The translations under genes were made by a program, and so were the position numbers. Positions 1-64,000 of a stretch of 64,000 nt of DNA are shown here, piece by piece. The stretch comes from Candidatus Nomurabacteria bacterium (GTDB lineage: Bacteria > Patescibacteriota > Saccharimonadia > Saccharimonadales > JAGQNJ01): contig CP060231.1 in the NCBI GenBank assembly GCA_023898625.1, positions 413,986-477,985 of the forward strand, read 5' to 3'. Within the stretch, counting starts at the first letter, position 1, and every line of letters starts with the position of its first letter. The notes below the pieces were generated by a model. That model saw nothing but the letters and a program-made list of their open reading frames with translations. It did no database searches and had not been told where the DNA came from.

Positions 1-588
1 CAAATCTGGAGACGTATTGAGCTAGTTAATACATGGTATTTTTTTGGTCTGTTTGTGATATTTTTAATAATTGGTGCAACAGCTGTTAGACAAAATAACC
101 TAAAGTCAATTGAGTTAAGAGAAGCAGTTGTCGAGAAAGATAAGCAAAATGGTGATGTCGAGTCTGCTCTTCGCATACTTCGTAAGCATATTTATTCCCA
201 TATGAATGCTGGACTTTCAAATGGAGCCACTCAACAGCCTATACAGCTAAAATATCGATACGAGCGGTTAGTAGAAGCAGAGAAGAAAAAGTCTGCCGAC
301 AGTAATCAAGTCTATTCTGACGCTCAAGCATACTGCGAACAACGTTTTGGCCAGGGGTCATTGCGAGAAGGTAGAGTGCCGTGCGTTCAGCAATACATAG
401 CTGATCATAGTGCAAACAATGAAGTATCTAAAATTCCTGACGCACTGTTTAAGTTTGATTTTGTGAGCCCTGCATGGTCACCAGATTTAGCTGGCTGGAG
501 CTTACTACTGTCGGGAATATTTTTGGCATTATTTTTGATTCGCTTCTTAACAGAACGCTGGTTTAAGGCCATGGTTAAAGATATTTAG
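1..588 (+). CDS. Hypothetical membrane protein, 5'-partial (frame open to window start; listed ORF begins at a GTG at 55)
   Basis: The ORF 55..588 has no in-frame stop upstream to position 1; hydrophobic segments at both ends (TWYFFGLFVIFLIIGATAV; LLLSGIFLALFLIRFL). No recognisable domain. Confidence 0.35.
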   Translation, partial: QIWRRIELVNTWYFFGLFVIFLIIGATAVRQNNLKSIELREAVVEKDKQNGDVESALRILRKHIYSHMNAGLSNGATQQPIQLKYRYERLVEAEKKKSADSNQVYSDAQAYCEQRFGQGSLREGRVPCVQQYIADHSANNEVSKIPDALFKFDFVSPAWSPDLAGWSLLLSGIFLALFLIRFLTERWFKAMVKDI

Positions 589-788
589 ATAAGCGTAAAC
601 GTTGTATAAATTATACATAGTACGACTTCATTTTTTAGGGAAAAATTATAGCCACCTCTGTTTATTCCTGATTATGGCCTTTAGTCGCTGTAGTATGTAC
701 AGTTTTAGATGAAAAAATAGTTGACAACACCAAAGGTAACAGAGTATGTTAGGGGTACTAATGTAAACCTAAAGAGGGAGAAGAATAA

Positions 789-983
789 ATGGCTTACAAG
801 CACACGAACAGCAAAGGTGTAACATACTACCTAAACACTAAAGAAGTTACATTGCGTGGTGGCAAACAACAACGAATTTACTACTTTAGCAAAGACGAAC
901 GACCAGAAGGCACAGATTTGCCAGACGGATACACAGTTAATGAAAACCCACGAAATGGTTTCTTGACTGTTAAAAAAGGCTAA
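789..983 (+). CDS. Small basic protein (64 aa), unknown function
   Basis: Sigma70-like promoter (TTGACA about 721, -10 about 745), strong RBS AAGAGGGAGAAG 8 nt before the ATG, and a 13-bp-stem terminator immediately downstream. Lys/Arg/Tyr-rich sequence. Confidence 0.6.
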   Translation: MAYKHTNSKGVTYYLNTKEVTLRGGKQQRIYYFSKDERPEGTDLPDGYTVNENPRNGFLTVKKG

Positions 984-1003
984 GAAGCAAACTTAAGTGT
1001 TAC

Positions 1004-1040
1004 AAATAACACCCTTTTTACTAAGGGTGTTATTTGTATA
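1004..1040 (+). terminator. Rho-independent terminator after the 64-aa gene
   Basis: Inverted repeat AAATAACACCCTT / AAGGGTGTTATTT with a 6-nt loop, followed by a T-rich tract. Confidence 0.7.
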
Positions 1041-1078
1041 TTGTGCAAAATATTTGAAAGCATGGTATAATATTTGTT
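1041..1078 (+). promoter_or_regulatory. Promoter with extended -10 (TGGTATAAT) for the 99-aa gene; near-leaderless geometry
   Basis: TTGTGC ... TGGTATAAT ending about 9 nt before the ATG at 1079, so the predicted TSS lies within a few nt of the start codon. Confidence 0.4.
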
Positions 1079-1378
1079 ATGAGCGAAGAGTATAATGGTG
1101 GCCCTGGTTGGGTGGAAAACGAAGACGGTGACGTTGTTGTCCCACAGGGAGAGCCAGAACTAGACCCAAGAGCACCCTATATCAATGAAAGTGACCTGAG
1201 AGATACTCATTTACATTTTGATACAGATGAAGTCGATCCACGTGCTCCAATATCCAGAAAAGAAGCCCGGCGATTGAACCAAGAAGCTGAGGATGATAGG
1301 GGGTATTCGGTTACACCTAAGCCTAGTGATGTCAGAGAACTGCCTGGCAAAGATGGGCGTCCAACTAATTGGAAATAA
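1079..1378 (+). CDS. Acidic hypothetical protein (99 aa) with duplicated D-P-R-A-P motif
   Basis: ORF with two copies of (L/V)DPRAP(Y/I); very acidic; no known domain recognised. Confidence 0.5.
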   Translation: MSEEYNGGPGWVENEDGDVVVPQGEPELDPRAPYINESDLRDTHLHFDTDEVDPRAPISRKEARRLNQEAEDDRGYSVTPKPSDVRELPGKDGRPTNWK

Positions 1379-1402
1379 AGACGAAGATAAATTGATTAGC
1401 TT

Positions 1403-2218
1403 ATGACCCAAATTCCAGGACAAGGTTCGTTTGAGTTCGAACCAACACCACAACCACCAGAAGTAGAAGGACTTGACCTTGAAAGGCGAATTTCTACCAG
1501 TGGACTTATAAAGTATTTTGCTGAAGCAAGAAATTTAAGTGAAGCAGGGGTAAACCCAGACTTTATCGAGTATCTAAAACCCTTAACTCTTGAAGCGGGA
1601 TTGTATGTCCCAGAAGGCAAGACAGATCGTGATATCGATACAGCTCGAGGCCCTGTGATATTCCCGGCTGCGGAGTACAAGGTATTAACAAAGAGTCCGA
1701 TTCATATCGCCAGTACTGCTTCAGTTGGAGTAAAGAAAGCTCGCCAAAATGATATGGATAAAGAAGCTGTTGATTTGGCATCAAAAAGAGCGTCTGGGCA
1801 TGCATTGACAAGCCAGCTTAAGAGGGCTAGTGGGTTATTTGACCAACTAAAAACAAAGGAAACAGCACTTAAGATGATAGAGTCTGAGATATATAGTGCT
1901 CGTGGCACCGGTTATTATGCTCACTATTCTATTGGGGTAATGTCACCGTTGATACTTACTGCGGAAGAAGCAATTTTTGATGCACTTGATGTTGTAGCTA
2001 CAACGGGTGGATGGACTGAAGAACAATTTTCCGATGCCCAGAAAGCACTAAAGTATCAACTTTTTGGGCAACACAAAGACCGATATAGTTATTGGCGTGG
2101 TTACGTTCCGGTGGCACGACGTTATGCGCGCAAAAGGCGGTTAGTGGTGCAAAGTTCGATAGGATTAATAGAGCGTGAGTTGACAAAGTACCAGCAATTT
2201 TTGGATGATGAACAGTAA
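1403..2218 (+). CDS. Hypothetical protein (271 aa) with N-terminal PGQGSF motif
   Basis: Long ORF with an RBS-like GATTAG..ATG context; no recognisable domain. The N-terminal IPGQGSFEFEP is shared with the ORF at 26822. Confidence 0.55.
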   Translation: MTQIPGQGSFEFEPTPQPPEVEGLDLERRISTSGLIKYFAEARNLSEAGVNPDFIEYLKPLTLEAGLYVPEGKTDRDIDTARGPVIFPAAEYKVLTKSPIHIASTASVGVKKARQNDMDKEAVDLASKRASGHALTSQLKRASGLFDQLKTKETALKMIESEIYSARGTGYYAHYSIGVMSPLILTAEEAIFDALDVVATTGGWTEEQFSDAQKALKYQLFGQHKDRYSYWRGYVPVARRYARKRRLVVQSSIGLIERELTKYQQFLDDEQ

Positions 2219-3179
2219 AATTGCCAACTTACCAAAACCATTCTTTGTTCTTGCCCCCATGGATGATGTTACAGATACTGTTTTTAGGCAGATTGTGGCA
2301 GATTTAGCTCCTCCAGATTTATTTTTCACAGAATTTGTCAATGTTGATGGTCTTCAGAGTCCTGGCAGAGGTAAACTATTACCAAAGTTAAGGTTTGCAG
2401 ATAAAGAACATCCAATCATTGCTCAAATTTGGGGAAAAAACCCTAAAAATTATTACAAAACCACAAAGGATATTATTGCTATGGGGTATGACGGCGTTGA
2501 TATCAATATGGGGTGCCCTGACAAGGCAGTAGTCAAAAATGGTTGCTGTAGTGCATTGATTGAGAATCGAGAATTGGCAGGGCAGATTATCGAGTCAGTT
2601 AAGCAGGCTTCACAAGACTCCTTCCCTGTTTCCGTTAAAACACGTGTAGGATTTACAACGATAGACATGAGCTGGATAGAGTTTCTGCTATCACAAAAAC
2701 TTAACATGTTAACAGTTCATCTAAGGACTACAAAAGAAATGTCTAAGGTACCAGCACATTGGGAGTTAATGGACGAAATAGTGGCTTTGCGGGATGCAAT
2801 CTCCCCTTCTACGTTGTTGGTTGGAAACGGAGATGTTTTATCACGGGAACAAGGTCTTGTACTCGCTAAATCACATAAGTTAGATGGAGTAATGATTGGT
2901 CGAGGTGTATTTAGCGACCCAAAAGTATTTATGGATAATTCTGATTGGAGTCAAGCAACAAAACAGGTGAGAATAGATTTGTATCGCAAACATGTGGAAC
3001 TGTTCGCAAGCACTTGGCAAAATAACGAGAGGCGCATTCCTACCCTGAATAAATTTTGTAAAGTATATATTCAAGGTTTTGACGGAGCGAAAGAGTTACG
3101 AGAACGGCTAATGAATGCAAAAACTACAATAGAATTGACCTCAATATTAAACTCATGTCAAGAAACCGAGAAATTGTGA
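2205..3179 (+). CDS. dus: tRNA-dihydrouridine synthase (Dus family, FMN TIM barrel)
   Basis: FVLAPMDDVTDTVFRQI, MGCPDKAVVKNGCCSALI and KTRVGF motifs typical of Dus. Overlaps the upstream gene by 14 nt (operon). Confidence 0.85.
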   Translation: MMNSKIANLPKPFFVLAPMDDVTDTVFRQIVADLAPPDLFFTEFVNVDGLQSPGRGKLLPKLRFADKEHPIIAQIWGKNPKNYYKTTKDIIAMGYDGVDINMGCPDKAVVKNGCCSALIENRELAGQIIESVKQASQDSFPVSVKTRVGFTTIDMSWIEFLLSQKLNMLTVHLRTTKEMSKVPAHWELMDEIVALRDAISPSTLLVGNGDVLSREQGLVLAKSHKLDGVMIGRGVFSDPKVFMDNSDWSQATKQVRIDLYRKHVELFASTWQNNERRIPTLNKFCKVYIQGFDGAKELRERLMNAKTTIELTSILNSCQETEKL

Positions 3180-3198
3180 ATAAAAACAGGTATAGTTA

Positions 3199-3468
3199 GT
3201 GTTGATGACATTGCCTAACATACAAATACTAGCTCAGGTACAAGAAGACGGTAGCTTTTCTGTTGGTGTGTTGACTGTTACGGCTCTTATTATTGGCTTG
3301 CCTATTCTATTATTGATTGTTTGGTTGAAAGTCGATCAAATCAGACATAAAAGGCCTTTGCAAGAAATTGATCCGAATGTTAAATACACCTTTTGGCATC
3401 ACATCAAGGTTGTTACAATACCAATGTTCTCTTATCGCATAACCTTCATGGTTCAAAAACGTAAATAG
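3199..3468 (+). CDS. Small hypothetical membrane protein (89 aa)
   Basis: ORF with one clear TM helix (VLTVTALIIGLPILLLIVWL); no homolog recognised. Confidence 0.3.
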   Translation: MLMTLPNIQILAQVQEDGSFSVGVLTVTALIIGLPILLLIVWLKVDQIRHKRPLQEIDPNVKYTFWHHIKVVTIPMFSYRITFMVQKRK

Positions 3469-3671
3469 CCTCTTCCAATCCCTAACCATAACCAGTACAA
3501 TAATACTCAGTACATTAAGTAGTTGAGTGGTACCAACAAGTCGTAGTAAGTCATACTTACATACATCATATGTAACACCCTGTATTCATCACGAATACCT
3601 TATCTCAACAACTAATTAACGAATTAGTAGTATATAACAACTAATCTATAGATAAATACGAATTCATTAAT

Positions 3672-6584
3672 ATGAAACTAAACCCCAAAGCCCTACTATC
3701 CAAACTACCACTACCTTTTTGGGCCTCCTTCTATCTCTTCCTCATCATACTCACCATACCAGTACTAGCTTATATAGGAACACTCAGTAAAGCAGACCCC
3801 GGAACCCTAACAGTAACCATCAATCAAAAAACAGGAACAACAGATCCTAACCCTTCCTACACTTCTGTATTCACTGTAGTATTCAGTGAAGCCATAGACA
3901 GTAATACCTTCACTAATACAGACATTACATTAGGTGGTACAGCCCCAGGTCAAACTATCCAATCCATCACCGAAGCTGGAACCTTCAACAAAACTACCTA
4001 TGAAGTCAGAATCCAAGCTACTGGAGCCGGGACCATCGTACCGAGTATTGGACAGGAGTTAGTCAGTGCGGTCAATGGTGGGAGTGGGACCAATCAAGCC
4101 AGCACGAGTACGGATAATAGCGTGACGTATGATGGGACGTATAGTCCGAATGAGTTTGTGTTTAAAATTAATATGGTTAGTTCAGGAAAATTTTATATAC
4201 ATAATTCAGATCACCCTGATATTCCTGGAAGCTTTACTGTAGATTGTAATAACGACGGCACGAATGAATTTATAAATGTATCAGTACTTGCGGATTGTAA
4301 TTATGTTTCTTCGGGTGAGTATGTAGTGAGCATAACTGGTTATTTGCCTCACACGATATTTAGTGGTGGGACAGCGCAAGATCAGCCTACCCCCATGGAT
4401 ATTATTCAATGGGGTAATATGCAATGGAATAGCATGGTTTATATGTTTAATAATTCTTATGATGTGACCATATCCGCTATTGATGCACCAAATTTGAGTA
4501 ATGTTACAGATATGAGTTATATGTTTTCTGGTGCAAACCTATGCCACGGTTTTAATATGTTACTTCAACCATGCGCGTCTGGATTTAATTCAAACATCAA
4601 TCATTGGAATGTTAGCAATGTTACGAATATGAGCTATATGTTTAATGCTTCAACAGCCTTCAATAAACCACTCAATAATTGGGACACAAGTAGTGTTACA
4701 AATATGACTGGTATGTTCAGTCATGCGAATTCCTTTAATCAGCCACTTAATAATTGGAATGTCAGTAATGTCACAGACATGAGCTATATGTTCGGTAAAA
4801 AACCACTAACATTAAATCCACAATGGTCGTTTGCGCCCAATTCCTTCAATCAACCACTCAATAATTGGGACACAAGTAGTGTTACAAATATGACTGGTAT
4901 GTTTGAGGATTCGACAGTTTTTAACCAACCATTAAATAATTGGAATACTGGAAACGTTACTAATATGCAGGATATGTTTAGGGAGTCAGCCGCCTTCAAT
5001 GCGGACATCAGCACTTGGAATACTAGCAATGTTACTAACATGAGTTATATGTTTGGATGGGAGCGGGAACGAGATACGCCACCAATAGGGCCAACTGGTC
5101 ACGTACCTTTCAATCAACCACTAAATAATTGGAATGTCAGCAATGTTACGAATATGAGCAATATGTTCAGACTAACAAGCCAATTCAATCAACCACTCAA
5201 TAATTGGGACACAAGTAGTGTTACAAATATGACTGGTATGTTTCAGAGGAACCCTATTTTTAACCAACCATTAAGCGATTGGAATACTAGCAACGTTACG
5301 TCTATGAGAAATATGTTTGCTAATGCATCCTCATTCAATCAGTCGTTGAATAGTTGGAGTGTTAATAACGTTTCAGATATGGGATTTATGTTTGATAGTG
5401 CTACAACTTTCAATCAACCCCTAAATAATTGGAATGTCAGCAATGTTACGAATATGGGTTATATGTTCAGGGCTACTACTCAATTTAACCAACCATTAAG
5501 CGATTGGAATACTGGAAACGTTACTAATATGGGTGCAATGTTCTTAGGGGCTAGTAGTTTTAACCAATCTTTAGGTGAGTGGAATATAGGTAGTGTTACT
5601 AGTATTGGCCTATTTGGCAATACTTCTGGCCTTTCTGTTTCCAACTACGACAATACATTAATAGGATGGTCGTCTCAATCTCTTCATAACTATCTAACCT
5701 TTGATGCTGGTACTAGTAAGTATTGTAACTCAGAAACACAAAGACAGAGTATTATCACTAACCACTCCTGGACTATTAATGATAGTGGTAAAGATTGTAG
5801 CTCTATTGGTTCAACTGAATTCATCACTACCTGGAAGACAGACAATCCAGGAGTCAGCGGAAGCAACCAAATAACTATACCTACCTTTTCAGGAGAAACC
5901 TACAACTATAACGTAGACTGGGGAGACTCCACCACCAGCTCTAACCAAACCGGAAATTCAACCCACACCTACTCATCACCAGGAACCTACACAGTTAAGA
6001 TAACCGGAACCTTCCCTAGGATATACTTCAATGGAACAACCGACCATGACAAAATCCTAACTATTGAACAATGGGGAACAAACCCTTGGACGTCAATGGC
6101 TCATGCATTTGAAGGGGCATCTAATTTAACAATTCCTGCTACTGATGCACCGAATCTATCTGGTGTAACAGATATGAGCTATATGTTCTCTAGCGCCTCC
6201 AACTTCAACTCCGATCTCAGCTCTTGGGATACCAGTAATGTTACGAATATGAGCTATATGTTCTCTAGCGCCTCCAGCTTCAACTCCGATCTCAGCTCTT
6301 GGAATACTAGTAATGTTACGAATATGAGCTATATGTTCTCTAGCGCCTCCAGCTTCAACTCCGATCTCAGCTCTTGGAATACTAGCAATGTTACGGATAT
6401 GAGCTATATGTTCTCTAGCGCCTCCAACTTCAACTCCGATCTTAGCTCTTGGAATACTCAATGTTACTATGAGCGGTATGTTCTAGCGCCCAGCTTCAAC
6501 TCCGATCTTAGCTCTTGGAATACTAGCAATGTTACGGATATGATGGTATGTTCTCAGCGCCTCCAGCTTCAGCTCCGATCTTAG
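3672..6584 (+). CDS. Giant surface repeat protein, N-terminal part (signal peptide/TM, two DUF285-type 26-residue-repeat modules). Most likely the 5' portion of one roughly 10 kb gene continuing in 6588..13721; interrupted by indels in a tandem-repeat stretch
   Basis: N-terminal hydrophobic leader. More than 25 repeats of F(N/S)QPLNNW(N/D)(V/T)SNVTNMSYMF (DUF285 / Mycoplasma-Listeria-type 26-aa surface repeat). Each module ends with a Cys-containing cap (...GWSSQSL..YCNSETQRQ.IITN.SWTINDSGKDC). After about 6455 the frame is garbled by small deletions in otherwise perfect 78-bp repeats, giving the stop at 6584. Confidence 0.8.
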   Translation: MKLNPKALLSKLPLPFWASFYLFLIILTIPVLAYIGTLSKADPGTLTVTINQKTGTTDPNPSYTSVFTVVFSEAIDSNTFTNTDITLGGTAPGQTIQSITEAGTFNKTTYEVRIQATGAGTIVPSIGQELVSAVNGGSGTNQASTSTDNSVTYDGTYSPNEFVFKINMVSSGKFYIHNSDHPDIPGSFTVDCNNDGTNEFINVSVLADCNYVSSGEYVVSITGYLPHTIFSGGTAQDQPTPMDIIQWGNMQWNSMVYMFNNSYDVTISAIDAPNLSNVTDMSYMFSGANLCHGFNMLLQPCASGFNSNINHWNVSNVTNMSYMFNASTAFNKPLNNWDTSSVTNMTGMFSHANSFNQPLNNWNVSNVTDMSYMFGKKPLTLNPQWSFAPNSFNQPLNNWDTSSVTNMTGMFEDSTVFNQPLNNWNTGNVTNMQDMFRESAAFNADISTWNTSNVTNMSYMFGWERERDTPPIGPTGHVPFNQPLNNWNVSNVTNMSNMFRLTSQFNQPLNNWDTSSVTNMTGMFQRNPIFNQPLSDWNTSNVTSMRNMFANASSFNQSLNSWSVNNVSDMGFMFDSATTFNQPLNNWNVSNVTNMGYMFRATTQFNQPLSDWNTGNVTNMGAMFLGASSFNQSLGEWNIGSVTSIGLFGNTSGLSVSNYDNTLIGWSSQSLHNYLTFDAGTSKYCNSETQRQSIITNHSWTINDSGKDCSSIGSTEFITTWKTDNPGVSGSNQITIPTFSGETYNYNVDWGDSTTSSNQTGNSTHTYSSPGTYTVKITGTFPRIYFNGTTDHDKILTIEQWGTNPWTSMAHAFEGASNLTIPATDAPNLSGVTDMSYMFSSASNFNSDLSSWDTSNVTNMSYMFSSASSFNSDLSSWNTSNVTNMSYMFSSASSFNSDLSSWNTSNVTDMSYMFSSASNFNSDLSSWNTQCYYERYVLAPSFNSDLSSWNTSNVTDMMVCSQRLQLQLRS

Positions 6585-6860
6585 CTCTTGGATATGAGCG
6601 GTATGTTCTCCAGCTTCAACTCCGATCTTAGCTCTTGGAATACTAGCAATGTTACGGATATGAGCGGTATGTTCTCTAGCGCCTCCAGCTTCAACTCCGA
6701 TCTCAGCTCTTGGAATACTAGCAATGTTACGGATATGAGCGGTATGTTCTCTAGCGCCTCCAACTTCAACTCCGATCTCAGCTCTTGGGATACCAGTAAT
6801 GTTACGGATATGAGCTGGATGTTCGGTGGCGCCTCCTCTTTTGATCAATCACTTGCCTCT
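6150..6860 (+). repeat. Near-perfect 78-bp (26-codon) tandem DNA repeats inside the giant gene
   Basis: The unit gatatgagc(t/g)(a/g)tatgttctctagcgcctcc(a/c)(g/a)cttcaactccgatctcagctcttggaatactagcaatgttacg is repeated about 9 times with over 95% identity. Units between about 6455 and 6620 carry short deletions. Confidence 0.9.
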
Positions 6861-9800
6861 TGGAATATGGGGTCTGTTACATCTGCTGAGAGTATGTTTG
6901 GTGATCCAGTGGAATATTACATCACTATGCTAGAGGCTATGGCTGGTGTTCCTGCCAGTGAATGGGATAATAGCGTAGCAGAAAGCGTAATGGGCCCAGG
7001 TGCAACGGTAGATGATTTGTTTGCATACCTAAGCTCAATAGTTGGGGCTGAAGTAACCCAAGCTAACTACACAGACTTTATGAACATAGAAATGGGTCTC
7101 TCCACCGTCAACTACGATGCCACCCTAACAGGCTGGTCTTCTCAGTCTCTTCAGAGTGGAGTAACCTTTGGTGCTGGAGATAGTAATTACTGTAACTCCG
7201 AAACCCAAAGACAAAATATTATCACTAACTACTCATGGACTATTAATGATAGTGGTAAAGACTGTAATTTTGAACTAAGTGCTCCCCGTAATTTGACAGC
7301 AGAAGTTACAAGTAGCACATCAATACTTCTAGCATGGCAGGCACCAGAGTATGATGGAGGTTCGTCAATTTCAGATTATACAATTCAGTATAAACCTACC
7401 AATGACAGTGCATGGATAGTACTTAATGACGGCATTAGCACAAATCTTAATGCGACAGTAACTAGTTTGAGTCCTGGACAAAGTTATGATTTTCGTGTGT
7501 CAGCAGTAAACTCAAATGGAGCTGGACCTTATGCTGAAACAACTAAATTGTTAAGTATGCAAACCTTGCCTGGGGTTCCAGAAGGATTTTCTGCTACTGC
7601 CTACAATTATGTTGACGATGAAGTTAACACAACAATATATGCATTGCCAAGTTTGTCCTGGCAAGAACCACAACAGGGTAGCCCAATAGACTATTACACG
7701 TTACAGTTTAGGAAGAGTGGGGAGTCTGCTTGGCGTAATTATGTAGATGCCTCTATCGTCACTACAAATATAAACTTTGATTTTAGTTTTAGTAGTATGG
7801 ATTTGCAGGATGTTAACAATAATACTCAAGAACAAATTGATTTATTAAATGAACTAAATCAAGCAATGATTCTTGGAGAAAGTTATGAATTTCGTGTTGC
7901 CGCAAATAATAACTTAGGACAGGGTTTATTTACTGATCCAATTAGCTTTGTTCCATCATTCACAACGAATGATTGCAGTGTTCTTCATGACCTACTTCAG
8001 ATGTATGGTATAAAAGATCGAGATTCAGATGTGGCGCTGAATGCTCATTTTGTTTTATTACAAAACATAGACTGTTCTGATACGATTAATTGGAATAGTG
8101 GCGATGGATGGAGCCCTATCCCTAATGACCCGCAGTACGTATTTAATGGTGAATTTGATGGAAATGACCATTCGATTAACAATATGTATATCAATAATAG
8201 TACAGATATTGGTGTAGGTATGTTTGGTATTTTAAAAGATACAAATATAACTAATCTTTCGCTAATTAATAGTAACGTTAGTGGCCATATATATTATGAC
8301 TCGGATGAAGGTGGTTCTGGATCGTATGTTGGCATTCTTTCAGGAATTGCAAGTTCAGATACTACGATTACGAACGTTACAGTTAGCGGTTCTGTATATT
8401 CCGAATGGTCTGCGGGTGGGGTTGTTGGGTATAGTGATAGCGATAATGCAGGCAACATAATGATTAATTGGGTAACATCGCACGCCAATGTAAGTGCTGC
8501 GAAAGGAACTTTTTCGGGTGGACCAGTTGGTGGTCTTGTTGGAATAAACTACGGCGGTGATAGAAGTCAAGGTCAATTTACGCAAGGTAAATTTGTTGTT
8601 GATACACAAGGAAATATTTACACCATTAATTCATCAAATTATAACAATAAAGTACTAAAATTTGATACATCGGGAAATCTAATAGACTCTTGGGGTAATG
8701 AAGGAAACGATCTTGATGAGTTTAATCAGTTTGCCCCAAATGATATTTCAATTGATGCACAGAATAACATATATTTCTCAGGGGTAAAAAAATTCAATAG
8801 TAATGGAGGATTTGAAGGTCAATATGGCAATTACTTAGGTTATGTATATGTTGATAATAGCGACAATATTTATGTGGTTGGTGAAACTGATTATTATAAT
8901 GGAACACCACAAGCTATTCATAAAATCAATGCAGAGGGCACTTTGTTAGCATCTTTCTTTACCAAAGAAGAAGTTGTGGGCAGAGAAAATGCAAGCCCCA
9001 GTGATATAGTCGTTGGTCAAAACGGGGATATTTACGTAGCAGAGAGATATAGCAATCAAGTACGTCGATATGATAGTAATGGTATATATATTGGAAGTAT
9101 TGAATTGGTTAATGGGAACAATGAGTTAATGATTACTAACGATAATCATTTATATGCACTAGGCAACGGCAGTATTAGCCAATATGATTTGCTCGGTAAT
9201 CTTACATTGTCTATACCTTCATATTCATTGCCATCATATATGACAGCGGATGAAGATAGTAATATATACGTATCAAACAATTCAACACATGAATTGACAA
9301 AATATTCTCCTAGTGGGATTGAAGTTGGTTCGCTTGATGCTGGTTATAAAGCAGATGAAATTTACGCCCCTGGAAAGATTGTTATCCATGGAGAATATAT
9401 GTATGTCGCTTCAGATTACGGGAAAGCAATAAAAATATTCAACAAAGATACCTTTTCATATATAAATAAGATTGATGGGAAAAAAGACGATAATCCTTAC
9501 AAGACATTAATAGTAGATAGTTCTGCTAACGGGCAATTAAATGCTAAATATTCAGGTGGATTAGTGGGAGCTAATACCGGTAATGCAATAGAAGATGTAT
9601 TTGAAGTGCCAGGCTTGGAATTACAACATACAAATGCTTCAGTTACAATTAATGATGCTTGTACTTTTGCTGGGGGGTTGATCGGACTCACCTTGGTCGG
9701 AACGCGTATTGAGGATTCTAGCTCAGGAGGTAATGTGTCGTGTAAGGGCGGAGATTTTCTTGATAGTTCAACATCAGTCGATATTTCCACAGGTGGATTG

Positions 9801-12800
9801 GTTGGAAGACAGCATAATTCTTCTTTGTTAAATATTGCAAATTCATCATTTAATGGGAATGTCTCCTCAAGAGCGTATAATTATTCTGATAATTTATCAT
9901 ACTCGGGTGGACTAGTTGGATATTCATACTCAACAGGAATGGAATATATCGATAGGTGGTCTCTTTTAATTCCCTCGAACTATTTAGGAATTTCGGGGGT
10001 ATCAATTACAAATAGCTCCGCGAATGCTACTGTTCATACTGAATTAGCTAGATTTGGTGGCGGAGCAGGTGGCTTAGTAGGAAGGGCAACTGTTATCAAT
10101 GTGGTTGGCTCAAGTGCTCACGGTAATACTCTAGTCGATCAAATATATGCAGATAATCTAACAGGTCCAACGTATAGCGCGGGTGGTGTAGTTGGAGAAT
10201 CAGGAATATCTTCGATAACCTCATCTGATAGCGACAACCAGGTCACTGTTAATGCTACCGGAATGCAAGATCAGTCATACGCTATGCTATATGCAGGAGG
10301 TTATATTGGCCTTGGTGATATATATCAACATTTCAATCAATTAAATAGGGATGGAGATATTGTGATACATGGACGTAATGAATTACCGACAGATAATAAT
10401 TCTTATGGCATAATAGCGGCAGGTGGCTTAGCTGGTCTTGCCATGAGTTACAAAGAGTCAACTATCGAAAACAGTACGTCTTTGAGCGATATATCTATAG
10501 ATGGAGTCAGAGGTTCCACAAATATAAATATGAGTAAGTTTATTGGCGGTTTTGTGGGTGGCTTAGTTGGATTTGCTCAGAGTGACACAAACTATGTAAT
10601 TAAGAATAGTTCTACTAGTGGTAATCTTGTGGGTACTGGCAACTCATCAAGTACACCAACCGATTTCATGCATTATTTAACCTCAGCAGGAGGTTTAATA
10701 GGACAATATCTTGGCTCAACTCTTAATCATAATACTACTATCACAGGTAGTTTGAATATTCAAAATTCGCAAAGTAGCTCTAATGTATCTGGAAAATCTC
10801 TTCCTATGAGCAGAGCGTATGCGAGCTATAGTGGAGGGGTTGGAGGTTTGGTCGGATCATTTACCTCAAGTGGGGGCAGTATTGAGCGTTCATTTTCACA
10901 AGGCGATGTCAACGGCACAAACGTAGGTGGCTTAGTCGGAAAGGCTGCATCTTATGGTGAGAGCTCGTTTTCAATCAATGATACGTACTCCACAAGTAAC
11001 GTTGTTAGTTCTAATTTGATAGTCGATGCAGAAATTGATGATCAGTTAAAAAAGATTGGTTTTAGTGGATCTGCGGGAGGTTTGGTTGGGACAATAGCTG
11101 GCGTAGACATCAATAGTTCTTATGCATCTGGAAGGGTTGAGGCGTCTGGATCAGTTGATATGATTGGTCTTGGTGTGAATAATGTTATGGTTAGTCAATC
11201 ATCAGATACTTCATTATCAAGAGTAATTTATGCTTTTAATAGCGTTGCTGGGGGGCTCGTAGGACGTTATATTCAGAATACACCAGTCGCCCAAGACGCA
11301 TTATCTGGTAGTTATATAACAAAAAGTTTCGCGACCAGTAAACTAGTCAGCCCAAATGGTAGTGAGCAAGGTGCTATTATTGGCGAATATTTTGATTACG
11401 CAACAATAGCTAGTGTGATTAATCCTGAGTTTAATATTGATAATTTAGATATTGTTAGTACACAGGATTCGTTAAGTCATGTATATCATGATCGATTTGT
11501 AACAGATTCAAATATTTGTGGTAATGAGATCTATATAACGAGCTATACGCCAGCCATTCCTGAAAATAATATACCTGAAATTGTGACTTCTGACTTTCGT
11601 GATTCTTTTAGCTGTCACCCCATCAACACCGACGGCTCTCAACCTAACTACTTCAAGAACAATTCTACCAACCCCCCCTTGAATCAATGGAACTTCTCTA
11701 CTATATGGAAGACTAACTGTACTAACTATCCAGACTTTGTAGGCTCAACCAACTGTAATCCATCCAACCCTCCAGAAAACCCAGGTAACGGCAATCCTCC
11801 AACCACCCCTACAACTCCAACCACCCCTACAACCCCAACCAATCCTCCAAAGACTCCTAGTACCACTAAACCACCTACTCCCACAGAATCAGACACCCCT
11901 TCATCTTCATCCAATAATCAGTACTACTCCAACCCTCAATCTACAGCACTACCAGCTCCCCTATCTAAAGTAGTCAAAGGTTCCTTCATGCAATCTCTAG
12001 TGAACTATACTGCTAACAATATACCTAAACCCGTAGCTAAAGCCATTCCATACAGCCTACTCATACTTCTACTAGCTCTCTCAGCCCTCTATGGCTATTC
12101 TAGCTATCTAGAAAACAAAAGAAGACAAGCTCTCCAAGCTCTCATCACTCGCTTTAAATCTCTACTATCGGCTAGAGCTACCTTCCTACGTATTACCTCC
12201 CACTACATCAATACACCGATCACTAAGATCCAAGGAACCATAGAACTACTAGCTATGGGTACTACTTCAACCACAACTGCTAATACCACAACAGCAAGTA
12301 CCAACACCACAAACAATAACTCAAGTACTAACAATAACTCTACAGGCTCTAATACCAACCCTCCTACTAATACCAGCTCTACTCCTCCAAGTAACACTAC
12401 TAGCTCTACCAGTAATCCAGGCACTACCTACACCCCTAACTCTAGCTCTCAGTCTGGTTCAGCTTCCGTAAACAGCTCTAGCAATCAGGCTAGTACCACC
12501 AGCTCCATCAGTTCTACTCCTAGCTCCCCTAATAGCATTAGTATACCTATTAATACTAACTCTAGCTCTCAGTCTGGTTCAGCTTCCGTGTTCACCTCAA
12601 CCCTAGCCACTACAGCTACCACTCTAACTATCCCAGAAGCCTCTATCGTAGCCTCTAAGTCAGCCATCAAGAGTCTCACTAACCATGCCAATGAACTACT
12701 AGATGAAGGACAATCCCTCACCGGAAGACAACAAGCTAACATCAGAAACCTAGAACAAAGAAAAGGACTTAGCTTCCTAACCCATCCTTTCTTCTGGCTC

Positions 12801-13721
12801 CCAGTAGTAGTTATCTCTACCTTAGTAGTACTACTCAACATCATCTTCATTCAAGCTGAACGCTATACCCCTACAGCTATTACTATTGCTTCTCAACTTA
12901 TCCTAGGCTTCGTTGGTGTTATAGCTTTAGGTGTCAGCTACTACTTCTACCGTTCCTTCCAGTCCCAAAGACAAGCTCTACTAACCGAACAAGAAATAGA
13001 ACAAGAGTTCAATGCTCGCCAAGCTAACTTCATAGCTGATGCCTACAACAAGCTCAACGATGACATCATAATCCTAGAAGGTGTCAGCCAAGACCTAGCT
13101 AAGTATCCTAAAGTCCGTAACTTCAACCAAGGCCTCAATGAACTAAAAGACATAGTCTCCCAACTAGAAAAACTCAGCAACCTATCTAAGCATGTCCCAG
13201 GACTGCAATACCACACCAACCTAAGCAGTACTATATCTACTACCCTAACTAACCTCAGATCCCTAGCTGACCAACAGAACATCACTATAACTACCAACAA
13301 CATCAAACCCAACCAAAACGTCAACATAGAAGCTAATGCCCTAACCCATCTACTGTCAGCTCCACTCAAGAACGCCATCTCAGCTAGTACTGCTGGCTCT
13401 AATATAGAACTATCCCAATCTATCCACAAAGCTAACAAATCTAGCCAGATAAATAAACCTAACACAGTAACCACTAACCCTAACAATACCAACCTACCTA
13501 TCCAAATAACTATTACCGATCATGGCAAAGGCATACCCCCAGAACAACTAAACAATATCTTTACCCCATTCAACTCAGCCCATAGCCTAGAACACTTCAC
13601 TGATACCGGACTAGGACTAGACCTCTACCTATGCAAAGTAATTACAGAACAATACAACGCCAACCTAACCATCACCAGCCAACCAGGAGAAGGCACAACA
13701 GTGATAGTGGGGATGGGGTGA
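6588..13721 (+). CDS. Giant surface repeat protein, C-terminal part: DUF285 repeats, FN3 domains, NHL-type beta-propeller repeats, GLUG (GGLVG) motif repeats, Pro/Thr linker, TM helix, histidine-kinase H-box, S/T/N-rich low-complexity insert, two TM helices, C-terminal HATPase_c
   Basis: Continuous 2377-codon ORF. FN3-like segments (LSAPRNLTAEVTSSTSILLAWQAPEYDGGSSISDYTIQYKP). NHL-like repeats (QGNIYTINSSNYNNKVLKFDTSGNLIDSWG). More than 15 GGLVG/GGVVG GLUG motifs. PTTPTTPTTPTTPTNPP linker. H-box LRITSHYINTPITKIQGTIELL. HATPase_c N/G1/F/G2 boxes (LTHLLSAPLKNAI; ITITDHGKGIPPEQLNNIFTPF; DTGLGLDLYLCKVI...GEGTTVIV). Confidence 0.8.
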   Translation: MDMSGMFSSFNSDLSSWNTSNVTDMSGMFSSASSFNSDLSSWNTSNVTDMSGMFSSASNFNSDLSSWDTSNVTDMSWMFGGASSFDQSLASWNMGSVTSAESMFGDPVEYYITMLEAMAGVPASEWDNSVAESVMGPGATVDDLFAYLSSIVGAEVTQANYTDFMNIEMGLSTVNYDATLTGWSSQSLQSGVTFGAGDSNYCNSETQRQNIITNYSWTINDSGKDCNFELSAPRNLTAEVTSSTSILLAWQAPEYDGGSSISDYTIQYKPTNDSAWIVLNDGISTNLNATVTSLSPGQSYDFRVSAVNSNGAGPYAETTKLLSMQTLPGVPEGFSATAYNYVDDEVNTTIYALPSLSWQEPQQGSPIDYYTLQFRKSGESAWRNYVDASIVTTNINFDFSFSSMDLQDVNNNTQEQIDLLNELNQAMILGESYEFRVAANNNLGQGLFTDPISFVPSFTTNDCSVLHDLLQMYGIKDRDSDVALNAHFVLLQNIDCSDTINWNSGDGWSPIPNDPQYVFNGEFDGNDHSINNMYINNSTDIGVGMFGILKDTNITNLSLINSNVSGHIYYDSDEGGSGSYVGILSGIASSDTTITNVTVSGSVYSEWSAGGVVGYSDSDNAGNIMINWVTSHANVSAAKGTFSGGPVGGLVGINYGGDRSQGQFTQGKFVVDTQGNIYTINSSNYNNKVLKFDTSGNLIDSWGNEGNDLDEFNQFAPNDISIDAQNNIYFSGVKKFNSNGGFEGQYGNYLGYVYVDNSDNIYVVGETDYYNGTPQAIHKINAEGTLLASFFTKEEVVGRENASPSDIVVGQNGDIYVAERYSNQVRRYDSNGIYIGSIELVNGNNELMITNDNHLYALGNGSISQYDLLGNLTLSIPSYSLPSYMTADEDSNIYVSNNSTHELTKYSPSGIEVGSLDAGYKADEIYAPGKIVIHGEYMYVASDYGKAIKIFNKDTFSYINKIDGKKDDNPYKTLIVDSSANGQLNAKYSGGLVGANTGNAIEDVFEVPGLELQHTNASVTINDACTFAGGLIGLTLVGTRIEDSSSGGNVSCKGGDFLDSSTSVDISTGGLVGRQHNSSLLNIANSSFNGNVSSRAYNYSDNLSYSGGLVGYSYSTGMEYIDRWSLLIPSNYLGISGVSITNSSANATVHTELARFGGGAGGLVGRATVINVVGSSAHGNTLVDQIYADNLTGPTYSAGGVVGESGISSITSSDSDNQVTVNATGMQDQSYAMLYAGGYIGLGDIYQHFNQLNRDGDIVIHGRNELPTDNNSYGIIAAGGLAGLAMSYKESTIENSTSLSDISIDGVRGSTNINMSKFIGGFVGGLVGFAQSDTNYVIKNSSTSGNLVGTGNSSSTPTDFMHYLTSAGGLIGQYLGSTLNHNTTITGSLNIQNSQSSSNVSGKSLPMSRAYASYSGGVGGLVGSFTSSGGSIERSFSQGDVNGTNVGGLVGKAASYGESSFSINDTYSTSNVVSSNLIVDAEIDDQLKKIGFSGSAGGLVGTIAGVDINSSYASGRVEASGSVDMIGLGVNNVMVSQSSDTSLSRVIYAFNSVAGGLVGRYIQNTPVAQDALSGSYITKSFATSKLVSPNGSEQGAIIGEYFDYATIASVINPEFNIDNLDIVSTQDSLSHVYHDRFVTDSNICGNEIYITSYTPAIPENNIPEIVTSDFRDSFSCHPINTDGSQPNYFKNNSTNPPLNQWNFSTIWKTNCTNYPDFVGSTNCNPSNPPENPGNGNPPTTPTTPTTPTTPTNPPKTPSTTKPPTPTESDTPSSSSNNQYYSNPQSTALPAPLSKVVKGSFMQSLVNYTANNIPKPVAKAIPYSLLILLLALSALYGYSSYLENKRRQALQALITRFKSLLSARATFLRITSHYINTPITKIQGTIELLAMGTTSTTTANTTTASTNTTNNNSSTNNNSTGSNTNPPTNTSSTPPSNTTSSTSNPGTTYTPNSSSQSGSASVNSSSNQASTTSSISSTPSSPNSISIPINTNSSSQSGSASVFTSTLATTATTLTIPEASIVASKSAIKSLTNHANELLDEGQSLTGRQQANIRNLEQRKGLSFLTHPFFWLPVVVISTLVVLLNIIFIQAERYTPTAITIASQLILGFVGVIALGVSYYFYRSFQSQRQALLTEQEIEQEFNARQANFIADAYNKLNDDIIILEGVSQDLAKYPKVRNFNQGLNELKDIVSQLEKLSNLSKHVPGLQYHTNLSSTISTTLTNLRSLADQQNITITTNNIKPNQNVNIEANALTHLLSAPLKNAISASTAGSNIELSQSIHKANKSSQINKPNTVTTNPNNTNLPIQITITDHGKGIPPEQLNNIFTPFNSAHSLEHFTDTGLGLDLYLCKVITEQYNANLTITSQPGEGTTVIVGMG

Positions 13722-13807
13722 GAGGTAAAATCTAATAATAAATTTACATGTTTTCATTCGACTTGTGATAAAATAATCGTTAGCACGTTAAGGAGGTATA
13801 GGTAATA

Positions 13808-14278
13808 ATGGATATTTCATCAGGTAGCAATGAAAAAGTTAAAGAATCAAAATCAGCATCACCTTCAAAGAAGAAGCTGACACCAAAGCAAAGAAAGATA
13901 ATCTTCTCAATAATTGTTGTTTTGTTATTAGTTTTTGCTGGCATAGGAATTTATAAGTATGCTTACGATAAAGGATATGATAAGGGCATGGAAGCGGGTA
14001 AGAAGGCTAGCGCTTCAAAGAGTCCAACTGATTTATTTAGCAATCTCCAAAATCCATTTAAAACACTTACTGGTTCTGTAGAAAAATTAGAAGGTGAAAA
14101 ACTTACGATTACGACAAGTAAAGGTGAAGTAAAAACACTTAAAATAACTGACAAGACCAAGATAACCAAAAAGACAGAGACGTTGAACAAGGATTCTTTA
14201 ACTAAGGGTGCTAAGGTTACTATCTTTACTACGGGCGAAGGTGATAGTTTGAGTGCTACTAGAATAGTAGTAAGATAG
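13808..14278 (+). CDS. Hypothetical membrane-anchored protein (156 aa)
   Basis: Strong RBS AAGGAGG upstream; N-terminal Lys-rich tail plus TM (IIFSIIVVLLLVFAGIGIY); Lys/Thr-rich beta-type C-terminal region. Confidence 0.55.
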   Translation: MDISSGSNEKVKESKSASPSKKKLTPKQRKIIFSIIVVLLLVFAGIGIYKYAYDKGYDKGMEAGKKASASKSPTDLFSNLQNPFKTLTGSVEKLEGEKLTITTSKGEVKTLKITDKTKITKKTETLNKDSLTKGAKVTIFTTGEGDSLSATRIVVR

Positions 14279-14324
14279 ACGGTGTTTTCCGTGCTGTTGT
14301 CGGAGAAAATTATTATATTTACAA

Positions 14325-14975
14325 ATGAAGAAGAAATCATCTAGGCTTTCAAAAAAATATAAGATTATTATATTTACGATAATGGTTTTATTTATTGTTG
14401 GTATTTTTATTGTTACGAAAAGACATAAGAATACTGAAAAACCAAACGCACCAGAGACCGTTACATATTCTACCGATACCCCAGATGAATCTAAGGCTAA
14501 TGCTGATACGTATAGTTGGAAGGGTGCCGAAAACGATCCAAAGAAATTGCGTATTCAGTCGATTGGTGTCGATGCCTATGTACAACGTATGGGGGTTGAT
14601 CAGAATAATAAGATTGCTGTACCAAACAATATTCACCTCACAGGATGGTTTACTAATAGTCAACAACCTGGACAGGATGGTCTTTCAATAATCGCTGGTC
14701 ACGTTACTGGGAAAAAAGGCGACGGGGTATTTAAGCATTTGGGTGATATGAAAGCAGGGGATTTATTTGAGGTAGAAACCGGCAGTGGCGCAATCAAACA
14801 CTACAAAGTGATTGAAGTGAAACAGATGAAAGAATCTGAGTCAGCAGATTTTTTATTTTCTCAAAAACCTAACACTAAGAGCCAGCTTAATTTGATAACT
14901 TGTGGTGGTAGATTTGACTCATCAGCCCACATGTATGATGATAGGGTTATTGTGGTTGGTGAATTGCAAGAGTGA
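14325..14975 (+). CDS. Sortase (class E/F-like cysteine transpeptidase)
   Basis: N-terminal TM anchor, catalytic His in SIIAGHV, TLxTC-type Cys motif LNLITCGG, and a conserved Arg in YDDRVIVVG. Confidence 0.85.
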   Translation: MKKKSSRLSKKYKIIIFTIMVLFIVGIFIVTKRHKNTEKPNAPETVTYSTDTPDESKANADTYSWKGAENDPKKLRIQSIGVDAYVQRMGVDQNNKIAVPNNIHLTGWFTNSQQPGQDGLSIIAGHVTGKKGDGVFKHLGDMKAGDLFEVETGSGAIKHYKVIEVKQMKESESADFLFSQKPNTKSQLNLITCGGRFDSSAHMYDDRVIVVGELQE

Positions 14976-15064
14976 TTTACTGCAAGTTACTTGATGTAGC
15001 CTATAATTTTTATTATACTAAAGCTTATATAAGTATTTATCGAAAAACAGGGTAACAAACTAAT

Positions 15065-15721
15065 ATGCCAAGACTACCAATACCAGGGTCAGATAGAGGT
15101 CAGTGGGGCGATGTGCTCAATGAATACTTGAGGGTTTCCCATAATGAAGACGGTACCCTGAAGGGATCGTTAATTTCAGGTCCTGGCGCTACCGGTGCCA
15201 CCGGCCCACAAGGCCCAGCTGGTTCACAAGGCGCAACGGGTGCTACTGGCGCTGGTTCTACCGGTGCCACCGGCGCCACTGGACCGCAAGGTGTAGCTGG
15301 TTCTCAAGGCGCCACCGGAGCTGGATCTACAGGTGCCACCGGGCCACAAGGAATAGCTGGTGTAGCTGGAGGTGCTGGTGCTACCGGCGCCACTGGACCG
15401 CAAGGTGTAGCTGGTTCTCAAGGCGCCACCGGAGCTACTGGCGCTGGCGTTACGGGAGCCACCGGACCACAAGGGCCAGCTGGTTCTGCTGGTACTCAAG
15501 GTGCAACGGGCGCTACCGGAGCTGGTGCTACAGGTGCCACCGGACCACAAGGAATAGCTGGTGTAGCTGGAGGTGCTGGCGCCACCGGCGCTACTGGCCC
15601 GCAAGGCGTAGCCGGTAATTCGGGTGAAGGTGTTATTGTAGTGGCTTCAAACTGGGTTACAACTGATGGATTGCCTTCAGGAACTCCAACAGGAACAATT
15701 ATTCTTAGGAGAAAGCCATAA
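15065..15721 (+). CDS. Collagen-like triple-helix repeat protein (Gly-X-Y), no signal peptide
   Basis: About 45 consecutive G-X-Y triplets ([16 protein letters not shown]...), GC-rich relative to its flanks; N-terminal region without a hydrophobic leader. Confidence 0.8.
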
Positions 15722-16177
15722 ATGGGGTTGGTTCTCGGGAAAGATGGTAAAACTCGATCTGTTGAAATTAACACAGGCTCAGCTGTGTCTCAAATTTCTA
15801 CTCTTTATGTCGGGTTGCTACAGTCTGCCCCAGCAAATATGGACGGTATGGATTTAGCGACTTTAATATCTTCTGGTCAAGGAAATGAGTTTACGATAGG
15901 TGCTTCGTTTTATACTGGTAGAAAATCAATAACAGTAGGTTCTATTAGTGCCGATGAAAATGGTGCAATTTGCTATAACAATAACGGTAGTCCTGTTGAG
16001 TGGACAAATACAACCGGCTCTGACGTTAATGTGCTAGCTTTTTTTATTACGGACGTTGCTAGTGGTGGATCTGGCAAAGTTTTATGGGTTGGAACACCAG
16101 ACGCTGGCACTGCAACAATCGGCAACACATATAAGGCAAGTATTTCTGCAAACGATTTAATGCTCAAGGTAGACTAA
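15722..16177 (+). CDS. Hypothetical protein (151 aa), translationally coupled to the collagen-like gene
   Basis: ATG directly abuts the TAA of the upstream gene (TAAATG); no signal peptide; no known domain. Confidence 0.55.
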   Translation: MGLVLGKDGKTRSVEINTGSAVSQISTLYVGLLQSAPANMDGMDLATLISSGQGNEFTIGASFYTGRKSITVGSISADENGAICYNNNGSPVEWTNTTGSDVNVLAFFITDVASGGSGKVLWVGTPDAGTATIGNTYKASISANDLMLKVD

Positions 16178-18970
16178 GTGGCAACTAACGTATCAGTATC
16201 AGTTGCTCAGTCTACTCATGATGGGTTCCAAGCATGGAATCAGCGAGGAAATGCAAGTGGCGTAGACTTTACTACGGCTCTAAAGTATCCAATTATTGGG
16301 CCACACTATGATGATTCTTTATTTCTTGCAACATTCTATATTTTTAAGTTTGATAATGTTCCACAGGGGTCTCAAATTAGTTCATGCACATTAAGCCTAA
16401 GAACAAACAACGCATATACCGGTGGATTAACAAATCACATTTATGTCGCGGTTGAAAATAATTTGGATGTTAATGGCTCAGGAGCGGTGGTCAATGGAAC
16501 TTTAGGCTCAATGCCGTGGCAGAGGCTGGGTCGACAGACTGCCTCAACAACACTGTTCGGTAACAGATGTGGTCCAACTCACAATAAGGCTGGTTTTGAT
16601 CTATCGAATTATGGTGCTCATGTGCGTGATTCTAGCGCACTAATATATAAGGCGTTTTGCACAAATCAAAGTAGTGGTTCGGCGCTTGGTAGAGATTTGA
16701 GTGCGGGGAGTTGGGTGGATACTGAAAATTTTGCATCTGCCATTCAGCCATTAGTTAATGATTCTGGATGGAATAGTACTACTCAGTATGTCATGGTCTA
16801 TTTATTCGCTGATGATGATTCTGGTACAACTTATAATGTCGGTAATCTAGGAAGCTTTACTTGGGATAACGGTACGGTTGGTGCGACTGGATATGGCAAT
16901 GGTAACGGCCAAAACTACTTTTACGACCAAAGTGCTGGTTTATATGCGCCAAAGATTAATTTAACATACACATCTGCGTCACTAAAGGCAGTTAATTCGG
17001 GCTCTTTAAGTTCAGGCAATGTTCGATTAAGACCAGCATTATGTTTGGGGAGTGCAAGCGGAACTAGGGTAGAGCTTTTATTAGGCAATGGAGTAATACC
17101 AAAAATGACAGCTGGTGCGGGAGATAAATTATTCACCTGGATGGATTCTTATAATCCGAATGGTACGGCTTGGGGTGCTTCAGGAGGGAATCCTCCTGGT
17201 GCCAGAATAAAATGGGATGGTATTCGGCCAGGTCGTGTAGATGGAACATCAATATTCTTAGAAGATTATCCAGGGGATACTCCAAGGTTAAGTTGGCAGA
17301 TTGGTGAATATCAATCTGAATATTCTAGCAGAAATGTATATTCATTACGTTTTTATCATCGTTACGAGGGTAATTCTGGTACTGTAACAGATAATGGGGT
17401 TGTAGAAATTCTCAATGGAGGAGCAGGACAATTCCGGATTGAGCACAAGCATTATGATGGATCAACCCTTATGCAATTAAGAATTGCTTGGTCTGGCAAC
17501 GCAACCGCTTGGACTAGTTATCAATTTACTCCACCTGCTGGCAATGGATACTACAGATATGAAATACAGGTTGATTCAACTCAAACCCCAAAGGTCAGAC
17601 TACGCGTATATTTAAATGATAACACCACGCCAATCGAAACATTAACTGCAAGTCCACCAAATGTTGAGATGGATGAAGTTCGTTTTGGAGGATTCGATAC
17701 TGATACTACGCCACTAATGAGCTCTAGGCTTTCAGACGTTGAAATCTGGACTGATTATTTGCTTAACAGGAGGTATCCAGACTCTCTGACTAATACGGTT
17801 GGAACACCATATGAGCCACAGAAATGGGCATGGTTTGAATATGATGGTACTACATCAAAGCAATTGGATGATCTAGGTGAAGTTAGCTCAATTGATGGTG
17901 GTGGTGGCAGTGTTGTTTTGGATTCCTCAAAAGCACTGACTTATGAAGATATAAAGGCGGAGCTTTGGACGGGCGCGACACCCAACTATACCCTGTATTC
18001 AGATTTAAGTTATGGCGCAGGAAATTATCGTAAACTTGATCTATACATACCTACAGGCACGCCTCCTGCAAATGGTTGGCCAGTAATATTATGGGCGCAT
18101 GGAGGCTACTGGTCATCTGGAAACAAGACCACAATCCCTAATCAGTTTGTCCGAAACTGTTGCCTTAAAGGCTATGCGGTTGCGTCACTAGAGTATGTGT
18201 TGCACACAGTGATAACATCAGGTGCAGGTAGTTACCCCGCCTGGGATCCAAATACTGCCTCTGGGCGTTATCCAACTATGATATTGAACTACAAAGAAGC
18301 AACATATTGGCTAAAAACTAAATCTTCAACAAATAGCGGAGGAGATGGTACGTATAATATTGATGCAGGTAAGTTCATTGCATCTGGTCATTCAGCTGGA
18401 GGATACAATGCACTCGGTGCTGTAGTAAGTAAAGGCTTGACTAATGATGGTGGTGGACGTGATCTTACTTTAGCCGGAAACGTGGGCTCTTTTGGTTGCC
18501 CAAACGTAGCAGATCCAACATATCTGGGCGCATATATTGTGGCTGGACCAATCAATTTAAATTATCTTAAATCTTGGGATCCTACACATCCAGACTGGCC
18601 ATATTTAGATGCTGGGGCAGGAAGTATCTATGCGACATGTCGCGTGTTTCGGGGTGAGAATTACAATAATGGTGTTGGGGATGTTAACAACTGTGGCATT
18701 GACGACATGGTCTTACTTAATCCTTCTGTCATACCAAGCATTGCATATGCTTGGGCCCCCTCTGATAATGTCGTTGTCAGTAATCCGCGGACTCCTTATT
18801 CTCAAGAGAAAAGGCTTTCTGATGTAATGACAACCGTGGCGGGCTCGCTACCTCCAACTACTACTTATGAAGGATATGAGGTCTATGACGCCTTGCATCA
18901 CACGATACACGACGTAGATTTTGATTTTCAACATTTTTTCAGATGGCTAGAATCATTACCAGGACTATAG
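16178..18970 (+). CDS. Large protein with LamG/concanavalin-like jelly-roll region and C-terminal alpha/beta-hydrolase (esterase/lipase) domain
   Basis: GTG start abutting the upstream stop. C-terminal LDLYIPTG..GWPVILWAHGGYWSSGNK (oxyanion HGG motif) and nucleophile elbow GHSAGG. Mid-region resembles a lectin/LamG jelly roll. No N-terminal signal peptide. Confidence 0.7.
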   Translation: MATNVSVSVAQSTHDGFQAWNQRGNASGVDFTTALKYPIIGPHYDDSLFLATFYIFKFDNVPQGSQISSCTLSLRTNNAYTGGLTNHIYVAVENNLDVNGSGAVVNGTLGSMPWQRLGRQTASTTLFGNRCGPTHNKAGFDLSNYGAHVRDSSALIYKAFCTNQSSGSALGRDLSAGSWVDTENFASAIQPLVNDSGWNSTTQYVMVYLFADDDSGTTYNVGNLGSFTWDNGTVGATGYGNGNGQNYFYDQSAGLYAPKINLTYTSASLKAVNSGSLSSGNVRLRPALCLGSASGTRVELLLGNGVIPKMTAGAGDKLFTWMDSYNPNGTAWGASGGNPPGARIKWDGIRPGRVDGTSIFLEDYPGDTPRLSWQIGEYQSEYSSRNVYSLRFYHRYEGNSGTVTDNGVVEILNGGAGQFRIEHKHYDGSTLMQLRIAWSGNATAWTSYQFTPPAGNGYYRYEIQVDSTQTPKVRLRVYLNDNTTPIETLTASPPNVEMDEVRFGGFDTDTTPLMSSRLSDVEIWTDYLLNRRYPDSLTNTVGTPYEPQKWAWFEYDGTTSKQLDDLGEVSSIDGGGGSVVLDSSKALTYEDIKAELWTGATPNYTLYSDLSYGAGNYRKLDLYIPTGTPPANGWPVILWAHGGYWSSGNKTTIPNQFVRNCCLKGYAVASLEYVLHTVITSGAGSYPAWDPNTASGRYPTMILNYKEATYWLKTKSSTNSGGDGTYNIDAGKFIASGHSAGGYNALGAVVSKGLTNDGGGRDLTLAGNVGSFGCPNVADPTYLGAYIVAGPINLNYLKSWDPTHPDWPYLDAGAGSIYATCRVFRGENYNNGVGDVNNCGIDDMVLLNPSVIPSIAYAWAPSDNVVVSNPRTPYSQEKRLSDVMTTVAGSLPPTTTYEGYEVYDALHHTIHDVDFDFQHFFRWLESLPGL

Positions 18971-19023
18971 GTGTGATTCTTTTACAACAGCTTGCTTTCC
19001 GCAGTAAGTGCTAGTATTTAATT

Positions 19024-20187
19024 ATGAAAAAGAGTAGCCAAATGACATTTCATGTAGTTTCGCTTCCACACACTCAAACGACAATGGAATATGAAGCGTG
19101 TGCCTATACATCTAAAACCAGAAAGTTCTGTAATATGATGAAATCACTAGGGCATAAAGTGTATCTATACGCATCTGAGGAGAATGAGGCAAATGTTGAC
19201 GAGTTGATTACGATTGCGCCAAAAGATGATCAGCAAAAATGGTTCGGCGACAACGACTTTAAGCAAAATTTTTTCAACTTAACCTGGAATATTGAGGATG
19301 AGCATTGGCAGAATACTAACAGACGTGCAATCAGCCAAATAAAAAAACGAATTAATAAAAAGGATTTTATTTGCATTATTGGTGGCGTTTGTCAAAAGCA
19401 AATTGCCGATGCATTCCCAGCGCACATGTCTGTTGAGTATGGTATTGGTTACGAGGGGGTTTTTGCACCATTTAGGGTATACGAATCGTATTCTCATATG
19501 CACTATGTGCAAGGAAAATTAAATGATGACAACGGAAGGTTCTACGACGCAGTCATCCCAAACTACTTCGAGCCAGAAAACTTTCAGTTCAAGAATAAAA
19601 AAGAAGATTATTTTTTGTTTCTAGGGCGATTTATACCTCGAAAAGGTGTAGAGATTGCTGTAGAAGTTACAAGAAGATTAGGTAAACGACTGGTGTTGGC
19701 AGGGCAAGGAGTTAGTAAGGTAGAAGGAAATACTATTTATGGCGATGACTTTTCGGTTAGTGGGGATCATATTTTGCATGTCGGGCATGCAAATGTTGCT
19801 CAGCGGTCGGCTTTGCTTCGTAACGCAACCGCAACTTTTATGGCGACGACCTATATTGAACCTTTTGGTGGGGTGGCAATCGAAAGCCTGCTTTGTGGAA
19901 CCCCAGTAATAGCTACGGATTTTGGGGCATTTGCCGAGAATATCCAGCATGGAGTTCACGGCTATAGGTTTAGGACAATTGGTGAGGCAGTATGGGGTGC
20001 TAAGAATGTCCACAAGTTAAATAACAAAGTAATCCATGAGTATGCCGTAGAAAACTTTAGCGTAGAACGGGTTAAGTATCTATACCAAGCATATTTTGAG
20101 CAACTGCAAACATTGTGGGAAGAAGGATTCTATTCAAACTGGGATAAAGGTGTCGCTAAATATCAAAGATATAAAAAGTTCTCGTAG
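19024..20187 (+). CDS. Glycosyltransferase family 4 (GT-B, GT1 superfamily)
   Basis: LFLGRFIPRKGVEIAVEV and the E-X7-E motif EPFGGVAIESLLCGTPVIATDFGAFAE. Confidence 0.8.
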   Translation: MKKSSQMTFHVVSLPHTQTTMEYEACAYTSKTRKFCNMMKSLGHKVYLYASEENEANVDELITIAPKDDQQKWFGDNDFKQNFFNLTWNIEDEHWQNTNRRAISQIKKRINKKDFICIIGGVCQKQIADAFPAHMSVEYGIGYEGVFAPFRVYESYSHMHYVQGKLNDDNGRFYDAVIPNYFEPENFQFKNKKEDYFLFLGRFIPRKGVEIAVEVTRRLGKRLVLAGQGVSKVEGNTIYGDDFSVSGDHILHVGHANVAQRSALLRNATATFMATTYIEPFGGVAIESLLCGTPVIATDFGAFAENIQHGVHGYRFRTIGEAVWGAKNVHKLNNKVIHEYAVENFSVERVKYLYQAYFEQLQTLWEEGFYSNWDKGVAKYQRYKKFS

Positions 20188-20222
20188 ATATCACTATCGT
20201 GAATGTTTTAATATAGTTACTT

Positions 20223-22070
20223 TTACCTCACCCCAGTATTCGGACTCCCCACAGCTAACGTAGCTAAGCCTACAGGGTCTTTGATAATGCCAGTTGTTTT
20301 GTCTAAGTCTAAATCACCATTGTCAGTAATAGTATAGGTTAGTAGTAGAGCATGCTGGTTATTATGAGTAGTTTCAGTAATAGTAGCATTGTCTAATGTA
20401 GTATAGCCCTTAGTGCTAGGATCATACTTTTTAGCTATTACCTGATTTGGTTTTAAGTCGGTAACAAATAGTAACGACACTGTGTTGTCTGTAGTAGATG
20501 TACTAAAGCTAAAGTCTATTAAGCCTAATGGATAATTATAGCCAGAGTCTTGAACTGCTAGTGATGATTCTTTAACAGCCACAAAGTTAGATAGTGTAGT
20601 ACTAGTCGGAAGATCTAGAACTACAGTCTTACTATCTTCTGCATTAGGTATAGAGTTACTACCCCCTGTTTTATAGGTATAGATAATCTCATTAGCTCCA
20701 GTAGTAGATAAGGCTAGAGTAGTAGGAGGAGTAGATACTAGACTATAGCCAGAGATATTAGGAGCAGAAGGCAAATCTACTGTATCTCCTACCTTGTAGT
20801 AAGCATTAATATCTTTAGAAGGATTATCCTTGAGTAGATAGTTAGTTAGTGTAGTACTAGAACCAGTGTCATAACCAGTGATAGTAGATGATGGCAATAA
20901 ATCATTACCAGACCCATCCTGATACTTAACTACAGCACGGGAGGGGTTGATGAGAGTCATAAGAAGAATATCGCTAGTATCACCATTGCCATTAGAATCT
21001 GGCATGCCAAAGTCTGCCTCTGTCATTGCTAGATCAGCCAGTCCTAAAATTGTAGCTTGGCTTGGGTCGATATAAACGTTGCAAGTCTTCGTCCCATCTA
21101 TCAAAGCTTGAAAAACTGACGGGCTATATCCCGAATTTGCATAATCTATATATGTAGGAGTATCCGGAACTGTCTGCCCTCCGATTGATGTACTGCTCAT
21201 TGTTGTAACAGAACTAGGGATAAAGACCTCACTTAATTGATCGGCGTTAAATACAAAAGAGCCCAAACTTGTTACTGAGTTAGGTATGTTTATGCTTGTG
21301 AGCTGATTAAACATGAATGCATGGTCACCAATACTTGTTACTGAGTTAGGTATGGTTACGCTAGTGAGTTGATTGTCCTGGAACGCAGCGTTGCCAATAC
21401 TTGTTACTGAGTTAGGTATAGTTACGCTGGTGAGTTGATTGTCCTGGAACGCAGCGTTGCCAATACTTGTTACTGAGTTAGGTATAGTTACGCTGGTGAG
21501 TTGATTATAAGCAAACAACCCTGTATTCATAGATGTCACCGAATTTGGTATTGTGACATTTGTGAGCAGATTGTTCTCAAACGAACTTTCACCCATATAT
21601 ATCACCGAATTGGGTATTGTCACGTTAGTTAGTTGGTTGGCATAAAAAGCAGAGTTGCCGATAGTAGTAACAGAACCAGGGATAGTTACGCTAGTTAGTT
21701 GCTCGTTGTCCATAGCATAGTCTCCTATCACGTTCACCGCTACACCACCAATAGTACTAGGTATATCTACAGCCTTAGGGCAAGCTGGATCACTTGGATT
21801 GTTGTTTTCGTGCTCGTAGTAACCTGTAATAGTATTAGTACCAGCATTAAAGTTAAAACAGCTATCCGGAGGAGTTATAGCATAGGCTTTATTAGTAGGT
21901 ATTAAGGCTAATGTAGTAGATAAAGCTAACACTAAACTAATAGCTATTAATGATGCAGAAACAGAAGCAGGCTTTAGATAAGCCATAAACTTATTAGTAC
22001 CCTCAATTGTTTTGTTATCTTTATAACAACCAAACATAGAAACACTAAACTTTTGCATTAACGACTTCAA
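20223..22070 (-). CDS. Surface protein with BspA-type leucine-rich repeats and conserved C-terminal domain ending ...DPVGLATLAVGSPNTGVR
   Basis: N-terminal TM/signal (VSASLIAISLVLALSTTLALI); more than 10 repeats of LTSVTIPNSVTSIGNAAFQDNQ (LRR_5/BspA type); C-terminal roughly 120 aa shared with the protein at 31333..32511. Confidence 0.8.
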   Translation of the reverse strand: MKSLMQKFSVSMFGCYKDNKTIEGTNKFMAYLKPASVSASLIAISLVLALSTTLALIPTNKAYAITPPDSCFNFNAGTNTITGYYEHENNNPSDPACPKAVDIPSTIGGVAVNVIGDYAMDNEQLTSVTIPGSVTTIGNSAFYANQLTNVTIPNSVIYMGESSFENNLLTNVTIPNSVTSMNTGLFAYNQLTSVTIPNSVTSIGNAAFQDNQLTSVTIPNSVTSIGNAAFQDNQLTSVTIPNSVTSIGDHAFMFNQLTSINIPNSVTSLGSFVFNADQLSEVFIPSSVTTMSSTSIGGQTVPDTPTYIDYANSGYSPSVFQALIDGTKTCNVYIDPSQATILGLADLAMTEADFGMPDSNGNGDTSDILLMTLINPSRAVVKYQDGSGNDLLPSSTITGYDTGSSTTLTNYLLKDNPSKDINAYYKVGDTVDLPSAPNISGYSLVSTPPTTLALSTTGANEIIYTYKTGGSNSIPNAEDSKTVVLDLPTSTTLSNFVAVKESSLAVQDSGYNYPLGLIDFSFSTSTTDNTVSLLFVTDLKPNQVIAKKYDPSTKGYTTLDNATITETTHNNQHALLLTYTITDNGDLDLDKTTGIIKDPVGLATLAVGSPNTGVR

Positions 22071-22195
22071 TTCCCATTCCTTCTAAAGTTACTACTATTT
22101 ACAAGCATAAGAATAACATAAGATGTTAACCTTGTGCAATGGCGACAGACGGGTTTCGTGTTGCTAAATGAACTTGCATATTTTGATAAAGGATT

Positions 22196-22660
22196 GTGTT
22201 AGTTCTTGACCGATGGTACTATTATATTATGTTATCGGTTTTTGAGAGATATCCACTTCCAGACATCACCCCTTTTGATAATAACCAAATAGAGGCTGAC
22301 CTGCTTGCAGATATTGAGTCAAGAAAGCGCGCAATGCTCAACCAAATTGACTACTCAATAGTAAATGATGATTTTTCTCCAACAAGGCTGGCTTGTATCG
22401 AGAATAATCTGAATCCCAAAATATCATTTGCTGTGCATTCAGCAGTATTAAGTCTACTAGATGATAGGGGCTTGCTAGATGAGTATTATGACGAGGACAA
22501 TGTTATTTATGCCAAAAATAACGTATGGGAGATAAGACTCGAACGCGATATTCCGAACGCCAAATATAAAGAACAGTTTAGGTTCATCAGTTCAGATTTA
22601 AGTGATGATAACTATAATTCTGAACATCGGTTTACGTTTTGGCACAGAATATGCCGATAA
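22196..22660 (+). CDS. Hypothetical protein (start probably at an internal Met)
   Basis: ORF only; acidic; no domain recognised. Confidence 0.4.
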   Translation: MLVLDRWYYYIMLSVFERYPLPDITPFDNNQIEADLLADIESRKRAMLNQIDYSIVNDDFSPTRLACIENNLNPKISFAVHSAVLSLLDDRGLLDEYYDEDNVIYAKNNVWEIRLERDIPNAKYKEQFRFISSDLSDDNYNSEHRFTFWHRICR

Positions 22661-22676
22661 ATGTAATCGAAAAAAG

Positions 22677-22752
22677 TGGTGGGGGTGGTTGGAATTGAAC
22701 CAACGACCAATCGGTTATGAGCCGACTGCTCTAACCACTGAGCTACACCCCC
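22677..22752 (-). tRNA. tRNA-Met (anticodon CAU), elongator type, CCA encoded
   Basis: Reverse complement folds as GGGGGTG-TA-GCTC-AGTGGTTA-GAGC-A-GTCGG-CTCATAA-CCGAT-TGGTC-GTTGG-TTCAATT-CCAAC-CACCCCC-A-CCA. Confidence 0.85.
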
Positions 22753-22833
22753 TTGCAATTAGTGTATCTCAGTAATGAGTAACAGAGTGGATTATATCAG
22801 AAATTACTTTCGTTATATAATGATTATGTATTT

Positions 22834-23277
22834 ATGTTGCAAAAAATAAAAACTACCAGTACTCATTTTATTAAACGATTAAGTGATGTTCGCTTTTCTG
22901 GGCAGGTTATATTTGTAATTATTGTCTTGTTGGTAAGTTGGAGTACAGTAAAGGCCATTCAGTCTAACTACGATGTTCAAAAACAAGTTGTCGCTAAACA
23001 AAAAGAAAATGAGATTCAAGAGTTAAAAAATAACAATCTCAAAATAAAGAACCAATACCTGGAAACTGATGAATATCTAGAGCTCGCCGCGCGAGAACAA
23101 CTAGGCAAGGCAGGACCCGGAGAGACAGTAGTAATTATTCCTAAAGACGTTGCAATGAAACACACTGTTGAGAGCTCAATCCAATCAAGCGAACAAGCAC
23201 AAAAAAAAGTAGATGATTCAAAGCCAACATATCAAAAGAACCTTGAGTCATGGGGAAGATTCTTCTTTCATCACTAA
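22834..23277 (+). CDS. Septum formation initiator family protein (FtsB/DivIC-like)
   Basis: Single N-terminal TM (VIFVIIVLLVSWSTV) followed by a coiled-coil (QKQVVAKQKENEIQELKNNNLKIKNQYLETDEYLELAAREQLG), a characteristic DivIC/FtsB motif. Confidence 0.65.
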   Translation: MLQKIKTTSTHFIKRLSDVRFSGQVIFVIIVLLVSWSTVKAIQSNYDVQKQVVAKQKENEIQELKNNNLKIKNQYLETDEYLELAAREQLGKAGPGETVVIIPKDVAMKHTVESSIQSSEQAQKKVDDSKPTYQKNLESWGRFFFHH

Positions 23278-23428
23278 TACCTTAGAACACTATATGTAGA
23301 ATGTTGTCGCGAAGTATATAAACAATAACAAGACCAATGCAAAACGCAACAAAAAAACCAATAATTAAAGCATATAGAGTACTAAACCTAGAGTCCCGAT
23401 CATGCTTGTTCATGTATTTATCATACAA

Positions 23429-23482
23429 CAATAACAAAAAAGACCCATAAACTGGGTCACTTTTGTTGGTTGCGGGACCAGG
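23429..23482. repeat. 54-bp direct repeat copy 1 (duplicates the terminator hairpin plus the last 16 nt of tRNA-fMet); att-like scar
   Basis: caataacaaaaaagacccataaactgggtcacttttgttggttgcgggaccagg is identical to 23598..23650; includes CCTGGTCCCGCAACCA, the 3' end of the tRNA, in reverse complement. Confidence 0.85.
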
Positions 23483-23597
23483 GGCGGTCTCATTAATTCG
23501 ACCCATTTCCTCACATGCTCGATGCAAGCATCTGTGCTTGTTCGTCATGAGCGAACCTGTGGCAAATTGCGCATCCAGGTTCTCGTCTTTACTTTAC

Positions 23598-23650
23598 AAT
23601 AACAAAAAAGACCCATAAACTGGGTCACTTTTGTTGGTTGCGGGACCAGG
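23598..23650. repeat. 54-bp direct repeat copy 2 (overlaps the genuine tRNA-fMet 3' end and its terminator)
   Basis: Identical to 23429..23482. Confidence 0.85.
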
Positions 23651-23709
23651 ACTCGAACCTGGGACCTCGTGGTTATGAGCCACGCGAGCTGCCGCTGCTC
23701 CATCCCGCG
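23635..23709 (-). tRNA. Initiator tRNA-fMet (anticodon CAU)
   Basis: CGCGGGA-TG-GAGC-AGCGGCA-GCTC-G-CGTGG-CTCATAA-CCACG-AGGTC-CCAGG-TTCGAGT-CCTGG-TCCCGCA-A-CCA. The C1:A72 mismatch is characteristic of bacterial initiator tRNA. A terminator hairpin GACCCAGTTTATGGGTC+T6 lies immediately 3'. Confidence 0.85.
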
Positions 23710-23856
23710 ATGATAAATATAGCACCTTGCAACAAAAAACTTTTGTATCTGTGAGCAATATCAGCTGTAATTATATCAAACAGAGGTGAGGAGGTCAACA
23801 TTAACTATACAAACATTTTACTTATGTTTCTATAGATACTATGCTATAAGTAGATT

Positions 23857-24891
23857 ATGAAAAAGGAGTCTCCAAGAAGGTCTGTTAGTGGTGATATAGT
23901 TCCGGCAAAACGCACTAAAAAAAATACATCGCGTAACTTTGTAGCAGTAAACGCAAGCAGAGAAGATGGTAATAAAAAGATTATTGCAGATTCTGCATCA
24001 AAAAATATTGGCAGATCAGCGATAAAAAAAGTGTTGCTTGGTGATAGTTACGCCAAACTAAGGCAAACCAATTACAAAGAGCTATTAGAAATAGACGAAG
24101 AAACACTAGATGACGTGTCTAGTAGAATGTATAAACCAACCTATTTCAGGCACGCACACAAATCGCCACTTGCTGATCATATTGGTGAATTTAGAAGAAG
24201 AACACTATGGTGTGTGTTGGCGCTAGTATTCGGAGGTGTTTTAGGTTATAAGTACCAGGACCAAATTATTGCCTGGTTAGTTAAGCCACTTGGCCAGCAA
24301 TTATTCTATACAAGCCCAACAGGTGGGTTTGATTTCCTGATAAAGATCTGTCTGTTTTTTGGGTTTATATTGGCGGTTCCGGTCATCATATACAACATTT
24401 TTAAGTTTATATCTCCAGCAATTCCTCCTCATATCTCGTATAGTTTTATCAAGATTATTATCATTTCAATATTGCTAGCATTAGGTGGGGTAGCTTTTGC
24501 GTATTTTGTGAGCTTGCCAGCTGCATTACATTTCTTGAATAACTTCACCAATCAGCAAGTTTCTTCTTTAATTAGTGCTCAAGAATACTTTAATTTTGTT
24601 ATGATTTATATGGCTGGATTTGCTTTATTATTTCAGATGCCATTGGTGTTTTCGTTTATCAACAAGGTTAAGCCCCTCAAGCCAGCACGACTACTAAAGC
24701 AACAACGTATTGTAATTTTGGTTAGCTTTATTGTTGCCGCAATTCTGACCCCCACGCCAGATCCAATAAACCAAGCACTCATGGCTGCACCGATCATTGC
24801 CCTTTATCAAACATCAATTGGTGTAGTATGGCGTGATAATCGTCGGATTAAGCCAAAGAATAGAAATAGTACTCAGTTAGGAATGGCGTAG
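23857..24891 (+). CDS. tatC: Twin-arginine translocase subunit TatC (with about 90-aa basic N-terminal extension; alternative start about 24127)
   Basis: LADHIGEFRRRTLWCVLALVFGG..., six predicted TM helices, FKFISPAIPP and LALGGVAFAYFVSLPAALHFL segments typical of TatC. Confidence 0.8.
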   Translation: MKKESPRRSVSGDIVPAKRTKKNTSRNFVAVNASREDGNKKIIADSASKNIGRSAIKKVLLGDSYAKLRQTNYKELLEIDEETLDDVSSRMYKPTYFRHAHKSPLADHIGEFRRRTLWCVLALVFGGVLGYKYQDQIIAWLVKPLGQQLFYTSPTGGFDFLIKICLFFGFILAVPVIIYNIFKFISPAIPPHISYSFIKIIIISILLALGGVAFAYFVSLPAALHFLNNFTNQQVSSLISAQEYFNFVMIYMAGFALLFQMPLVFSFINKVKPLKPARLLKQQRIVILVSFIVAAILTPTPDPINQALMAAPIIALYQTSIGVVWRDNRRIKPKNRNSTQLGMA

Positions 24892-25008
24892 GATAATTGT
24901 ATTGCATAGATACATTACCAATATATGACTACAGCTTTTATCTTGCTATACACGGTTTTTTTAGTTATGATTACAAAGTAAATATAAGCAAGAGAGGGAG
25001 AATTTATA

Positions 25009-25182
25009 ATGTTTGGTTTGGGTGTCCCAGAACTATTAATTATACTGCTAATTCTATTATTGTTGTTTGGCGCAAGTCGATTGCCAAAATTATCACGGTC
25101 TATCGGCGAGTCTGCACGAGAGCTTCGCAAGGGGCTTAATGAAGAACCTGAAGACAACGACAATAAGAAAAAAGCTAAATAG
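25009..25182 (+). CDS. tatA: Twin-arginine translocase subunit TatA/E (57 aa; below the ORF-track size cut-off)
   Basis: MFGLGVPELLIILLILLLLFGASRLPKLSRSIGESARELRKGL matches the TatA signature (FG hinge, TM, amphipathic helix); RBS GAGGGAG 8 nt upstream; terminator follows. Confidence 0.8.
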   Translation: MFGLGVPELLIILLILLLLFGASRLPKLSRSIGESARELRKGLNEEPEDNDNKKKAK

Positions 25183-25197
25183 CCTAAGCTATCCAAT

Positions 25198-25230
25198 AAA
25201 ATAGGCATCAATATGTGCCTATTTTTTTGT
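25198..25230 (+). terminator. Rho-independent terminator after tatA
   Basis: AAATAGGCA-tcaatatg-TGCCTATTT followed by TTTTTTT. Confidence 0.7.
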
Positions 25231-25429
25231 TGACAGATCTATTTGATAGTAGGTAAACTATAAAGGTCTTAACAGACAAACAAAAACCTCACAAATATAA
25301 AACTAAACCAGAAAGGCGTTGTCACTATGGCTACGCAAGTATTAGGTGGGCTAGTATACGAGCTAACGCCCACTGCAGATCAAGCTTTACTTGATTTCGA
25401 TGAGTTATTCGAAGATTAAGATAGAGCTG

Positions 25430-25463
25430 TTGTCGCCTAGTATTACTAGGCGACAATTTTATT
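25430..25463 (+). terminator. Rho-independent terminator (plus-strand orientation) downstream of a 30-codon small ORF
   Basis: TTGTCGCCTAGTA / TACTAGGCGACAA 13-bp inverted repeat followed by TTTTATT. Confidence 0.65.
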
Positions 25464-26646
25464 GCTGGGCTCTAATAGGTACAATGCCAGTTGGTCTTTT
25501 GTGGTTAGAGTGACCTTTGTATGTATACTCTACGGTTTTTCCTAACACGAATGGCGCTAATCCATTATCAGTGGAAGTTGGTTGTTGATCCCTAAGGCTT
25601 TCCATAAGAATTCGTTGCTCACTAACAGCTTCATTGCTTGTTCTAGCTAGCAAAGACTCTTTGGCGTCTTTGCCTTCATCTGTCTTTGGTTTAGCATTAG
25701 CGATGTTTAGTTTTTTCGCGACAGTTTGCATAGATTGCGTAATTGTTTCAAGATCAAAAATTCCTGACAAACCAATTATCAGGGCGAGTTTATCAAAATT
25801 AGGAATGCCCAGCCTGCCTGGCATCGAAAATTCTTTATATACGCGGTTCATAGCAGTTAACGTTCCATCTGGATCTACATCAAGCGATGCTTGGCTTGCC
25901 TTGCGGTAAAACTCATAATGATTCTGTTCATCTCCTGCTACTGGGTTCATTATTTTTCTACCGGTTGGTGGCAAAATCCAACCTTCTTTTTTGTGAGCTT
26001 CTTTAGTGAGGTGTTCTTGTAGTGTGAGATAAGAAAATGCAACTTGTAGATCCTGTGGATCAATCTCTGTCCCGGTACGTAATTGTTGCACTCGGCCTTG
26101 GTGGTAGCTTGATTGAGATATTGCAGATAGTTCATTTTCGCCAATCATCCCAGACAACAACGCGTAATCACGCATTATTACACCGTGAGTATCTTCTTCG
26201 GCTGTCCATTCATTGGCAAAAGCCGATAAGGCTGGACTTTCATGAACTTTGCTATGGATACGGCTAGTGTAGTGGGGCAGATTGTCTTCGGTCAGCAAAT
26301 TTACCAGAAACGAAGCACCCATAATAGCCCGTATATCAATAGCGTATTTTTCTGCAAAAACAGATACATGTGCATTGTAATCTTCACGAAGAACCACGCC
26401 GTATTCTAAGGGGTCAGGTCCAGTATTTGCAGATCTAGCTAATTGTTCCATTGGCGAAAACGGGCGCTTATCTGGCAGTCCGTCTTGCTTGCTAGCAATG
26501 GATTGCATATGCTCATCGTAAGCTTGTTCTAGGCTTGGTTCTATTTCACGAAGTAGGTTGCTATCTTTCATAATATAAGTATAGCGCAGTAAGGCTCTCA
26601 ATATTATGTTTACAGCTAGTAGATATATAAATGTGCGAAATATCAC
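25459..26646 (-). CDS. Acyl-ACP desaturase-like diiron (ferritin-like) protein; probable true start at Met 26571
   Basis: Two diiron-carboxylate motifs WTAEEDTHG and GDEQNHYEFY, matching the EENRHG / DEXRHE signatures of soluble acyl-ACP desaturases (DesA family). Confidence 0.6.
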   Translation of the reverse strand: MIFRTFIYLLAVNIILRALLRYTYIMKDSNLLREIEPSLEQAYDEHMQSIASKQDGLPDKRPFSPMEQLARSANTGPDPLEYGVVLREDYNAHVSVFAEKYAIDIRAIMGASFLVNLLTEDNLPHYTSRIHSKVHESPALSAFANEWTAEEDTHGVIMRDYALLSGMIGENELSAISQSSYHQGRVQQLRTGTEIDPQDLQVAFSYLTLQEHLTKEAHKKEGWILPPTGRKIMNPVAGDEQNHYEFYRKASQASLDVDPDGTLTAMNRVYKEFSMPGRLGIPNFDKLALIIGLSGIFDLETITQSMQTVAKKLNIANAKPKTDEGKDAKESLLARTSNEAVSEQRILMESLRDQQPTSTDNGLAPFVLGKTVEYTYKGHSNHKRPTGIVPIRAQQ

Positions 26647-26697
26647 AGATTCATAGTCAAAATTATTTAGATATGCTACAATCTCATCTGTTAGTTT

Positions 26698-26774
26698 GTC
26701 GGTGTAGCTCAGTTGGTTAGAGCGCAGGACTCATAAGCCTGAGGTCGTAGGTTCGATCCCCACCACCGACACCA
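26698..26774 (+). tRNA. tRNA with CAU anticodon (Met elongator or Ile2/lysidine type), 1.2 kb from tilS
   Basis: GTCGGTG-TA-GCTC-AGTTGGTTA-GAGC-G-CAGGA-CTCATAA-GCCTG-AGGTC-GTAGG-TTCGATC-CCCAC-CACCGAC-A-CCA. Canonical D and T loops and full acceptor stem, but one mismatch each in the anticodon and T stems. Confidence 0.65.
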
Positions 26775-26821
26775 ATTAAATTTGAAAAATATATAGTTAT
26801 GGTGTAAAATAGAATTCTAGT

Positions 26822-27412
26822 ATGAAGATGCTGGACAATAATTTAGAACATGAACCCGGGCAGGGTTCTTTTTTTATTCGTGAGCTGGACGAGGAAGTTA
26901 TTCGTCAAAATGATCAACATTTCGAATTAGTACAGTTTGCAGATACCGAAATATTAATCAGATCGATAAACGACACCGCAAGCTATTTATCGAACAAGCC
27001 CAACCCTATGCTTAAATCAATTGAAGAACTAAACCTAGATCAAAAGCTCGCGGAGCTTAAAGATGAAATTCTAAACGCTCAGGTTGTAGAGATAGCCTTT
27101 CCTAAAATTACAACTAGATACACATCAAATTACGATTTATTGATTAGAGCATATTCTGTGCCAAGCAAAATTATCGAAAGCCACAAAACAATGCTTTATA
27201 AAGATAGAATAAAATCTGTAGTTGTTTTACCGGGTCAAGAAAGCGAAAGTTTGTTTGTTCCAAGAGTTGTTTTGCAAGTAGAAACAGGGCTTGAGCCTGC
27301 AATCAATAGTATCAAAGATGGTGAAGTAATAGAGATGCCTGGTCAGCCAAGATGGTATGATTTTTCGCTAGATAGAAGCCGTATTCGGACTTTCGATATA
27401 AAACCTAAGTAA
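26822..27412 (+). CDS. Hypothetical protein (196 aa) with N-terminal PGQGSF motif
   Basis: ORF; N-terminal EHEPGQGSFFIRE resembles the N-terminus of the ORF at 1403; no domain recognised. Confidence 0.5.
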   Translation: MKMLDNNLEHEPGQGSFFIRELDEEVIRQNDQHFELVQFADTEILIRSINDTASYLSNKPNPMLKSIEELNLDQKLAELKDEILNAQVVEIAFPKITTRYTSNYDLLIRAYSVPSKIIESHKTMLYKDRIKSVVVLPGQESESLFVPRVVLQVETGLEPAINSIKDGEVIEMPGQPRWYDFSLDRSRIRTFDIKPK

Positions 27413-27923
27413 TTATCCATTCCACAAGTTCAGCATTTGAATATCTCTCTGGAAAGTCAAATGGTTTGTCTTTATCCAGGTGATGTCTAAGAGCGCGCCC
27501 AGTGGCTCCATGGCTGACTACTAAGATTTTGCCATAGGGCAGAGTATGTAGGTATGCTATGGCTTGTTTAGCGCGAGCCAAAAATACATCAAGTTTTTCG
27601 GCATCGGCAATCCCATCATAATCAGTATCTGGTGTGTATGGTTGATTTTCCATAGCACCAAAATTACGTTCAATAAACAATGGGTTTACTTCTATTTTAT
27701 CGATCGGATACCCTATTTCTTTGGCAATTATCTTAGCAGTGTCATAAGCACGCGAAAGTGGAGAAGATATTATATGTTCAATGCCAAGATTTTTTGATTT
27801 TTCTCCAGTTATTTTAGCCTGTAGTTTTCCTTCTTTGGTTAGAGGTGTTTCTGTGATGCCAGCTACTCGTCTTTCTTTGTTTAATTGACTTAAGCCGTGT
27901 CTAACGAAGTATAAATGAGTCAT
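27405..27923 (-). CDS. Histidine phosphatase family protein (phosphoglycerate-mutase-like)
   Basis: Catalytic RHG motif LYFVRHGLSQLN, second His in VVSHGATGRALRHHL; start chosen at MTHLYF to avoid overlap with divergent tilS. Confidence 0.75.
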   Translation of the reverse strand: MTHLYFVRHGLSQLNKERRVAGITETPLTKEGKLQAKITGEKSKNLGIEHIISSPLSRAYDTAKIIAKEIGYPIDKIEVNPLFIERNFGAMENQPYTPDTDYDGIADAEKLDVFLARAKQAIAYLHTLPYGKILVVSHGATGRALRHHLDKDKPFDFPERYSNAELVEWIIT

Positions 27924-27941
27924 TGTTATATAATATAACAA

Positions 27942-28829
27942 ATGGAAGTTCAAATTAAGCCCGGAAAATATATTATTGCTGTTTCTGGCGGGGTTGATTC
28001 GGTGGTTTTATTGGATATATTAGCCAAACAGCACAACAATGAATTGATTGTGGCGCACTTTGATCATGGTATTCGGAGTGATTCAGAACAAGACAGAAAG
28101 TTTGTTGAAGATTTAGCTAAAAAATACAATTTGGAGTTTGAGTTTACAGAAGGAAATTTGGGCGCAAAAGCCAGCGAAGAATTAGCACGTAATGCTCGAT
28201 ATTCATATCTACAAGCAGTCAAGAAAAAGCACAACGCTCAGGCTATTATTACAGCGCATCACCAAGATGACGTACTAGAAACAGTTATTATTAATATGTT
28301 ACGAGGTACCGGCAGAAAAGGTATAAGTTCACTACAGAGCAGTAGCGAGATTATCAGACCATTAGTGTCTATTCCAAAAACAAAAATTTTAGAATATGCG
28401 AAAATTAGCAATCTAAAATGGCGAGAAGATTCTACAAATAGTGATGATGGATATTTACGCAATTGGGTGAGACACAATATTATCCCAAAACTAACCGTAA
28501 GTCAGAAACAATACCTTTTAGCTGAACAACAGAAGTTTGTGAATATAAATAAAGAGATAGACGCAATCCTGAGTGCGCTTGTAGGTAAGGATAATTGCTT
28601 AAATCGTCATCTGGTGATAATGCTACCACATAATCTTTCAAAGGAGCTGGTGGCGTATTGGCTAAGACGCAACAATATTGATTTTGACTCAAAATTAATA
28701 GAAAAAATTGTTATTAACGCAAAAACTCTTACTCCTGGAAAGAAAACAAACATCAGCAAAGAATTAAGTGTTAATCTTTGTGAAGATCGTTTATGTCTAG
28801 TATCCACGATTCGGAAAGATACTCTGTAG
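27942..28829 (+). CDS. tilS: tRNA(Ile)-lysidine synthetase TilS
   Basis: PP-loop motif AVSGGVDSVVLLDIL, HFDHGIRSDSEQD and overall TilS N-domain pattern. Confidence 0.8.
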   Translation: MEVQIKPGKYIIAVSGGVDSVVLLDILAKQHNNELIVAHFDHGIRSDSEQDRKFVEDLAKKYNLEFEFTEGNLGAKASEELARNARYSYLQAVKKKHNAQAIITAHHQDDVLETVIINMLRGTGRKGISSLQSSSEIIRPLVSIPKTKILEYAKISNLKWREDSTNSDDGYLRNWVRHNIIPKLTVSQKQYLLAEQQKFVNINKEIDAILSALVGKDNCLNRHLVIMLPHNLSKELVAYWLRRNNIDFDSKLIEKIVINAKTLTPGKKTNISKELSVNLCEDRLCLVSTIRKDTL

Positions 28830-28915
28830 TATATAGCACAACAAGTACTGCATAAGTTCAGAAACATATTGGACTCCTGAAGGCTAGCGATAGCTAGCTG
28901 GGAAGGAGTCTTTTT

Positions 28916-30041
28916 ATGCAACAGATATATACTGAATCATTCTTGAGGGGTTATGCTCGTAAGACTATGAGATCTATACAAGACATAACCCAACACCCAT
29001 ATAAACATGTAATTGAGCAAAGACTCAAGATAATTCAGTTCTATGATGATTTCGGGGAACAAGCCACCAGACAAGCTTTTAGCGTAAGTAGGAGCACTGT
29101 GTTCAGCTGGAAGAGGCGTCTAAAGGATAACAATGGCTCACTCAGATGTTTAGCTCCAAAGAGCACTGCACCAAAACACAAACGCAAGCGAATGGTAGAT
29201 ATGCGTATTACTAACTTTATTCTAGAACAAAGAAGCTTACACCCTAAGCTAAAGTAAAGATAAGCTGAAGCCGTATTACTCAAAGATGAGTGTACAGCTT
29301 GGAATCTAAAACCACCTTCGGCATCTACCGTAGGTAGAATCCTCAAAGACTTAAGTTTCAAGGCCTATTACCAAAATATACCAGGTTAACCGTTTCAGGT
29401 GCTACCGGCAAACTACTTGAGAAACAAAAGTCGTAAGCCAAGACTCAATAAACAACCGCAGGAATGGTTATCAGCCTGAGCAACCAGGAGATATGCTACA
29501 GATGAGACACTATTGTTAAGTTTATAAACGGTATACGCCGTTATGTACTTACAGCAGTAGATTACAAAAGGTAGATTCGGCTTTGCCTATGGCTATACTA
29601 GCCCCAGTAGTACCAACGCAGCAGACTTCCTGAACAAACTGCAAGCTGTTACCCCATTTGAGATCAGACGAGTGCATCATGAGCAATGGTAGTGAGTTCT
29701 ACAAACACTTCATAAGAGCCTGTGATGAACGAAACATTGAACAGCTCTGGAACTATCCCAAAAGACCTAAGAATAACGGAATGGTTGAAAGATTTAACCG
29801 TAGCATCCAAGAAGAGTTTATAGACTGGAACCTAGATAATCTAGCCTATGACCTTGAGGATTTCAATAATTCATTGATGGACTGGTGTATATGGTATAAC
29901 ACAAAAAGACCACATTATGGACTTGGTTTAAAAAGTCCAATGCAGTACTTACTAGAAGTGTTACAATTAAGCCAACAGGAGTCCAGAATGTTATGGACGG
30001 ATACACCTCCTTGCACTCTCCCCTTATATCATCTATCATAA
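28916..30041 (+). pseudogene. IS481-family (DDE/rve integrase-core) transposase, frameshifted pseudogene
   Basis: N-terminal HTH part intact (ORF 28916..29257, ...SRSTVFSWKRRL...). Middle readable only in other frames (..TVGRILKDL.., ..FINGIRRYVLTAVDYK..). C-terminal rve fragment in ORF 29658..30041 (SNGSEF, NGMVERFNRSIQEEF, YNTKRPHYGLGLKSP). Confidence 0.75.
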
Positions 30042-30249
30042 GCACTATAAGAAATAATTTCTTATATAACATTAAATTAATAAAAAAGAGGGTGTAATAA
30101 ATAAACTAACCATGAAAGACCTACTAACTAAGCTATCTATAACAAAACAAAGTAAAAATTATAAACTATCTAAGTACTATCCCTACTATTCACTATAACC
30201 ACCCTCATACCATTAACCACCAATACAGCCAATGCTACACCACTACCTA

Positions 30250-31332
30250 CTGAGTGTGCCTGAGCATGCCTGGACCGTTGGCACGAACGATGGTATTAAA
30301 CTCAATATCCCTAAGACGTAACCACCGACGCCTCTGGCAATGTCTATGTCGCAGATTCTGACAACAATCGCATCCAAGTTCGACTCTTCTGGAACCTTCC
30401 TAGCTAAGTGGGGAACATATGGCTCAGCAGATGAGTGAGTTTGACTCTCCCCAAGGCATAACCACCGACGCCTCTGGCAATGTCTATGTCGTAGATACCT
30501 ACAACTACCGTATCCAGAAGTTCACCTCCACCGGCACCTTCCCTAGCTAAGTGGGGAGACATCTGGCTCAGCAGATGGTGAGTTTGACTCTCCCCAAGGC
30601 ATAACCACCGACGCCTCTGGCAATGTCTATGTCGTAGATACCTACAACTACCGTATCCAGAAGTTCACCTCCACCGGCACCTTCCTAGCTAAGTGGGGAA
30701 CATCTGGCTCGGCAGATGGGAGTTTGCTATCCTCTGCCGGCAACCACCGACTCCTCCGGCAATGTCTATGTTGCAGATTCTAGCAACAACCGTATCCAAA
30801 AGTTCGACTCCACCGGCACCTTCCTAGCTAAGTGGGGAACATATGGCACAGCAGATGGTGAGTTTAATACACCTCGTGGCATAACCACCGACACCTCCTG
30901 GCAATGTCTACGTGGCAGATACAACAACAACCGCATCCAAAAGTTCGACCCATCCGGCACTTTCCTAACCAAATGGGAGCAGTAACGGCTCGGCAGATGG
31001 TGAGTTTAATACTCCTCGGCGCAACCACCGACACCTCCGGCAATGTCTATGTTGCAGATTCTAGCAACAACCGTATCCAAAAAGTTTGACTCCTCTGGAA
31101 CTTTCCTACTTAAATTTGGTATGCCTAGCAGTGAAAACGGTAAATTCTACTTCCCATATAGCATCGCCACCGACTCCTCCGGCAATGTCTACGTCGCCGA
31201 TACAGCAACAACCGCATCCAAAAGTTCATGCTCCACTGGCACCTTCCTAGCCAAATGGGGCAGTAATGGCTCAGCTGATGGGGAGTTTAATGCACCCCTA
31301 GCATCACCACCGACTCCTCCGGCAATGTCTAT
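30250..31332 (+). pseudogene. Decayed 5' portion of an NHL-repeat propeller gene (141-bp tandem repeats with multiple frameshifts), continuous with intact ORF 31333..32511
   Basis: Repeated TTD(T/S)SGNVYVADS.NNRIQKF.STGTFL.KWG...ADGEF..P.GI units are readable only by hopping frames. Indels sit in homopolymers (ccaaaaagtttgac, ttccctagc). Confidence 0.65.
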
Positions 31333-32511
31333 GTGACTGATATGGGCAACAACCGAATCCAAAAGTTCACCTCCACCGGCACCTTCCTCACCAAGTGGGG
31401 AGCTACTGGCTCGGCAGATGGTGAGTTTAATCACCCTCGTGGCATCACCACCGACTCCTCCGGCAATGTCTATGTGACTGATATGGGCAACCGCCGCATC
31501 CAAAAGTTCAACTCCACCGGCACCTTCCTAGCCAAATGGGGCAGTAGTGGTTCAGCCGATGGAGAATTTAATGATCCTTTTGGCATTACCACCGACTCCT
31601 CTGGCAATGTCTATGTAGCCGATATGGGCAACAACCGCATCCAGAAGTTCGATGCTAACGGCACCTTCCTCACCAAGTGGGGAGCATCTGGCTCGGCTGA
31701 TGGGGAGTTTAGCTATCCTGCCAGCATCACCACCGACTCCTCCGGCAATGTCTATGTGACTGATATGGGCAACAACCGAATCCAAAAGTTCACCTCCACC
31801 GGCACCTTCCTCACCAAGTGGGGAGCTTCTGGCTCGGCTGATGGGGAGTTTAATTCACCCGTAGGCATCACCACCGACTCCTCCGGCAATGTCTATGTAG
31901 CTGATTCTGGCAACAACCGCATCCAAAAGTTCGCCTACCCTAGCGAAGAACCTGAAACCCCAGAAGAACCTTCCTCCGACTCTGATGGTATCCCCGACAC
32001 CATCGAAAACTCTTCCCCCAACTCTGGCGATGCTAACAACGATGGCATAGCCGATAGCACTCAAGCTAATGTAGCTAGCTATGTTAACCCAGTAACAAAT
32101 AGCTATGTAGTACTCCAAACATCTAGTGAATGTAGTATCACTGCCACTACTACAACTAGTGAAGATAACCTAACTATAAAAGACTCTGGCTATAACTATC
32201 CAGTAGGACTAACTAACTTCACTACTGACTGTAACACCCCAGGCTTTACTGCTACCATAAATCTCTACTACTACAACCTAGATAGTACTAACTACACTCT
32301 AAGAAAACATAACCCTAACAATAACTCTTTCCTTACTATAGCTAACCCTACACTAACTAACCTAACTATAGACAATAAACCAGTAACCAAAGTAACCTAC
32401 CAAGTTACTGACGGACAACAACTAGACATAGACAACACCACTAACGGAACCATAGTAGACCCAGTAGGCCTAGCTACACTAGCTGTAGGAAGTCCTAATA
32501 CGGGGTTGTAA
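31333..32511 (+). CDS. NHL-repeat beta-propeller surface protein with conserved C-terminal domain ending ...DPVGLATLAVGSPNTGL
   Basis: Five 47-aa NHL repeats, an acidic P/E/S linker, then a roughly 120-aa C-terminal domain shared with the LRR protein at 20223..22070. Confidence 0.75.
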   Translation: MTDMGNNRIQKFTSTGTFLTKWGATGSADGEFNHPRGITTDSSGNVYVTDMGNRRIQKFNSTGTFLAKWGSSGSADGEFNDPFGITTDSSGNVYVADMGNNRIQKFDANGTFLTKWGASGSADGEFSYPASITTDSSGNVYVTDMGNNRIQKFTSTGTFLTKWGASGSADGEFNSPVGITTDSSGNVYVADSGNNRIQKFAYPSEEPETPEEPSSDSDGIPDTIENSSPNSGDANNDGIADSTQANVASYVNPVTNSYVVLQTSSECSITATTTTSEDNLTIKDSGYNYPVGLTNFTTDCNTPGFTATINLYYYNLDSTNYTLRKHNPNNNSFLTIANPTLTNLTIDNKPVTKVTYQVTDGQQLDIDNTTNGTIVDPVGLATLAVGSPNTGL

Positions 32512-32568
32512 GCTATCTTAGTTTTTAGTAGCCACATTTAAGACAACTCTGTATAATGTTGCAAGTAT

Positions 32569-34440
32569 ATGGATAAAAAAGCATTTAAACGTAAAGGTGG
32601 AAATAAAGATTATAACCGTAATCGTGGGTTTAAGAGCGTTGGTTTTATTGCTCTTATAATATTGTTTGGTTTAATAGTTTTTGCTGCCTATAATCAACCT
32701 AGTAAACTGAAAGAAGTTCCCTTATCTGAGGTTGTTGAACAAGCAAACAAGGGTGAAGTAGAGCACATAACTATTACCGGTAATGAACTAGAAGTTACAA
32801 AGAAGGGTGAATCTTCTGCAACAATACAGTCTCGCAAAGAACCAGGGTCTAGTATTTATGAACAAGGCCTAGAGCAAGGCAAGACAACAGTCGAGGTTAA
32901 ACAAGAGTCAAATAGTGGTAGCACTTGGGCTAACTTAGGTATCTCTATACTACCGGTACTAATAATAACGGCAGTTTTGTTCTTTATGCTAAGGAGTGCG
33001 CAGGGTCAAGGCAATCAGGCAATGAGCTTTGGTAAAAGCAAAGCTAGGTTGTACGGTAACGAAAAGGACAAAGTTATATTCAAGGATATTGCCGGAACTG
33101 AAGAAGCAAAAGAAGATCTAGAAGAAGTTGTCGAATTTTTGAAGTATCCCAAAAAGTTCGAATCAGTCGGCGCTAAGATTCCAAAAGGTGTTTTATTGGT
33201 TGGGCCTCCAGGAACAGGAAAAACCATGTTAGCTCGTGCGGTAGCCGGTGAAGCTAACGTGCCATTTTTTAGTATTTCTGGTTCAGAATTTGTAGAAATG
33301 TTTGTGGGAGTTGGTGCATCAAGGGTGCGAGATTTGTTTGCCAAAGCCAAAAAGAATGCACCGTGCATAATTTTTGTTGACGAAATTGACGCTGTTGGGC
33401 GAAAACGTGGTAGTGGTATGGGTGGTGGACATGATGAGCGAGAGCAGACACTAAACCAGATTTTAGTTGAAATGGATGGATTTGAGCAGGGTCAGAATGT
33501 AATAATATTGGCGGCAACTAACCGGGCAGATGTGCTCGACCCAGCATTATTACGTCCTGGTCGTTTTGATAGAAGGGTAAATATTGGATTGCCTGACAGA
33601 AAAGACAGAGAAGCAATCTTAAAGGTTCATTTTGCCAAAAAACCACTGGCTCACAATGTAGATTTAGATGCCTTGGCTGCTAAAACTGCTGGATCTTCAG
33701 GGGCTGATTTATCGAATATAGCAAATGAGTCGGCAATAATTGCGGCACGTCATGACCGCAAAGAAATAACCCAGAACGATGTTACGTCTGCCTTTGAGAA
33801 AGTTGCAATTGGGCCAGAGCGCAAGAGTAAAATTATGAACGACAAAGATAAAGAGATGACTGCCTATCACGAAGCCGGACATGCGATCGTTGGGCATGTA
33901 TTACCAGATAGCGATATGGTACACAAGGTTACGATTATTCCTCGTGGTGGAACAGGTGGTGTAACATGGTTTATCCCCCCTGAAGACAAAAGCTACCATA
34001 GTATTATCGAATACAAAGATGTATTGGCGAGAGCATTGGGTGGACGTATTGCCGAAGAGATTGTTTATGGCACCGAACGGGTAACAACTGGAGCCGGAAA
34101 CGACCTTCAAAAAGCCGCGGAGCTTGCCAGAGACATGGTGATAAATCAAGGCATGGGGCGTAAATTACGCAACCAAGTTTTTCATGTTGAGGATGGTATG
34201 ATGCTTGATAAATTGGTGCATGAAAGAGAATACTCTGACCAAACCGCCAAAGTTATTGATGACGAAGTAGAGCACCTAATTACAGAAGCTGCTCATAGAG
34301 CTAGAGAAGTCATCAAGGCCAACAAACATAAACTAGAAGAATTAAAGCAAGCGTTATTACTCAAAGAAACCGTTGAGGCAGAAGAAGTTGAAGAAATTCT
34401 TAAAGGCTCACATATGCCTTCATCCGCTGCACTGTATTAA
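32569..34440 (+). CDS. ftsH: ATP-dependent zinc metalloprotease FtsH
   Basis: Walker [15 protein letters not shown] region, zinc motif HEAGHA, and an N-terminal TM pair. Confidence 0.95.
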
Positions 34441-34492
34441 AACCTGATTTTTTACTAGCCGTCTGCGATTTACATCGCTATAATTAATACAA

Positions 34493-36076
34493 ATGAATAG
34501 AATATTAAGTCGCGCTAATAAGAAAATATCACTTGGTAGCGCAGCAACGTTACTTGTTGTTGTGGCAATGATTGGTCAGCTACTAGGATTTATGCGTAAT
34601 AGGTTGATTAGCACCAACTTTACGGTGGTGAATCCAGGTTCATCTGATGCATTCTTTTCTGCCTTTGTGATACCAGATTTCTTTTATTTCACGATTGCTG
34701 CGGGGGCTTTAGGAGTAGCATTTATGCCGGTATTGGCAGATAAAATCGCATCCGGCAACAAAAAAGCAGTGCAGGATATCACTAACAGTTTACTTAACGT
34801 AACGATTATTGCGATGTTTGCGGTGGCGGTTATTATATTTGCCTTTGCAGAACCTCTAATGCATGCGCTTGCCCCTAATTTGCCTGCTGAAAACTTTAAC
34901 CAAGCCGTAACTATCATGAGATTATTAGCTCTAAATCCAATGTTTTTTGCAATCGGAGGTATAGTTACCTCTTTGCAACAGACTTACGGAAGGTTTTTCT
35001 TTTATGCGATTTCTTCTCTCTTTTATAATGTATCGATAATAATTTCGGTTTTTTTATTTAAGGATAATATTGGTGTAGTTGGCTTAGGTATTGGGGCTCT
35101 AGTTGGTGGAATATTGCAAATGTTAGTTTCTTTACTCGGCTTAACAGGATTAGGATATAGGTACTCTCCTAAAATAAACTGGAAGAGTGCTGACTTTAGG
35201 TTTGTGCTAAGACAAATACCTCCAAGATCACTAGACCAAGGAATAGATCAGATAAACAGCGTCGTAGAAATCAACAGAGCCCAAGCGCTGGGTGTTGGTC
35301 CGGTTAGCTATTACACCTATGCCACAACACTACATAATGTGCCTATAATGTTAATTGGTAACTCAATTGCAACGGCGGCTTTTCCAAGACTCATCGAGAG
35401 ACTTTCGCAAAATAGACCAGATTTGTTTAGACGTGATTTTGTTAAAGTGCTTCTGACTATGTTATGGTTAGTAACTCCGGTGGCGATTGTCGGGTATTTT
35501 ACTCGTGGGTATCTTGCTCGCGTTATTTTTGGTGATGTGGCGCCTGAAGTTGCACTGATATTTGGGTATTTAATTGCTGCGATTGTTGGTAGGATAATCT
35601 ACTCGATGTTATCAAGATACTTCTATGCATATAAAGATACGTTGACTCCACTTTATGTATCAATTTTTGCTATCGGGCTTAATATCTACTTGGCTTTCAC
35701 ATTGGCCAAATCAGATTCGTATGGAGTCGCTGGTCTTGCATTGGCTCAGTCGATTGTGGCGTTGAGTGAGGTCGGTATTTTAATGATAGTTATGATGATT
35801 CGTGATCGAAAAATTTTCAATATGTATTTTTGGTCTAATATACTCAAGTTGATATCAGTAGCAGGGTTTAGTGTTCTTTCTGCTTTTGTTGCTATTTCTT
35901 TGTTTCCACTTAATCTTTCAGACAAAGGAATTGTCGCATTGGGGAGTAAGTTATTTATAGTTGGCGGAATAACATTTACCACTCATTTGATTGTTTCATT
36001 TATTTTTGGTTTAGATCAAGCAAAAATCGTAGTAGCCAAAACCAAAGAAATTATCCTAAAACCAATAAGGGTTTAA
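34493..36076 (+). CDS. murJ: Lipid II flippase MurJ (MviN family)
   Basis: Polytopic membrane protein with N-terminal LLGFMRNRLISTNFG...SDAFFSAFVIPDFFY, typical of MurJ. Confidence 0.8.
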   Translation: MNRILSRANKKISLGSAATLLVVVAMIGQLLGFMRNRLISTNFTVVNPGSSDAFFSAFVIPDFFYFTIAAGALGVAFMPVLADKIASGNKKAVQDITNSLLNVTIIAMFAVAVIIFAFAEPLMHALAPNLPAENFNQAVTIMRLLALNPMFFAIGGIVTSLQQTYGRFFFYAISSLFYNVSIIISVFLFKDNIGVVGLGIGALVGGILQMLVSLLGLTGLGYRYSPKINWKSADFRFVLRQIPPRSLDQGIDQINSVVEINRAQALGVGPVSYYTYATTLHNVPIMLIGNSIATAAFPRLIERLSQNRPDLFRRDFVKVLLTMLWLVTPVAIVGYFTRGYLARVIFGDVAPEVALIFGYLIAAIVGRIIYSMLSRYFYAYKDTLTPLYVSIFAIGLNIYLAFTLAKSDSYGVAGLALAQSIVALSEVGILMIVMMIRDRKIFNMYFWSNILKLISVAGFSVLSAFVAISLFPLNLSDKGIVALGSKLFIVGGITFTTHLIVSFIFGLDQAKIVVAKTKEIILKPIRV

Positions 36077-36122
36077 GCTCAACTAGTCGTTTATTCGTAC
36101 CTCTGTTATACTAGATACAATT

Positions 36123-37898
36123 ATGCAGGAAAAAATTAGGAACTTTTGCATTATTGCGCATATTGATCACGGAAAATCAACTTTAGCCGACAGGCTTTTA
36201 GAGTTGACCGATACTGTAAAAAAACGTGATATGAAAGCTCAACTACTGGATAGAATGGATCTTGAGCGAGAAAAAGGAATAACAATCAAACTGCAACCTG
36301 TACGCATGGAGTATAAAGGACATCAGTTAAACCTTATTGATACCCCGGGGCATGTAGACTTTAGTTATGAAGTTTCCCGAAGTTTGCAGGCATGTGAGGG
36401 TGCTATTTTGGTTGTTGATGCTTCTCAAGGTATCCAAGCACAGACCTTAGCGAATGTGTATTTGGCTATCGCTAGCGATTTAAAGATCATACCGGTACTT
36501 AATAAGATTGATTTGCCTGCTTCGAACCCCGATAAGGTCAGTGACGAAATAATTTCCTTGTTGGGATGTAAAAAAGAAGAAATCTTACACATATCTGCAA
36601 AAACCGGACAAGGCGTCGATGCTGTATTAGAAAAAGTCGTTTCTGACATACCTCCACCTACCGGAACTAGCAAAGATCGGGCAAGGGCACTAATATTTGA
36701 TAGCTACTATGATGATTATCGTGGGGTTATTTTGTATGTTCGTTTGGTGGATGGTGCGCTGAAAAAGAATGACGAGATCGTTATGATAGCTACTGGTGCT
36801 CAGGGAATTGCCCTTGAAGTAGGAGCCCTAAAACCAGACATGTCATCATTACCACAAATTGAAACTGGCGAAATCGGCTACATAGTGACAAATCTTAAAA
36901 GTACAAGAGAGGCAAAAGTTGGTGACACTATCACTATAGCAAAGAACCCGGCCGTATCACCCCTACCCGGATATAAAGATGTTAAGCCATTTGTATATGC
37001 CGGGTTTTTCCCGACTAGCAACGAATTTTACGCCACTCTCAAAGAAGCGATCGAGAAGTTGTCTTTGTCTGACTCTGCATTACAGTTTAGTCCTGAAAAT
37101 TCACCAGTTTTAGGATTTGGAATGCGTATTGGATTTTTGGGTTTATTGCACATGGACATCATCAAAGAACGGCTAGAACGTGAGTATGACCTAGAATTAA
37201 TCGTTACCAATCCATCGACTGATTATCAAATTATTTTGAATAGTGGGGAAGAAGTTGAGATAAGATCCGCCTCGGAACTACCAGACGTAACTAATATTGC
37301 CGAAATAAAAGAGCCGTGGATTTCAGGAGAAGTTGTCGTGCCGCAAAAGTATGTAGGAGCTGTTATACAGCTAGTTGCTAGCAAACGAGGTTTGCAAAAA
37401 AATATATCATATGTCGACGATCTGACTGTCATAAATTTTGAAGCGCCGTTAGCTAATTTATTAACAGATTTTTACGATCAGCTTAAAACCGTGACTAGTG
37501 GATATGGTACTTTTAACTACGAACTAGCAGAATATCGTGCTGAAGATTTGGTTAAGGTTGACTTTTATGTGGCGGGCGATATGGTTGAGGCATTATCTGT
37601 TATCGTGCATCGATCTGAAGCGCAAAGCCTTGGGCGAGAGATAGTTAAAAAATTAAAAGATGTTATTCCGCGACAGCAGTTTAAGGTTGCGCTACAAGCA
37701 GGAATTGGTGGTAAGTTTATTGCGCGTGAAGACGTTAGTTCTTATCGTAAAGACGTTACTGCAAAACTATATGGCGGTGATGTGACACGGCGAAAAAAAT
37801 TACTTGAAAAACAGAAGCGTGGCAAAGAACGGATGAAACGGTTCGGTTCAGTTGACATACCTGCTGAGGCATTCACCGTACTTCTGAAAAGAGACTAG
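36123..37898 (+). CDS. lepA: Elongation factor 4 (LepA)
   Basis: IRNFCIIAHIDHGKSTLADRLLE G-domain, DTPGHVDF, LepA-specific C-terminal region. Confidence 0.95.
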   Translation: MQEKIRNFCIIAHIDHGKSTLADRLLELTDTVKKRDMKAQLLDRMDLEREKGITIKLQPVRMEYKGHQLNLIDTPGHVDFSYEVSRSLQACEGAILVVDASQGIQAQTLANVYLAIASDLKIIPVLNKIDLPASNPDKVSDEIISLLGCKKEEILHISAKTGQGVDAVLEKVVSDIPPPTGTSKDRARALIFDSYYDDYRGVILYVRLVDGALKKNDEIVMIATGAQGIALEVGALKPDMSSLPQIETGEIGYIVTNLKSTREAKVGDTITIAKNPAVSPLPGYKDVKPFVYAGFFPTSNEFYATLKEAIEKLSLSDSALQFSPENSPVLGFGMRIGFLGLLHMDIIKERLEREYDLELIVTNPSTDYQIILNSGEEVEIRSASELPDVTNIAEIKEPWISGEVVVPQKYVGAVIQLVASKRGLQKNISYVDDLTVINFEAPLANLLTDFYDQLKTVTSGYGTFNYELAEYRAEDLVKVDFYVAGDMVEALSVIVHRSEAQSLGREIVKKLKDVIPRQQFKVALQAGIGGKFIAREDVSSYRKDVTAKLYGGDVTRRKKLLEKQKRGKERMKRFGSVDIPAEAFTVLLKRD

Positions 37899-37959
37899 CT
37901 TGGCGTTTGCATAACCATTGTTTTGTTGTTAAAGTACCTATAATGATTATGTAAAAATT

Positions 37960-39897
37960 ATGGGTAAAAAGAAGAGCAATAGACAGAAACGAAAGATGTT
38001 GGCGAAAGTAAAAGTAGAATTACACAAAAGACGGAGACTTGTCTTAATTATCGGGATATTAATTTTTGCACTTGTGGGGGCATGGGTATTGAATAATAGT
38101 AAGGCAGCAACGCCTACTGCGTCTGCCTCTTGTGGGGCAACGGTTTCAAATTATAGTTACCAGGTTCCTTTTGGCAATGCTGTTTGGAATCAGCCTGTTT
38201 GTAACTTGCCTCGATATGCAAAATCAGCGGATTATGCCAATAGATTTATTGAATGGGGACACTTGAATGATGGTAGTGCGTCTGCAGATGTCATGAATGG
38301 TATTGTTGGTGCATCGCCCGGATTCCCTGGACCACCAACATTATTTGATCCAGATGGACTAGCTGGATTATTTACTAGGGAAGTTTATTTGGCCAGTAAA
38401 TCCACCACAAACGTAAAAATCATGATAGCGGCAACGGGTGGGTCTGTTCCATCAAATCTTGATGGCGTAAAATGGAATAGTGATCCATTAGTGGCAAAAC
38501 CAGGATACGAAAGTAGTTATCCTGATACACCGATTCCCTGGAACCCAGCATGGAAAACTGGAATGGGTGGAGATAATGAAATGATTATCTTAGACGACAG
38601 ACCGGGACCCACCATGGGACGAATATATACTATTTGGGGATATAATGCAGGGGGTTGTTTACTTCTTTCGGGTGACCGTATATGTGGTATGTCAATTAAT
38701 GTTAACCGTGATCGTAATGGCAATTACGTTGATTATAGAACATATGAAGGGTCGGTGGGCGATCGAGGGGTAGGTATATCATACTATGCTGGTGTTGTAA
38801 TGCCAGATGAAGTTAAGGCTAAAGAAATCCGTCATGCTATAGGTATCTCTATGCCGAATACTTCTTATGGGTCAATTTGTACTAAAGCTCAGCTTGGCAC
38901 TAATGCGGAGGGTAAGACGTGTGGCACTGCCGTCGCACCGGCTAGTAAATTTGAATGGGGTGGTGTTTCACAGGAGTCTCGTTTTGCTGAACCATATCGT
39001 TCAATCTACTCAATAGACAAAACAATTCCGGAAGGTATGCGATTTGCGATTGATTTATCATACGATGATATTGAGTCATGGATACGCTCTAGGCCCGACT
39101 TAGTACAGAACCCAACCAGAGCCGACACCGCGAGAACATTCGCTAAAGCTATACGTGATTATGGGATGATTGTTGTAGATACTAACGGGGCAAGGCCGGA
39201 TATACAGATGGCTGGTGGCGTGAATCCAGAGAACGCACAGAAGTGGAAAGACTTAGGGATGGGGCCTGATCTAGGGGGTAACGACTTATTAAAGGGACTA
39301 ATAACAAAAGACAATCTTTATGTTGTCGATCCTCCAACTGTTACCTGTGAGGATGGGTCTACATCAAAAAACTTCTGTAAGTGGACAACTGCAAGTTATG
39401 GATCTATAGTTAGTCCTCCGGCAGATACTATCAAACCAACAATTTCCATAACGTCTCCAGCAAATAATTCTCAACAAAATGGTCAGTTTGTGGTTGCTTT
39501 TAACGCATCTGACAATGTCGGGGTTGTACATGCTGAGATATTCGTTGATGGAGTGTCAAAAAAAGTATTCAACGCGCAACCTTACGAGTTGTCGCTAAAC
39601 ACATCATCTCTTGGAAGTGGCTTACATAACATAACAGTAGAGGCCAAAGATTCGGCCGGTAATATAGCAAGCTCTAGTGTTAGTATAACTGTTCCAAGCA
39701 CTACACCTGCATCAAAACCGTGTGATTTTGATAATAACGGTCTAGTTTACCTGCCAGATCTGTCTAAACTATTAGCAAACTGGAAGAAGACAGTTGTAGT
39801 TGGTAAAGATGGCGATTGTAATGGTGCGAACGGAGTGCCTGATGGTAAAGTTCTAATTGACGATCTTGGAAAATTACTGGCATTATGGAAGAAGTAA
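37960..39897 (+). CDS. Membrane-anchored secreted protein with Ig-like domain and dockerin-like C-terminal duplicated Ca-binding motif
   Basis: N-terminal TM (LVLIIGILIFALVGAWVL); Ig-like segment (TIKPTISITSPANNS...HNITVEAKDSAGNIASSSVSITV); C-terminal DFDNNGLVYLPDLSKLLANW and DCNGANGVPDGKVLIDDLGKLLALW resemble the two dockerin repeats. Confidence 0.55.
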   Translation: MGKKKSNRQKRKMLAKVKVELHKRRRLVLIIGILIFALVGAWVLNNSKAATPTASASCGATVSNYSYQVPFGNAVWNQPVCNLPRYAKSADYANRFIEWGHLNDGSASADVMNGIVGASPGFPGPPTLFDPDGLAGLFTREVYLASKSTTNVKIMIAATGGSVPSNLDGVKWNSDPLVAKPGYESSYPDTPIPWNPAWKTGMGGDNEMIILDDRPGPTMGRIYTIWGYNAGGCLLLSGDRICGMSINVNRDRNGNYVDYRTYEGSVGDRGVGISYYAGVVMPDEVKAKEIRHAIGISMPNTSYGSICTKAQLGTNAEGKTCGTAVAPASKFEWGGVSQESRFAEPYRSIYSIDKTIPEGMRFAIDLSYDDIESWIRSRPDLVQNPTRADTARTFAKAIRDYGMIVVDTNGARPDIQMAGGVNPENAQKWKDLGMGPDLGGNDLLKGLITKDNLYVVDPPTVTCEDGSTSKNFCKWTTASYGSIVSPPADTIKPTISITSPANNSQQNGQFVVAFNASDNVGVVHAEIFVDGVSKKVFNAQPYELSLNTSSLGSGLHNITVEAKDSAGNIASSSVSITVPSTTPASKPCDFDNNGLVYLPDLSKLLANWKKTVVVGKDGDCNGANGVPDGKVLIDDLGKLLALWKK

Positions 39898-39903
39898 CTA
39901 TCT

Positions 39904-40371
39904 CTAGTTAGTTTGTTGCAGGGTCTTTAGATCCCGAATGATCTCTGAGCTATGTTGTTTGGGGTTGACGCCCAGATATTCTTTCACAATAAGTCCCTCT
40001 GGACTTATCAAGAAGGTGTTTCTTAGGGTTCCAGTAAATTCTCTTCCCATGAATTTCTTTTTCCCCCAGGAATTGTATGTTTCTATAATTTTGTGATCTG
40101 GGTCACTCAGTAGCTTGAAATTTAGCCCATACTTCTTAGCGAATTTTGCATGACTTGCAACAGAGTCCTTACTGATACCAATTATAACCGTGTCGTTTAG
40201 TTTTACTATGTCATCTCTAGCATCTCTAAAATTACAGGCCTCTGTGGTACAGCCTGGGGTGTCATCTTTTGGATAGAAGTAAAGCACCACCCATTTACCC
40301 AAATAGCTTTTCAAACTGACTGTTTCATCGTTTTGATCTTTAAGGTTAAAATCTGTAGCAACTTTATTCAT
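39904..40371 (-). CDS. bcp: Thiol peroxidase Bcp (peroxiredoxin, AhpC/TSA family)
   Basis: VVLYFYPKDDTPGCTTEACNFRD peroxidatic Cys motif. Confidence 0.85.
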   Translation of the reverse strand: MNKVATDFNLKDQNDETVSLKSYLGKWVVLYFYPKDDTPGCTTEACNFRDARDDIVKLNDTVIIGISKDSVASHAKFAKKYGLNFKLLSDPDHKIIETYNSWGKKKFMGREFTGTLRNTFLISPEGLIVKEYLGVNPKQHSSEIIRDLKTLQQTN

Positions 40372-40382
40372 ATTATGACCTC

Positions 40383-40997
40383 CTATTTTGTCGAAAACTC
40401 TTGTAGTTTGTTTAAAATATCACTTGTTACCTTTGATTTTTCTTGAGATCCATCAACTTCTATTAGAAGATTACGTTTCTTGTAATAGTTAATTACTGGC
40501 AAGGTTTTGGATTTAAATTCTGACAATCGAACATTTATAGAGTCTTGATTATCATCATCACGATTCCCCCTATCGCCTAATTTTATGGCATTTCTCCATC
40601 TTGCTATTACTTCTTCCTCACTGATATTTAAATGAATCACAGCTTTCAGTGGGTGTGATGCTTCTGTCGCAGATTTACAGATTGGCTCTTCTTCTCCGTG
40701 CCATCTACCGAGTGAGCTGAAAATCAAGGGTCTATCACTATATTCTACACGTTTTAAGTATGGTAAAACCATGGCAAGATATTCTTTTTGTGGCGCTAGT
40801 TTACCAGTTGCAATGTGTGATTTTATTTGTTCGTGAGTAGATGCGCGAATAATATCTCCACCTCCGATAATAGGGGCGTTAAATACGTTTGACAATATGC
40901 GTGCTTGGGTGTCTTTGCCGGAGAAGGGTCGTCCGAATATATTAATTGACCCAGTTGATAACCATGTACGAATGATTTCTAGTTCAGTTTCTTGCAT
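40383..40997 (-). CDS. Adenylate-kinase-family nucleoside monophosphate kinase (P-loop)
   Basis: INIFGRPFSGKDTQARILS...IIGGGDIIRA resembles Adk GPPGAGKGTQ...STGDMLRA. Start set at MQETELE so the CIRCE/promoter lies in the intergenic region. Confidence 0.55.
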   Translation of the reverse strand: MQETELEIIRTWLSTGSINIFGRPFSGKDTQARILSNVFNAPIIGGGDIIRASTHEQIKSHIATGKLAPQKEYLAMVLPYLKRVEYSDRPLIFSSLGRWHGEEEPICKSATEASHPLKAVIHLNISEEEVIARWRNAIKLGDRGNRDDDNQDSINVRLSEFKSKTLPVINYYKKRNLLIEVDGSQEKSKVTSDILNKLQEFSTK

Positions 40998-41034
40998 GGA
41001 TTGATTATACAACCGATAGGGATAAAGTAAAAGA

Positions 41035-41061
41035 TTAGCACTCTTGACCATTAAGTGCTAA
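41035..41061 (+). promoter_or_regulatory. CIRCE operator (HrcA binding site) overlapping the hrcA promoter
   Basis: TTAGCACTC-ttgaccatt-AAGTGCTAA (consensus TTAGCACTC-N9-GAGTGCTAA). -35 TTGACC lies inside the spacer; -10 TAGAAT 17 nt downstream; RBS AGGAG before the hrcA ATG. Confidence 0.8.
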
Positions 41062-41092
41062 AAGGGTAGAATTACTACTATAGGAGATAACC

Positions 41093-41794
41093 ATGACAGA
41101 TAGACAGCAACGAATTTTGCAGGCCATTGTTGAGCAGTATGCCGAAGTAGCGAGCCCAGTAGGCTCGAGTTTATTGGCGAAGGTGTTTGATGTTTCGTCT
41201 GCGACAATTCGTGCAGAAATGGCAGAGCTGGAAAAACATGGTTACATTACACACCCACACACAAGTGCTGGTAGGATACCCACTGATAAGGGGTATCGAT
41301 TTTATGTGAATAGTATAGATAATTCAGAGGTATCCAAATCTGTTCCTCGTGCCGAGAAAGCTTTGACAACGCGAGCACATGGAGGTGTACCAGAAAAAGC
41401 CATTCGTAATACCGTAGACACCTTAGTAGAATTAACGCACAATTTAGGGTTAGCTACAATAGGAGACCAATTATACATGAGTGGGCTTTCAAATTTGTTT
41501 GGGCAACCAGAATTTATCAATAGCAGTCAAGTCCGTGAGGTAGCTAGGTTGTTGGATAATCTAGAGCCATGGCTATATGAAGCGGCTCCCAATGAGCCAC
41601 TTAGTGTTTATATTGGTAAAGAAAACCCAGTTGGACGAAGCGCGGGATGCACACTAATAGTTAGTCGTTTCACTAGTCCATTTTCAGACCGTAGTTATAT
41701 TGGAGTGCTTGGCCCAACAAGGCAAAGCTATCGAGATGTTATGACATTAGTTCGACGTGCAGGCAAAACACTAGAGGAGGCAATGTATGGCTAA
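41093..41794 (+). CDS. hrcA: Heat-inducible transcription repressor HrcA (short form)
   Basis: RQQRILQAIVEQYAEVASPVGSSLLAKVFDVSSATIRAEMAELEKHGYITHPHTSAGRIPTDKGYRFYV, the canonical HrcA N-terminus. Confidence 0.85.
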   Translation: MTDRQQRILQAIVEQYAEVASPVGSSLLAKVFDVSSATIRAEMAELEKHGYITHPHTSAGRIPTDKGYRFYVNSIDNSEVSKSVPRAEKALTTRAHGGVPEKAIRNTVDTLVELTHNLGLATIGDQLYMSGLSNLFGQPEFINSSQVREVARLLDNLEPWLYEAAPNEPLSVYIGKENPVGRSAGCTLIVSRFTSPFSDRSYIGVLGPTRQSYRDVMTLVRRAGKTLEEAMYG

Positions 41795-42263
41795 GAAATC
41801 ATCACCAACAACCAACGATGAATTACAAATTTTGCAACAACAAGTAGCAGATTTGACTGACGCACTACAAAGAGAACGTGCAGATATTATCAACGTGCGC
41901 CGTCGTCACGATGAGCAATTGTCAAGTGTTAAAAAGGTGGTGAAAATTCAGGTTGTAGAAGAGCTATTGCCGGTTATCGATAATTTTGAAAGAGCTCTTA
42001 GGCATGTCCCTAAAGATATTGAAAATAATGATTTTGTGAAAGGTGTTAGCGGGATTGTTAAGCAATTTGAAAAGACACTTACAGATTTAGGCGTGGCAAA
42101 AATACCAACAATTGGTCAACGGTTTGATCCAAACCTGCATGAAGCAGTTGGCGCAGAAGACGGAGTAGGCGAGAAAGAGATTATTATAGGAGAGTTACAG
42201 TCTGGATATATGCTCGAAGATGCTGTTTTACGCCACGCAATGGTTAAGGTCCAAAAACAATAA
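41787..42263 (+). CDS. grpE: Nucleotide exchange factor GrpE
   Basis: Coiled-coil N-terminus, LLPVIDNFERAL, GQRFDPNLHEAV, GYMLEDAVLRHAMVKV. Confidence 0.85.
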   Translation: MAKKSSPTTNDELQILQQQVADLTDALQRERADIINVRRRHDEQLSSVKKVVKIQVVEELLPVIDNFERALRHVPKDIENNDFVKGVSGIVKQFEKTLTDLGVAKIPTIGQRFDPNLHEAVGAEDGVGEKEIIIGELQSGYMLEDAVLRHAMVKVQKQ

Positions 42264-42264
42264 A

Positions 42265-42339
42265 CTAGCACTCTTGACTTGCGAGTGCCAATTTGTGTAT
42301 GATACAATTGTTTTAGCACTCTAATAGGTAAATTGCTAA
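42265..42339 (+). promoter_or_regulatory. dnaK leader with one strong and one degenerate CIRCE element and extended -10 promoter
   Basis: CTAGCACTC-ttgacttgc-GAGTGCCAA (42265..42291); TGTGTATGAT extended -10 (about 42294..42303); second partial CIRCE TTAGCACTC-taataggta-AATTGCTAA (42313..42339). Confidence 0.7.
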
Positions 42340-42354
42340 CGAAAGGATAATCAA

Positions 42355-44265
42355 ATGGGTAAGATAATAGGAATAGACTTAGGAACAACAAACTCAGCTA
42401 TGGCTGTAATGCAGGCCGGAAAGCCAGAAATTATTACAAATTCTGAAGGGAATCGCACTACCCCAAGCGTGGTAGCTATTAACAAAAATAATGAACGCTT
42501 AGTGGGTCAGGTTGCCAACCGACAGAGAGTTATTAATCCAAAGAACACTATCTTTGGCGTAAAGCGATTAATTGGCCGTAATTTCAACGATAAAGAAGTT
42601 CAAAAAGACATAGAACTAATGCCTTATGATATCGTAAAGAGTGGATCTGGCGTAAAAGTTAAGATGGCCGATAAAGAGTACAGCCCAGAAGAAGTAAGCG
42701 CAATGATTCTGAGTAAACTTAAGGCTGACGCAGAAGCGTTCTTGGGTGAGCCAGTTTCAGAAGCTGTAATTACTGTTCCTGCATATTTTGATGATTCTCA
42801 ACGACAAGCCACAAAAGACGCAGGTAAGATTGCTGGCCTAGAAGTGAAGCGTATTATTAACGAACCAACTGCTGCAGCACTTGCTTATGGAATTGATAAG
42901 AAAGGTAAAGAAGAAAAGGTTGTTGTCTTTGACCTTGGTGGTGGAACTTTCGATGTTTCTATTCTGCACTTGGGTGATGGTGTCTTTGAGGTGTTATCAA
43001 CCAATGGAGATACTCACTTAGGCGGAGAGGATTTTGATCTTAGGATTGTCAATCACTTTGTTGACGAATTCAAGAAAGAAAGCGGTATTGACATAAAAAA
43101 CGACAAGGCCGCCATGCAACGACTTAAAGAGGAAGCTGAAAAAGCCAAGAAGGAGCTATCTACCACAGAAGTCACAGACATTAATTTGCCATTCTTGACT
43201 GCTGATGCCGAGGGTCCAAAACACTTTGAATACAAGCTAACTAGAGCAAAATTAATAGATTTAGTTCAGGAGCTAATCGACCAAACTGCGGTTCCATGTG
43301 AAAAAGCCCTAAAAGATGCGAAGCTGACTGCCAAAGATATCGATGAAATTATTTTGGTTGGTGGTATGACGCGAATGCCAGCAGTTGTCGAAAAAGTTAA
43401 AAGTATTTTTGGGAAAGACCCAATGCAAGGAGTTAATCCCGATGAAGTGGTGGCAGTGGGCGCTGCGATTCAGGGTGGAGTTTTGCAAGGTGACGTTAAG
43501 GATGTGTTGCTTCTTGATGTAACTCCGCTATCACTAGGTATTGAAACACTTGGAGGTGTCGCCACAAAACTAATCGAGCGTAATACAACAATTCCTACAA
43601 GTAAAAGTGAGGTTTTTAGCACAGCAGCCGATAATCAGCCACAGGTTGAGATCCATGTTGTTCAAGGTGAGCGTGAAATGGTTGCCGACAACAAAAGTTT
43701 AGGACGATTTGTTCTTGATGGTATTCCGTCCGCGCCACGGGGTGTTCCGCAAATCGAAGTCACCTTTAATATTGATGCCAATGGTATTTTAAACGTTACA
43801 GCAAAAGATAAGGGATCTGGTAAAGAGCAATCAATTACCATCCAGAACAGTGGTAATCTTGATAAAGCAGATGTCGAAAAGGCAGCAAAAGAGGCGGAGG
43901 CTCATGCAGAAGAAGACAAGAAAAAGCGTGAAGCGGTAGAAGCAAGAAATCATCTTGACAGCGCAATATATCAGGCAGAGAAGATGAAATCGGACAATAA
44001 AGATAAGCTAAGCGAAGAAGATGCCAAAGCACTTGAAGAGGCAGTTGAAAAAGCCAAAAAAGTCGCAAGTGATGAAAAAGCTGAAAAAGATGCCCTGGAA
44101 GAGGCTGGCAAAGAACTATCTGACAAGTTGATGCCAATAGGCGCCAAAATGTATGAGCAGGCTCAGAAGGAAGAATCTGAAAGTAAAGACGCCAAGTCAG
44201 AAGATAAAGAATCCAGTAAAGACGAACCAGTTGAAGGCGAAGTCGTCGACAACAAGGAAGACTAA
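42355..44265 (+). CDS. dnaK: Molecular chaperone DnaK (Hsp70)
   Basis: [30 protein letters not shown], canonical Hsp70 throughout. Confidence 0.97.
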
Positions 44266-44603
44266 TGCCAGAAAAAGAACCATTTTTGTGTGATGGTTGT
44301 CCTGGAAAGGGTAATCCTTACGTTGACTTTGATGTTAACGGGAGTTGTTATTTCAGAAGTGTTGATTCGTTCCTCCAAACTAGAAGATATCGTATAGAAT
44401 GTCCAGAACAGTATTCTTCGAACAAAGAGCTGGCAGAATTGAGTTCTGCATATCTTAGATATTTTGATGAGGAAGCAGGAGAGTATTACGAAGAGCAAGG
44501 TAGAATTGAGGAGGCATATTTAGGGATTCTGTGCGCAGAGCGTTTTTTGGCCGGTCACTGTACCAAGACAAGAAATCAAATCTTGAAGGAAAGTGAGATA
44601 TAG
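44265..44603 (+). CDS. Cys-rich hypothetical protein (112 aa) inserted between dnaK and dnaJ
   Basis: ATG overlaps the dnaK TAA (TAATG); CDGCPGKGNPY...GSCYF...IECPEQ...HCTK cysteines; no known domain. Confidence 0.45.
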   Translation: MPEKEPFLCDGCPGKGNPYVDFDVNGSCYFRSVDSFLQTRRYRIECPEQYSSNKELAELSSAYLRYFDEEAGEYYEEQGRIEEAYLGILCAERFLAGHCTKTRNQILKESEI

Positions 44604-44610
44604 TTAATAT

Positions 44611-45726
44611 ATGGCAAAAAGGGATTACTATGAGGTATTGGGTGTTGGCAAGAACGCTAGTGACGACGAGCTAAAAAAGGCTTTTCGAAAAAAGGCAATA
44701 CAATATCACCCAGATAAAGGTGGCGATGAAGCTAAATTTAAAGAGGTCAATGAAGCTTACGAGGTTTTAAAAGACAGTAAAAAACGCCAACGTTATGATC
44801 AATTCGGTCATGCGGGTGTTGGGAGTAGTGCGGCGAGTGACGGATCTGCTGGCGGTAACCCATTCGGTGGTGGTTTTGGAGGATTTCAAGGGCAAAATAT
44901 CAATATAGATTTTGATGATTTAGGTTTGGGTGATATTTTTGGTAGCTTTTTTGGTGGTGGCGGTAATGGAGAGAAGCACAGAAAGGCACGTGGTAATGAC
45001 GTCCAAACTAGGCTTGATTTGTCATTCGAACAGGCAATATTTGGAACAAATATCGACCTAGACTTGAACCTGAATGATACTTGCGAGCACTGCAAAGGTA
45101 GTACTGTTGAGCCCGGACATCAGATGAAGACATGCCCAACATGTAATGGCGCAGGTCAAACGGTGAGAGTAATGCGAACAGTGCTTGGAAATATCCAACA
45201 AGCAGCAGTTTGTGATTCTTGTAAGGGTTCGGGTAAGGTCCCTGAAAAGATATGTACAGTATGTCGAGGATCAGGCGTAGAGCGTAAAAACCAAAAAATC
45301 AAACTCAAGGTGCCAGCAGGTGTAGATGACGGAGCTACAATACGCTTGAGTGGTCATGGTGAGGCTGTGGCAAATGGGCCAAAAGGAGATCTGTATGTGT
45401 CTATCCATGTAAAGGCGCATAAAAAATTCACCAGAGAAGGTGACCTAGTGCTAAGCGAAGAAGTTGTTGATATGGTTGATGCAGCTTTAGGTACAGAAAT
45501 AGATGTTGAAACGGTTGATGGTGTAGTGCGAATGAAGATTCCAGCCGGAACCCAAAGTGGCACAGACTTTAAGTTAAGTGGCCATGGAGTTCCGCACATT
45601 CAGTCAAAGGGTAGAGGCGCACATATCGTAACAGTCACCGTTAAAACTCCAACCAAGCTCAGCAAAAAACAACAAGAATTACTTAAACAGTTTAAGTCTT
45701 CGCACAAAAAAGGATTTTTTGGTTAA
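44611..45726 (+). CDS. dnaJ: Co-chaperone DnaJ
   Basis: J-domain DYYEVLGV...YHPDK, Gly/Phe-rich region, four CxxCxGxG zinc-finger repeats. Confidence 0.95.
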
Positions 45727-46256
45727 TCTTTTTGATCGTCGATTACTTGTATTTGGTCCTTGTAGTATTCTAACTGTTCGTTAATAATCGGTTCCCATGC
45801 ATCAAAGTTGGCGCGATGTTCAAAGGCCGTTTGCGTATAGTCATCCATAGTTCCTAATATCGATTGCGCTATAGCAAGCTTTGAGCCAGGGCTTCTACCT
45901 AGATATATATCTAGCAGTTTGTCTTTACCTTCAGGAATTTCTTCAAGATTACTACCAAAAGGATTACTCACCTTGACATCGTGGTTATCGATGCTTGCTT
46001 TTATGAAATCACATACCGAATCAAACGCTACAGATGCTTGGTCTTTCGAATAATATATAGCGTTAATTTTGCTCAGTCTAAGAGCTGGATTAATGAAGAG
46101 GCCATCAGCATTAAGTGTTAGTAAAGGGTCATTTTGATCTCTGTCTGAAGGTAAGACTTTGTCGATAATATCCATCCACTGAGGCTGGTTATCGATTGGT
46201 GAAGCTTCTTTATCTGGCATGTTGCAAGTATACATTAATGATCGGTATAATAACAA
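45723..46256 (-). CDS. Hypothetical protein
   Basis: ORF convergent with dnaJ (4-nt overlap); acidic; no domain recognised. Confidence 0.4.
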
Positions 46257-46262
46257 TCACAC

Positions 46263-46931
46263 GTGTCGAGAAAACATAGTCACTATCACTTTGATCAGCA
46301 ACCCATAAAAAGGCGAAGTAATAAAAGAACACTTCTACTGCTCTTTGGAATATTTTTACTTATTGTTATAGGAATATATTTATTCGTAATAATTCAGTCG
46401 CCAGACATTATGTTAGACAGTAGTGAGTCTGCAAAATCAAAAGAAACCACCTTAGTTAGTCAAAAAAGAGATTTTGTGAAGGTAGACAAGCTTAATTTGG
46501 TTGTTCCTATCGAAGCAGACCCAGATAAAGCTTATGCTTCTGGGGAAATAGTCTGGAAGAATCCCGAAACAGATGACAATAACCAAAGTAGAGGATTTAT
46601 TCTATGTGCAACTAGGTTTAAATTAGGGACTACTCCACAAGCAACAAAAACACAATCACCCTTTTATCATATTGAAAAATTAAGCAAGGACGATGAGATT
46701 GATGTCTATTTTCAAGATCAATGGTATTCATATAAAGTATCAGACGTTCGTAGAGATTCACCAGTTGAGTCATCGAGTAGCAAAGGAAATTTCAATCAAG
46801 CATCCATAAAGATGTATACCTGCTCTAATACTGACGACTCAGATAGCCAATTCGTCGTTACTGGTGAACCAATTGTTACTCAAAAAGAAACACAGAAAGC
46901 TACTAGTGATAGCGGTAGTAGTTTACTTTAG
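46263..46931 (+). CDS. Hypothetical membrane-anchored protein (weak sortase-like fold pattern, catalytic Arg not evident)
   Basis: N-terminal TM (LLLLFGIFLLIVIGIYLFVII); FYHIEKLSKDDEIDVY...YKV...KMYTCSN resembles the sortase beta6-beta7 region but no Arg follows the Cys. Confidence 0.4.
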   Translation: MSRKHSHYHFDQQPIKRRSNKRTLLLLFGIFLLIVIGIYLFVIIQSPDIMLDSSESAKSKETTLVSQKRDFVKVDKLNLVVPIEADPDKAYASGEIVWKNPETDDNNQSRGFILCATRFKLGTTPQATKTQSPFYHIEKLSKDDEIDVYFQDQWYSYKVSDVRRDSPVESSSSKGNFNQASIKMYTCSNTDDSDSQFVVTGEPIVTQKETQKATSDSGSSLL

Positions 46932-47110
46932 TTGAATATATGGTTATGCTTATATTATGTTAAGATTGCGTCAAATTATGTCTAGGCAAGAAGGCCTAAT
47001 TCCACTATTGATTTTCATATTTGCGGTTGTTGTCGGACTAATTGTCCTAGTTTACTTAAGGGTTCAGAACGCTCAGTAGTATTGCAAAAAATCTATAAAT
47101 ATAGTACAAT

Positions 47111-47557
47111 ATGAAAATGGCAGATATAAAAACTAGCTCTATTGCCACAAAAGATGCACAGTCCACTACTTTAGGTGTTTTTGAAACAGCGTATTTTCCG
47201 GAGTTTAGCGATAACATCGTAAGTATTAAAATTGATACTGGTGCATACACCGGAGCAATGCATGCAACTAAAATTAGAGTTGCAACTATTAATGGCAATA
47301 CAAAGTTAGAATTTGCGCCATTTGGCGGGGATAAGCTAGTAAGGGTATCAGATTTTAGAAGAAGTTCAGTAACGAGTTCTAATGGCAGTACTGCAACTAG
47401 ATATTTCATTGATACAGTAATAGTTTTAAGGGGTGTTAGATACAATATTACAATAAGTCTAGCTGATAGAGGTAAGATGAAGTATCCAGTAATAATTGGA
47501 CGCAAGTTCTTGAGAGCAAATAATTTGGTGATTGACCCAAATGGTCAATCGCAGTAA
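47111..47557 (+). CDS. RimK-associated retropepsin-like aspartic peptidase (DUF785 / putative ATP-dependent zinc protease family)
   Basis: D-T-G active-site motif in IKIDTGAYTGAMHA and the conserved GRKFL..NNLVIDP tail; immediately upstream of rimK. Promoter TTGCAA-17-TACAAT abuts the ATG (leaderless; the true start may be the second ATG at 47117). Confidence 0.7.
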   Translation: MKMADIKTSSIATKDAQSTTLGVFETAYFPEFSDNIVSIKIDTGAYTGAMHATKIRVATINGNTKLEFAPFGGDKLVRVSDFRRSSVTSSNGSTATRYFIDTVIVLRGVRYNITISLADRGKMKYPVIIGRKFLRANNLVIDPNGQSQ

Positions 47558-47566
47558 GGTTCAAAC

Positions 47567-48478
47567 ATGAAACTAGCAATTTTATCAAACGGTCCAGGTA
47601 ATTATTCGACAAAACGACTAGCTGAAGAGGCAGAATCGTTAGGTCATGATGTGATGGTTGTGAAATATAAAGAATGTTACGCTTCAATAGAAAAGAGTAA
47701 TCCCGCAGTAAATTATAGAGGCGAAGATCTTCGTGTGGACGCTATTATTCCACGGATTGCTAGTAATATGACTAGATACGGAACAGCAATTGTGCGCCAA
47801 TTTGAGATGCAGGGCGTATATACTGCATCGAACTCGATCGCTATTACAAGATCTAGAGACAAGCTTAGAAGCATGCAATTGCTTGCTAAAGCAGGAGTAG
47901 GTATACCAAAGACTGTTTTCTCTCGTAATACTGCCGATATCGAAGATTTGCTTGATCAAATTGGTGGTACTCCAGTAATAATAAAGTTAGCAAGAGGTAC
48001 TCATGGTAATGGTGTTGTATTGGCAGAGACAAAAAAAGCTGCGAAATCAGTATTACAAGCATTTTATCTTCATAATGAGGATGGTACTAACATATTATTG
48101 CAAGAATTTGTCAAAGAGTCTGCTGGTGAAGATATCCGGGCCTTGGTTGTTGGCGGTAGGGTTGTTGCTAGCATGAAGCGCCAAAGTTTGGATGATGACT
48201 TTCGGAGCAATATTCACCAGGGGGGCGAAGGAATGCCAATTAAACTATCGGACGAAGAGCGCAAGACTGCTACACGGGCTGCAAAGGCAATGGGTTTGCC
48301 TATTTGTGGAGTAGACATGATGCGCTCCGAAAAAGGACCTTTGGTGCTAGAGGTCAACTCTAGTCCTGGTTTGCAGGGAATTGAGAGGGTTACAGGGCGC
48401 AATGTTGCTGTTAAAATAATAGAGTATGTCGAACAAAACGCCCGAAAACAGCGCCGAAAAGATCGCGTTGGTGCCTAG
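47567..48478 (+). CDS. rimK: ATP-grasp alpha-L-glutamate ligase RimK
   Basis: MKLAILSNGPGNYSTKRL..., ATP-grasp motifs (IKLARGTHGNGVVLAE, LLQEFV), C-terminal GVDMMRSEKGPLVLEVNSSPGL. Confidence 0.85.
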   Translation: MKLAILSNGPGNYSTKRLAEEAESLGHDVMVVKYKECYASIEKSNPAVNYRGEDLRVDAIIPRIASNMTRYGTAIVRQFEMQGVYTASNSIAITRSRDKLRSMQLLAKAGVGIPKTVFSRNTADIEDLLDQIGGTPVIIKLARGTHGNGVVLAETKKAAKSVLQAFYLHNEDGTNILLQEFVKESAGEDIRALVVGGRVVASMKRQSLDDDFRSNIHQGGEGMPIKLSDEERKTATRAAKAMGLPICGVDMMRSEKGPLVLEVNSSPGLQGIERVTGRNVAVKIIEYVEQNARKQRRKDRVGA

Positions 48479-48929
48479 TAAAGAGAAGTCGCAAAATTCA
48501 TTGCTGACATTACTGGTTGTTTTAATTGTGGTATTTTTGGGATTTTCTATTTTAGTGTATTCTTTTTTGAACGACAGACAAATTGTGGTTAATAATCATA
48601 AAATCAATGTACTAGTGGCAGATACGAAAGATTCGCGTGCAAAAGGTTTAGGTGGATGGAATCGTTTAGGTAAGAATCAAGGAATGCTCTTCAAATACTC
48701 CGGTAATGGCATATATTGTGTTTGGATGAAAGATATGAAATTTAATATTGATGTTATCTGGATTAGTGACAACAATAAAGTCGTAGATATTAAAGAAAAT
48801 CTTAGTCCAGATACGTATCCTGAAGTGTTTTGCCCAAACAAGGATGCGAAATATTTTCTTGAAATTCCATCTGGGTCGGTGTCAAAGTTCGGGATAAGAG
48901 TTAATGATAATATAAGTATCGACCGATAA
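48426..48929 (+). CDS. DUF192 (COG1430) family protein; annotated start overlaps rimK, true start uncertain
   Basis: VLVADTKDSRAKGLGGWNRLGKNQGMLFKY...YCVWMKDMKFNIDVIWI...YFLEIPSG pattern of DUF192. Confidence 0.6.
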   Translation: MSNKTPENSAEKIALVPSKEKSQNSLLTLLVVLIVVFLGFSILVYSFLNDRQIVVNNHKINVLVADTKDSRAKGLGGWNRLGKNQGMLFKYSGNGIYCVWMKDMKFNIDVIWISDNNKVVDIKENLSPDTYPEVFCPNKDAKYFLEIPSGSVSKFGIRVNDNISIDR

Positions 48930-48947
48930 ACATGGTATATTAAGCTT

Positions 48948-49448
48948 ATGCCTTACGAGATAGTTGTTATTGGCGTTCCTATTATTATATTGACGTTGTT
49001 GATGATGATTATGAGAACAAACAGCGGGGTGGTGTTTTTTAGTGTGTGTTCTGGTAGTGTGCTGGCTACTCAAATTGGTGGTGAGGCGTCTTTGATCGGC
49101 GCTTCTTTTATAAAAGACGGCGACCTAAGTAAAACTATTACTAGTATCGCACTGATAACTCTACCTGCAATTTTCAGTGCGATAATTTTACGTAAATCAA
49201 TCACTCCAGGAAAATTTGTGTTGAACATAATTCCTAGCATTTGCGCGAGCACACTTTTGGTATTATTGGTTGTACCGCTATTGCCCCAAAATATCAATAA
49301 CCAATTACTAAGTAGTAGTACATGGGAGCAACTACAGGGATTTCAACCGTTTATCTTAGTGGTAGGTGTTATCTCTAGTCTTATGTTATTAGTATTCACT
49401 CATGCCAAAATATCGACAAAGTCAAGTAAACACAAGAAACATCATTAA
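48948..49448 (+). CDS. Hypothetical polytopic membrane protein
   Basis: Four to five predicted TM helices; ORF only. Confidence 0.45.
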   Translation: MPYEIVVIGVPIIILTLLMMIMRTNSGVVFFSVCSGSVLATQIGGEASLIGASFIKDGDLSKTITSIALITLPAIFSAIILRKSITPGKFVLNIIPSICASTLLVLLVVPLLPQNINNQLLSSSTWEQLQGFQPFILVVGVISSLMLLVFTHAKISTKSSKHKKHH

Positions 49449-49452
49449 ATCT

Positions 49453-50088
49453 CTAATCGATGCTGTAACCAGTCGCCTTCCAGGAACCACCTTCAATACC
49501 AAATGTTACAGACCCCGTCTTAGACATACCCATTATTGACAAGCTGACTTTTATAGATCCGGTATTTTCACTGTACGCTACCCACGTACTCTTATCAAAC
49601 TTCACACTTGTACCAACAGGTACTTGACTGGTGTCTAGATTGCTGGACACATAAGGGTTTCCTTTTATGCCGTTCGATTCAATTGAGTTGATTGCAGTTT
49701 CTACTCCTGGCGGAATTCCGGTGTTTGTTGACTGAACGCTAGGAGCTTGTTGCTGATTTGGTGTAGAAGTTTGTCCTGATTGATTTGTGGTTGATGGCCC
49801 GGGATTAGCTGTGTAGTATTGTTGATTAGGGCCCTGTCCTTGAACGGTTTCAGTAGGACTAGGATTAGAATAAATGTCGTCTGTCGAAAGTTGTTGCTCT
49901 ATCGAAGAAGAAGTTGGTGAATTAACTTGCTTTGAAGATACCGTATTCCTATAAAATAGGTATGCTAACATTGCCAAAAAAACAGGAATCCCAACAACGG
50001 CAATAATCAATATTGACCTTACTTTTTGATGCATTTGGAATTTTTGTATATCTTGACTATTTGCGCTAAGAGCATTAAAGCTACTCAT
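49453..50088 (-). CDS. Hypothetical membrane-anchored protein with S/T/P/Q-rich linker
   Basis: TM (ILIIAVVGIPVFLAMLAYLFY), low-complexity linker, beta-rich C-terminal domain. Confidence 0.45.
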   Translation of the reverse strand: MSSFNALSANSQDIQKFQMHQKVRSILIIAVVGIPVFLAMLAYLFYRNTVSSKQVNSPTSSSIEQQLSTDDIYSNPSPTETVQGQGPNQQYYTANPGPSTTNQSGQTSTPNQQQAPSVQSTNTGIPPGVETAINSIESNGIKGNPYVSSNLDTSQVPVGTSVKFDKSTWVAYSENTGSIKVSLSIMGMSKTGSVTFGIEGGSWKATGYSID

Positions 50089-50235
50089 AAAGCTTATGAT
50101 ACCAGGGATGGCAAAAAAATAAAACTAAACTAATAACTAATCATCTGCTTTTTCTAAGATTTTTAATATAACTTTTGAAGCTACTCCCGCCGAGATTTTT
50201 TGTAAAAAGGAAAAGGATGTTTCTGGGCGGGTGTG

Positions 50236-50769
50236 CTATGACAGGGCTTTGTCAAAAATTGATTGAAAGAAGTCGTCTTTCAATTTCGTATAAGTTGCCC
50301 TGTCATTGGCGTATTGTTGGGCAAGCGTAGTTTTAAGTTTTCTGTATTCGTTGCGTTCGGCTTCGTGGGTTCGCATGTAATCCCTAAAGGCGATCGGCTT
50401 TGTCCATTGTTCGGTGTCGTCTTGCAACACAAGGTTTAGGTGATGTGTGCGATTTTCTTGCGAGCCTTTAGGGAAAAACTTGCGGTCATTAAACATACGC
50501 TCAGGGATATATTTGTAACTGAGTTTTTGCAGTTCGTCTATAAACTCTGGCAAATCGTCAAAAGATTTTACGGCAACAACAATATCAATAATCGGTTTGG
50601 CAACTAGTCCTGGTATTGAAGTACTGCCAATATGTTCAATGGCAAGTATTTTGTCGCCGAAAGTTTCTAGCAATCGTTGTTTTTCTAACTCAAACTCTTT
50701 TGGCCAGTTCGGGTCGTAGTCTACGACTTTGACCGTGCCACGTTTTAGCCCAATGCTCATCGTTCCCAC
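50236..50769 (-). CDS. GrpB / UPF0157 family nucleotidyltransferase-fold protein
   Basis: IEHIGSTSIPGLVAKPIIDIVVAV signature. Confidence 0.75.
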   Translation of the reverse strand: MGTMSIGLKRGTVKVVDYDPNWPKEFELEKQRLLETFGDKILAIEHIGSTSIPGLVAKPIIDIVVAVKSFDDLPEFIDELQKLSYKYIPERMFNDRKFFPKGSQENRTHHLNLVLQDDTEQWTKPIAFRDYMRTHEAERNEYRKLKTTLAQQYANDRATYTKLKDDFFQSIFDKALS

Positions 50770-51149
50770 TGCTTCAAATGTGGCGAAAAGTCCACTTGAT
50801 AATCAGGAATACCGATAGATATGCCGTAGGCTGTCGCCTCGTCATATTGTTTCTTATCTGTGCGGTCAGTAATATGAAACACCTTGCTAGTGTAGATAAC
50901 GTAATGCTCGGTATCAGTCTTAAAATCAGCGTACCAGTCGTGTTCTTTGTCTAATGCCTTGCTTATTTTATCGGCGACTTCTGCAACTTTATCATCTTGT
51001 ATTTCAACTGTATGCAAAGTCCATTGTTTGACCCAGGGCGTTTTATGGTGTTCGGTTACTGGCTCAACTTTTGTTGAAATGATGTTTACATCATTTAAGA
51101 CAGATTTGTCTGTCAAACTTTCCTCAATAGTTACGCCGTTAAAACTCAT
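50757..51149 (-). CDS. Hypothetical protein (130 aa)
   Basis: ORF overlapping the GrpB gene start by 13 nt; no domain recognised. Confidence 0.4.
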   Translation of the reverse strand: MSFNGVTIEESLTDKSVLNDVNIISTKVEPVTEHHKTPWVKQWTLHTVEIQDDKVAEVADKISKALDKEHDWYADFKTDTEHYVIYTSKVFHITDRTDKKQYDEATAYGISIGIPDYQVDFSPHLKQWER

Positions 51150-51152
51150 ATC

Positions 51153-51350
51153 TTACTCCATAGATAAATAGGTGTTAAGGATTGCTTCAATTAGCCCACT
51201 GTCCAGTTCGCTGTTCTCGGCCATTTCCGCCAGCAGAGTTAAGTCTTTCTGGGGTACCTGGCTCGGCTTGAAAGGTATATTACTTATCATCATTTCTTTC
51301 AAATCCTCCCGCCAGACCTGACTTTTTCTCAGCTGAAAAAATGAAGACAC
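51153..51350 (-). CDS. Hypothetical small protein (65 aa)
   Basis: ORF 3 nt upstream of the 130-aa gene. Confidence 0.3.
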   Translation of the reverse strand: MSSFFQLRKSQVWREDLKEMMISNIPFKPSQVPQKDLTLLAEMAENSELDSGLIEAILNTYLSME

Positions 51351-51381
51351 TGCCGTTAAATCTTAAAAAATGTCTGATTTG

Positions 51382-51458
51382 TGGAGGGCCCACTGGGACT
51401 CGAACCCAGGACACCCTGCTTAAAAGGCAGGTGCTCTAACCGACTGAGCTATGGGCCC
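51382..51458 (-). tRNA. tRNA-Lys (anticodon UUU)
   Basis: GGGCCCA-TA-GCTC-AGTCGGTTA-GAGC-A-CCTGC-CTTTTAA-GCAGG-GTGTC-CTGGG-TTCGAGT-CCCAG-TGGGCCC-T-CCA, a perfect cloverleaf. Confidence 0.9.
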
Positions 51459-51612
51459 GTTATAAAGCAAACCTTGCGATAACGGATTATTGTTAACACG
51501 ACTAGCGACCGTATATTACAAGGGTATATTATCCTTGATTTCGGCAAAAAGTCAATAAAATTGACATCTACCTGCTTTTGTTTATTGACACAATAACAAA
51601 TAAGATACCAGC

Positions 51613-53067
51613 ATGGTTGGCAAGTATAGGATACGTCAAACGACAATGATTTCTTGTGGGTTGATATTATTTTTGGCGGGGCTTATATTGGCAAGGTTTA
51701 TTAGTTGGGCTGAATTGGTAATTATTGTATCGATATTAATCATTGCTACTTTTATATTATTACCAAAGCATAGGAAATGTTATTGGATCACCCTGGGATT
51801 GATAGTTTGTTTATTGATAGGGTACTTTAGAGGAGTATCCTATTCGTATCAAGTTAATAAGTATGATGACCTATACAGGAAGCAAGTTAGCCTAATTGTA
51901 GTCGCAAGAGAAGACGCAATTTATAGCGAACGCAAACAGCTAATATTCTCATCAAACAAAATTGAGACAACAAATGGCCATAAGCTGGTTGGCAATATTG
52001 AGGTTGAGGGATTTGGGTTGCCAATGGTCTATAAAGGGGATAAGGTTTTAGTAGAAGGCAAGCTCTATCCCAGACGTGGAGATAATGTTGCGGGCATTAG
52101 CTTTGCGAAAATATCCTTAGTTTCATCAGGCATAAATAAGATTGATCAACTACGTAGGAACTTTGCTACAGGGCTACAAAATGTCTTACCAGAACCTCTT
52201 GCATCTCTTGGGTTAGGGATCTTAATCGGACAGAGGAGCGGTATACCAAAAGATTTGACAGAGCAATTAAGGGAGGTCGGACTAATACATATTGTTGCTG
52301 TTTCTGGTTATAACTTAACAATAATCGTATATTTTGCACAGCGATTATTGCAAAAACGGTCAAGATTTCAGGCCACCATTATTCCAGGTATGCTCGTAGT
52401 TGTGTTTTTGTTGATCACTGGGTTCAGTCCTTCTATTATTCGAGCAAGCGTGGTAAGTTTCATCAGTTTATTTATGTGGTATTTCGGCAGACAAATACGA
52501 CCAATCCTGTTGATTTTACTATCTGCAGTTGTAACTGCGGGTTGGAATCCACTATATATCTGGTCAAGTGTCGGCTGGTACTTATCTTTCTCGGCGTTCT
52601 TCGGAATATTAATCCTGAGCCCTTTGATACTTAGTAACTTTTTTTCACCAAAACATAACGAAAAGCTCATCCCTCAATTAATCTCCGAAACTATCAGTGC
52701 TCAAATTTGCACTATTCCAATATTGCTATATGTTTTTCATAGTTTTTCAGTTGTCAGTTTACTCGCAAATATTCTTGTTGTTCCATTGATACCTTTTGTG
52801 ATGATGGCTACTTTAGTTTCGGGGTTGTACGGAATGATTAGTCCTATAATGTTCTTTGGACTAATAGTATTGCCCGCCAAAATAATGCTTCAATATATTG
52901 TGGAGATTGCGGAATTATTAAGCAGGCTATCGTTTGCTAGCTTCGAGGTTTGGATTACGATACCTCAAACAGTTATTTTGGTGACATTGATTATTTTATT
53001 TACCACATTGCTGTATAATCGTTACTCGAAAAAATTGACAATAAAAAGATCCAGTTCTATAGTTTAG
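51613..53067 (+). CDS. comEC: ComEC/Rec2-family DNA internalisation channel protein (competence domain only; no metallo-beta-lactamase domain)
   Basis: DUF4131-like N-terminus plus competence domain (LIHIVAVSGYNLTIIVYF...; ISLFMWYFGRQIRP...), more than 8 TM helices. Confidence 0.7.
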   Translation: MVGKYRIRQTTMISCGLILFLAGLILARFISWAELVIIVSILIIATFILLPKHRKCYWITLGLIVCLLIGYFRGVSYSYQVNKYDDLYRKQVSLIVVAREDAIYSERKQLIFSSNKIETTNGHKLVGNIEVEGFGLPMVYKGDKVLVEGKLYPRRGDNVAGISFAKISLVSSGINKIDQLRRNFATGLQNVLPEPLASLGLGILIGQRSGIPKDLTEQLREVGLIHIVAVSGYNLTIIVYFAQRLLQKRSRFQATIIPGMLVVVFLLITGFSPSIIRASVVSFISLFMWYFGRQIRPILLILLSAVVTAGWNPLYIWSSVGWYLSFSAFFGILILSPLILSNFFSPKHNEKLIPQLISETISAQICTIPILLYVFHSFSVVSLLANILVVPLIPFVMMATLVSGLYGMISPIMFFGLIVLPAKIMLQYIVEIAELLSRLSFASFEVWITIPQTVILVTLIILFTTLLYNRYSKKLTIKRSSSIV

Positions 53068-53080
53068 TTAAAGAATAAGC

Positions 53081-54496
53081 ATGAAAAAATCAATTCAAAA
53101 AATCGTAAAACACCCATTTGTCATTGTTTTGGCTACTTTATATTTCATAGCTTGGTCTTGGGTATTTGTAACAGATAGCTTAGATTTGGCTGGATCAAAA
53201 CCAGTAGCTATGGTTATTGCCACTTGGGTGGCGTTATTTAACGTTACTTTATCGGTATATATTGTTGTAAAAATATTTAGGTTTTTGAGAAAGAAGTTTA
53301 AATTAACAAACCCATGGTTAATTATCGCTCTCGGATTGCCGCTTTTTGCGCTTATGGACTTCTTGGTTTCGTGGATTACGGCAGTTATTTGGATCGGCCC
53401 AGAAGGAAGCATTGACAATGTTATACCTCTTGCTTCTCCAACATTGGTATTAATAAACACACCACTTGGATATACGACAAGGTTTGTTGGATTTTATGGT
53501 TTGGCTGGGTTGTTTTGGCTGACAGTCTTCTTACTTTCTAGGAAAAGTTGGCGTAAGTATGCATTTCTTTGTTTTGTGGTGACTTGTGTATTGTCGTTAG
53601 CTGGATACCTTATGTATAGACATCCAGATGGTAGGTCTATTTCTGCGACTATTGTTAGCGAAAATTTAGATAACCACGTTGGAGTACTTAAGGATCGTAA
53701 CAGTAGCATAGTGGTATTCCCGGAATATTCATTGGACAATATTGACAATGAAAGACTAGGCGAGCGGTTAGGCAAAAATCAAGATGGGTCAAAAACTTAT
53801 TTTGTTGGTTCTGCTCAGGTTAATAATGGTCAGCCTGCCGGACACCATAATGTATTAAGATTCGGTAATTCAGAAAACGGCATAGAAAGTTCACAAAAAA
53901 AGTATCGATTGATCCCTGCGGGCGAAGACCTAAGCTATATTATGCGCACTATGCTTCGCGCAACTAACCAAAAGTCTACATTAGATTATTTCAGTTATGC
54001 TAAAATGGTTATTAAAGGAGAGCACCCTCTCCAACCACTAAAGATTGACGACCAAACCATCCTTGGTTCAGCGGTTTGTTCAAGTATTATTGCGCCAAAG
54101 GATTATAGAGTATTTGCCAGGCAAGGAGCAACAATATTCACTAATTCTGCATCGCTCACAATTTTTAGAGGATCAAGAGTTTTTGCTTGGCAACAGAAAT
54201 CACTAGCAAGATTTATGTCAGTCGCAAATTCTCGATATTTTTTGCAGTCAGCTAATGCTGCAACAGCGTATGAGTTAGATAACAATGGGCGACAATTAGC
54301 AGAGGTGCGTGGCATAGAAGCTAAAGACATTAAAGTGGTTACCAATTCCACCAAAACTGTATATACATATATTGGAGAGTTTCTGGTTGCAATCGGGATG
54401 CTAATAACTGGAGGGTGGCTTGTTAAGTTGCTACTTGACAGAACGCAATCCAATAAAAATCACAAAAAAAGAGTTTCAAAAAAGCCAAAGAAGTAA
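53081..54496 (+). CDS. lnt: Apolipoprotein N-acyltransferase-like protein (Lnt; polytopic N-terminus + carbon-nitrogen hydrolase domain)
   Basis: Six to seven TM helices, then a CN-hydrolase triad context: VVFPEYSL (Glu), KKYRLIPAGE (Lys), AVCSSIIAP (Cys). Confidence 0.55.
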   Translation: MKKSIQKIVKHPFVIVLATLYFIAWSWVFVTDSLDLAGSKPVAMVIATWVALFNVTLSVYIVVKIFRFLRKKFKLTNPWLIIALGLPLFALMDFLVSWITAVIWIGPEGSIDNVIPLASPTLVLINTPLGYTTRFVGFYGLAGLFWLTVFLLSRKSWRKYAFLCFVVTCVLSLAGYLMYRHPDGRSISATIVSENLDNHVGVLKDRNSSIVVFPEYSLDNIDNERLGERLGKNQDGSKTYFVGSAQVNNGQPAGHHNVLRFGNSENGIESSQKKYRLIPAGEDLSYIMRTMLRATNQKSTLDYFSYAKMVIKGEHPLQPLKIDDQTILGSAVCSSIIAPKDYRVFARQGATIFTNSASLTIFRGSRVFAWQQKSLARFMSVANSRYFLQSANAATAYELDNNGRQLAEVRGIEAKDIKVVTNSTKTVYTYIGEFLVAIGMLITGGWLVKLLLDRTQSNKNHKKRVSKKPKK

Positions 54497-54535
54497 TTAT
54501 GTTATAATATTATCTAGAACAACTGGAGTAATAAA

Positions 54536-55249
54536 ATGGCTGGACATAGTAAATGGGCTAAGATACATCGCGGAAAAGCAATAGAGGATGCCAAGAGAGG
54601 GGCGATATTTACGCGACTCGGCAATGCAATAGCTATTGCCGCAAAAGGTGGATCAGACCCCGACATGAACTTTTCATTAAGGCTAGCAATTGATAAAGCT
54701 AAAGCATCCAACATGCCTGCTAACAATATTCAGAGGGCAATCGATAGGGGCTCTGGCAAGCTAGGGGGTGACCAGATTCAAGAAGTAATGTATGAAGGTT
54801 ATGGTCCGGGTGGTGTTGGTATTTTGGTGGAGTGTGCAACAGACAACACAAACCGTACTTATACTTTTGTACGAACAGCGTTTGCAAAGCATGGTGGAAA
54901 CATTGCAGAGAAAGGCTCTGTGGCGTTCTTATTTGATAGAAAGGGAATGATTCGAGTAAAAGGCAGTGGCGAAGAATTATTACTACTAATACTTGATTCT
55001 GGTGCAGAGGATGCTATTGAAGATGACGAAGAGACGGTGGTATATACCGAACCAAAACAGCTTGCTACTGTTCGCAACAAACTACAGGACGAAAAGATTG
55101 AGATTGTTGAAGCAGAACTTACTTATGTTCCTCAAAATATCGTGACAATTGCTGACGAAGCTACGCAAGGTAAGGTAATGCGCTTGATGGATGTATTAGA
55201 AGAGCTCGATGATGTAGTTACCACACATACCAATTTCGATATAGCATAA
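54536..55249 (+). CDS. YebC/PmpR family DNA-binding transcriptional regulator
   Basis: MAGHSKWAKIHRGKAIEDAKRGAIFTRL...NMPANNIQRAIDRG is the canonical YebC N-terminus. Confidence 0.9.
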   Translation: MAGHSKWAKIHRGKAIEDAKRGAIFTRLGNAIAIAAKGGSDPDMNFSLRLAIDKAKASNMPANNIQRAIDRGSGKLGGDQIQEVMYEGYGPGGVGILVECATDNTNRTYTFVRTAFAKHGGNIAEKGSVAFLFDRKGMIRVKGSGEELLLLILDSGAEDAIEDDEETVVYTEPKQLATVRNKLQDEKIEIVEAELTYVPQNIVTIADEATQGKVMRLMDVLEELDDVVTTHTNFDIA

Positions 55250-55306
55250 ACATAATGAAGTTGACTTAAAGTAAAATTTACAATTAAGTATTTATTCTTT
55301 TAAATA

Positions 55307-56872
55307 TTGAGAGTATATTTAGGCATACTTATGGGGATGAGATTAATAAGTCTAGTTGCTTCTTTGTTTATTAGTAGTATGTTAGTGCCTGCTAGCATGT
55401 TGGCTGATCCTGAGCCGAGAGTACTAATTGTGGGTGTTAAAATCGGTGGAATTGTGGCCGGAGAACCTACAGAATACATTAATGTATACAATGACTCTAA
55501 TGTTGACGTAGACTTATCAAATTGGAGAGTTGAATACGCTAAGCCGAATGCCAAAATAAATGATTGCAATGCAATAGATTGGACAAAACAAGATAGTTCT
55601 TCAAGCGTTAAATCATACACCTTAAATGGTGTAATTGCGTCTCATCAAACAGTTCAGGTTGAAGTTAGCATGAACGACAACTCTGGTGGCTCAGTAAGGC
55701 TAATCCAAGATAACAAAATTTGGGATTTGGTTGGATGGGGAAGTATGCCGAGTTCTGGGGTATGTAAGGAGGAAGACCTTGCTCCTATACCGGCAAATAC
55801 AAAGAGTATACATAGAGCAGTTGATGATAGTGGTTACTTTATTGATACGGACAATAATTTCGCAGACTTCAGTCATTCTACAACAGATGTAAAAATTGAC
55901 ACAAACTCACCAAACAATACCGATACTATATCAACAAACGATAGTTGTAGAATTGATGATTGTGCTGGTGTTGGTCAACAGGCATCAAATTTATGTACTG
56001 ATTTGGCAATTTCGGAGATATTACCTAATCCTTCAGGCACAGATTCAGGTAATGAATATATTGAACTATACAATTCATCTTCTTCAACTATTAATTTAAG
56101 TTTATGTAGCATTAAGATAGGTAACTCAACTAAAAAATTGACCGGCTTAGCTCCTCCAGGTTATTGGGTGCACAGAGGATTGGTTCTTCCAAATGCTGAT
56201 GGCGGGATGGTTGAACTCATAACAAGTACAAACGAGGATGTGGTATCGTACCCTGCTGGATTGCATGACAATGAGGCCTGGGCTTTGATAGATGGTAAAT
56301 GGCAAGTTACATCTCAGCCAACACCAGGAACGGCTAATATTCTAATTGTACCAACAGAAGTAGCAACCGCTACTACCACAAATACAACTACTCTTGAATC
56401 TTGTGGAGCTGGAAAGTATCGAAATCCAGAGACCAATAGGTGCAAAAGTGTAGGTGATTCACAAGCACTAAAGCCTTGTGAACCCGGTCAAGTTAGAAAT
56501 CCTGACACAAACAGGTGTCGTTCAACTGCAATTATGTTGGCGAATCTTAAACCATGCGACGTTGGGCAAACGCGGAACCCCTCAACTAATCGTTGCAAAA
56601 AGGTATCCGCAACGACAACTCTAGCTGTATGTAAAGAGGGTCAAGTTAGAAATCCTGACACAAATAGATGCAGAAAAGTTGCTGGATCAACCACGAATGT
56701 ATCAGCAACAAATACCCCAAGTTCAGAAAGCAACCAACAGAAAAATAAACTAAATTATGGTGTTTTTGCGGGTATTGCAGTGTTAGTTTTGGGGTATGGT
56801 GTATATGAATATCGAGAAGATATCGTTCAAAAACTCTCTCTATTACGAGGCAAAATACTTAAACAAAAGTAA
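55307..56872 (+). CDS. Secreted lamin-tail-domain (LTD) protein with four C-x2-GQxRNPxTNRC repeats and C-terminal TM anchor
   Basis: Signal peptide; LTD signature ISEILPNPSGTDSGNEYIELYNSS; four CxxGQ(V/T)RNP(D/S)TNRC repeats; TM helix 17 residues from the C-terminus. Confidence 0.6.
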   Translation: MRVYLGILMGMRLISLVASLFISSMLVPASMLADPEPRVLIVGVKIGGIVAGEPTEYINVYNDSNVDVDLSNWRVEYAKPNAKINDCNAIDWTKQDSSSSVKSYTLNGVIASHQTVQVEVSMNDNSGGSVRLIQDNKIWDLVGWGSMPSSGVCKEEDLAPIPANTKSIHRAVDDSGYFIDTDNNFADFSHSTTDVKIDTNSPNNTDTISTNDSCRIDDCAGVGQQASNLCTDLAISEILPNPSGTDSGNEYIELYNSSSSTINLSLCSIKIGNSTKKLTGLAPPGYWVHRGLVLPNADGGMVELITSTNEDVVSYPAGLHDNEAWALIDGKWQVTSQPTPGTANILIVPTEVATATTTNTTTLESCGAGKYRNPETNRCKSVGDSQALKPCEPGQVRNPDTNRCRSTAIMLANLKPCDVGQTRNPSTNRCKKVSATTTLAVCKEGQVRNPDTNRCRKVAGSTTNVSATNTPSSESNQQKNKLNYGVFAGIAVLVLGYGVYEYREDIVQKLSLLRGKILKQK

Positions 56873-56885
56873 TCCTAAGGACTAA

Positions 56886-57371
56886 ATGTATAATAAAAAC
56901 GTGAGGATATTAGGTATTGATCCAGGAACGGGCATAGTTGGGTTTGGTATTATTGATGTTGATAGTGGTAATACAAAATTTGTAGAAGCCGGGGTTATTA
57001 GAACTCCAGCGCATCAAGAAGATAGCGAGAGATTACTGACTATTTACCAAGACCTTAAGGGGATAATATCGCAATATAAACCAGATGTGATGGCTGTAGA
57101 AAAACTCTTTTTTATCCGCAATATTACTACCGCAATGAGCGTCAGTCAGGCGCGTGGTGTAATACTATTACTGGGTAAGCAGAAAAAAATACAACTAAAT
57201 GAGTATACCCCCTTGCAGATAAAACAGGCGGTAACAGGTTACGGTAAGGCGGATAAAAAACAGATACAGGAGATGGTTAAGGTAATCTTAAAACTACCGC
57301 AAATACCAAAACCAGATGACGCGGCCGACGCATTGGCTGCGGCTATCTGTTGTAGCACAAGTATGCGATAA
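56886..57371 (+). CDS. ruvC: Holliday junction resolvase RuvC
   Basis: VRILGIDPGTGIVGFGIID..., YKPDVMAVEKLFF, DAADALAAAI catalytic-acid pattern. Confidence 0.9.
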   Translation: MYNKNVRILGIDPGTGIVGFGIIDVDSGNTKFVEAGVIRTPAHQEDSERLLTIYQDLKGIISQYKPDVMAVEKLFFIRNITTAMSVSQARGVILLLGKQKKIQLNEYTPLQIKQAVTGYGKADKKQIQEMVKVILKLPQIPKPDDAADALAAAICCSTSMR

Positions 57372-57378
57372 TATAGCT

Positions 57379-57954
57379 ATGATAGCAACGCTAAGCGGAG
57401 TAGTAAGTGAGAAGTTTGAAGAATCTATTGTTCTTGATGTTCATGGGGTTGGCTATGGTCTGATAGTTTCGGCTTCTGATTTTGGCAGAACAAATCTTGG
57501 GCAGTCAGAGAAATTTCATGTGTATGAGCATATTCGTGAAGTCTCACACGACTTATACGGGTTTTCCAATCTAGAATCAAAAAAGTTATTTGAACAGTTA
57601 CTTGGTGTTAAGGGTATTGGCCCAAAAGTAGCTATGGCAGTACTAAACGCTGGCAACAACAGTGAGTTAAAGGCGAATATTGCTAACGGCGATGTGAAAT
57701 ACTTACAAACTGCAAAAGGCGTAGGTAAACGAGCGGCAGAGCAAATCATCGTTGAATTGCGCGACAAAGTTGGTGAAGTAGTTGGAGAGGGTGCTGAGGC
57801 TGTAATAGCAAGAGCGGGGGTGAATGTGCAAGATGAGGCTCTGCAGGCTTTAGTTGCGCTCGGGTACTCTGAAGCTGATGCTCAAATAGCTTTACATAAT
57901 GTAGATTCCAGCTTGCCTACCGAAGATAGAATAAAGAAGGTCTTGAAGGGGTGA
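57379..57954 (+). CDS. ruvA: Holliday junction branch-migration protein RuvA (start at MIATLSG rather than the upstream in-frame ATG)
   Basis: IATLSGVV...DVHGVGYGL, HhH motifs (GIGPKVAMAVL; GVGKRAAEQII); the upstream in-frame extension would overlap ruvC. Confidence 0.85.
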   Translation: MIATLSGVVSEKFEESIVLDVHGVGYGLIVSASDFGRTNLGQSEKFHVYEHIREVSHDLYGFSNLESKKLFEQLLGVKGIGPKVAMAVLNAGNNSELKANIANGDVKYLQTAKGVGKRAAEQIIVELRDKVGEVVGEGAEAVIARAGVNVQDEALQALVALGYSEADAQIALHNVDSSLPTEDRIKKVLKG

Positions 57955-57955
57955 T

Positions 57956-58492
57956 ATGAAACTTGTGGATATAGAGAAAGATTTAGATGTATACGGTGAA
58001 TCGATGAAGCGGTACATGGATGCTTTTCAGTTGCCTAAGTCCTGGTTTCGAAACCCGGATCACTTTGCTATAAAGTGCGCAGACGAACTTGATTATCTTG
58101 AGACGTGTCAATCATTAGAAAAAGAGGTCTCAAAGGAAGGCCTTTGGGAGATATCATTGGATGATAGGTTGCTTGCCTCAGCGAAACTTGGAGGTAAAGT
58201 TGCTCTGGGTGGTTTTAATTTTGAGTGGATTGAAATAATGCAACCAAGGCCAGGCAAGGAGACCAAAGAAGGTTTTGTTGAACATACTGAATTCTTTTTC
58301 CCTGATCTATATGAAGTGTTGCGTGTACTTGAACAGTGTGGAGCAGATGCAACACTACAAAAAAATCCGGGTCACGAATGGGTGAATTTAGTCATTGATG
58401 ATTTTGGTAGAGAGATAAAATTTAACGATAAGCCACTTGCTGACGTAGTAGCAGCTGAGCGGTCGGAGGGCGTGTTACGTAGAATATCGTAG
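57956..58492 (+). CDS. Hypothetical protein (178 aa; possibly VOC/glyoxalase-like) inserted between ruvA and ruvB
   Basis: ATG 1 nt after the ruvA stop; His/Glu pattern (DHFAIKC...EWIEIM...EHTEFFF) is suggestive only. Confidence 0.45.
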   Translation: MKLVDIEKDLDVYGESMKRYMDAFQLPKSWFRNPDHFAIKCADELDYLETCQSLEKEVSKEGLWEISLDDRLLASAKLGGKVALGGFNFEWIEIMQPRPGKETKEGFVEHTEFFFPDLYEVLRVLEQCGADATLQKNPGHEWVNLVIDDFGREIKFNDKPLADVVAAERSEGVLRRIS

Positions 58493-58512
58493 TCGCGAGA
58501 TAATGGTTTGAC

Positions 58513-59541
58513 ATGGCAATTGAGCGGATAGTAAATACAAGTAATAACGAAACTCCAGAGGAGCAAGAGCTGGAAGTTACCTTGCGTCCCCAAGATTTTG
58601 CAAACTACATTGGCCAAGAGAGAATTAAACAAAATCTGCAACTAGCAATTACCGCCTCCAAAAAGCGTGGTGAGCCGATTGACCATGTTTTATTATATGG
58701 CCCACCTGGACTTGGCAAGACCACGTTAGCTACAGTTATAGCTAACGAAATGGGCGCACAAATCAGAATAACTAGTGGCCCGGCAATCGAAAGAGCCGGA
58801 GATTTAGCCAGTTTATTAACGAACTTACATGACGGCGATATTTTATTCATTGATGAAATTCATCGCTTAAACCGTAGTGTTGAAGAAGTTCTTTACAGCG
58901 CAATGGAGGATTTTAAGCTGGATATAATGCTAGGAAAGGGTCCGAGTGCAAAAAGCTTACGCCTGGACTTGCCAAGATTTACAATAATTGGCGCGACAAC
59001 TCGTACTGGTAGTCTGGCGGCTCCGTTAAGGGATAGATTTGGTATGATTCATCGGCTAGAATTTTATACTCCAGAAGAAATTGCTCGAATTATTAAGCGT
59101 GCTTCTCGGATATTAAATGTAAAAATAGATAATGAGGCCGCCGATAAGCTTGCAATCAGAGCTCGTTTAACTCCTAGAATTGCTAATAGGTTATTAAAGA
59201 GAGTACGTGACTACGCAGACGTTAATGGGGACGGTATTATCGACAATAATATTAGCGACAATGCTCTATTATTATTAGAAGTTGACGAACTCGGCCTAGA
59301 TCCGGCAGACAGGCGCATGCTTGAAGCGATCATCGAAAGTTATGACGGTGGCCCAGTTGGTGTTGACACGATTGCTGCTTTGATTGCCGAGGAACGAAGT
59401 ACTATTGAAGATTTTCATGAGCCATATTTGATGCAGATTGGCTTGATAGAGCGAACTCCTCGTGGCAGAAGAGTTACATCCAAGGCGTATAAACACCTTG
59501 GTCGGCACAAAAACAACGACTCTCAATCTTCTCTGTTATAA
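58513..59541 (+). CDS. ruvB: Holliday junction DNA helicase RuvB
   Basis: [14 protein letters not shown] Walker [11 protein letters not shown] Walker B, sensor and winged-helix regions. Confidence 0.95.
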
Positions 59542-59550
59542 TATTAGACG

Positions 59551-60150
59551 ATGGATGTTAATGAATTGCGAGCAGAGGATAAGTTAAAATTATCACGTAC
59601 CGGTAAAAAATACTTTAATCTAATAGAATTTGATAACGAAGAGCGTTTAATATGTGAGATTCGTAAACATCCAATCGGTCAATTCTTTATCTACTTAACT
59701 GGTTGCGTAATTGCTTTTGCTGTTTCTGTGGTGCTAGGTTTTGTTGGGTTCTCTGGAACACTAGAGGACTCTGGCATTGCATCCTCTAGCCTGGGGTCAG
59801 TTGTTACTGTTATAGGTTTTGTGTTTGTGTTGTTAATTATTGGCGCAATGCTAATCCAGGCAATACTATACACAAACAATGTCATTTATGTTACTTCTGA
59901 AAAAATTGCCCAAATTCTGTATATTAACCTATTTAATCGCAAGATATCCCAGTTGAGTATCGGAGACGTCCAGGATGTAACGGTTACTCAAAAAGGTGTT
60001 CTAGCTCATTTATTTAACTACGGAACTTTAGTGATTGAGACTGCAGGCGAACAACAAAATTATTTATTCACCTATATTCCAGACCCATATAAGCATTCAA
60101 AACTTATTGTGGGAGCTCACGAAAAAAACCTAGTTCAGTACGGGAACTAA
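59551..60150 (+). CDS. Membrane protein with bacterial PH (YdbS/YdbT-like) domain
   Basis: Two TM helices flanked by the conserved hydrophilic segments typical of bPH_2 proteins. Confidence 0.5.
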   Translation: MDVNELRAEDKLKLSRTGKKYFNLIEFDNEERLICEIRKHPIGQFFIYLTGCVIAFAVSVVLGFVGFSGTLEDSGIASSSLGSVVTVIGFVFVLLIIGAMLIQAILYTNNVIYVTSEKIAQILYINLFNRKISQLSIGDVQDVTVTQKGVLAHLFNYGTLVIETAGEQQNYLFTYIPDPYKHSKLIVGAHEKNLVQYGN

Positions 60151-60153
60151 TTT

Positions 60154-60453
60154 CTATTCTTGAAATGGGTTGTCTCTGTATTGCTCGAACAGGGCTCTAA
60201 TTTCTAGATTTACTGCTTGAAGTTGTTTAATCTGTTTTACTGCTGATTCATCAATGTTAATTGGTTTATTTTCGCTTGATTTTTCAGCAATTGCTGATTC
60301 ACTAGGCTCTTTATTGGCGAGAAGTCTGATATTGAATGTTAGGTAGGCAATAATGATGAGACCGGAAACAACAAACAAAAATACAGCATTCTTTTTTATA
60401 AATCGTGCTAATTTTTCTATACGAGGTCTTATGGTTGAGGTATTTAAATTCAT
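60154..60453 (-). CDS. Hypothetical membrane protein, last gene of the pilM-N-O operon (PilP-position)
   Basis: Single TM; 4-nt overlap with the upstream gene. Confidence 0.4.
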   Translation of the reverse strand: MNLNTSTIRPRIEKLARFIKKNAVFLFVVSGLIIIAYLTFNIRLLANKEPSESAIAEKSSENKPINIDESAVKQIKQLQAVNLEIRALFEQYRDNPFQE

Positions 60454-61082
60454 GGCTTTAAGAACATATTTAGTTTTAACGCAAAAATTAGTTGGGGATT
60501 CTTACTAGAAGATGATTTAGGTTCAATCCTAATACTGGTTACTTGTGATGTGCGACGATTCTTTTCGAGCTTGGCAAGAAAATCAATAAATTGGTAGTAG
60601 TTAACTGGCCCATTTGGCGTAATGGTTGCCTCTAAGCTGTATATACCATTCAGGCCTTTTACAGGAACAGCCTGGCTTATAGGATTGGGCGCTGGAGTTG
60701 ATCCTTCTTGAGTGGATTCTTTAGACGTTGACTTTTGTGCTGGGGCGCCAAGGTTCGAGGCCGGGAAGGTAATTGATTTTATTTGGATTCCGCTTTCTTG
60801 AGCTAAGGCGAGTATTTCTCGTGTAGCACGAGCCTGGTCTTTATCTCTTGGAACAATAGCCTGAGTCAATTCTTCTAGATTCTTGTATTTTTGGATATTT
60901 TGTTTTGCTTTAGCTAAGGATAACTCCTGGTTCTCTAACACTTTATTTGATATTTTCTGATCAACCAAGTATTGAGATTGACGCGACAATAGTTTATTAC
61001 CCATATATATAGCAGAAACTACGCCAAGGATTGATAATACTAACAAACCAATTATTAGTTGAAATGCTTTCTTGGAGGTCAT
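60450..61082 (-). CDS. pilO: Type IV pilus assembly protein PilO-like
   Basis: N-terminal TM plus coiled-coil, position after pilN, ATGA overlaps. Confidence 0.55.
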   Translation of the reverse strand: MTSKKAFQLIIGLLVLSILGVVSAIYMGNKLLSRQSQYLVDQKISNKVLENQELSLAKAKQNIQKYKNLEELTQAIVPRDKDQARATREILALAQESGIQIKSITFPASNLGAPAQKSTSKESTQEGSTPAPNPISQAVPVKGLNGIYSLEATITPNGPVNYYQFIDFLAKLEKNRRTSQVTSIRIEPKSSSSKNPQLIFALKLNMFLKP

Positions 61083-61675
61083 TGGTTGCTACCTGCGGAT
61101 TTATTGTTTACAAATAGGAATGGATTGTCTTTTGTGAATAAAGCTCTGAAAGTAGCCCTGCAGGGGTAGGTTGGATTACTTTCTCCGCAACTTATCGATA
61201 CAATGTCTACTTTATCAAATAATTTGTTGTTTGGATCCATTAGGTTAACCTGGATTTGTGTGGCTGATTCTTGGTCTTTGGTTTCTGCTGAAAGATCAAT
61301 GCCTCCTTCAACCTTACTAATTTCTATATTCGAAAGTACTGTATTTTCTGGCATTACCGAGCCCACCTGTTTGATTAATTCCGAAAACAGCACTTGTTTT
61401 GATAATACCTGAACAATAAGTTTTAGGCTTCCGGAAATATTCTCTACAGTCTTGAGCGTACCCTCAAGGTCATTATTTTTTAAATCTTGCGTGATACTGG
61501 CATTGATTTCTTGGTATCGTTTTGTTTCAGACTTTAAATAGGTAAACCCTATGAGCTGTGTCAACAAAACAGCCATCAGAATAATAAGAGTTCCACCAAC
61601 CCATCTGAGTAGTTTTGAGCTACGCCTTGCATAACGTAAAGATTCTTTGTAGTCATCCGGACTAAGGTTAATCAT
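61079..61675 (-). CDS. pilN: Type IV pilus assembly protein PilN-like
   Basis: Short cytoplasmic N-terminus, TM (LLRWVGGTLIILMAVLLTQLIGF), periplasmic domain; follows pilM. Confidence 0.6.
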   Translation of the reverse strand: MINLSPDDYKESLRYARRSSKLLRWVGGTLIILMAVLLTQLIGFTYLKSETKRYQEINASITQDLKNNDLEGTLKTVENISGSLKLIVQVLSKQVLFSELIKQVGSVMPENTVLSNIEISKVEGGIDLSAETKDQESATQIQVNLMDPNNKLFDKVDIVSISCGESNPTYPCRATFRALFTKDNPFLFVNNKSAGSNQ

Positions 61676-62760
61676 GCGAACGGCTCCTTGGGATCCATTA
61701 ATGCTAGGCCTGCTGAAGTGATGTAGATATTTTCTTCTCCAGGCTTCGGCAGATTAATAGATTCAAAAGTGATAGTATTCCATGGATCATATGTTCTTAC
61801 TGGCAACCGGAGGGTGTTGGTAAAATAATCACTCAATCCGGGAATATTAGCTCCACCACCAAGTAAAACTACTTGACCTATGGTTTTGTTGCCATTATTT
61901 ATTCGCTCTTCGTAATATCGTACCATTCTTTTTATCTCTCTCGTAATCTCGTCGGTTAATGGTTTAAGAGCGTCAATTATTTCAGCTTGCTTTTTACTAA
62001 AGTTTAATCCATAGCGTGATTTGATGGTTTGAGCTTCCTGATTTGTGACGTCCAAGGCGTTTCTTATGGCATCAGTGTAATGGTCGCCACCTCCTGTTGT
62101 TGTTCCTGTAACTACTAAATCATTGTCGTAAATTGTTACGTCCGTGGATATGGCGCCAAAATCTATCAATACCGTAGGAACCTTATGTTGATCAGTAAAG
62201 CCGAATAGCCTATTAGATGCACTGGTTGTTGGCTCCATTGCCACTACCTCAAGTCCAAGAATTCTTGCAAGGTTCATGTATGAGTCGACGAGTTTTCGTT
62301 GCGTCGCTACTGTTAGAACACGATTTTGATCTTTCTGTGTACCTAGTATGGAGTAGTCTAAATACAAATCAGAAGATGATGAGGGTAGGTATTGCTGAAT
62401 TTCAGTATTAACTGCATCAGGTATGTCTTTTTCGGCTATATTGCTAGGTAGATTAATAATTCTTGAGAATGTATACGATGCTGGTATAGACATGATTACT
62501 CTTTTTGTATCAATAGTGCCTGTGAGTGAAGAGGAAAACATATTGTGCATACTTGAAGCGATTGATTCATAGTTATCTATGACACCATTGACAATACTTG
62601 ATTCTTCAAAATTTGCCACACCATACCCTTTAACATGGAATTGATTGTGATTTGTCGATAACTGCATTACTTTTATGCTACTGAAGCCAATATCCATACC
62701 AAATACGGGTTTATCGTTATATAAATATATAGTTTCACTCATTATTTTAATCTTAAGCAT
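61672..62760 (-). CDS. pilM: Type IV pilus assembly ATPase-like protein PilM (actin-like fold)
   Basis: FGMDIGFSSIKVMQL..., actin/FtsA-like phosphate motifs, DFGAISTDVTIY, VVLLGGGANIPGL. Confidence 0.85.
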   Translation of the reverse strand: MLKIKIMSETIYLYNDKPVFGMDIGFSSIKVMQLSTNHNQFHVKGYGVANFEESSIVNGVIDNYESIASSMHNMFSSSLTGTIDTKRVIMSIPASYTFSRIINLPSNIAEKDIPDAVNTEIQQYLPSSSSDLYLDYSILGTQKDQNRVLTVATQRKLVDSYMNLARILGLEVVAMEPTTSASNRLFGFTDQHKVPTVLIDFGAISTDVTIYDNDLVVTGTTTGGGDHYTDAIRNALDVTNQEAQTIKSRYGLNFSKKQAEIIDALKPLTDEITREIKRMVRYYEERINNGNKTIGQVVLLGGGANIPGLSDYFTNTLRLPVRTYDPWNTITFESINLPKPGEENIYITSAGLALMDPKEPFA

Positions 62761-62818
62761 TAACAGTTTGTATTATATCAATATTAATACATTATTGATA
62801 TTAATCTTCAAATATTCA

Positions 62819-62844
62819 AAACCCCCCTCATATGAGGGGGGTTT
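62819..62844 (-). terminator. Strong hairpin terminator downstream of the pilin gene
   Basis: AAACCCCCCTCA-ta-TGAGGGGGGTTT perfect 12-bp stem. Confidence 0.7.
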
Positions 62845-62861
62845 ATCGAGTACATAACCAA

Positions 62862-63323
62862 CTAATTATTTAGGCTAGTTTTAGAGTAGGTACCACTTCC
62901 GTCAATTGTGCCTTCTAATGTTGCAGTTAATGTATATGCTGTACATTCACCATTAGCTCCGTTGTCGCATCCAGCAGGTGTAACAGCGTATGAATATGAG
63001 TTAGCTGTAGCAGTCGCAACAAGCGTTTGTGCCGAGCCTTTAGGGTCTTGTAGGGCATCGGCATCAAGCCCCTTCATATTCGCTCCTCTAAATGTAGAAT
63101 CATTCACATTAGCTAACGTAGGATAGTGTCCATTCTGAGCATAGTATGCCTCTAGCTGGCCATGGATTGCTTTAATATCCGTTTGTCGTTCAGTGTCACG
63201 ACCTTTTTGTTGAATACCGCTATATGTTGTTATAACTAATGCCGCCAAAATTCCAATAACGACAATAACGATTAAGAGCTCCACGATAGTGAAACCACGT
63301 TGTTTTTTATTTAGTGAAGTCAT
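62862..63323 (-). CDS. pilA: Type IV major pilin (prepilin with class III signal peptide)
   Basis: MTSLNKKQRGFTIVELLIVIVVIGILAALV has a prepilin peptidase site (G|FTIVE) and N-terminal hydrophobic helix; strong SD AAGGAGGGTG upstream. Confidence 0.9.
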   Translation of the reverse strand: MTSLNKKQRGFTIVELLIVIVVIGILAALVITTYSGIQQKGRDTERQTDIKAIHGQLEAYYAQNGHYPTLANVNDSTFRGANMKGLDADALQDPKGSAQTLVATATANSYSYAVTPAGCDNGANGECTAYTLTATLEGTIDGSGTYSKTSLNN

Positions 63324-63450
63324 AGGGACCCACCCTCCTTCTTATTTATTGTTTTAATGTAACGAGACGTATTCGTCAAGTTGGCCATAATTATAAGCAC
63401 AATAGTAATACAATGCAAGCACATTTAACTTCTTTAAAATAAAAAAGATC

Positions 63451-64000
63451 TTAATTGCCAATATTTTTACTAAGTGAAGCAATTGGACCCATAACACTAG
63501 CGGCTATTAACCCAACGACACTTCCTAGTACAATTATCATTATCGGCTCAATTATTGAACTTAATCCATCAATAGTAGTTGCTACTTCCTCTTCATAAAA
63601 GTCAGCAACTTTCACCAGTATAGTGTCAATTTGTCCAGTTTCTTCACCGACGGCCAGCATTTGAGAAACTATTGGTGGAAAATGTGTATTTTTAGTCAGG
63701 CTTTCTGATAGTTGTTTACCGTTTTTTACTTCCTTAGAGGCTTCCTCAAGTTCTCTTTGAAAGACTTTATTGCCGATTGCAGCACCCGTAACTTCAAGGG
63801 CATCTAAAACACCAACTCCTGCAGACATTAATGATGCAAAAGTTCTTGCGAAACGTGCTATTGCAACCTTAATAATTATTGTATTTATAATTGGTAGCCT
63901 GAGGAGTAAAGCATGAAATTTATACTTACCTTTTGGTGTTTTGATATAGCGTCTTACAATTATTACACATATAATTGAAACTATAATTATTAGTGGTGCC
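63451..64000 (-). CDS. pilC: Type IV pilus inner-membrane platform protein PilC (GspF family), 5'-partial (start beyond window end)
   Basis: C-terminal GspF repeat: MSAGVGVLDALEV...LAVGEETGQIDTIL..., TM helix at the C-terminus; frame open to 64000. Confidence 0.8.
   Translation of the reverse strand, partial: APLIIIVSIICVIIVRRYIKTPKGKYKFHALLLRLPIINTIIIKVAIARFARTFASLMSAGVGVLDALEVTGAAIGNKVFQRELEEASKEVKNGKQLSESLTKNTHFPPIVSQMLAVGEETGQIDTILVKVADFYEEEVATTIDGLSSIIEPIMIIVLGSVVGLIAASVMGPIASLSKNIGN

Follow-up and report, generated by a model that had tools for sequence, protein, structure and literature searches.

Giant surface proteins of Saccharibacteria carrying a C-terminal histidine-kinase-type module with a putatively relocated phospho-acceptor

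A Saccharibacteria (TM7) chromosome encodes a giant surface protein of 2,700 to 3,350 residues which is probably the product of one gene, anchored in the membrane and ending in a sensor-kinase tail whose phospho-acceptor has putatively been relocated, the TAG codon that interrupts the gene most likely being a mis-assembly. The best reading of the wider data is a family specific to Saccharibacteria (among its named members) of surface-sensor kinases with a relocated phospho-acceptor, for which we infer an activity, a partner and a signal.

In the window, i.e., the whole 64-kb stretch of DNA analyzed, the gene is represented by ORF1 and ORF2, which lie in one frame on the + strand with a single TAG codon as their sole separator, consistent with the predicted single frame broken once near 6584-6588 (Table 1). 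The ectodomain parts named in the original prediction (leader, two DUF285 modules, FN3, NHL, GLUG and Pro/Thr stalk) were all recovered by Pfam, NCBIfam and hydropathy analyses, and the ectodomain is of an exported, adhesin type, made of PARCEL/DUF285 repeats, FN3 domains, an NHL propeller and GLUG tracts. Lys-rich residues (aa 2-11) precede the hydrophobic leader of ORF1, and a hydrophobic segment is present within the first 70 aa in 65 of the 72 relatives longer than 1000 aa. The DUF285/PARCEL tandem repeats, of about 25 aa, score above cut-off both with Pfam DUF285 (PF03382; 617.6 bits over 8 stretches in ORF1 and 126 bits in ORF2, cut-off 25) and with the NCBIfam PARCEL repeat (TIGR02167; 257.9 bits over 12 stretches in ORF1, cut-off 30), the first module holding 13 motif matches at ORF1 aa 277-616. 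The PKD-like domain between the two modules scores under the PKD_4 cut-off of 27 bits; NHL matches reach about 27-34 bits (cut-off 20) and Glug matches 23-30 bits (cut-off 20.5). Despite a sortase gene 600 nt downstream, no LPXTG signal (LP.[TSA]G) occurs in ORF1 or ORF2.

Table 1. Features of the giant gene and its kinase module (nucleotide positions in the window).
Feature	Position	Strand	Remarks
ORF1, N-terminal part of the giant gene	3672-6584	+	970 aa; terminates at TAG 6582-6584
N-terminal leader (signal peptide or signal anchor)	3702-3794	+	ORF1 aa 11-41; hydropathy scan
DUF285/PARCEL module 1 and C-terminal cap	4404-5816	+	about ORF1 aa 245-715; Pfam, NCBIfam; approximate boundaries
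PKD-like Ig domain separating the two DUF285 modules	5817-6071	+	PKD_4 23.8 bits, aa 740-778
DUF285/PARCEL module 2	6069-7253	+	spans the ORF1/ORF2 break
Three damaged 75-nt tandem units	6436-6621	+	66, 73 and 47 nt; net -39 nt; in-frame TAG 6582-6584 inside
ORF2, remaining ectodomain and kinase module	6588-13721	+	2377 aa
Two fibronectin type III matches	7278-7937	+	fn3 88-91 bits; best at ORF2 aa 231-319
GLUG-type tracts on either side of an NHL/beta-propeller-like segment	7995-11687	+	approximate outer boundaries
NHL match	8994-9071	+	34.5 bits on fragment
Glug match	9786-9866	+	30.2 bits on fragment
Glug match	10416-10493	+	19.3 bits on fragment, under the 20.5-bit cut-off
Glug match	10911-11006	+	28.2 bits on fragment
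Pro/Thr-rich stalk	11751-11957	+	ORF2 aa 1722-1790
Internal ATG (ORF2 Met1801)	11988-11990	+	aligns with the gene-caller start in L001
TM1	12045-12110	+	ORF2 aa 1820-1841
DHp1 helix 1 with H-box LRITSHYINTPITKIQG	12111-12257	+	HisKA 19-20 bits
Candidate phospho-acceptor His1872	codon 12201-12203	+	31 residues past TM1
120-aa Ser/Thr/Asn-rich insert in the DHp1 hairpin loop	12258-12617	+	73% S+T+N; clade-specific
DHp1 helix 2	12624-12767	+	HisKA coverage in P0011; model helix 83-109
TM2	12789-12851	+	ORF2 aa 2068-2088
TM3	12879-12950	+	ORF2 aa 2098-2121; 9-residue outer loop from TM2
DHp2, His-less kinase-proximal hairpin	12951-13292	+	aligns to the SrrB H-box
Asn2154 at the canonical His position of DHp2	codon 13047-13049	+	33 residues past TM3
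HATPase_c, catalytic ATP-binding domain	13293-13721	+	N, G1, F and G2 boxes

The TAG codon is most likely a mis-assembled tandem repeat rather than biology. The DUF285/PARCEL array of the gene has a period of 75 nt, and about eight small deletions crowd into a 186-nt stretch of repeats that are near-perfect otherwise, whereas the 7.1 kb downstream stays open, a pattern which fits a consensus or assembly fault within a tandem array. The same conclusion is drawn from two other sequences: contig L021, an independent short-read assembly of the same strain with 99.9% identity to window positions 1-6417, stops at 6417, i.e., 19 nt ahead of the damaged units, and the gene is intact in the relative L011 (GCA_046350715.1, a contig of a related 0.94-Mb genome), where a single uninterrupted ORF of 2707 aa has the same order of parts, with one DUF285 module and the second missing. 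These observations count against the reading of the window copy as a real pseudogene, in which the stop and the nearby deletions represent genuine decay of the second DUF285 module and leave a secreted 970-aa fragment and a non-exportable 2377-aa remainder. We regard such decay as possible but doubtful, even though the given sequence does contain the stop along with several indels, and other sequences carry decayed or truncated copies of the module (L003 a 63-aa remnant, L001 a shortened one). If the TAG were real, ORF2 would have no export signal and the window copy would be defective.

The tail of the protein runs from TM1 through a HisKA-like hairpin (DHp1), TM2, TM3 and a second hairpin (DHp2) to HATPase_c. 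The predicted C-terminal HATPase_c with its N, G1, F and G2 boxes is clearly supported (Pfam, 57-60 bits against a cut-off of 26.4, ORF2 aa 2250-2374), the window clade having a 21-aa insert within this domain. The predicted histidine-kinase H-box stands only in part: a His-bearing hairpin is present whose H-box aligns to those of SrrB and VicK, but the HisKA match stays under the Pfam cut-off (19.1-20.2 bits against 26.9) and the His is followed by Tyr. This match covers just profile positions 2-30 of 66 because the 120-aa insert splits the hairpin; the insert is missing or very short in most relatives, and in one that lacks it (P0011) HisKA covers positions 2-62 of 66 with 26.3 bits, just under the threshold. 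None of the NCBIfam kinase models came near its cut-off. As to topology, TM1 was confirmed, but two more helices had been missed, and the simple succession of one TM helix, H-box and HATPase_c does not hold, as TM2, TM3 and the His-less DHp2 intervene. A first structure model, which included the low-complexity insert and used five close sequences, had a pLDDT of 50 and a usable catalytic domain only; without the insert, the model (pLDDT 75, pTM 0.69) predicts two 70-residue helices extending from the membrane into the cytoplasm, a return helix after each, and TM1 and the following helix as one continuous helix.

This architecture is widely conserved among relatives. Among the 149 closest 50%-identity representatives, 82 are longer than 1000 aa and 34 longer than 2000 aa (maximum 4413), the kinase module always forms the C-terminal end of the long ones, and its fusion to a giant ectodomain recurs across dozens of relatives; all named members belong to Candidatus Saccharibacteria. 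The three module sub-profiles are all matched in 81/149 representatives, and in the window by ORF2 and nothing else, while exactly three hydrophobic segments are found within the module in 77 of 122. In most members the His follows TM1 by 29-32 residues, with zero indels from TM1 to the H-box in a nine-sequence alignment, and a median of 368 aa separates the His from the C-terminus. The DHp1 motif His-Tyr-Leu-x-Thr-Pro is near-invariant (His in 126/129, Tyr in 116/129, Thr in 121/129 and Pro in 128/129), as are the ATP-binding motifs of HATPase_c, whereas at the canonical position of DHp2 the His survives in only 3 of the 107 relatives and has been lost in 104.

A profile built from the nine-member module alignment and searched against a protein collection retrieved predominantly ordinary kinases and added one relative (P0158), and a scan of a genome collection returned just the 63-aa remnant in one Saccharibacteria MAG (L003) and three unrelated kinases. 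At least one genome has two paralogues of the family, and the proteins have 1,200-4,400 residues. Members are publicly named 'hypothetical protein', 'fibronectin type III domain-containing protein' or '6-bladed beta-propeller', names that give no sign of the kinase tail. In the literature searched on kinases or surface proteins of Saccharibacteria and Patescibacteria, including PMC10633639, no description of the architecture was found, although this coverage is incomplete and amounts to absence of evidence only.

As predicted, the window encodes no response regulator: four receiver queries run with phmmer against the ORFs of all six frames found no receiver domain, nor did Pfam in 32 ORFs. None was found up to 10 kb from the gene in L019 and L020 either, or in 148 kb of related loci that overlap the window region in part (about 80 kb being non-overlapping). 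The conserved small neighbours of the gene (89 aa upstream and 156 aa downstream) were rejected as partners, being single-pass membrane proteins with no receiver-like features. HisKA kinases use the Glu or Asp that follows the His in catalysis, and their H-box Thr serves phosphatase and transfer reactions. A near-invariant His accompanied by the H-box Thr and Pro is hard to explain without phosphoryl chemistry, and every ATP-binding motif is retained, which together make it unlikely that the tail is a pseudokinase or ATP-dependent anchor, i.e., that it binds and perhaps hydrolyses ATP with no His-Asp phosphorelay. The His-Tyr motif would then be structural or serve other chemistry, and the role of the tail would be to regulate or anchor the surface protein, e.g., by ATP-dependent conformational control; consistent with this are the three neighbourhoods without a receiver domain near the gene, the loss of the canonical His beside the catalytic domain in nearly all relatives and the replacement by Tyr of the acidic catalytic residue after the remaining His. 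However, receivers do exist in the phylum, a conventional pair of kinase and regulator being present in at least one strain of Saccharibacteria (PMC7567580).

The covalent union of an adhesin-sized ectodomain with a histidine-kinase-type module, a central claim of the original prediction, is borne out by the single ORF of L011, by the metagenome contigs L007 and L008 and by the many long representatives. The fusion is no artefact of the window assembly. L011 is an independent genome, and the neighbourhood of its gene is that of the window (Dus, a small 87-aa ORF, the giant gene, a 156-aa ORF and sortase), and L020 is syntenic with it, with a giant gene of 2163 aa. In L007 and L008, FN3, a Pro-rich stalk and the module follow one another in an open frame, with no Met at the internal-start site. 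A further contig with 98% identity and a different upstream part (L002) was set aside, as a probable chimera in which an internal segment recurs at the 3' end. A promoter and terminator scan, with 25 promoter-like sites against 37 in shuffled sequence and zero terminators, was uninformative on an internal start. That the kinase region is a separate gene fused only in this assembly, the alternative which the prediction had itself raised, is very improbable: an adhesin and a kinase whose roughly 577 aa begin at ATG 11988, joined through a lost or mis-assembled stop, would fit the L001 homologue P0003 (517 aa), which the gene caller began at a Met aligned with Met1801, the AAAGG 8 nt upstream of this ATG and a weak promoter-like site at 11890-11918, but L007 and L008 read Ile-Gly-Pro there with the frame open upstream into FN3, the frame of L001 is open for about 130 codons further upstream, over which the end of the GLUG region is conserved at the protein level, the module is C-terminal in 82 long representatives and promoter-like sites are rarer than in shuffled sequence.

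Under the favoured reading of a single membrane-anchored sensor kinase, binding to or pulling on the ectodomain, plausibly through contact with a host cell or another surface, would shift TM1 and the attached DHp1 helix. TM3 continues as one helix into the His-less DHp2, followed by the catalytic domain with its intact ATP-binding motifs, and this DHp2-tethered ATP-binding domain would phosphorylate the DHp1 His, which is predicted to lie at the same membrane depth as the lost DHp2 His (31 versus 33 residues). The phosphoryl group would then be passed to an unlinked receiver protein. Counting against this reading are the negative receiver searches in the window and related loci, the Tyr behind the His, and HisKA and NCBIfam kinase scores under their cut-offs. 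Two hairpins in one chain may pack as a single four-helix bundle, giving a single-chain pseudo-dimer. Only tentatively do we propose the complete scheme, i.e., a single-chain pseudo-dimeric kinase in which two DHp hairpins linked by a TM hairpin form one bundle, the His and the catalytic domain are divided between them, and the whole serves as a host-sensing device with ectodomains swapped at the stalk. Identity between the window and L011 rises from 88% to 99.2% within the Pro/Thr stalk, at nt 11871-11873.

Compared with HisKA-family kinases (PhoR/PnpS, WalK/VicK, SrrB, ZraS and HK853), the module has the N, G1, F and G2 boxes in common, its DHp2 and CA unit superposes on their DHp and CA cores, and its H-box resembles their SHELRTP at Ser-His, Leu and Thr-Pro. 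Unlike in these kinases, a TM hairpin and a DHp devoid of His come between its His hairpin and the catalytic domain, the position following the His is taken by Tyr in place of Glu/Asp, the ectodomain is an adhesin-type repeat region of 1,000-4,000 aa, and searches of the window and related loci turned up no response regulator next to the gene. The TM2-loop(9)-TM3-DHp2-CA unit has the two-TM layout, with almost no outer loop, of intramembrane-sensing kinases of the BceS and LiaS type, and BceS is among the structural matches of the module; unlike in those kinases, the unit has no phospho-acceptor His, and the same chain has a giant ectodomain, a TM helix and a His-bearing hairpin ahead of it. 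CheA is soluble, has its His in an HPt-fold domain on flexible linkers and relies on separate receptors for sensing, while both helical units of the module are DHp-like and pinned to the membrane at both ends; neither a second, His-bearing hairpin nor a giant ectodomain is present in DivL of Caulobacter. The hybrid two-component systems of Bacteroides likewise fuse a large extracytoplasmic beta-propeller sensor to kinase parts, but they have a receiver and a DNA-binding output in the same chain, a canonical DHp-CA and about 1,300 aa, as opposed to the adhesin-like ectodomain here, which is larger by a factor of two to three. Finally, the repeat types of the ectodomain (TIGR02167, DUF285 and Glug) are shared with PARCEL/DUF285 and GLUG surface proteins of Mollicutes and Firmicutes, which are lipoproteins or wall-anchored adhesins with no cytoplasmic signalling module, whereas the giant protein has no LPXTG.

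For signalling research, the family would represent a natural experiment in which the phospho-acceptor has moved to a hairpin lying beyond a membrane hairpin from the catalytic domain, and its usual acidic neighbour has been replaced by Tyr. If the pseudo-dimer exists, phosphorylation would run in a fixed 'trans' direction within a monomer, and a giant adhesin that does not dimerise could relay contact or mechanical load through the membrane; the protein would then serve epibiotic Saccharibacteria in sensing their hosts, its kinase module staying constant while ectodomains would be exchanged at the Pro/Thr stalk. Saccharibacteria live attached to host bacteria, and the family is a concrete candidate for contact sensing on host surfaces. 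Assuming that the giant protein has kinase activity and transduces surface contact, as we infer, such a fusion of surface protein and kinase could let these parasitic bacteria sense what they touch.

The giant surface-protein gene is read in two in-frame pieces, ORF1 and ORF2, which are separated by a TAG codon at 6582-6584, in line with the original prediction of one frame broken once near 6584-6588. This stop lies within a 75-nt tandem array, three successive units of which measure 66, 73 and 47 nt through about eight small deletions, with intact units on either side. Window 1-6417 is reproduced with 99.9% identity and no gaps by L021, a short-read contig obtained independently from another sample, which ends 19 nt ahead of the damaged units. 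In a related 939,581-bp contig (L011, GCA_046350715.1) the giant gene is a single uninterrupted ORF of 2707 aa, with one DUF285 module versus two in the window copy and the same gene order (Dus, 87-aa ORF, giant gene, 156-aa ORF, sortase). Based on the shortened units, the end point of L021 and the uninterrupted L011 gene, the TAG is most likely an assembly fault in the repeat, and genuine decay of the gene in the window strain is the less likely alternative.

Pfam searches recovered most of the predicted domain list, i.e., DUF285 (617.6 bits over eight stretches in ORF1, plus 126 bits where ORF2 begins), fn3 (88 bits, two matches), NHL (27-34 bits), Glug (23-30 bits) and HATPase_c, with HisKA remaining under its cut-off, as did PKD. 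The 25-aa units are PARCEL repeats in NCBIfam (TIGR02167, 258 bits). A hydropathy scan places the expected N-terminal leader at ORF1 aa 11-41, and no LPXTG motif was found in either ORF. DNA identity between the window and L011 is about 88% upstream of and across the ectodomain and 99.2% over 11873 to 20954, and in a further related locus (L002) the similarity to the window breaks off precisely at 11871, with divergence upstream of it. The Pro/Thr stalk, in which 11871-11873 lies, looks like a recombination joint, with ectodomains swapped or diversifying and the kinase module fixed.

The remaining window is ordinary chromosome (FtsH, MurJ, LepA, HrcA-GrpE-DnaK-DnaJ, TatC, tRNAs) with several further surface-type genes. 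Among gene calls of other strains (L013, L015, L017) the collagen gene is of variable length or absent, and the BspA-type protein varies in length between 548 and 615 aa in L011-L015. Neither the NHL propeller nor the Big_7 protein carries a kinase module.

Features of the giant gene and of surface-type genes in the window (nucleotide positions, or ORF2 residues where marked aa)
Feature	Position	Strand	Remarks
ORF1	3672..6584	+	970 aa, same frame as ORF2
ORF2	6588..13721	+	2377 aa, same frame as ORF1
TM1	ORF2 aa 1820-1841	+	hydropathy scan
TM2	ORF2 aa 2068-2088	+	hydropathy scan
TM3	ORF2 aa 2098-2121	+	hydropathy scan
Sortase gene	14325-14975		downstream of giant gene
Collagen-triple-helix repeat protein	15065-15721		after sortase gene
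Protein resembling podophage fibre protein Gp80	15722-16177		28.8 bits
BspA-type leucine-rich-repeat surface protein	20223-22070	-	LRR_5, 204 bits
NHL propeller, surface-type	31333-32511		392 aa; 131 bits, 4 repeats
Surface-type protein with Big_7 Ig domain	37960-39897		645 aa

Three transmembrane helices were identified in ORF2 instead of the single one proposed. The C-terminal HATPase_c domain (57-60 bits, cut-off 26.4) has the predicted boxes, whose residues are near-constant among 107 relatives: N-box Asn in all 107, G1 Asp, Gly and Gly in 102, 105 and 104, F-box Pro and Phe in 104 and 99, and G2 Gly and Gly in 104 and 105. The H-box, originally called unmistakable, reaches only 19-20 bits with HisKA (cut-off 26.9; profile positions 2-30 of 66); its His is found in 126 of 129 relatives, together with the directly following Tyr (116/129), Thr (121/129) and Pro (128/129). 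Sub-profiles for TM1 plus H-box, helix 2 plus TM2 and TM3, and the second hairpin (DHp2) plus catalytic domain occur together in 81 of 149 representatives. Since merely 3-15 residues separate the H-box helix from helix 2 in most relatives, and both jointly cover HisKA positions 2-62 of 66 in one related protein (P0011), the first hairpin (DHp1) amounts to a complete DHp, to whose loop the window clade has specifically added an insert of 120 aa (73% Ser+Thr+Asn). Another insert, of 21 aa and rich in Asn, Thr and Lys, lies between the N and G1 boxes (13425-13490, ORF2 aa about 2280-2301); it is confined to the window clade among aligned relatives and modelled with low confidence.

DHp2 is placed relative to the catalytic domain as a normal DHp would be, and its alignment to the SrrB H-box is residue-by-residue, the His position being variable across the family (Asn in the window, His in 3/107 relatives). 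A 3052-aa relative (P0055, L019 10001-19159) keeps a canonical His-Glu-Leu in this hairpin (RFITTAAHELQ) as well as an upstream His-Tyr motif, and may represent the ancestral state preceding loss of the proximal His. TM1-to-His spacing is 29-32 residues in most members; in the window, TM1 is followed after 31 residues by His1872, and TM3 after 33 by the pseudo-His Asn2154. Each of the three helices has Lys and Arg next to its cytoplasmic end, which fits a topology with the ectodomain outside and the two hairpins inside along with the catalytic domain.

A structure model retaining the insert and built from five close sequences was of low quality (pLDDT 50), although its last ~255 residues aligned over whole DHp-CA cores, e.g., ZraS (target TM-score 0.72). 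Without the insert (nine diverse sequences; pLDDT 75, pTM 0.69), residues 6-76 form one helix from TM1 through DHp1 helix 1, followed by a return helix and TM2, and residues 163-236 form another from TM3 through DHp2 helix 1, followed by a return helix and the catalytic domain. We hypothesise that DHp1 and DHp2 pack into one bundle. The catalytic core belongs with the HisKA-class kinases PhoR, WalK, SrrB and ZraS, but three features that define these were tested and are lacking in the window protein, namely a HisKA score above threshold, His-Glu/Asp in the catalytic-domain-proximal hairpin and an adjacent regulator. The TM2-TM3-DHp2-CA part looks like an intramembrane-sensing kinase, the His unit apart from the dimerisation unit recalls CheA, and the His-less core recalls DivL. 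The literature searched (Saccharibacteria/Patescibacteria, kinases or surface proteins) yielded no description of this arrangement, and the initial reading likewise recognised it from no described two-component system.

As anticipated for the window, no receiver domain was found in its 64 kb. The 10 kb around the gene in L019 and in L020 and 148 kb of related loci, partly overlapping the window region, likewise gave none, and the conserved small neighbours of the giant gene are membrane proteins rather than receivers. The phylum does have receivers, since a NisK-like kinase of Saccharibacteria has been reported together with a regulator next to it (PMC7567580). The missing partner in the searched loci and the Tyr right after the DHp1 His leave some probability for a pseudokinase, which we regard as the less likely reading. 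Beyond the architecture, conservation and topology of the tail, which the data establish, an ectodomain signal would move TM1 together with the His-bearing helix fixed rigidly to it, the His-less hairpin would hold the catalytic domain for phosphorylation of the DHp1 His, and the phosphoryl group may pass on to an unlinked receiver.

The C-terminal 578 aa have few close homologues. One of these, P0003, is gene-called as a stand-alone 517-aa protein from a Met aligned with window Met1801, but the DNA argues against a separate gene, L001 being open for ~130 codons upstream with the conserved GLUG-region-end peptide and Pro-rich stalk, and L007 and L008 being open back to the contig start (FN3 domain, Pro-rich stalk, TM1) and lacking a Met at the corresponding site. 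When 1.84 billion representatives were searched with a profile, 55 matched below 1e-30; among the best 149, 82 exceed 1000 aa and 34 exceed 2000 aa (longest, 4413 aa), the kinase-module match reaches the C-terminus in every case, and 65 of 72 long members have a hydrophobic segment within their first 70 residues. The gene is therefore real and a genuine fusion of ectodomain to kinase module, the predicted covalent coupling of the two being borne out by the open frames in L001, L007 and L008 and by the 82 long representatives.

Separately, the module region in L001 (420-2360), preceded by just these ~130 codons, directly follows a truncated 88-aa AAA_33 gene; it represents a deletion derivative whose ectodomain is minimal, or else the contig is chimeric. 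All that one Saccharibacteria MAG (L003, 3498-3686) retains is 63 aa from the catalytic-domain end (67% identity), a decayed family copy flanked by Met-tRNA-synthetase-like and TatD-like genes.

Ectodomains differ across the family (FN3, NHL propellers, DUF11, GLUG-like regions). The locus-tag prefix EKI60 is common to two GenBank members, RTK94599.1 and RTK95272.1 (P0276 and P0287; 1656 and 2596 aa), so that a single Saccharibacteria genome (MAG) has two or more paralogues that differ in their ectodomains. All source-named members are from Candidatus Saccharibacteria, under public names such as 'hypothetical protein', 'fibronectin type III domain-containing protein', '6-bladed beta-propeller' and 'uncharacterized repeat protein'. 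The giant gene belongs to a sizeable, hitherto unrecognised Saccharibacteria family.

Follow-up and report, generated by a model that had tools for sequence, protein, structure and literature searches.

A phage-type receptor-binding-fibre cassette probably resident in Saccharibacteria chromosomes

Four adjacent genes at 15065-20187 of the window (the whole 64-kb stretch of DNA analysed, part of a 0.94-Mb genome) encode a collagen-like protein, a 151-aa protein, a 930-aa protein and a GT4 glycosyltransferase. The interpretation that we favor, and consider probable, is that they form a receptor-binding-fibre cassette of phage origin that is now resident, vertically inherited and selectively maintained in Saccharibacteria chromosomes. 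The phage-fibre part of this interpretation is strongly supported: an earlier reading of the DNA, made from sequence only, had likened the locus to a phage tail-fibre module, and the collagen-like, 151-aa and 930-aa proteins prove to be homologous to such a module and not merely organised like one. In this tiny epibiont of the CPR/Saccharibacteria type, a borrowed viral receptor-binding device thus appears to serve the cell itself.

Gene layout of the cassette

All six co-directional ORFs described in the sequence-only reading (the cassette genes plus a membrane-anchored protein and a sortase) were recovered with the motifs named there, and their positions are given in Table 1. The abutting start and stop codons that it reported are exact: at the collagen/Gp80-like junction (AGGAGAAAGCCA) TAA is followed directly by ATG at 15719-15724, and at the Gp80-like/head junction TAA is followed by GTG at 16175-16180. 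The collagen gene ends in codons that contain a Shine-Dalgarno-like AGGAG, 9 nt upstream of the Gp80-like ATG, and a gap of 53 nt separates the head gene from the GT4 gene. Because each ORF was called from the earliest start codon that follows a stop, the cassette ORFs cannot be extended at their N-termini. Programmed read-through was considered, given that in the window three ORFs lie in one frame with a single TAA between them; it was dropped, as in other loci the junctions have 1-nt overlaps or are out of frame, and the arrangement is one of translational coupling and not recoding. Candidate promoters or terminators bounding the operon were rejected, their counts being no higher than in shuffled controls.

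Table 1. Features of the cassette and its upstream neighbours, in window coordinates
Feature	Position	Strand	Evidence or composition
TM protein	13808-14278	+	one TM segment, aa 31-49, KD19 2.92
Sortase	between TM protein and collagen gene	+	one TM segment, aa 14-32; PF04203, 78 bits
Collagen-like fibre shaft, 218 aa	15065-15721	+	PF01391, 59 bits; PHROG tail-fibre families
N-terminal anchor of collagen-like protein, aa 1-33	15065-15163	+	column identity; phage RBP N-termini
C-terminal docking tail of collagen-like protein, aa 187-218	15623-15718	+	conservation upstream of Gp80-like genes
Gp80-like fibre subunit, 151 aa, predicted beta-sandwich	15722-16177	+	PF23140; AF2 model vs 8jou_a
Fibre head, 930 aa	16178-18970	+	D1, aa 1-267; D2 beta-sandwich, aa 284-548; D3 alpha/beta-hydrolase esterase, aa 601-930
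D1, N-terminal domain of head	16178-16978	+	rare family
BD-FAE-type esterase domain	17978-18967	+	PF20434; invariant motifs
GT4 glycosyltransferase, phage-associated family	19024-20187	+	PF00534; phrog_3408

Signal peptides, TM segments and C-terminal sorting signals are absent from all four cassette proteins (maximum KD19 <= 1.27), in agreement, as to signal peptides, with what had been noted for the collagen-like protein and the two proteins after it; the collagen-like protein itself reaches a maximum KD19 of 0.73 and ends in ...ILRRKP. The GC content of the cassette is 0.439, versus 0.40 for its flanks. Because public annotation uses generic product names for these genes ('alpha/beta hydrolase', 'hypothetical protein', 'glycosyltransferase'), the module is invisible in databases, and a description of the cassette was absent from the literature that we searched.

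Phage relatives of the four proteins

The collagen-like protein consists of an N-terminal anchor, a GXY region (46 triplets in five runs, aa 44-189) and a docking tail, an architecture kept in every Saccharibacteria locus at lengths of 112-810 aa. PHROG tail-fibre families match the GXY stalk with E-values down to 1e-26. The N-anchor, with a mean column identity of 76-78% among cell copies, matches the N-termini of receptor-binding-type proteins (RBPs) of the Streptomyces phages BRock (gp186) and GiJojo (gp34) at 56-61% identity; its phage bearers include a GiJojo beta-helix protein, and it is also found in three IMG/VR phage contigs (L034-L036). Searching a word index with the N-anchor profile yielded just 10 short fragments, and the context of one proved uninformative. 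Wherever a Gp80-like gene occurs, the fibre gene immediately before it ends with this conserved docking tail, in cell and phage copies alike. Pfam searches at E <= 10 gave nothing meaningful for D1, D2, the N-anchor or the C-tail. Conservation of a phage-type N-anchor implies a docking partner; neither the window nor 16 related Saccharibacteria loci contain homologues of the proteins encoded beside the anchor-bearing phage RBPs, and an N-anchor without a docking partner counts against the domesticated-fibre explanation.

By profile match and by modelled fold, the 151-aa protein is assigned to the fibre-I family of podophage GP4. It matches PF23140 (Gp80, GP4 fibre I) at 28.8 bits against a gathering cut-off of 27, over profile positions 16-127 of 128. 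The structural check suggested with the sequence-only reading also led to a phage fibre: an AF2 model (pLDDT 82) aligned with 8jou_a, GP4 fibre I, with probability 1.00 and TM-scores of 0.60/0.65 over 148 columns. This was the only notable PDB match of the model (Foldseek E 1.3e-3, which is borderline), the next having a probability of 0.08. We collected 35 Gp80-like homologues, for most of which precomputed PF23140 matches are recorded. Among 50,697 phage records, tblastn found no match to the Gp80-like protein, and the Gp80 profile recovered no IMG/VR locus. In one relative (L027) a frameshift splits the Gp80 gene.

For the 930-aa head there are 23 full-length homologues. The lectin/LamG-like region attributed to it earlier is borne out by structure, an AF2 model (pLDDT 84) giving many matches of probability ~1.0 to BFVD phage proteins of the 'Concanavalin A-like lectin/LamG jellyroll' type, but not by Pfam, which is blind to the region even at E <= 10. 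D1 is carried by only 22 cluster representatives among 1.84 billion proteins. The possibility that D1 is a generic docking domain for varied heads was rejected, as BD-FAE co-occurs in every representative examined (9/9 of those scanned further).

The esterase call, based originally on HGG and GHSAGG motifs, was upheld. PF20434 (BD-FAE) matches aa 620-753 at 40.2 bits, against a cut-off of 26.8, with only profile positions 1-111 of 215 aligned. The HGG is at aa 641-643 (18098-18106) and the GHSAGG, containing Ser739, at aa 737-742 (18386-18403); both motifs, together with Asp863 (18764-18766) and His907 (18896-18898), do not vary among 22 homologues. Asp863 and His907, to judge by their order and invariance, would be the acid and the histidine of the catalytic triad. 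Profile matches in the PDB are carboxyl and acetyl-xylan esterases (carboxylesterases down to E 2e-11), and the best structural matches are the carbohydrate esterases 6mly, 6xyc and 6tkx (TM to target 0.73). The esterase is predicted to remove acyl groups, most likely O-acetyl, from a cell-surface polysaccharide; BD-FAE relatives act on varied esters, a point against the favored account. Two weak matches were all that tblastn of the esterase found among the 50,697 phage records.

The glycosyltransferase noted downstream of the head gene likewise belongs to a phage family: it matches PF00534 (Glycos_transf_1) at 64.8 bits and phrog_3408 with an E-value of 1.3e-82 over positions 2-359 of 363. 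A glycosyltransferase of cyanomyophage S-CAM7, sited between baseplate hub and tail-fibre genes, shares 41.5% identity with it, and one near the fibre and sheath genes of a phage contig (L002) shares 39%. A GT4 gene adjoins the cassette in at least 11 Saccharibacteria loci, usually upstream; in the PK/PGK setting a search out to 10 kb from the cassette found none, which counts against the favored interpretation.

Full-length homologues of the 930-aa esterase protein, at 36-45% identity, follow a collagen fibre and a Gp80-like gene in myophage contigs. These contigs carry sheath, gp19 tube and T4_baseplate genes (L001), sheath and tube genes (L002-4), Mtd_N, Thy1 and large collagen fibres (L011) or a tape-measure-like 1883-aa protein (L046). 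In their sheaths, the cassette-bearing contigs most resemble BRock/GiJojo-like Streptomyces myophages (34%, E about 1e-50). Judged against the 50,697 phage records, phage relatives of the cassette exist only in metagenomes; their GC content is 0.48-0.65, versus 0.37-0.50 for the Saccharibacteria loci. No tRNA genes hinting at a host were present in the phage contigs, no cultured-phage relative was found for the 765-aa protein of L011, and PHROGs gave one weak tail-fibre match for the neighbours of the module in L002.

Residence in the chromosome, proposed use and alternative accounts

The cassette is present in at least 17 Saccharibacteria chromosomal loci, GT4 not being beside all of them, and a metagenome scan added only seven loci. 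The loci fall into three housekeeping contexts (TatC/DivIC; PK-PGK-TIM/sigma70; RmuC-VKOR/PheST). Such recurrence, at 17 or more independent loci, rules out that the genes came together here by chance. Furthermore, several observations bear on how the cassette has been kept: (i) the ORFs have stayed intact across 17 or more loci that share only 50-60% identity; (ii) dN/dS across the cassette genes is 0.01-0.10 at dS 0.6-1.4 (0.01-0.04 for Gp80-like genes), with values of 0.033 for Gp80, 0.035 for the esterase and 0.045 for GT4 at dS ~0.94; (iii) in another clade, dN/dS is 0.012-0.04 for the cassette versus 0.07 for the adjacent TatC gene; (iv) the pairwise identities of esterase and TatC rise and fall together (Spearman 0.98); and (v) in the tree, the chromosomal copies form one clade, with phage or high-GC-context copies outside it. 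The cassette is therefore under stronger constraint than a neighboring housekeeping gene, in genomes that discard almost everything non-essential.

The earlier statement that no other phage genes lie nearby holds across the whole 64-kb window, where the search proposed for capsid, portal and terminase genes, extended to integrase and lysis genes, found none. No att-like repeats were found flanking the cassette, and sheath, tube and baseplate genes are absent from the window and from the related-locus flanks, which were covered for up to 10 kb on either side. Apart from a transposase fragment at 29658-30041 and several small ORFs without a family match, the window is annotated with housekeeping and surface-protein genes. 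The cassette is not a decaying prophage. Of the two origins offered in the sequence-only reading, a domesticated fibre or a prophage fragment, strong purifying selection and vertical inheritance support the former. The findings named in advance as fatal to that reading did not turn up: signal peptides and sortase motifs are lacking, and there are phage relatives.

We infer the following assembly. The collagen-like protein would trimerise into a thin stalk, its N-terminal 33 residues serving as a phage-RBP-type anchor and its conserved C-terminal ~32 residues as a docking peptide. Translationally coupled Gp80-like subunits may clamp onto this peptide, by analogy with GP4 Fiber-1 dimers on their 'rope', and the 930-aa protein would be the distal head, made up of the family-specific D1, a carbohydrate-binding ConA/LamG-type jelly-roll and a BD-FAE serine esterase. 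For the GT4, the likeliest role is glycosylation of the fibre or synthesis of a cognate glycan. With such a fibre the cell would recognise and modify a glycan on a bacterial surface, most plausibly, though this is a guess, that of the actinobacterial host of the epibiont, its own surface or that of a competitor also being possible. The 'surface decoration' or host-surface interaction suggested earlier is putative. No export route is evident, and the missing secretion and TM signals leave surface delivery of a trimeric fibre unexplained by the domesticated-fibre account; export, should it occur, poses the puzzle of how a collagen trimer without a signal gets out of the cell and of what its phage-type anchor docks to. 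Candidates for host recognition by ultrasmall CPR/Patescibacteria epibionts have so far been mainly type IV pili (PMC12206443, PMC10633639). The cassette, as a complete phage-type fibre with a predicted enzymatic head, is a concrete and genetically manipulable further candidate.

As to where the fibre came from, one scenario, which we offer tentatively and think rather doubtful, is that Saccharibacteria captured it from myophages infecting their actinobacterial hosts. All four components (collagen stalk, Gp80-like subunit, LamG/esterase head, fibre glycosyltransferase) would have come from a BRock-like lineage, and with them the epibiont would find, bind and locally de-acylate the host envelope. 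If this is true, the cassette would be a host-range determinant of the epibiont, and phage and epibiont would compete for one receptor.

It is unlikely, though worth weighing first among the alternatives, that the cassette supplies fibres to a tail-like particle or tube encoded elsewhere in the genome (a tailocin, GTA, eCIS-type device or other envelope-spanning tube), the N-anchor docking to a baseplate-like partner. The N-anchor is conserved and is the same one as on phage RBPs, and release by lysis or with the tail-like machine would explain why the cassette proteins lack secretion signals. Dispersed fibre loci are known for gene transfer agents. A lead, but only a lead, is the unidentified lance-like tube, ~9 nm wide and with a barbed tip, seen by cryo-ET in the Saccharibacterium M. 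amalyticus (PMC11880426). Against the account are the absence of sheath, tube and baseplate genes from the window and from the flanks of at least 17 related loci, the lack of homologues of the phage neighbors of anchor-bearing RBPs in the window and 16 loci, and genome sizes of only about 0.9 Mb. We know of no report of a tail-like cluster in these genomes.

Somewhat less likely again is an anti-phage role, in which the fibre destroys or masks a phage receptor by stripping from the cell's own envelope glycan the acetyl groups that a phage needs, or in which a decoy fibre co-assembles, via the shared N-anchor, onto the progeny of an infecting phage and so spoils them. The closest non-cellular relatives of the cassette are phage RBP modules, and if those phages infect Saccharibacteria, the saccharibacterial surface would be the target of those RBPs. 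A cytoplasmic location suits the decoy version, and CRISPR is described as rare in CPR bacteria (PMC6509639). However, no PADLOC defence model was matched; a decoy has no need for an invariant catalytic triad or a conserved GT4, and the receptor-destroying version still requires export. Defence genes are usually patchy in distribution and turn over rapidly, whereas the cassette diverges in step with TatC at dN/dS 0.02-0.05.

Two further accounts are already contradicted by the data. That the cassette does nothing for the cell, being the inert remains of an old prophage or a phage insertion of recent date, is very improbable: the genes are phage-derived, their GC content is slightly above that of the flanks and one relative has the split Gp80 gene, but the ORFs are intact in the diverged loci, dN/dS is 0.01-0.05 at dS ~0.9 with constraint above that of flanking TatC, divergence is congruent with TatC, and the search for an integrase, att repeats and further phage genes came up empty.

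Least probable of all is an ordinary sortase-dependent surface-decoration locus in which the sortase anchors the collagen-like protein or the esterase to the wall in the manner of streptococcal Scl or Legionella Lcl. In this genome the sortase and TM protein lie immediately upstream and surface-protein genes (a DUF285 giant and BspA-LRR genes) flank the cassette, and there are weak NCBIfam matches to Scl/Lcl collagen regions, but these score 50-63 bits against cut-offs of 325-500 and cover GXY repeats only, and the cassette proteins have no signal peptide, LPXTG-like motif or C-terminal hydrophobic tail. The six-gene grouping drawn in the sequence-only reading survives only in part: the four cassette genes recur together, whereas the TM protein and sortase adjoin them in just two places, the window and its 94%-identical relative L019, and are unrelated neighbors. 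The assignment of the sortase to class E/F is likewise partly sustained, class F being the best class (NF033748, 120 bits) at a score below the curated cut-off of 166, with the Pfam sortase domain present. Two other window proteins that share a C-terminal ...LAVGSPNTG motif are likely to be better sortase substrates than the cassette proteins.

Comparison with known fibre systems

A close precedent for the domesticated fibre that we favor is GP4 fiber I (gp80; Ralstonia podophage, PDB 8jou, PF23140), to which Bas63 whiskers are homologous. The likeness lies in a family match above threshold, the same predicted fold and a small beta-sandwich fibre subunit encoded beside an elongated partner protein. 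GP4 threads its subunit dimers along an extended rope protein (PMC12609058), and this suggests a role for the conserved C-tail of the collagen protein. There are also clear differences: identity to the 151-aa protein is only about 14%; the GP4 partner is an Ig-like adaptor with a rope, whereas here it is a collagen triple-helix protein; a 930-aa predicted enzymatic head follows the Gp80-like gene only here; and GP4 is a podophage, whereas the phage relatives of the cassette are myophage-like and the window copy is in a cell chromosome.

The head likely shares, by analogy, its working principle with deacetylating tailspikes and tail fibres (coliphage G7C gp63.1; Pectobacterium phages PP99 and Possum), RBPs that act on acetylated polysaccharide with an esterase and not a depolymerase; gp63.1 is an O-antigen deacetylase essential for infection (PMC10743462). 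These proteins are virion parts of lytic phages of Gram-negative bacteria, whereas the activity of the cassette head is a predicted one. The esterase domain of gp63.1 is of the SGNH type, and the one here is a BD-FAE/HSL-like alpha/beta hydrolase.

The collagen-like RBPs of BRock-like Streptomyces myophages share the GXY stalk and N-anchor, and these phages have the closest sheaths. BRock and GiJojo are without Gp80-like and esterase genes, and the genes that bear their anchors lie away from the tail cluster, amid tRNA genes. Scl1/2, Lcl and BclA likewise combine a GXY triple-helix stalk and a globular partner. Unlike Scl and Lcl, the collagen-like protein lacks both a signal peptide and LPXTG, falls far short of the family cut-offs and has phage-type termini; BclA also has no signal peptide and is glycosylated by dedicated glycosyltransferases, but the cassette has no spore context.

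Finally, tailocins, GTAs, eCIS and the DGR-diversified Mtd-like proteins of CPR bacteria are, like the cassette, phage structural genes that purifying selection maintains in cells for their own use. Neither a DGR reverse transcriptase nor a template repeat was noticed here. Unlike tailocins, GTAs and eCIS, the cassette comprises the fibre/RBP module alone, no tube, sheath, baseplate or capsid being seen in 64 kb, and it would be a clean case of a cell domesticating only the receptor-binding module, without the phage tail.

Setting of the fibre genes in the window

The sequence-only reading named six co-directional ORFs here, and all six are real and lie where it placed them. Several of its finer points also held: (i) start codons abut the preceding stops, the junctions having no spacer (TAA/ATG between the collagen-like and Gp80-like genes, TAA/GTG between the latter and the esterase gene), and AGGAG falls within the final codons of the collagen gene; (ii) hydrophobic segments and sorting motifs are lacking from all four cassette proteins (collagen-like, Gp80-like, esterase and GT4), so the collagen-like protein and the two after it lack signal peptides, and the ORF-calling rule leaves no room for longer N-termini; (iii) the membrane-anchored protein and the supposed class E/F-type sortase are as described (one TM helix each), class F being the best-scoring sortase class yet under the NCBI cut-off; (iv) the HGG and GHSAGG motifs are present in the 930-aa protein at aa 641-643 and aa 737-742 and (v) no capsid, portal, terminase or integrase gene was found in the 64-kb window. 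The window is an ordinary CPR bacterial chromosome, with genes for Dus, DivIC, TatC, FtsH, MurJ, LepA, the HrcA-GrpE-DnaK-DnaJ group, RuvABC, ComEC and PilM. The cassette is absent from current annotation, the deposited identical proteins (USN95956-58) being labelled merely hypothetical protein, alpha/beta hydrolase and glycosyltransferase.

Positions of the genes and other features discussed (L numbers are loci of cassette homologues or of anchor-bearing phage proteins)
Feature	Location	Position	Strand
TM protein, 156 aa, one TM helix	window	13808-14278	+
Membrane-anchored sortase, Pfam PF04203	window	14325-14975	+
Collagen-like protein, 218 aa, 46 GXY triplets in five runs	window	15065-15721	+
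Gp80-like protein, 151 aa	window	15722-16177	+
930-aa protein with BD-FAE alpha/beta-hydrolase domain	window	16178-18970	+
GT4 glycosyltransferase (Pfam)	window	19024-20187	+
DUF285/PKD protein, 970 aa	window	3672-6584	+
Giant ORF, 2377 aa	window	6588-13721	+
BspA-type LRR protein, 615 aa	window	20223-22070	-
tRNA-Met	window	22677-22752	
tRNA-Met	window	23635-23709	-
tRNA-Met	window	26698-26774	
Perfect 55-nt direct repeat, copies 168 nt apart	window	23428-23482; 23596-23650	
Transposase (rve-type integrase core) fragment	window	29658-30041	
Several frame-shifted NHL-repeat pieces	window	30400-31336	
NHL-repeat protein, 392 aa	window	31333-32511	+
Further sortase	window	46263-46931	
Second collagen-like protein, 280 aa	L009	12926-13768	
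Second collagen-like protein, 280 aa	L010	5991-6632	
Split Gp80-like gene	L027	9356-9981	
Anchor-bearing gene, phage BRock	L017	5791-6738	
Anchor-bearing gene, phage GiJojo	L018	5956-7398	
Second esterase module	L011	16060-19778	

In the window the collagen, Gp80-like and esterase genes form one continuous frame, broken only by two TAA codons. Read-through was considered and set aside: related loci show 1-nt overlaps or other offsets, and the shared frame therefore appears coincidental.

The 970-aa protein lies ahead of the giant ORF, which has DUF285-type and beta-propeller-like repeats, Thr/Pro/Ser/Asn-rich low-complexity stretches and TM segments, and whose C-terminus resembles a histidine-kinase ATPase domain (...GLGLDLYLCKVI...GEGTTVIVGMG); its low-complexity part accounts for the strongly negative GC skew at 12-14 kb. 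The BspA-type LRR and NHL-repeat proteins are otherwise unrelated surface-type proteins and share, at the very C-terminus behind a short hydrophobic stretch, the ending ...DPVGLATLAVGSPNTG(VR/L), which may be a sorting signal for the organism's sortases. Three tRNA-Met genes lie within 4 kb, and the end of one is overlapped by the second copy of the direct repeat, which may reflect a minor duplication or the scar of a past integration. The transposase fragment and the NHL pieces that follow it, just upstream of the intact NHL gene, make up the region of highest GC in the window (0.49), with negative GC skew, and the pieces look like a disrupted or decaying paralogue.

Phage relatives of the fibre, head and glycosyltransferase

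The 151-aa protein scores above the Pfam curated threshold for PF23140 (fibre I protein gp80, podophage GP4). A resemblance of this protein to phage receptor-binding proteins had been suspected, and its AlphaFold model (pLDDT 82, built from 27 sequences) bears this out, with a single convincing PDB match, 8jou chain a, 'Fiber I and fiber-tail-adaptor of phage GP4' (probability 1.00, Foldseek E 1.3e-3, TM 0.60/0.65); the remaining matches are noise. In GP4, Fiber-1 dimers are strung along an extended 'rope' protein, and the whiskers of myophage Bas63 have the Fiber-1 fold too (PMC12609058).

Both ends of the collagen-like fibre are conserved. A C-terminal tail of about 32 residues (G.G.IVV.S.W...DG.P.GTP.GT.ILRRKP) ends every fibre gene, cellular and viral, and the cellular fibres begin with a 33-residue N-anchor, M(P/A)RLP.PG.D.G.WG..LN.(Y/F)L.V.H..DG(T/S). 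The same anchor heads receptor-binding-type proteins of Streptomyces myophages (BRock gp186 and GiJojo gp34, the latter continuing into a pectate-lyase-like beta-helix) and proteins of IMG/VR phage contigs, including a 1069-aa protein after a tape-measure-like gene. Stalk length ranges from 112 to 810 aa among Saccharibacteria loci; widely varying length is usual in fibre shafts. The BRock and GiJojo genes lie among tRNA genes, distant from the tail cluster, and a small conserved gene comes after each (labelled 'peptidase' in GiJojo). The deposited BRock CDS begins some 70 codons before the anchor Met and overlaps a tRNA-Lys gene, which suggests that its start was mis-called. In loci L009 and L010 a second collagen-like protein, encoded straight after the esterase gene, has the same anchor but lacks the RRKP tail and carries another globular C-terminal domain (...TQILSKLSNNDFDTTW..., as in phage fibres); the anchor thus serves more than one fibre type per cell.

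The model of the 930-aa protein (pLDDT 84) comprises D1 (aa 1-267), an all-beta D2 (aa 284-548) and an alpha/beta-hydrolase D3 (aa 601-930). Consistent with the lectin/LamG-like region proposed earlier, the model matches many phage 'Concanavalin A-like lectin / LamG jellyroll' proteins in a viral structure library, as well as an Arthrobacter phage minor tail protein and a siphovirus esterase. The closest PDB structures to the esterase domain are the carbohydrate esterases 6mly, 6xyc and 6tkx, and the catalytic site is intact, with no variation across 22 sequences in the oxyanion HGG, the nucleophile elbow, D863 or H907. Distant IMG/VR relatives have only D2 and D3 in common with it. D1 is rare (22 cluster representatives among 1.84 billion proteins) and accompanied by BD-FAE in every representative examined, which places it in this enzyme family and argues against a generic adaptor. 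The GT4 matches phrog_3408 end to end (E 1e-82), and its identity is 41.5% with the cyanomyophage S-CAM7 glycosyltransferase and 38.7% with the ACG-2014f one; the S-CAM7 gene lies between baseplate hub and tail-fibre genes, and a 2OG-Fe(II) oxygenase gene comes two positions after it.

Homologues further removed from the 930-aa protein, at 36-45% identity, occur in phage contigs immediately after a long collagen fibre gene and a Gp80-like gene. These contigs encode sheath, gp19-type tube, T4 baseplate and SLT proteins (L001); sheath and tube proteins, with a GT4 39% identical to that of the window three genes downstream (L002-4); Mtd_N, Thy1 and collagen proteins of 1609 and 481 aa (L011); or a tape-measure-like 1883-aa protein (L046). 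Among the cassette-bearing phage contigs are SRR28640828_10996 (67 kb), ERZ22665968 k127_12547175 (65 kb) and Ga0643547_0000776 (27.5 kb). The tail-fibre organisation first recognised from gene order is that of homologous genes in myophage contigs, and the sequence and model comparisons show homology of the cassette to a phage tail-fibre module. L011, on which the Mtd_N-domain gene also lies, has a second module downstream, with a weakly Gp80-like 170-aa protein (E 0.005), then a 151-aa ORF and a 630-aa BD-FAE protein; this phage thus has two esterase-type receptor-binding proteins. The sheaths of L001 and L002 are nearest to those of BRock/GiJojo-like Streptomyces myophages (34-35% identity, E ~1e-50), the very phages that bear the N-anchor, followed by Bacillus phage BCD7 (both contigs) and then Gordonia phages (L002). 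GC content is 0.48-0.65 in the out-group copies, 0.53 in the BRock and GiJojo regions and 0.37-0.50 in Saccharibacteria loci. A source among myophages of Gram-positive bacteria, perhaps actinobacterial ones, would fit; the host of the donor phage may have been Saccharibacteria or their hosts.

Conservation and descent of the cassette

Full-length homologues number 23 for the 930-aa and 35 for the 151-aa protein; their settings were taken from public assemblies, GTDB genomes and JGI metagenomes, with ORFs mapped against the window genes. Every close relative comes from a Saccharibacteria MAG; HKST-UBA66 and SRP170004_co1_322 are among the carrier MAGs. The order collagen-like, Gp80-like, esterase, tightly coupled, recurs in at least 17 Saccharibacteria loci, and GT4 adjoins the trio in at least 11 of these, mostly upstream; the window and its 94%-identical relative L019 are the only loci that have it downstream. 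Housekeeping genes make up the flanks, which differ among loci: TatC/DivIC (window, L008, L021, L022, L024-26, L028); pyruvate kinase-PGK-TIM on one side and sigma-70 on the other (L005-7, L009-10); or RmuC-VKOR-glycosidase-DUF520 upstream and PheS-PheT-DUF2207-ABC downstream (L020, L023, L027, L030, L040). The sortase adjoins the cassette in the window and L019 only, and L040 retains a TM-protein homologue about 5 kb upstream. Given this restricted adjacency, we reject the grouping of sortase and TM protein with the fibre module and regard them as neighbours. The sole damaged cassette gene seen is the Gp80-like gene of L027, which either a frameshift or an assembly error has broken into two frames that overlap (profile positions 1-56 and 37-151).

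For dN/dS only close pairs were used, so that the estimates are unsaturated. Between the window and L019 (dS ~0.94) the ratio was 0.033 for the Gp80-like gene, 0.035 for the esterase, 0.045 for GT4 and 0.10 for the collagen gene; between L022 and L024/L026 it was 0.012-0.045 for cassette genes and 0.07 for the adjacent TatC. Pairwise identities of esterase and TatC correlate closely (Spearman 0.98; eight loci with TatC next door, the pairs not being independent). In a neighbour-joining tree all chromosomal copies form a single clade, outside which branch the phage-context L001, L002, L011 and P0023 (L046), and also P0019, from short high-GC contigs without phage marker genes (L047/L048). One pair is discordant: the window and L008 are 76% identical in TatC and 83% in GT4 but only 60% in the esterase, which hints that the head was replaced later or is changing faster. 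One MAG (SRP170004_co1_322) holds two full cassettes with TatC, on contigs 20 and 25 (L021 and L025); at ~94% protein identity and dS ~0.9-1.4, they probably reflect the binning of two strains or species into one MAG, duplication being less likely.

The sequence-only reading had left a choice between a prophage fragment and a domesticated fibre. Strong purifying selection, the lack of att-like repeats flanking the cassette and the lack of integrase, capsid, portal and terminase genes in the window lead us to reject the former, and this selection, together with esterase divergence that tracks TatC, favours the latter. The most economical account is that an ancestor of this clade of Saccharibacteria acquired a phage fibre module once, long ago, and that the module then descended vertically with local rearrangements.

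Proposed role and relation to known systems

A plausible scenario is that the collagen-like protein forms a trimer and that Gp80-like subunits would hold its conserved C-tail, as Fiber-1 does the rope in GP4. The 930-aa protein would be the distal head, its jelly-roll domain binding glycan and its esterase stripping acyl groups, probably O-acetyl; the GT4 may glycosylate the fibre or make a related glycan. There is precedent in the deacetylating tailspike gp63.1 of phage G7C, whose activity is essential for infection (PMC10743462). We consider it most likely that the cell uses the cassette for recognising and modifying the surface polysaccharide of another bacterium. Since every cultivated member of the Saccharibacteria lives as an epibiont on Actinobacteria (PMC10633639, PMC12206443), the host envelope would be the obvious candidate target, and the cassette bears on an open question of epibiont biology. 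Two observations resist this role: the cassette has no export signal, and its phage-type N-anchor implies a docking partner, which a search for homologues of phage RBP-neighbour proteins did not find in the window and 16 related loci.

Both observations would be accounted for if the fibres belonged to a tail-like particle or tube encoded elsewhere in the genome, for which the 9-nm lance of M. amalyticus offers a lead only (PMC11880426). The 64 kb of the genome covered showed no such genes, and we give membership of a tailocin- or GTA-type system a low probability. Slightly less probable still is an anti-phage role, by receptor destruction or as a decoy fibre, as there was no PADLOC match and the conservation pattern differs from what defence islands show. 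The selection analysis contradicts an inert remnant, and a sortase-anchored adhesin locus is contradicted by the lack of the needed signals in the cassette proteins, by the unconserved sortase adjacency and by better substrate candidates that share a C-terminal ...LAVGSPNTG motif.

With regard to known systems, recognition and modification of a surface polysaccharide by the cassette would follow the working principle of deacetylating tailspikes, which use a different esterase family from that of the head. The parts belong to PF23140 (Gp80-like protein), the BD-FAE-type alpha/beta hydrolases (head) and GT4/phrog_3408 (glycosyltransferase); the whole is homologous to a metagenomic myophage fibre module and is neither a member of the Scl/Lcl adhesins nor a prophage. 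No description of it was found in full-text literature. Phage structural modules kept by cells include tailocins, GTAs, eCIS and the DGR-linked Mtd-like proteins of CPR bacteria, and the cassette adds a new variation, in which an operon for a receptor-binding fibre stands alone and has become fixed in the reduced genome of an epibiont.

Follow-up and report, generated by a model that had tools for sequence, protein, structure and literature searches.

Two surface proteins in the window, the whole 64,000-nucleotide stretch of Saccharibacteria (TM7) DNA analysed here, were predicted from the sequence to carry unrelated ectodomains and to end in the same module. One is a leucine-rich-repeat (LRR) protein and the other is encoded by an NHL-repeat open reading frame (ORF). 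Both have a sortase pentapeptide near the C-terminus, SPNTG, a variant whose first residue is S. A sortase gene lies at 14325, and the question raised by this locus is whether an ending with a motif and no membrane tail can act as a sorting signal. The common module proved to be real. BLASTP of the LRR protein against the NHL ORF returned a single significant segment (residues 483-614 against 259-392) with 54/134 identities (40%) and an E-value of 3e-24, and the consensus first noted, DSGYNYP.GL ... TY..TD ... DPVGLATLAVGSPNTG, agrees with this alignment.

The module is a choice-of-anchor U domain (NF041766). Both copies lie above the curated cutoff of 32 bits and cover profile positions 2-91 of 92, with 45.0 bits for copy 1 (residues 508-603) and 54.9 bits for copy 2 (residues 284-381). 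This family, named for its position just before alternative C-terminal anchors, comprises 2538 representatives at 50% clustering, and the module is consequently neither a family unrelated to sorting nor the property of two paralogs. Neither protein matched the curated anchor models TIGR01167 and PF00746 at E<=0.1 (NCBIfam, Pfam), and PEP-CTERM, T9SS and other sorting-domain models of Pfam and NCBIfam gave no match at E<=0.1 in the C-terminal region. On the strength of these Pfam and NCBIfam searches, the LPXTG anchor, PEP-CTERM and the T9SS CTD were rejected as the identity of the module. The sole such name in the match list, ScyF ('PEP-CTERM protein'), fell over the NHL region (residues 2-118), far below its cutoff. 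In an AlphaFold2 model, copy 1 is a predicted beta-sandwich of nine strands (mean pLDDT 92) with IIKDPVGLATL as the last strand, and pLDDT drops from 73 to 45 along the final 10 residues. No solved structure matched this model at E<0.07 in a Foldseek search of the PDB. The module is C-terminal and close to the 120 residues originally given, the fold itself being about 125 residues long and extending slightly beyond the range first noted (Table 1).

Table 1. Positions of the features discussed in the text, numbered from the first nucleotide of the window
Feature	Position	Strand	Remarks
Single-pass membrane protein, 156 residues	13808..14278	plus	Conserved beside sortase in some relatives
Sortase, class-F-like, membrane-anchored by N-terminal transmembrane segment	14325..14975	plus	Pfam Sortase
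BspA-type leucine-rich-repeat surface protein gene, secreted	20223..22070	minus	615 codons from first start; ORF and Pfam LRR_5
Flexible C-terminal tail AVGSPNTGVR	20226..20255	minus	SPNTG directly after last strand region
SPNTG of copy 1	20232..20246	minus	Followed by two residues (VR); TAA at 20223..20225
Choice-of-anchor U domain, copy 1	20256..20624	minus	NF041766; HMM match 20262..20549
NHL-repeat surface-protein gene, intact 3' ORF	31333..32511	plus	392 codons; Pfam NHL
Choice-of-anchor U domain, copy 2	32107..32490	plus	NF041766; HMM match 32182..32475
SPNTG of copy 2	32491..32505	plus	Followed by one residue (L; to 32508); TAA at 32509..32511

The two genes that carry the module differ in condition. 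The LRR protein scores 203.6 bits against Pfam LRR_5 and has a signal-peptide-like N-terminus, MAYLKPASVSASLIAISLVLALSTTLALIPTNKAYA, starting at codon 29. Its ortholog in a related locus (L003) is 96% identical at the protein level across the C-terminal 134 residues, and a member of its 90% cluster is labelled 'leucine-rich repeat domain-containing protein [Candidatus Saccharimonadales]' by NCBI. The NHL ORF scores 131 bits against Pfam NHL. The 5' part of its gene (about 30100-31332) is interrupted by many frameshifts and stops, and homology to the intact 810-aa NHL homolog of locus L022 switches frames there, as seen by three-frame reading and tblastn. Tandem repeats of 141 nt occupy 30319-31933, and the gene is probably either a pseudogene or mis-assembled within these repeats; expression of copy 2 may have been lost. 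No signal peptide is present in the ORF in its listed form. Frameshifted genes in the window include this NHL gene and the gene of a giant DUF285 protein.

The endings of the two proteins are as bare as had been described. Copy 1 closes with SPNTGVR, one Arg following the motif, and copy 2 with SPNTGL, with zero basic residues after it; each is followed directly by TAA, and neither window protein has a transmembrane (TM) segment after SPNTG. A convergent GT4 gene ends at 20187, 35 nt from the stop of the LRR gene, and ftsH starts at 32569, 57 nt past the stop of the NHL ORF, which leaves too little space beyond either stop for a hydrophobic or charged tail in any of the frames. A six-frame scan of the window for sortase-like pentapeptides <=45 residues from a stop codon yielded only two plausible cases, both of them the SPNTG endings, in keeping with the original observation that a canonical LPXTG+TM+KR substrate is absent from the window. 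As a candidate substrate of the sortase, the giant upstream protein (3672-13721) was rejected on account of having neither an xPxTG ending nor a choice-of-anchor U domain. The 16 terminal codons, DPVGLATLAVGSPNTG, differ between the window copies by 8 synonymous and 0 non-synonymous changes. The 8 synonymous differences rule out recent copying or gene conversion as the origin of the identical 16-residue tails, and the absence of non-synonymous ones indicates that the identity reflects purifying selection.

Relatives were found by a scan with a 9-sequence tail-less alignment, and the overall comparison covered about 160 related loci, with 264 distinct tails of the choice-of-anchor U family entering a tail census. 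The element directly C-terminal to the domain varies among members, being LAxTG+TM, xPxTG+TM, a tail-less xPxTG or, in locus L029, a PG_binding_1 domain in place of a sorting signal; the last of these marks the position behind the domain as an anchoring slot. A full sorting signal of motif, TM segment and basic tail occurs in about 150 of the 264 tails (LAxTG+TM in 90, xPxTG+TM in 61). The tail-less class accounts for 66-67 distinct sequences, and the bare ending, like the domain, extends far beyond the two window proteins. Tail-less endings are always xP(N/S/D)TG and never LAxTG, with PNTG in 54/66, the invariance of P, T and G being given by the construction of the class. Counted from the D of DPxG, the start of the motif lies exactly 11 residues away in 62 of the 66 tail-less sequences; the corresponding distance in TM-tailed relatives varies (9-47 residues). 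Between 1 and 16 residues, never 0, follow the motif G in the tail-less class, as would be expected if a T-G bond has to be cut and a leaving group released; at least 26 follow it in TM-tailed relatives, and the distribution is therefore bimodal. At least one K or R is kept in 50/67 tail-less relatives, but not as a cluster behind a TM segment. An extended motif, xPxTG-[L/F/Y/V]-G, is common to tail-less and TM-tailed xPxTG signals, and in LAxTG signals the next residues are [E/Q/S/D]-[N/S]. Outside the window, tail-less proteins have lengths of 500-1650 residues and clear signal peptides. The tail-less ending is a recurrent, conserved and discrete class with rules of motif and spacing. Since relatives with full TM tails exist, it looks derived from the TM-tailed form, and the roughly 27 changes that the tail-less state needs on a neighbour-joining tree of the domain imply that tails have often been gained and lost.

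The enzyme encoded at 14325 scores 78.3 bits against PF04203 (gathering cutoff 26.6) and 120.3 bits against the class F model NF033748, below the cutoff of 166 (E 5.4e-35). Class F is the top NCBIfam sortase class for all 15 members of its clade (best E-value 2.5e-36), and the enzyme is best called class-F-like. H126, C193 (LITC) and R207 do not vary across the alignment of the 15-member clade and fit, by analogy, the His/Cys/Arg catalytic triad of sortases. Just upstream lies the gene of a 156-residue single-pass membrane protein with no family match in NCBIfam or Pfam; in the related loci L075 and L059 its tblastn matches adjoin the sortase, in L049 and L058 they lie elsewhere, and it may stand outside the sortase system.

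Synteny connects the tail-less endings to this enzyme. A same-strand sortase lies <=2 kb downstream of 20/42 tail-less copies as against 2/65 TM-tailed copies (Fisher p = 2.9e-8), and in 15 cases the sortase match begins within 200 nt of the stop codon of the tail-less copy. Orthologs of the 14325 sortase (36-62% identical) are found directly downstream of tail-less genes in many loci, typically within -50..+185 nt, and for about half of the tail-less copies outside the window the available sequence shows no sortase. A sample of 80 metagenome loci fetched by the sortase alone agrees with the genome result. About 21 upstream genes in this sample end in a tail-less xPxTG, about 20 of these with the domain, and 14 end in xPxTG+TM, with the domain in 4 of the 12 that could be evaluated; no LAxTG endings were found upstream of the sortase in the 80 loci. 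The stop codon lies -50..+47 nt from the sortase start in this sample. In the window itself, neither gene is adjacent to the sortase, the LRR gene being 5.3 kb and the NHL copy 17.5 kb away. The pair of LRR gene and sortase is split there by a 5.2-kb block that is missing from L075 and partly from L059, and in the close relative L075, where the sortase is 89% identical, a convergent gene ending in DPVGLATLAVGSPNTGLR lies about 185 nt from it. The earlier suggestion that SPNTG is a non-canonical sorting signal tied to the 14325 sortase gains support from this synteny, and we propose this sortase as the putative processing enzyme for both SPNTG proteins.

On balance, we think it probable that the choice-of-anchor U domain presents a minimal sortase signal, xPNTG, and that the membrane tail has been dispensed with. 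Substrates would be exported by the Sec pathway through their N-terminal signal peptides, and the beta-sandwich would present [V/A/S]-P-N-T-G on a short flexible tail. The class-F-like membrane sortase would recognise xPNTG and cut between T and G, thereby freeing a C-terminal peptide of 1-16 residues, and would move the protein onto an amine acceptor, for which the cell wall or lipid II is the likeliest candidate. In ordinary sorting signals it is the hydrophobic segment and the charged tail that keep a substrate in the membrane until the sortase acts. We infer from the fixed spacing, together with the association of the domain with tail-less endings, that the domain at its 11-residue distance from the motif would replace the membrane tail, with the sortase or the envelope as its possible docking site. 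A second stand-in for membrane retention could be co-translation, where the genes of substrate and sortase overlap or adjoin each other. Soluble LPETG peptides do enter the wall via SrtA in living cells (PMC3929722).

The competing account that survives best, although we judge it unlikely, is that SPNTG is a relic. The TM segment and charged tail would have been lost, the proteins would be secreted or held non-covalently by the domain, and the motif would persist unused as a decaying or structural remnant. In early work on protein A of Staphylococcus aureus, deletion of the hydrophobic segment or of the charged tail reportedly led to secretion without anchoring, as if both parts were needed. 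The sorting signal is described as tripartite, consisting of motif, hydrophobic segment and charged tail (PMC3297441). The distance of both window copies from the sortase, the many changes of tail state on the domain tree and the pseudogene-like state of one of the two window genes also suit a relic. A relic would drift, however, yet the N of the motif and the spacing to the domain are kept at the frequencies given above, the [L/F/V]-G preference at positions +1 and +2 persists and no protein ends at G. The purely synonymous divergence of the window tails argues against drift as well, and a relic would leave the tight, often overlapping operon linkage to the sortase unexplained.

A second account, which we consider decidedly unlikely, accepts dependence on the sortase and places the product elsewhere than on the wall. 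The protein would be ligated to a different partner, either a protein or a polymer (a surface layer, a fibre or the sortase itself as a long-lived acyl-enzyme), or the sortase would trim the C-terminus as a maturation protease. The evidence from synteny and motif serves this account equally with that of wall attachment, and one-to-one, translationally coupled gene pairs suit a dedicated partner over a housekeeping anchor enzyme. A quadruple class F knockout in Actinoplanes was without phenotype, and what class F sortases do physiologically is described as still unknown (PMC13251363). Nothing points to another acceptor, however; a lysine of the sortase stalk was rejected as a fixed acceptor because it is not invariant in the clade alignment, and relatives of the domain that bear ordinary wall-anchor signals or PG_binding_1 in the same position indicate the wall as the destination. 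Errors of assembly or gene calling, a TM segment hidden by a frameshift, read-through or an alternative genetic code are very improbable even though the loci come from metagenome-assembled genomes and the window has the frameshifted genes noted above, because the DNA past both TAA codons and the stop-to-sortase gaps elsewhere offer no space for a tail in any of the frames and essentially refute recoding or a hidden tail, because dozens of assemblies, made independently in different studies, show the same ending, and because code 11 leaves ftsH and other long housekeeping ORFs intact.

With a minimal xPNTG signal presented by the domain, access of surface proteins to a sortase would not have to depend on the customary signal for retention in the membrane. 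Of the three parts of a sorting signal, this natural and conserved class of secreted proteins of the surface retains the motif alone; it has dozens of distinct members, many of them beside a dedicated sortase. If these are true substrates, a folded domain or the coupling of genes can do the work of retention instead of a membrane anchor, and class-F-like sortases would gain a testable set of substrates. Standard LPXTG predictors and annotation models, which require a TM segment, would then overlook a large proportion of surface proteins in Saccharibacteria, including LRR, NHL, GLUG and lectin types, which are likely candidates for host attachment in epibionts. The domain, the 11-residue spacer and PNTG could together also be used as a tag, compact and of natural origin, in ligation by sortases. 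A bolder form of this idea, which we regard as improbable, follows from the substrate never being tethered to the membrane of its producer, which makes ligation in trans conceivable. The domain would again replace the membrane anchor, and the sortase of these obligate epibionts could ligate LRR, NHL or lectin adhesins to another surface polymer or to the cell wall of the host bacterium. These proteins would then be the first predicted natural substrates of class-F-like sortases and, with the host wall as acceptor, would provide covalent attachment of epibiont to host.

With regard to known systems, the 120-residue module is already catalogued. The window domains are C-terminal and lie just before the anchoring element, as the name of NF041766 describes; the family is a sequence model only, and a tail-less ending at fixed spacing is not known to belong to its definition. 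The abstracts found in the choice-of-anchor literature did not concern the choice-of-anchor U domain, and searches of the literature on choice-of-anchor, sortases of Saccharibacteria, LPXTG in Patescibacteria, PNTG and class F yielded no description of tail-less sortase signals. A novel CPR pilus (2026 preprint) was rejected as the same system, being chaperone-usher-like and unrelated. The LPXTG signal (TIGR01167/Gram_pos_anchor) is similar in its Pro-Thr-Gly pentapeptide near the C-terminus of predicted Sec-exported proteins, which are adjacent to a sortase in relatives, and TM-tailed members of the choice-of-anchor U family bear the full tripartite signal. The tail-less class differs from it in having no hydrophobic segment, at most 1-2 basic residues, 1-16 residues after G, and V, A or S rather than L at position 1. 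Substrates of Clostridioides difficile SrtB, a class B enzyme, carry (S/P)PXTG and keep the hydrophobic domain and charged tail. Their pentapeptide pattern, with S or P at position 1, is that of SPNTG here, whereas the 14325 enzyme is class-F-like and comes from an unrelated organism. The class F enzymes (Propionibacterium acnes SrtF and the SrtF paralogs of Streptomyces and Actinoplanes) resemble the window enzyme as its best-scoring class and in their single N-terminal TM segment, but the latter reaches 120 bits against the cutoff of 166; the P. acnes enzyme acts on LPXTG (PMC8225981). The closest likeness to an untethered motif with a short leaving group is sortagging with soluble LPETG, which works in vitro and on living cells (PMC3929722). 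Sortagging is artificial and uses high substrate concentrations, whereas the arrangement described here would be a natural one.

The LRR protein and the NHL ORF align with each other only at their C-termini (134 residues, 40% identity, BLASTP E 3e-24). The LRR module ends in ...DPVGLATLAVGSPNTGVR and the NHL ORF in ...DPVGLATLAVGSPNTGL, each followed by TAA, and because the nearest next genes lie only 35 nt from the LRR ORF and 57 nt from the NHL ORF, a hydrophobic or charged tail could not be encoded downstream of either. The original prediction, that two surface proteins share a C-terminal module with SPNTG at its extreme end and no tail, was borne out, as was its claim that the window holds no canonical substrate with LPXTG, a TM segment and KR: a six-frame scan of the window for sortase-like pentapeptides near stop codons gave no credible case beyond these two endings. 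Both proteins scored over the curated cutoff of 32 for NF041766, the NCBIfam choice-of-anchor U domain (LRR protein, 45.0 bits; NHL ORF, 54.9 bits), the match covering profile positions 2-91 of 92 and ending at DPVGL, which places them in the family by score and by position. Judged by this profile, the 120-residue module is a domain already catalogued though uncharacterised, with nothing unusual but its ending. Modelled with AlphaFold2 (22-sequence alignment), the LRR protein's last 134 residues had a mean pLDDT of 92 and formed nine beta strands, of which IIKDPVGLATL is the last, and pLDDT dropped to 73 and then 45 over the final ten residues, AVGSPNTGVR. From this low pLDDT, SPNTG is predicted to lie on a short exposed tail directly past the fold. 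At E<0.07, no solved structure was matched by Foldseek.

Features of the window around the sortase and the two module-bearing genes
Feature	Position	Strand	Description
Two ORFs in the same frame	3672-6584, 6588-13721		Split by a single TAG (6585-6587) in garbled DUF285 repeats; joined, >3300 residues with signal peptide, many DUF285 repeats, PKD, fn3, NHL and GLUG motifs, TM segments, then a HATPase_c histidine-kinase-like C-terminus
Membrane protein	13808-14278		156 residues, single-pass, immediately upstream of sortase
Sortase	14325..14975	plus	Pfam 78 bits; N-terminal TM segment
Stalk motif of sortase	~14463-14492	plus	TYSTDTPDESK, residues 47-56
Block between sortase and LRR gene	15065-18970		Collagen-triple-helix repeat protein; 151-aa protein that matches Podophage fibre protein gp80; 930-aa protein with BD-FAE esterase-like region
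GT4 gene	19024..20187		
LRR protein ORF	20223..22070	minus	615 codons; signal-peptide-like N-terminus; BspA-type leucine-rich repeats (Pfam LRR_5, 203.6 bits)
Degraded insertion-sequence remnants	28916-30041		HTH_23 ORF (113 aa) and rve_3 integrase-core ORF (127 aa), ~400 nt between them; directly upstream of the broken NHL gene
NHL ORF	31333..32511	plus	NHL repeats, 131 bits (Pfam)

Searched with a profile, 1.84 billion cluster representatives yielded 2538 relatives at E<=0.001, 870 of them at E<=1e-30. The organism belongs to Candidatus Saccharibacteria/Saccharimonadales: the closest loci were almost all from MAGs of this group, and the NCBI name of one member of the LRR protein's 90% cluster agrees; public annotation calls such proteins merely 'leucine-rich repeat domain-containing' or 'GLUG motif-containing'. 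A few loci with the domain are from MAGs that carry labels of other phyla: those of Gammaproteobacteria or Burkholderiales (L005, L043, L061, L070) are probably binning errors, and those of Nocardioides, Actinomycetota and Nakamurella (L025, L060, L066) could be real or contamination from epibionts. We surveyed 167 retrieved proteins and 114 domain copies (79 genomic loci plus the window), giving 264 distinct tails.

Sortase-like endings among the surveyed tails
Ending	n	Distance from D of DPxG to motif	Residues after motif glycine
LAxTG + hydrophobic segment + basic tail	90	9-39	26-39; a few have a long extension
xPxTG + hydrophobic segment + basic tail	61	9-47	mostly 29-46
xPxTG, hydrophobic segment absent (tail-less)	66	11 in 62/66	1-16, never 0

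Length after the motif glycine was bimodal among these tails, so the tail-less endings form a discrete class rather than a continuum of truncations (a second tally with slightly different criteria counted 67). Their motif was PNTG in 54 of 66, position 1 was V, A, S, I or T, and LAxTG was absent from all 66. The glycine is followed by [L/F/V/I]-G-(G/R) in tail-less tails, by [L/Y/F/V]-G in TM-tailed xPxTG signals and by [E/Q/S/D]-[N/S] in LAxTG signals. This difference between xPxTG and LAxTG suggests two sorting specificities, the tail-less class going with the former.

Tail-less proteins outside the window have 500-1650 residues, clear signal peptides and GLUG, lectin, NHL or LRR ectodomains. 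At locus L001 (7596-10642), the 213-aa tail-less homolog P0002 shares 22 nt with the end of an 808-aa GLUG/C-type-lectin protein, and since the sequence reads WDF..VW... and then NDGYPCLQW, P0002 appears to be the frameshifted 3' part of that gene; several short 'proteins' among the database matches are probably such fragments. Two adjacent paralogs in L029 (~9500-12900) carry the domain followed by PG_binding_1 (62.9 bits) and no sortase signal, a third type of wall anchor, this one non-covalent, at the same position after the domain. In a further ending, LAxTG (or a motif like it) and a TM segment precede a conserved cytoplasmic extension of ~55 residues (Y.DYRKHKKPL...DP.VRYT.WHHL.VV.IPL..YR), which greatly exceeds an ordinary charged tail in length and conservation and has no Pfam match; this ending occurs in protein P0077 and in L018, L028, L040-L042, L044, L046, L053, L062, L063, L068, L071 and L079.

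In the window sortase, His126, Cys193 and Arg207 are invariant in the clade and stand where the catalytic triad is expected. Class F scored best, at 120 bits and under the cutoff of 166, a pattern repeated in 15 of 15 clade members tested, and on these scores we term the enzyme class-F-like. Among the 79 loci fetched by domain, 20 of 42 true tail-less copies were followed, at most 2 kb downstream, by a same-strand sortase ortholog, versus 2 of 65 TM-tailed copies (Fisher p = 2.9e-8), and in 15 of those 20 the matched part of the sortase began within ~200 nt of the stop codon. The two TM-tailed exceptions, together with two more that have a distant opposite-strand sortase, were mostly of the xPxTG type. 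As an unbiased test, the gene immediately upstream was inspected in 80 metagenome loci fetched by sortase alone. It was tail-less xPxTG in ~21, ~20 of these with the choice-of-anchor U domain, and TM-tailed xPxTG in 14, where the domain was present in 4 of the 12 long enough to judge; no upstream gene in the 80 loci ended in LAxTG. Gaps from substrate stop to sortase start ran from -50 to +47 nt and frequently were overlaps, which suggests translational coupling. The sortases of the fetched loci (L001-L159) also have a conserved extracellular stalk motif, [Y/F/H]ST[D/E]xPxE, between TM segment and catalytic domain, found in 25 of 40 sortases preceded by a tail-less substrate versus 4 of 23 preceded by a TM-tailed one. 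The 156-residue membrane protein has no family match; L075 and L059 have a homolog of it next to the sortase, and L049 and L058 have one at another place.

In the window itself, 5.2 kb separates the LRR gene from the sortase, and the two genes converge. Window 14680-20551 is collinear with locus L006, whose sortase fragment is 99% identical. The sortase of L075 is 89% identical, and ~185 nt from its gene's 3' end is the stop of a gene ending ...TDNGELDLDNTTGIIKDPVGLATLAVGSPNTGLR. In L059 the GT4 gene abuts the sortase; the 15065-18970 block is missing from the corresponding position in both. Because these arrangements bring the sortase next to the flanking genes, the block looks like an insertion, of phage-fibre-like or surface-fibre type, that split a once-adjacent sortase and substrate pair. 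Just upstream of the sortase, the joined ORFs at 3672-13721 constitute an unusual surface protein/kinase fusion.

Of a longer gene, the NHL ORF represents just the 3' third that is intact. Homology to NHL repeats extends from ~30300 to 31930 in 141-nt tandem repeats (30319-31933, 11.5 copies), and across the 5' two-thirds (30100-31332), where frameshifts are many, it jumps repeatedly among three frames, with stops in between; a signal-peptide-like start near 30108 is likewise in the wrong frame. The reading frame stays open over the final 392 codons, which contain the choice-of-anchor U domain. The window's gene is probably a pseudogene or a mis-assembly within its repeats. The architecture itself is real, since L022 encodes an intact 810-residue protein with NHL repeats, the domain and a tail-less ending.

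The tail-less form nearly always occurs with the choice-of-anchor U domain and the TM-tailed form often without it. This pairing and the fixed 11-residue spacer are the grounds for proposing that the domain replaces the missing membrane anchor. The window features, the endings, selection and synteny are observed, and cleavage, the acceptor and docking are inferred. In the proposed mechanism, the protein would be exported by Sec, the class-F-like sortase would bind xPNTG on the flexible tail and cut between T and G, freeing a peptide of 1-16 residues, and the protein would pass to an amine acceptor, most likely a wall precursor. The proximity normally given by a membrane tail would come from the domain, through docking at a fixed geometry, and from gene coupling. 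We lean modestly towards the tail-less proteins being true substrates of the adjacent sortase, anchored to the wall in this way. Against the proposal, the hydrophobic and charged parts were reportedly both needed for anchoring of S. aureus protein A. That sorting signals are described as tripartite in the standard account (PMC3297441) also counts against it. There is a precedent for in vivo use of an untethered motif: soluble LPETG peptides become part of staphylococcal walls in a SrtA-dependent way (PMC3929722).

That the ending is a sortase-independent relic seems rather unlikely. Over the 16 codons of DPVGLATLAVGSPNTG, the LRR and NHL copies have eight synonymous and no non-synonymous differences; the domains overall are just 40% identical. 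The nearest relatives of the LRR copy's domain are tail-less orthologs, with those of LAxTG type coming next, and the NHL copy's domain clusters with other tail-less proteins. The tail-less state required ~27 changes on a neighbour-joining domain tree versus ~53 with shuffled labels, so tails have been swapped or lost repeatedly, the motif nonetheless being retained. A decaying relic would not show such retention. Sortase-dependent processing with an outcome other than wall anchoring is unlikely, and ligation in trans, possibly onto the host cell wall of these epibionts, is distinctly improbable. An artefact can hardly account for the ending.

What class F sortases do physiologically is stated to be still unknown, and a quadruple class F knockout in Actinoplanes had no phenotype (PMC13251363; PMC8225981). 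A full-text literature search turned up no account, for Saccharibacteria or any other Patescibacteria, of sortase signals that are tail-less. The window pentapeptide resembles the (S/P)PXTG motif that Clostridioides difficile SrtB substrates are said to carry. The window endings would work like an LPXTG-class signal, yet they are not members of that class, having no hydrophobic segment, no charged tail and no match to the curated anchor models. On the basis of comparative genomics, the domain and the kind of system being varied are known, and what is new is the tail-less, fixed-spacing, sortase-linked ending.
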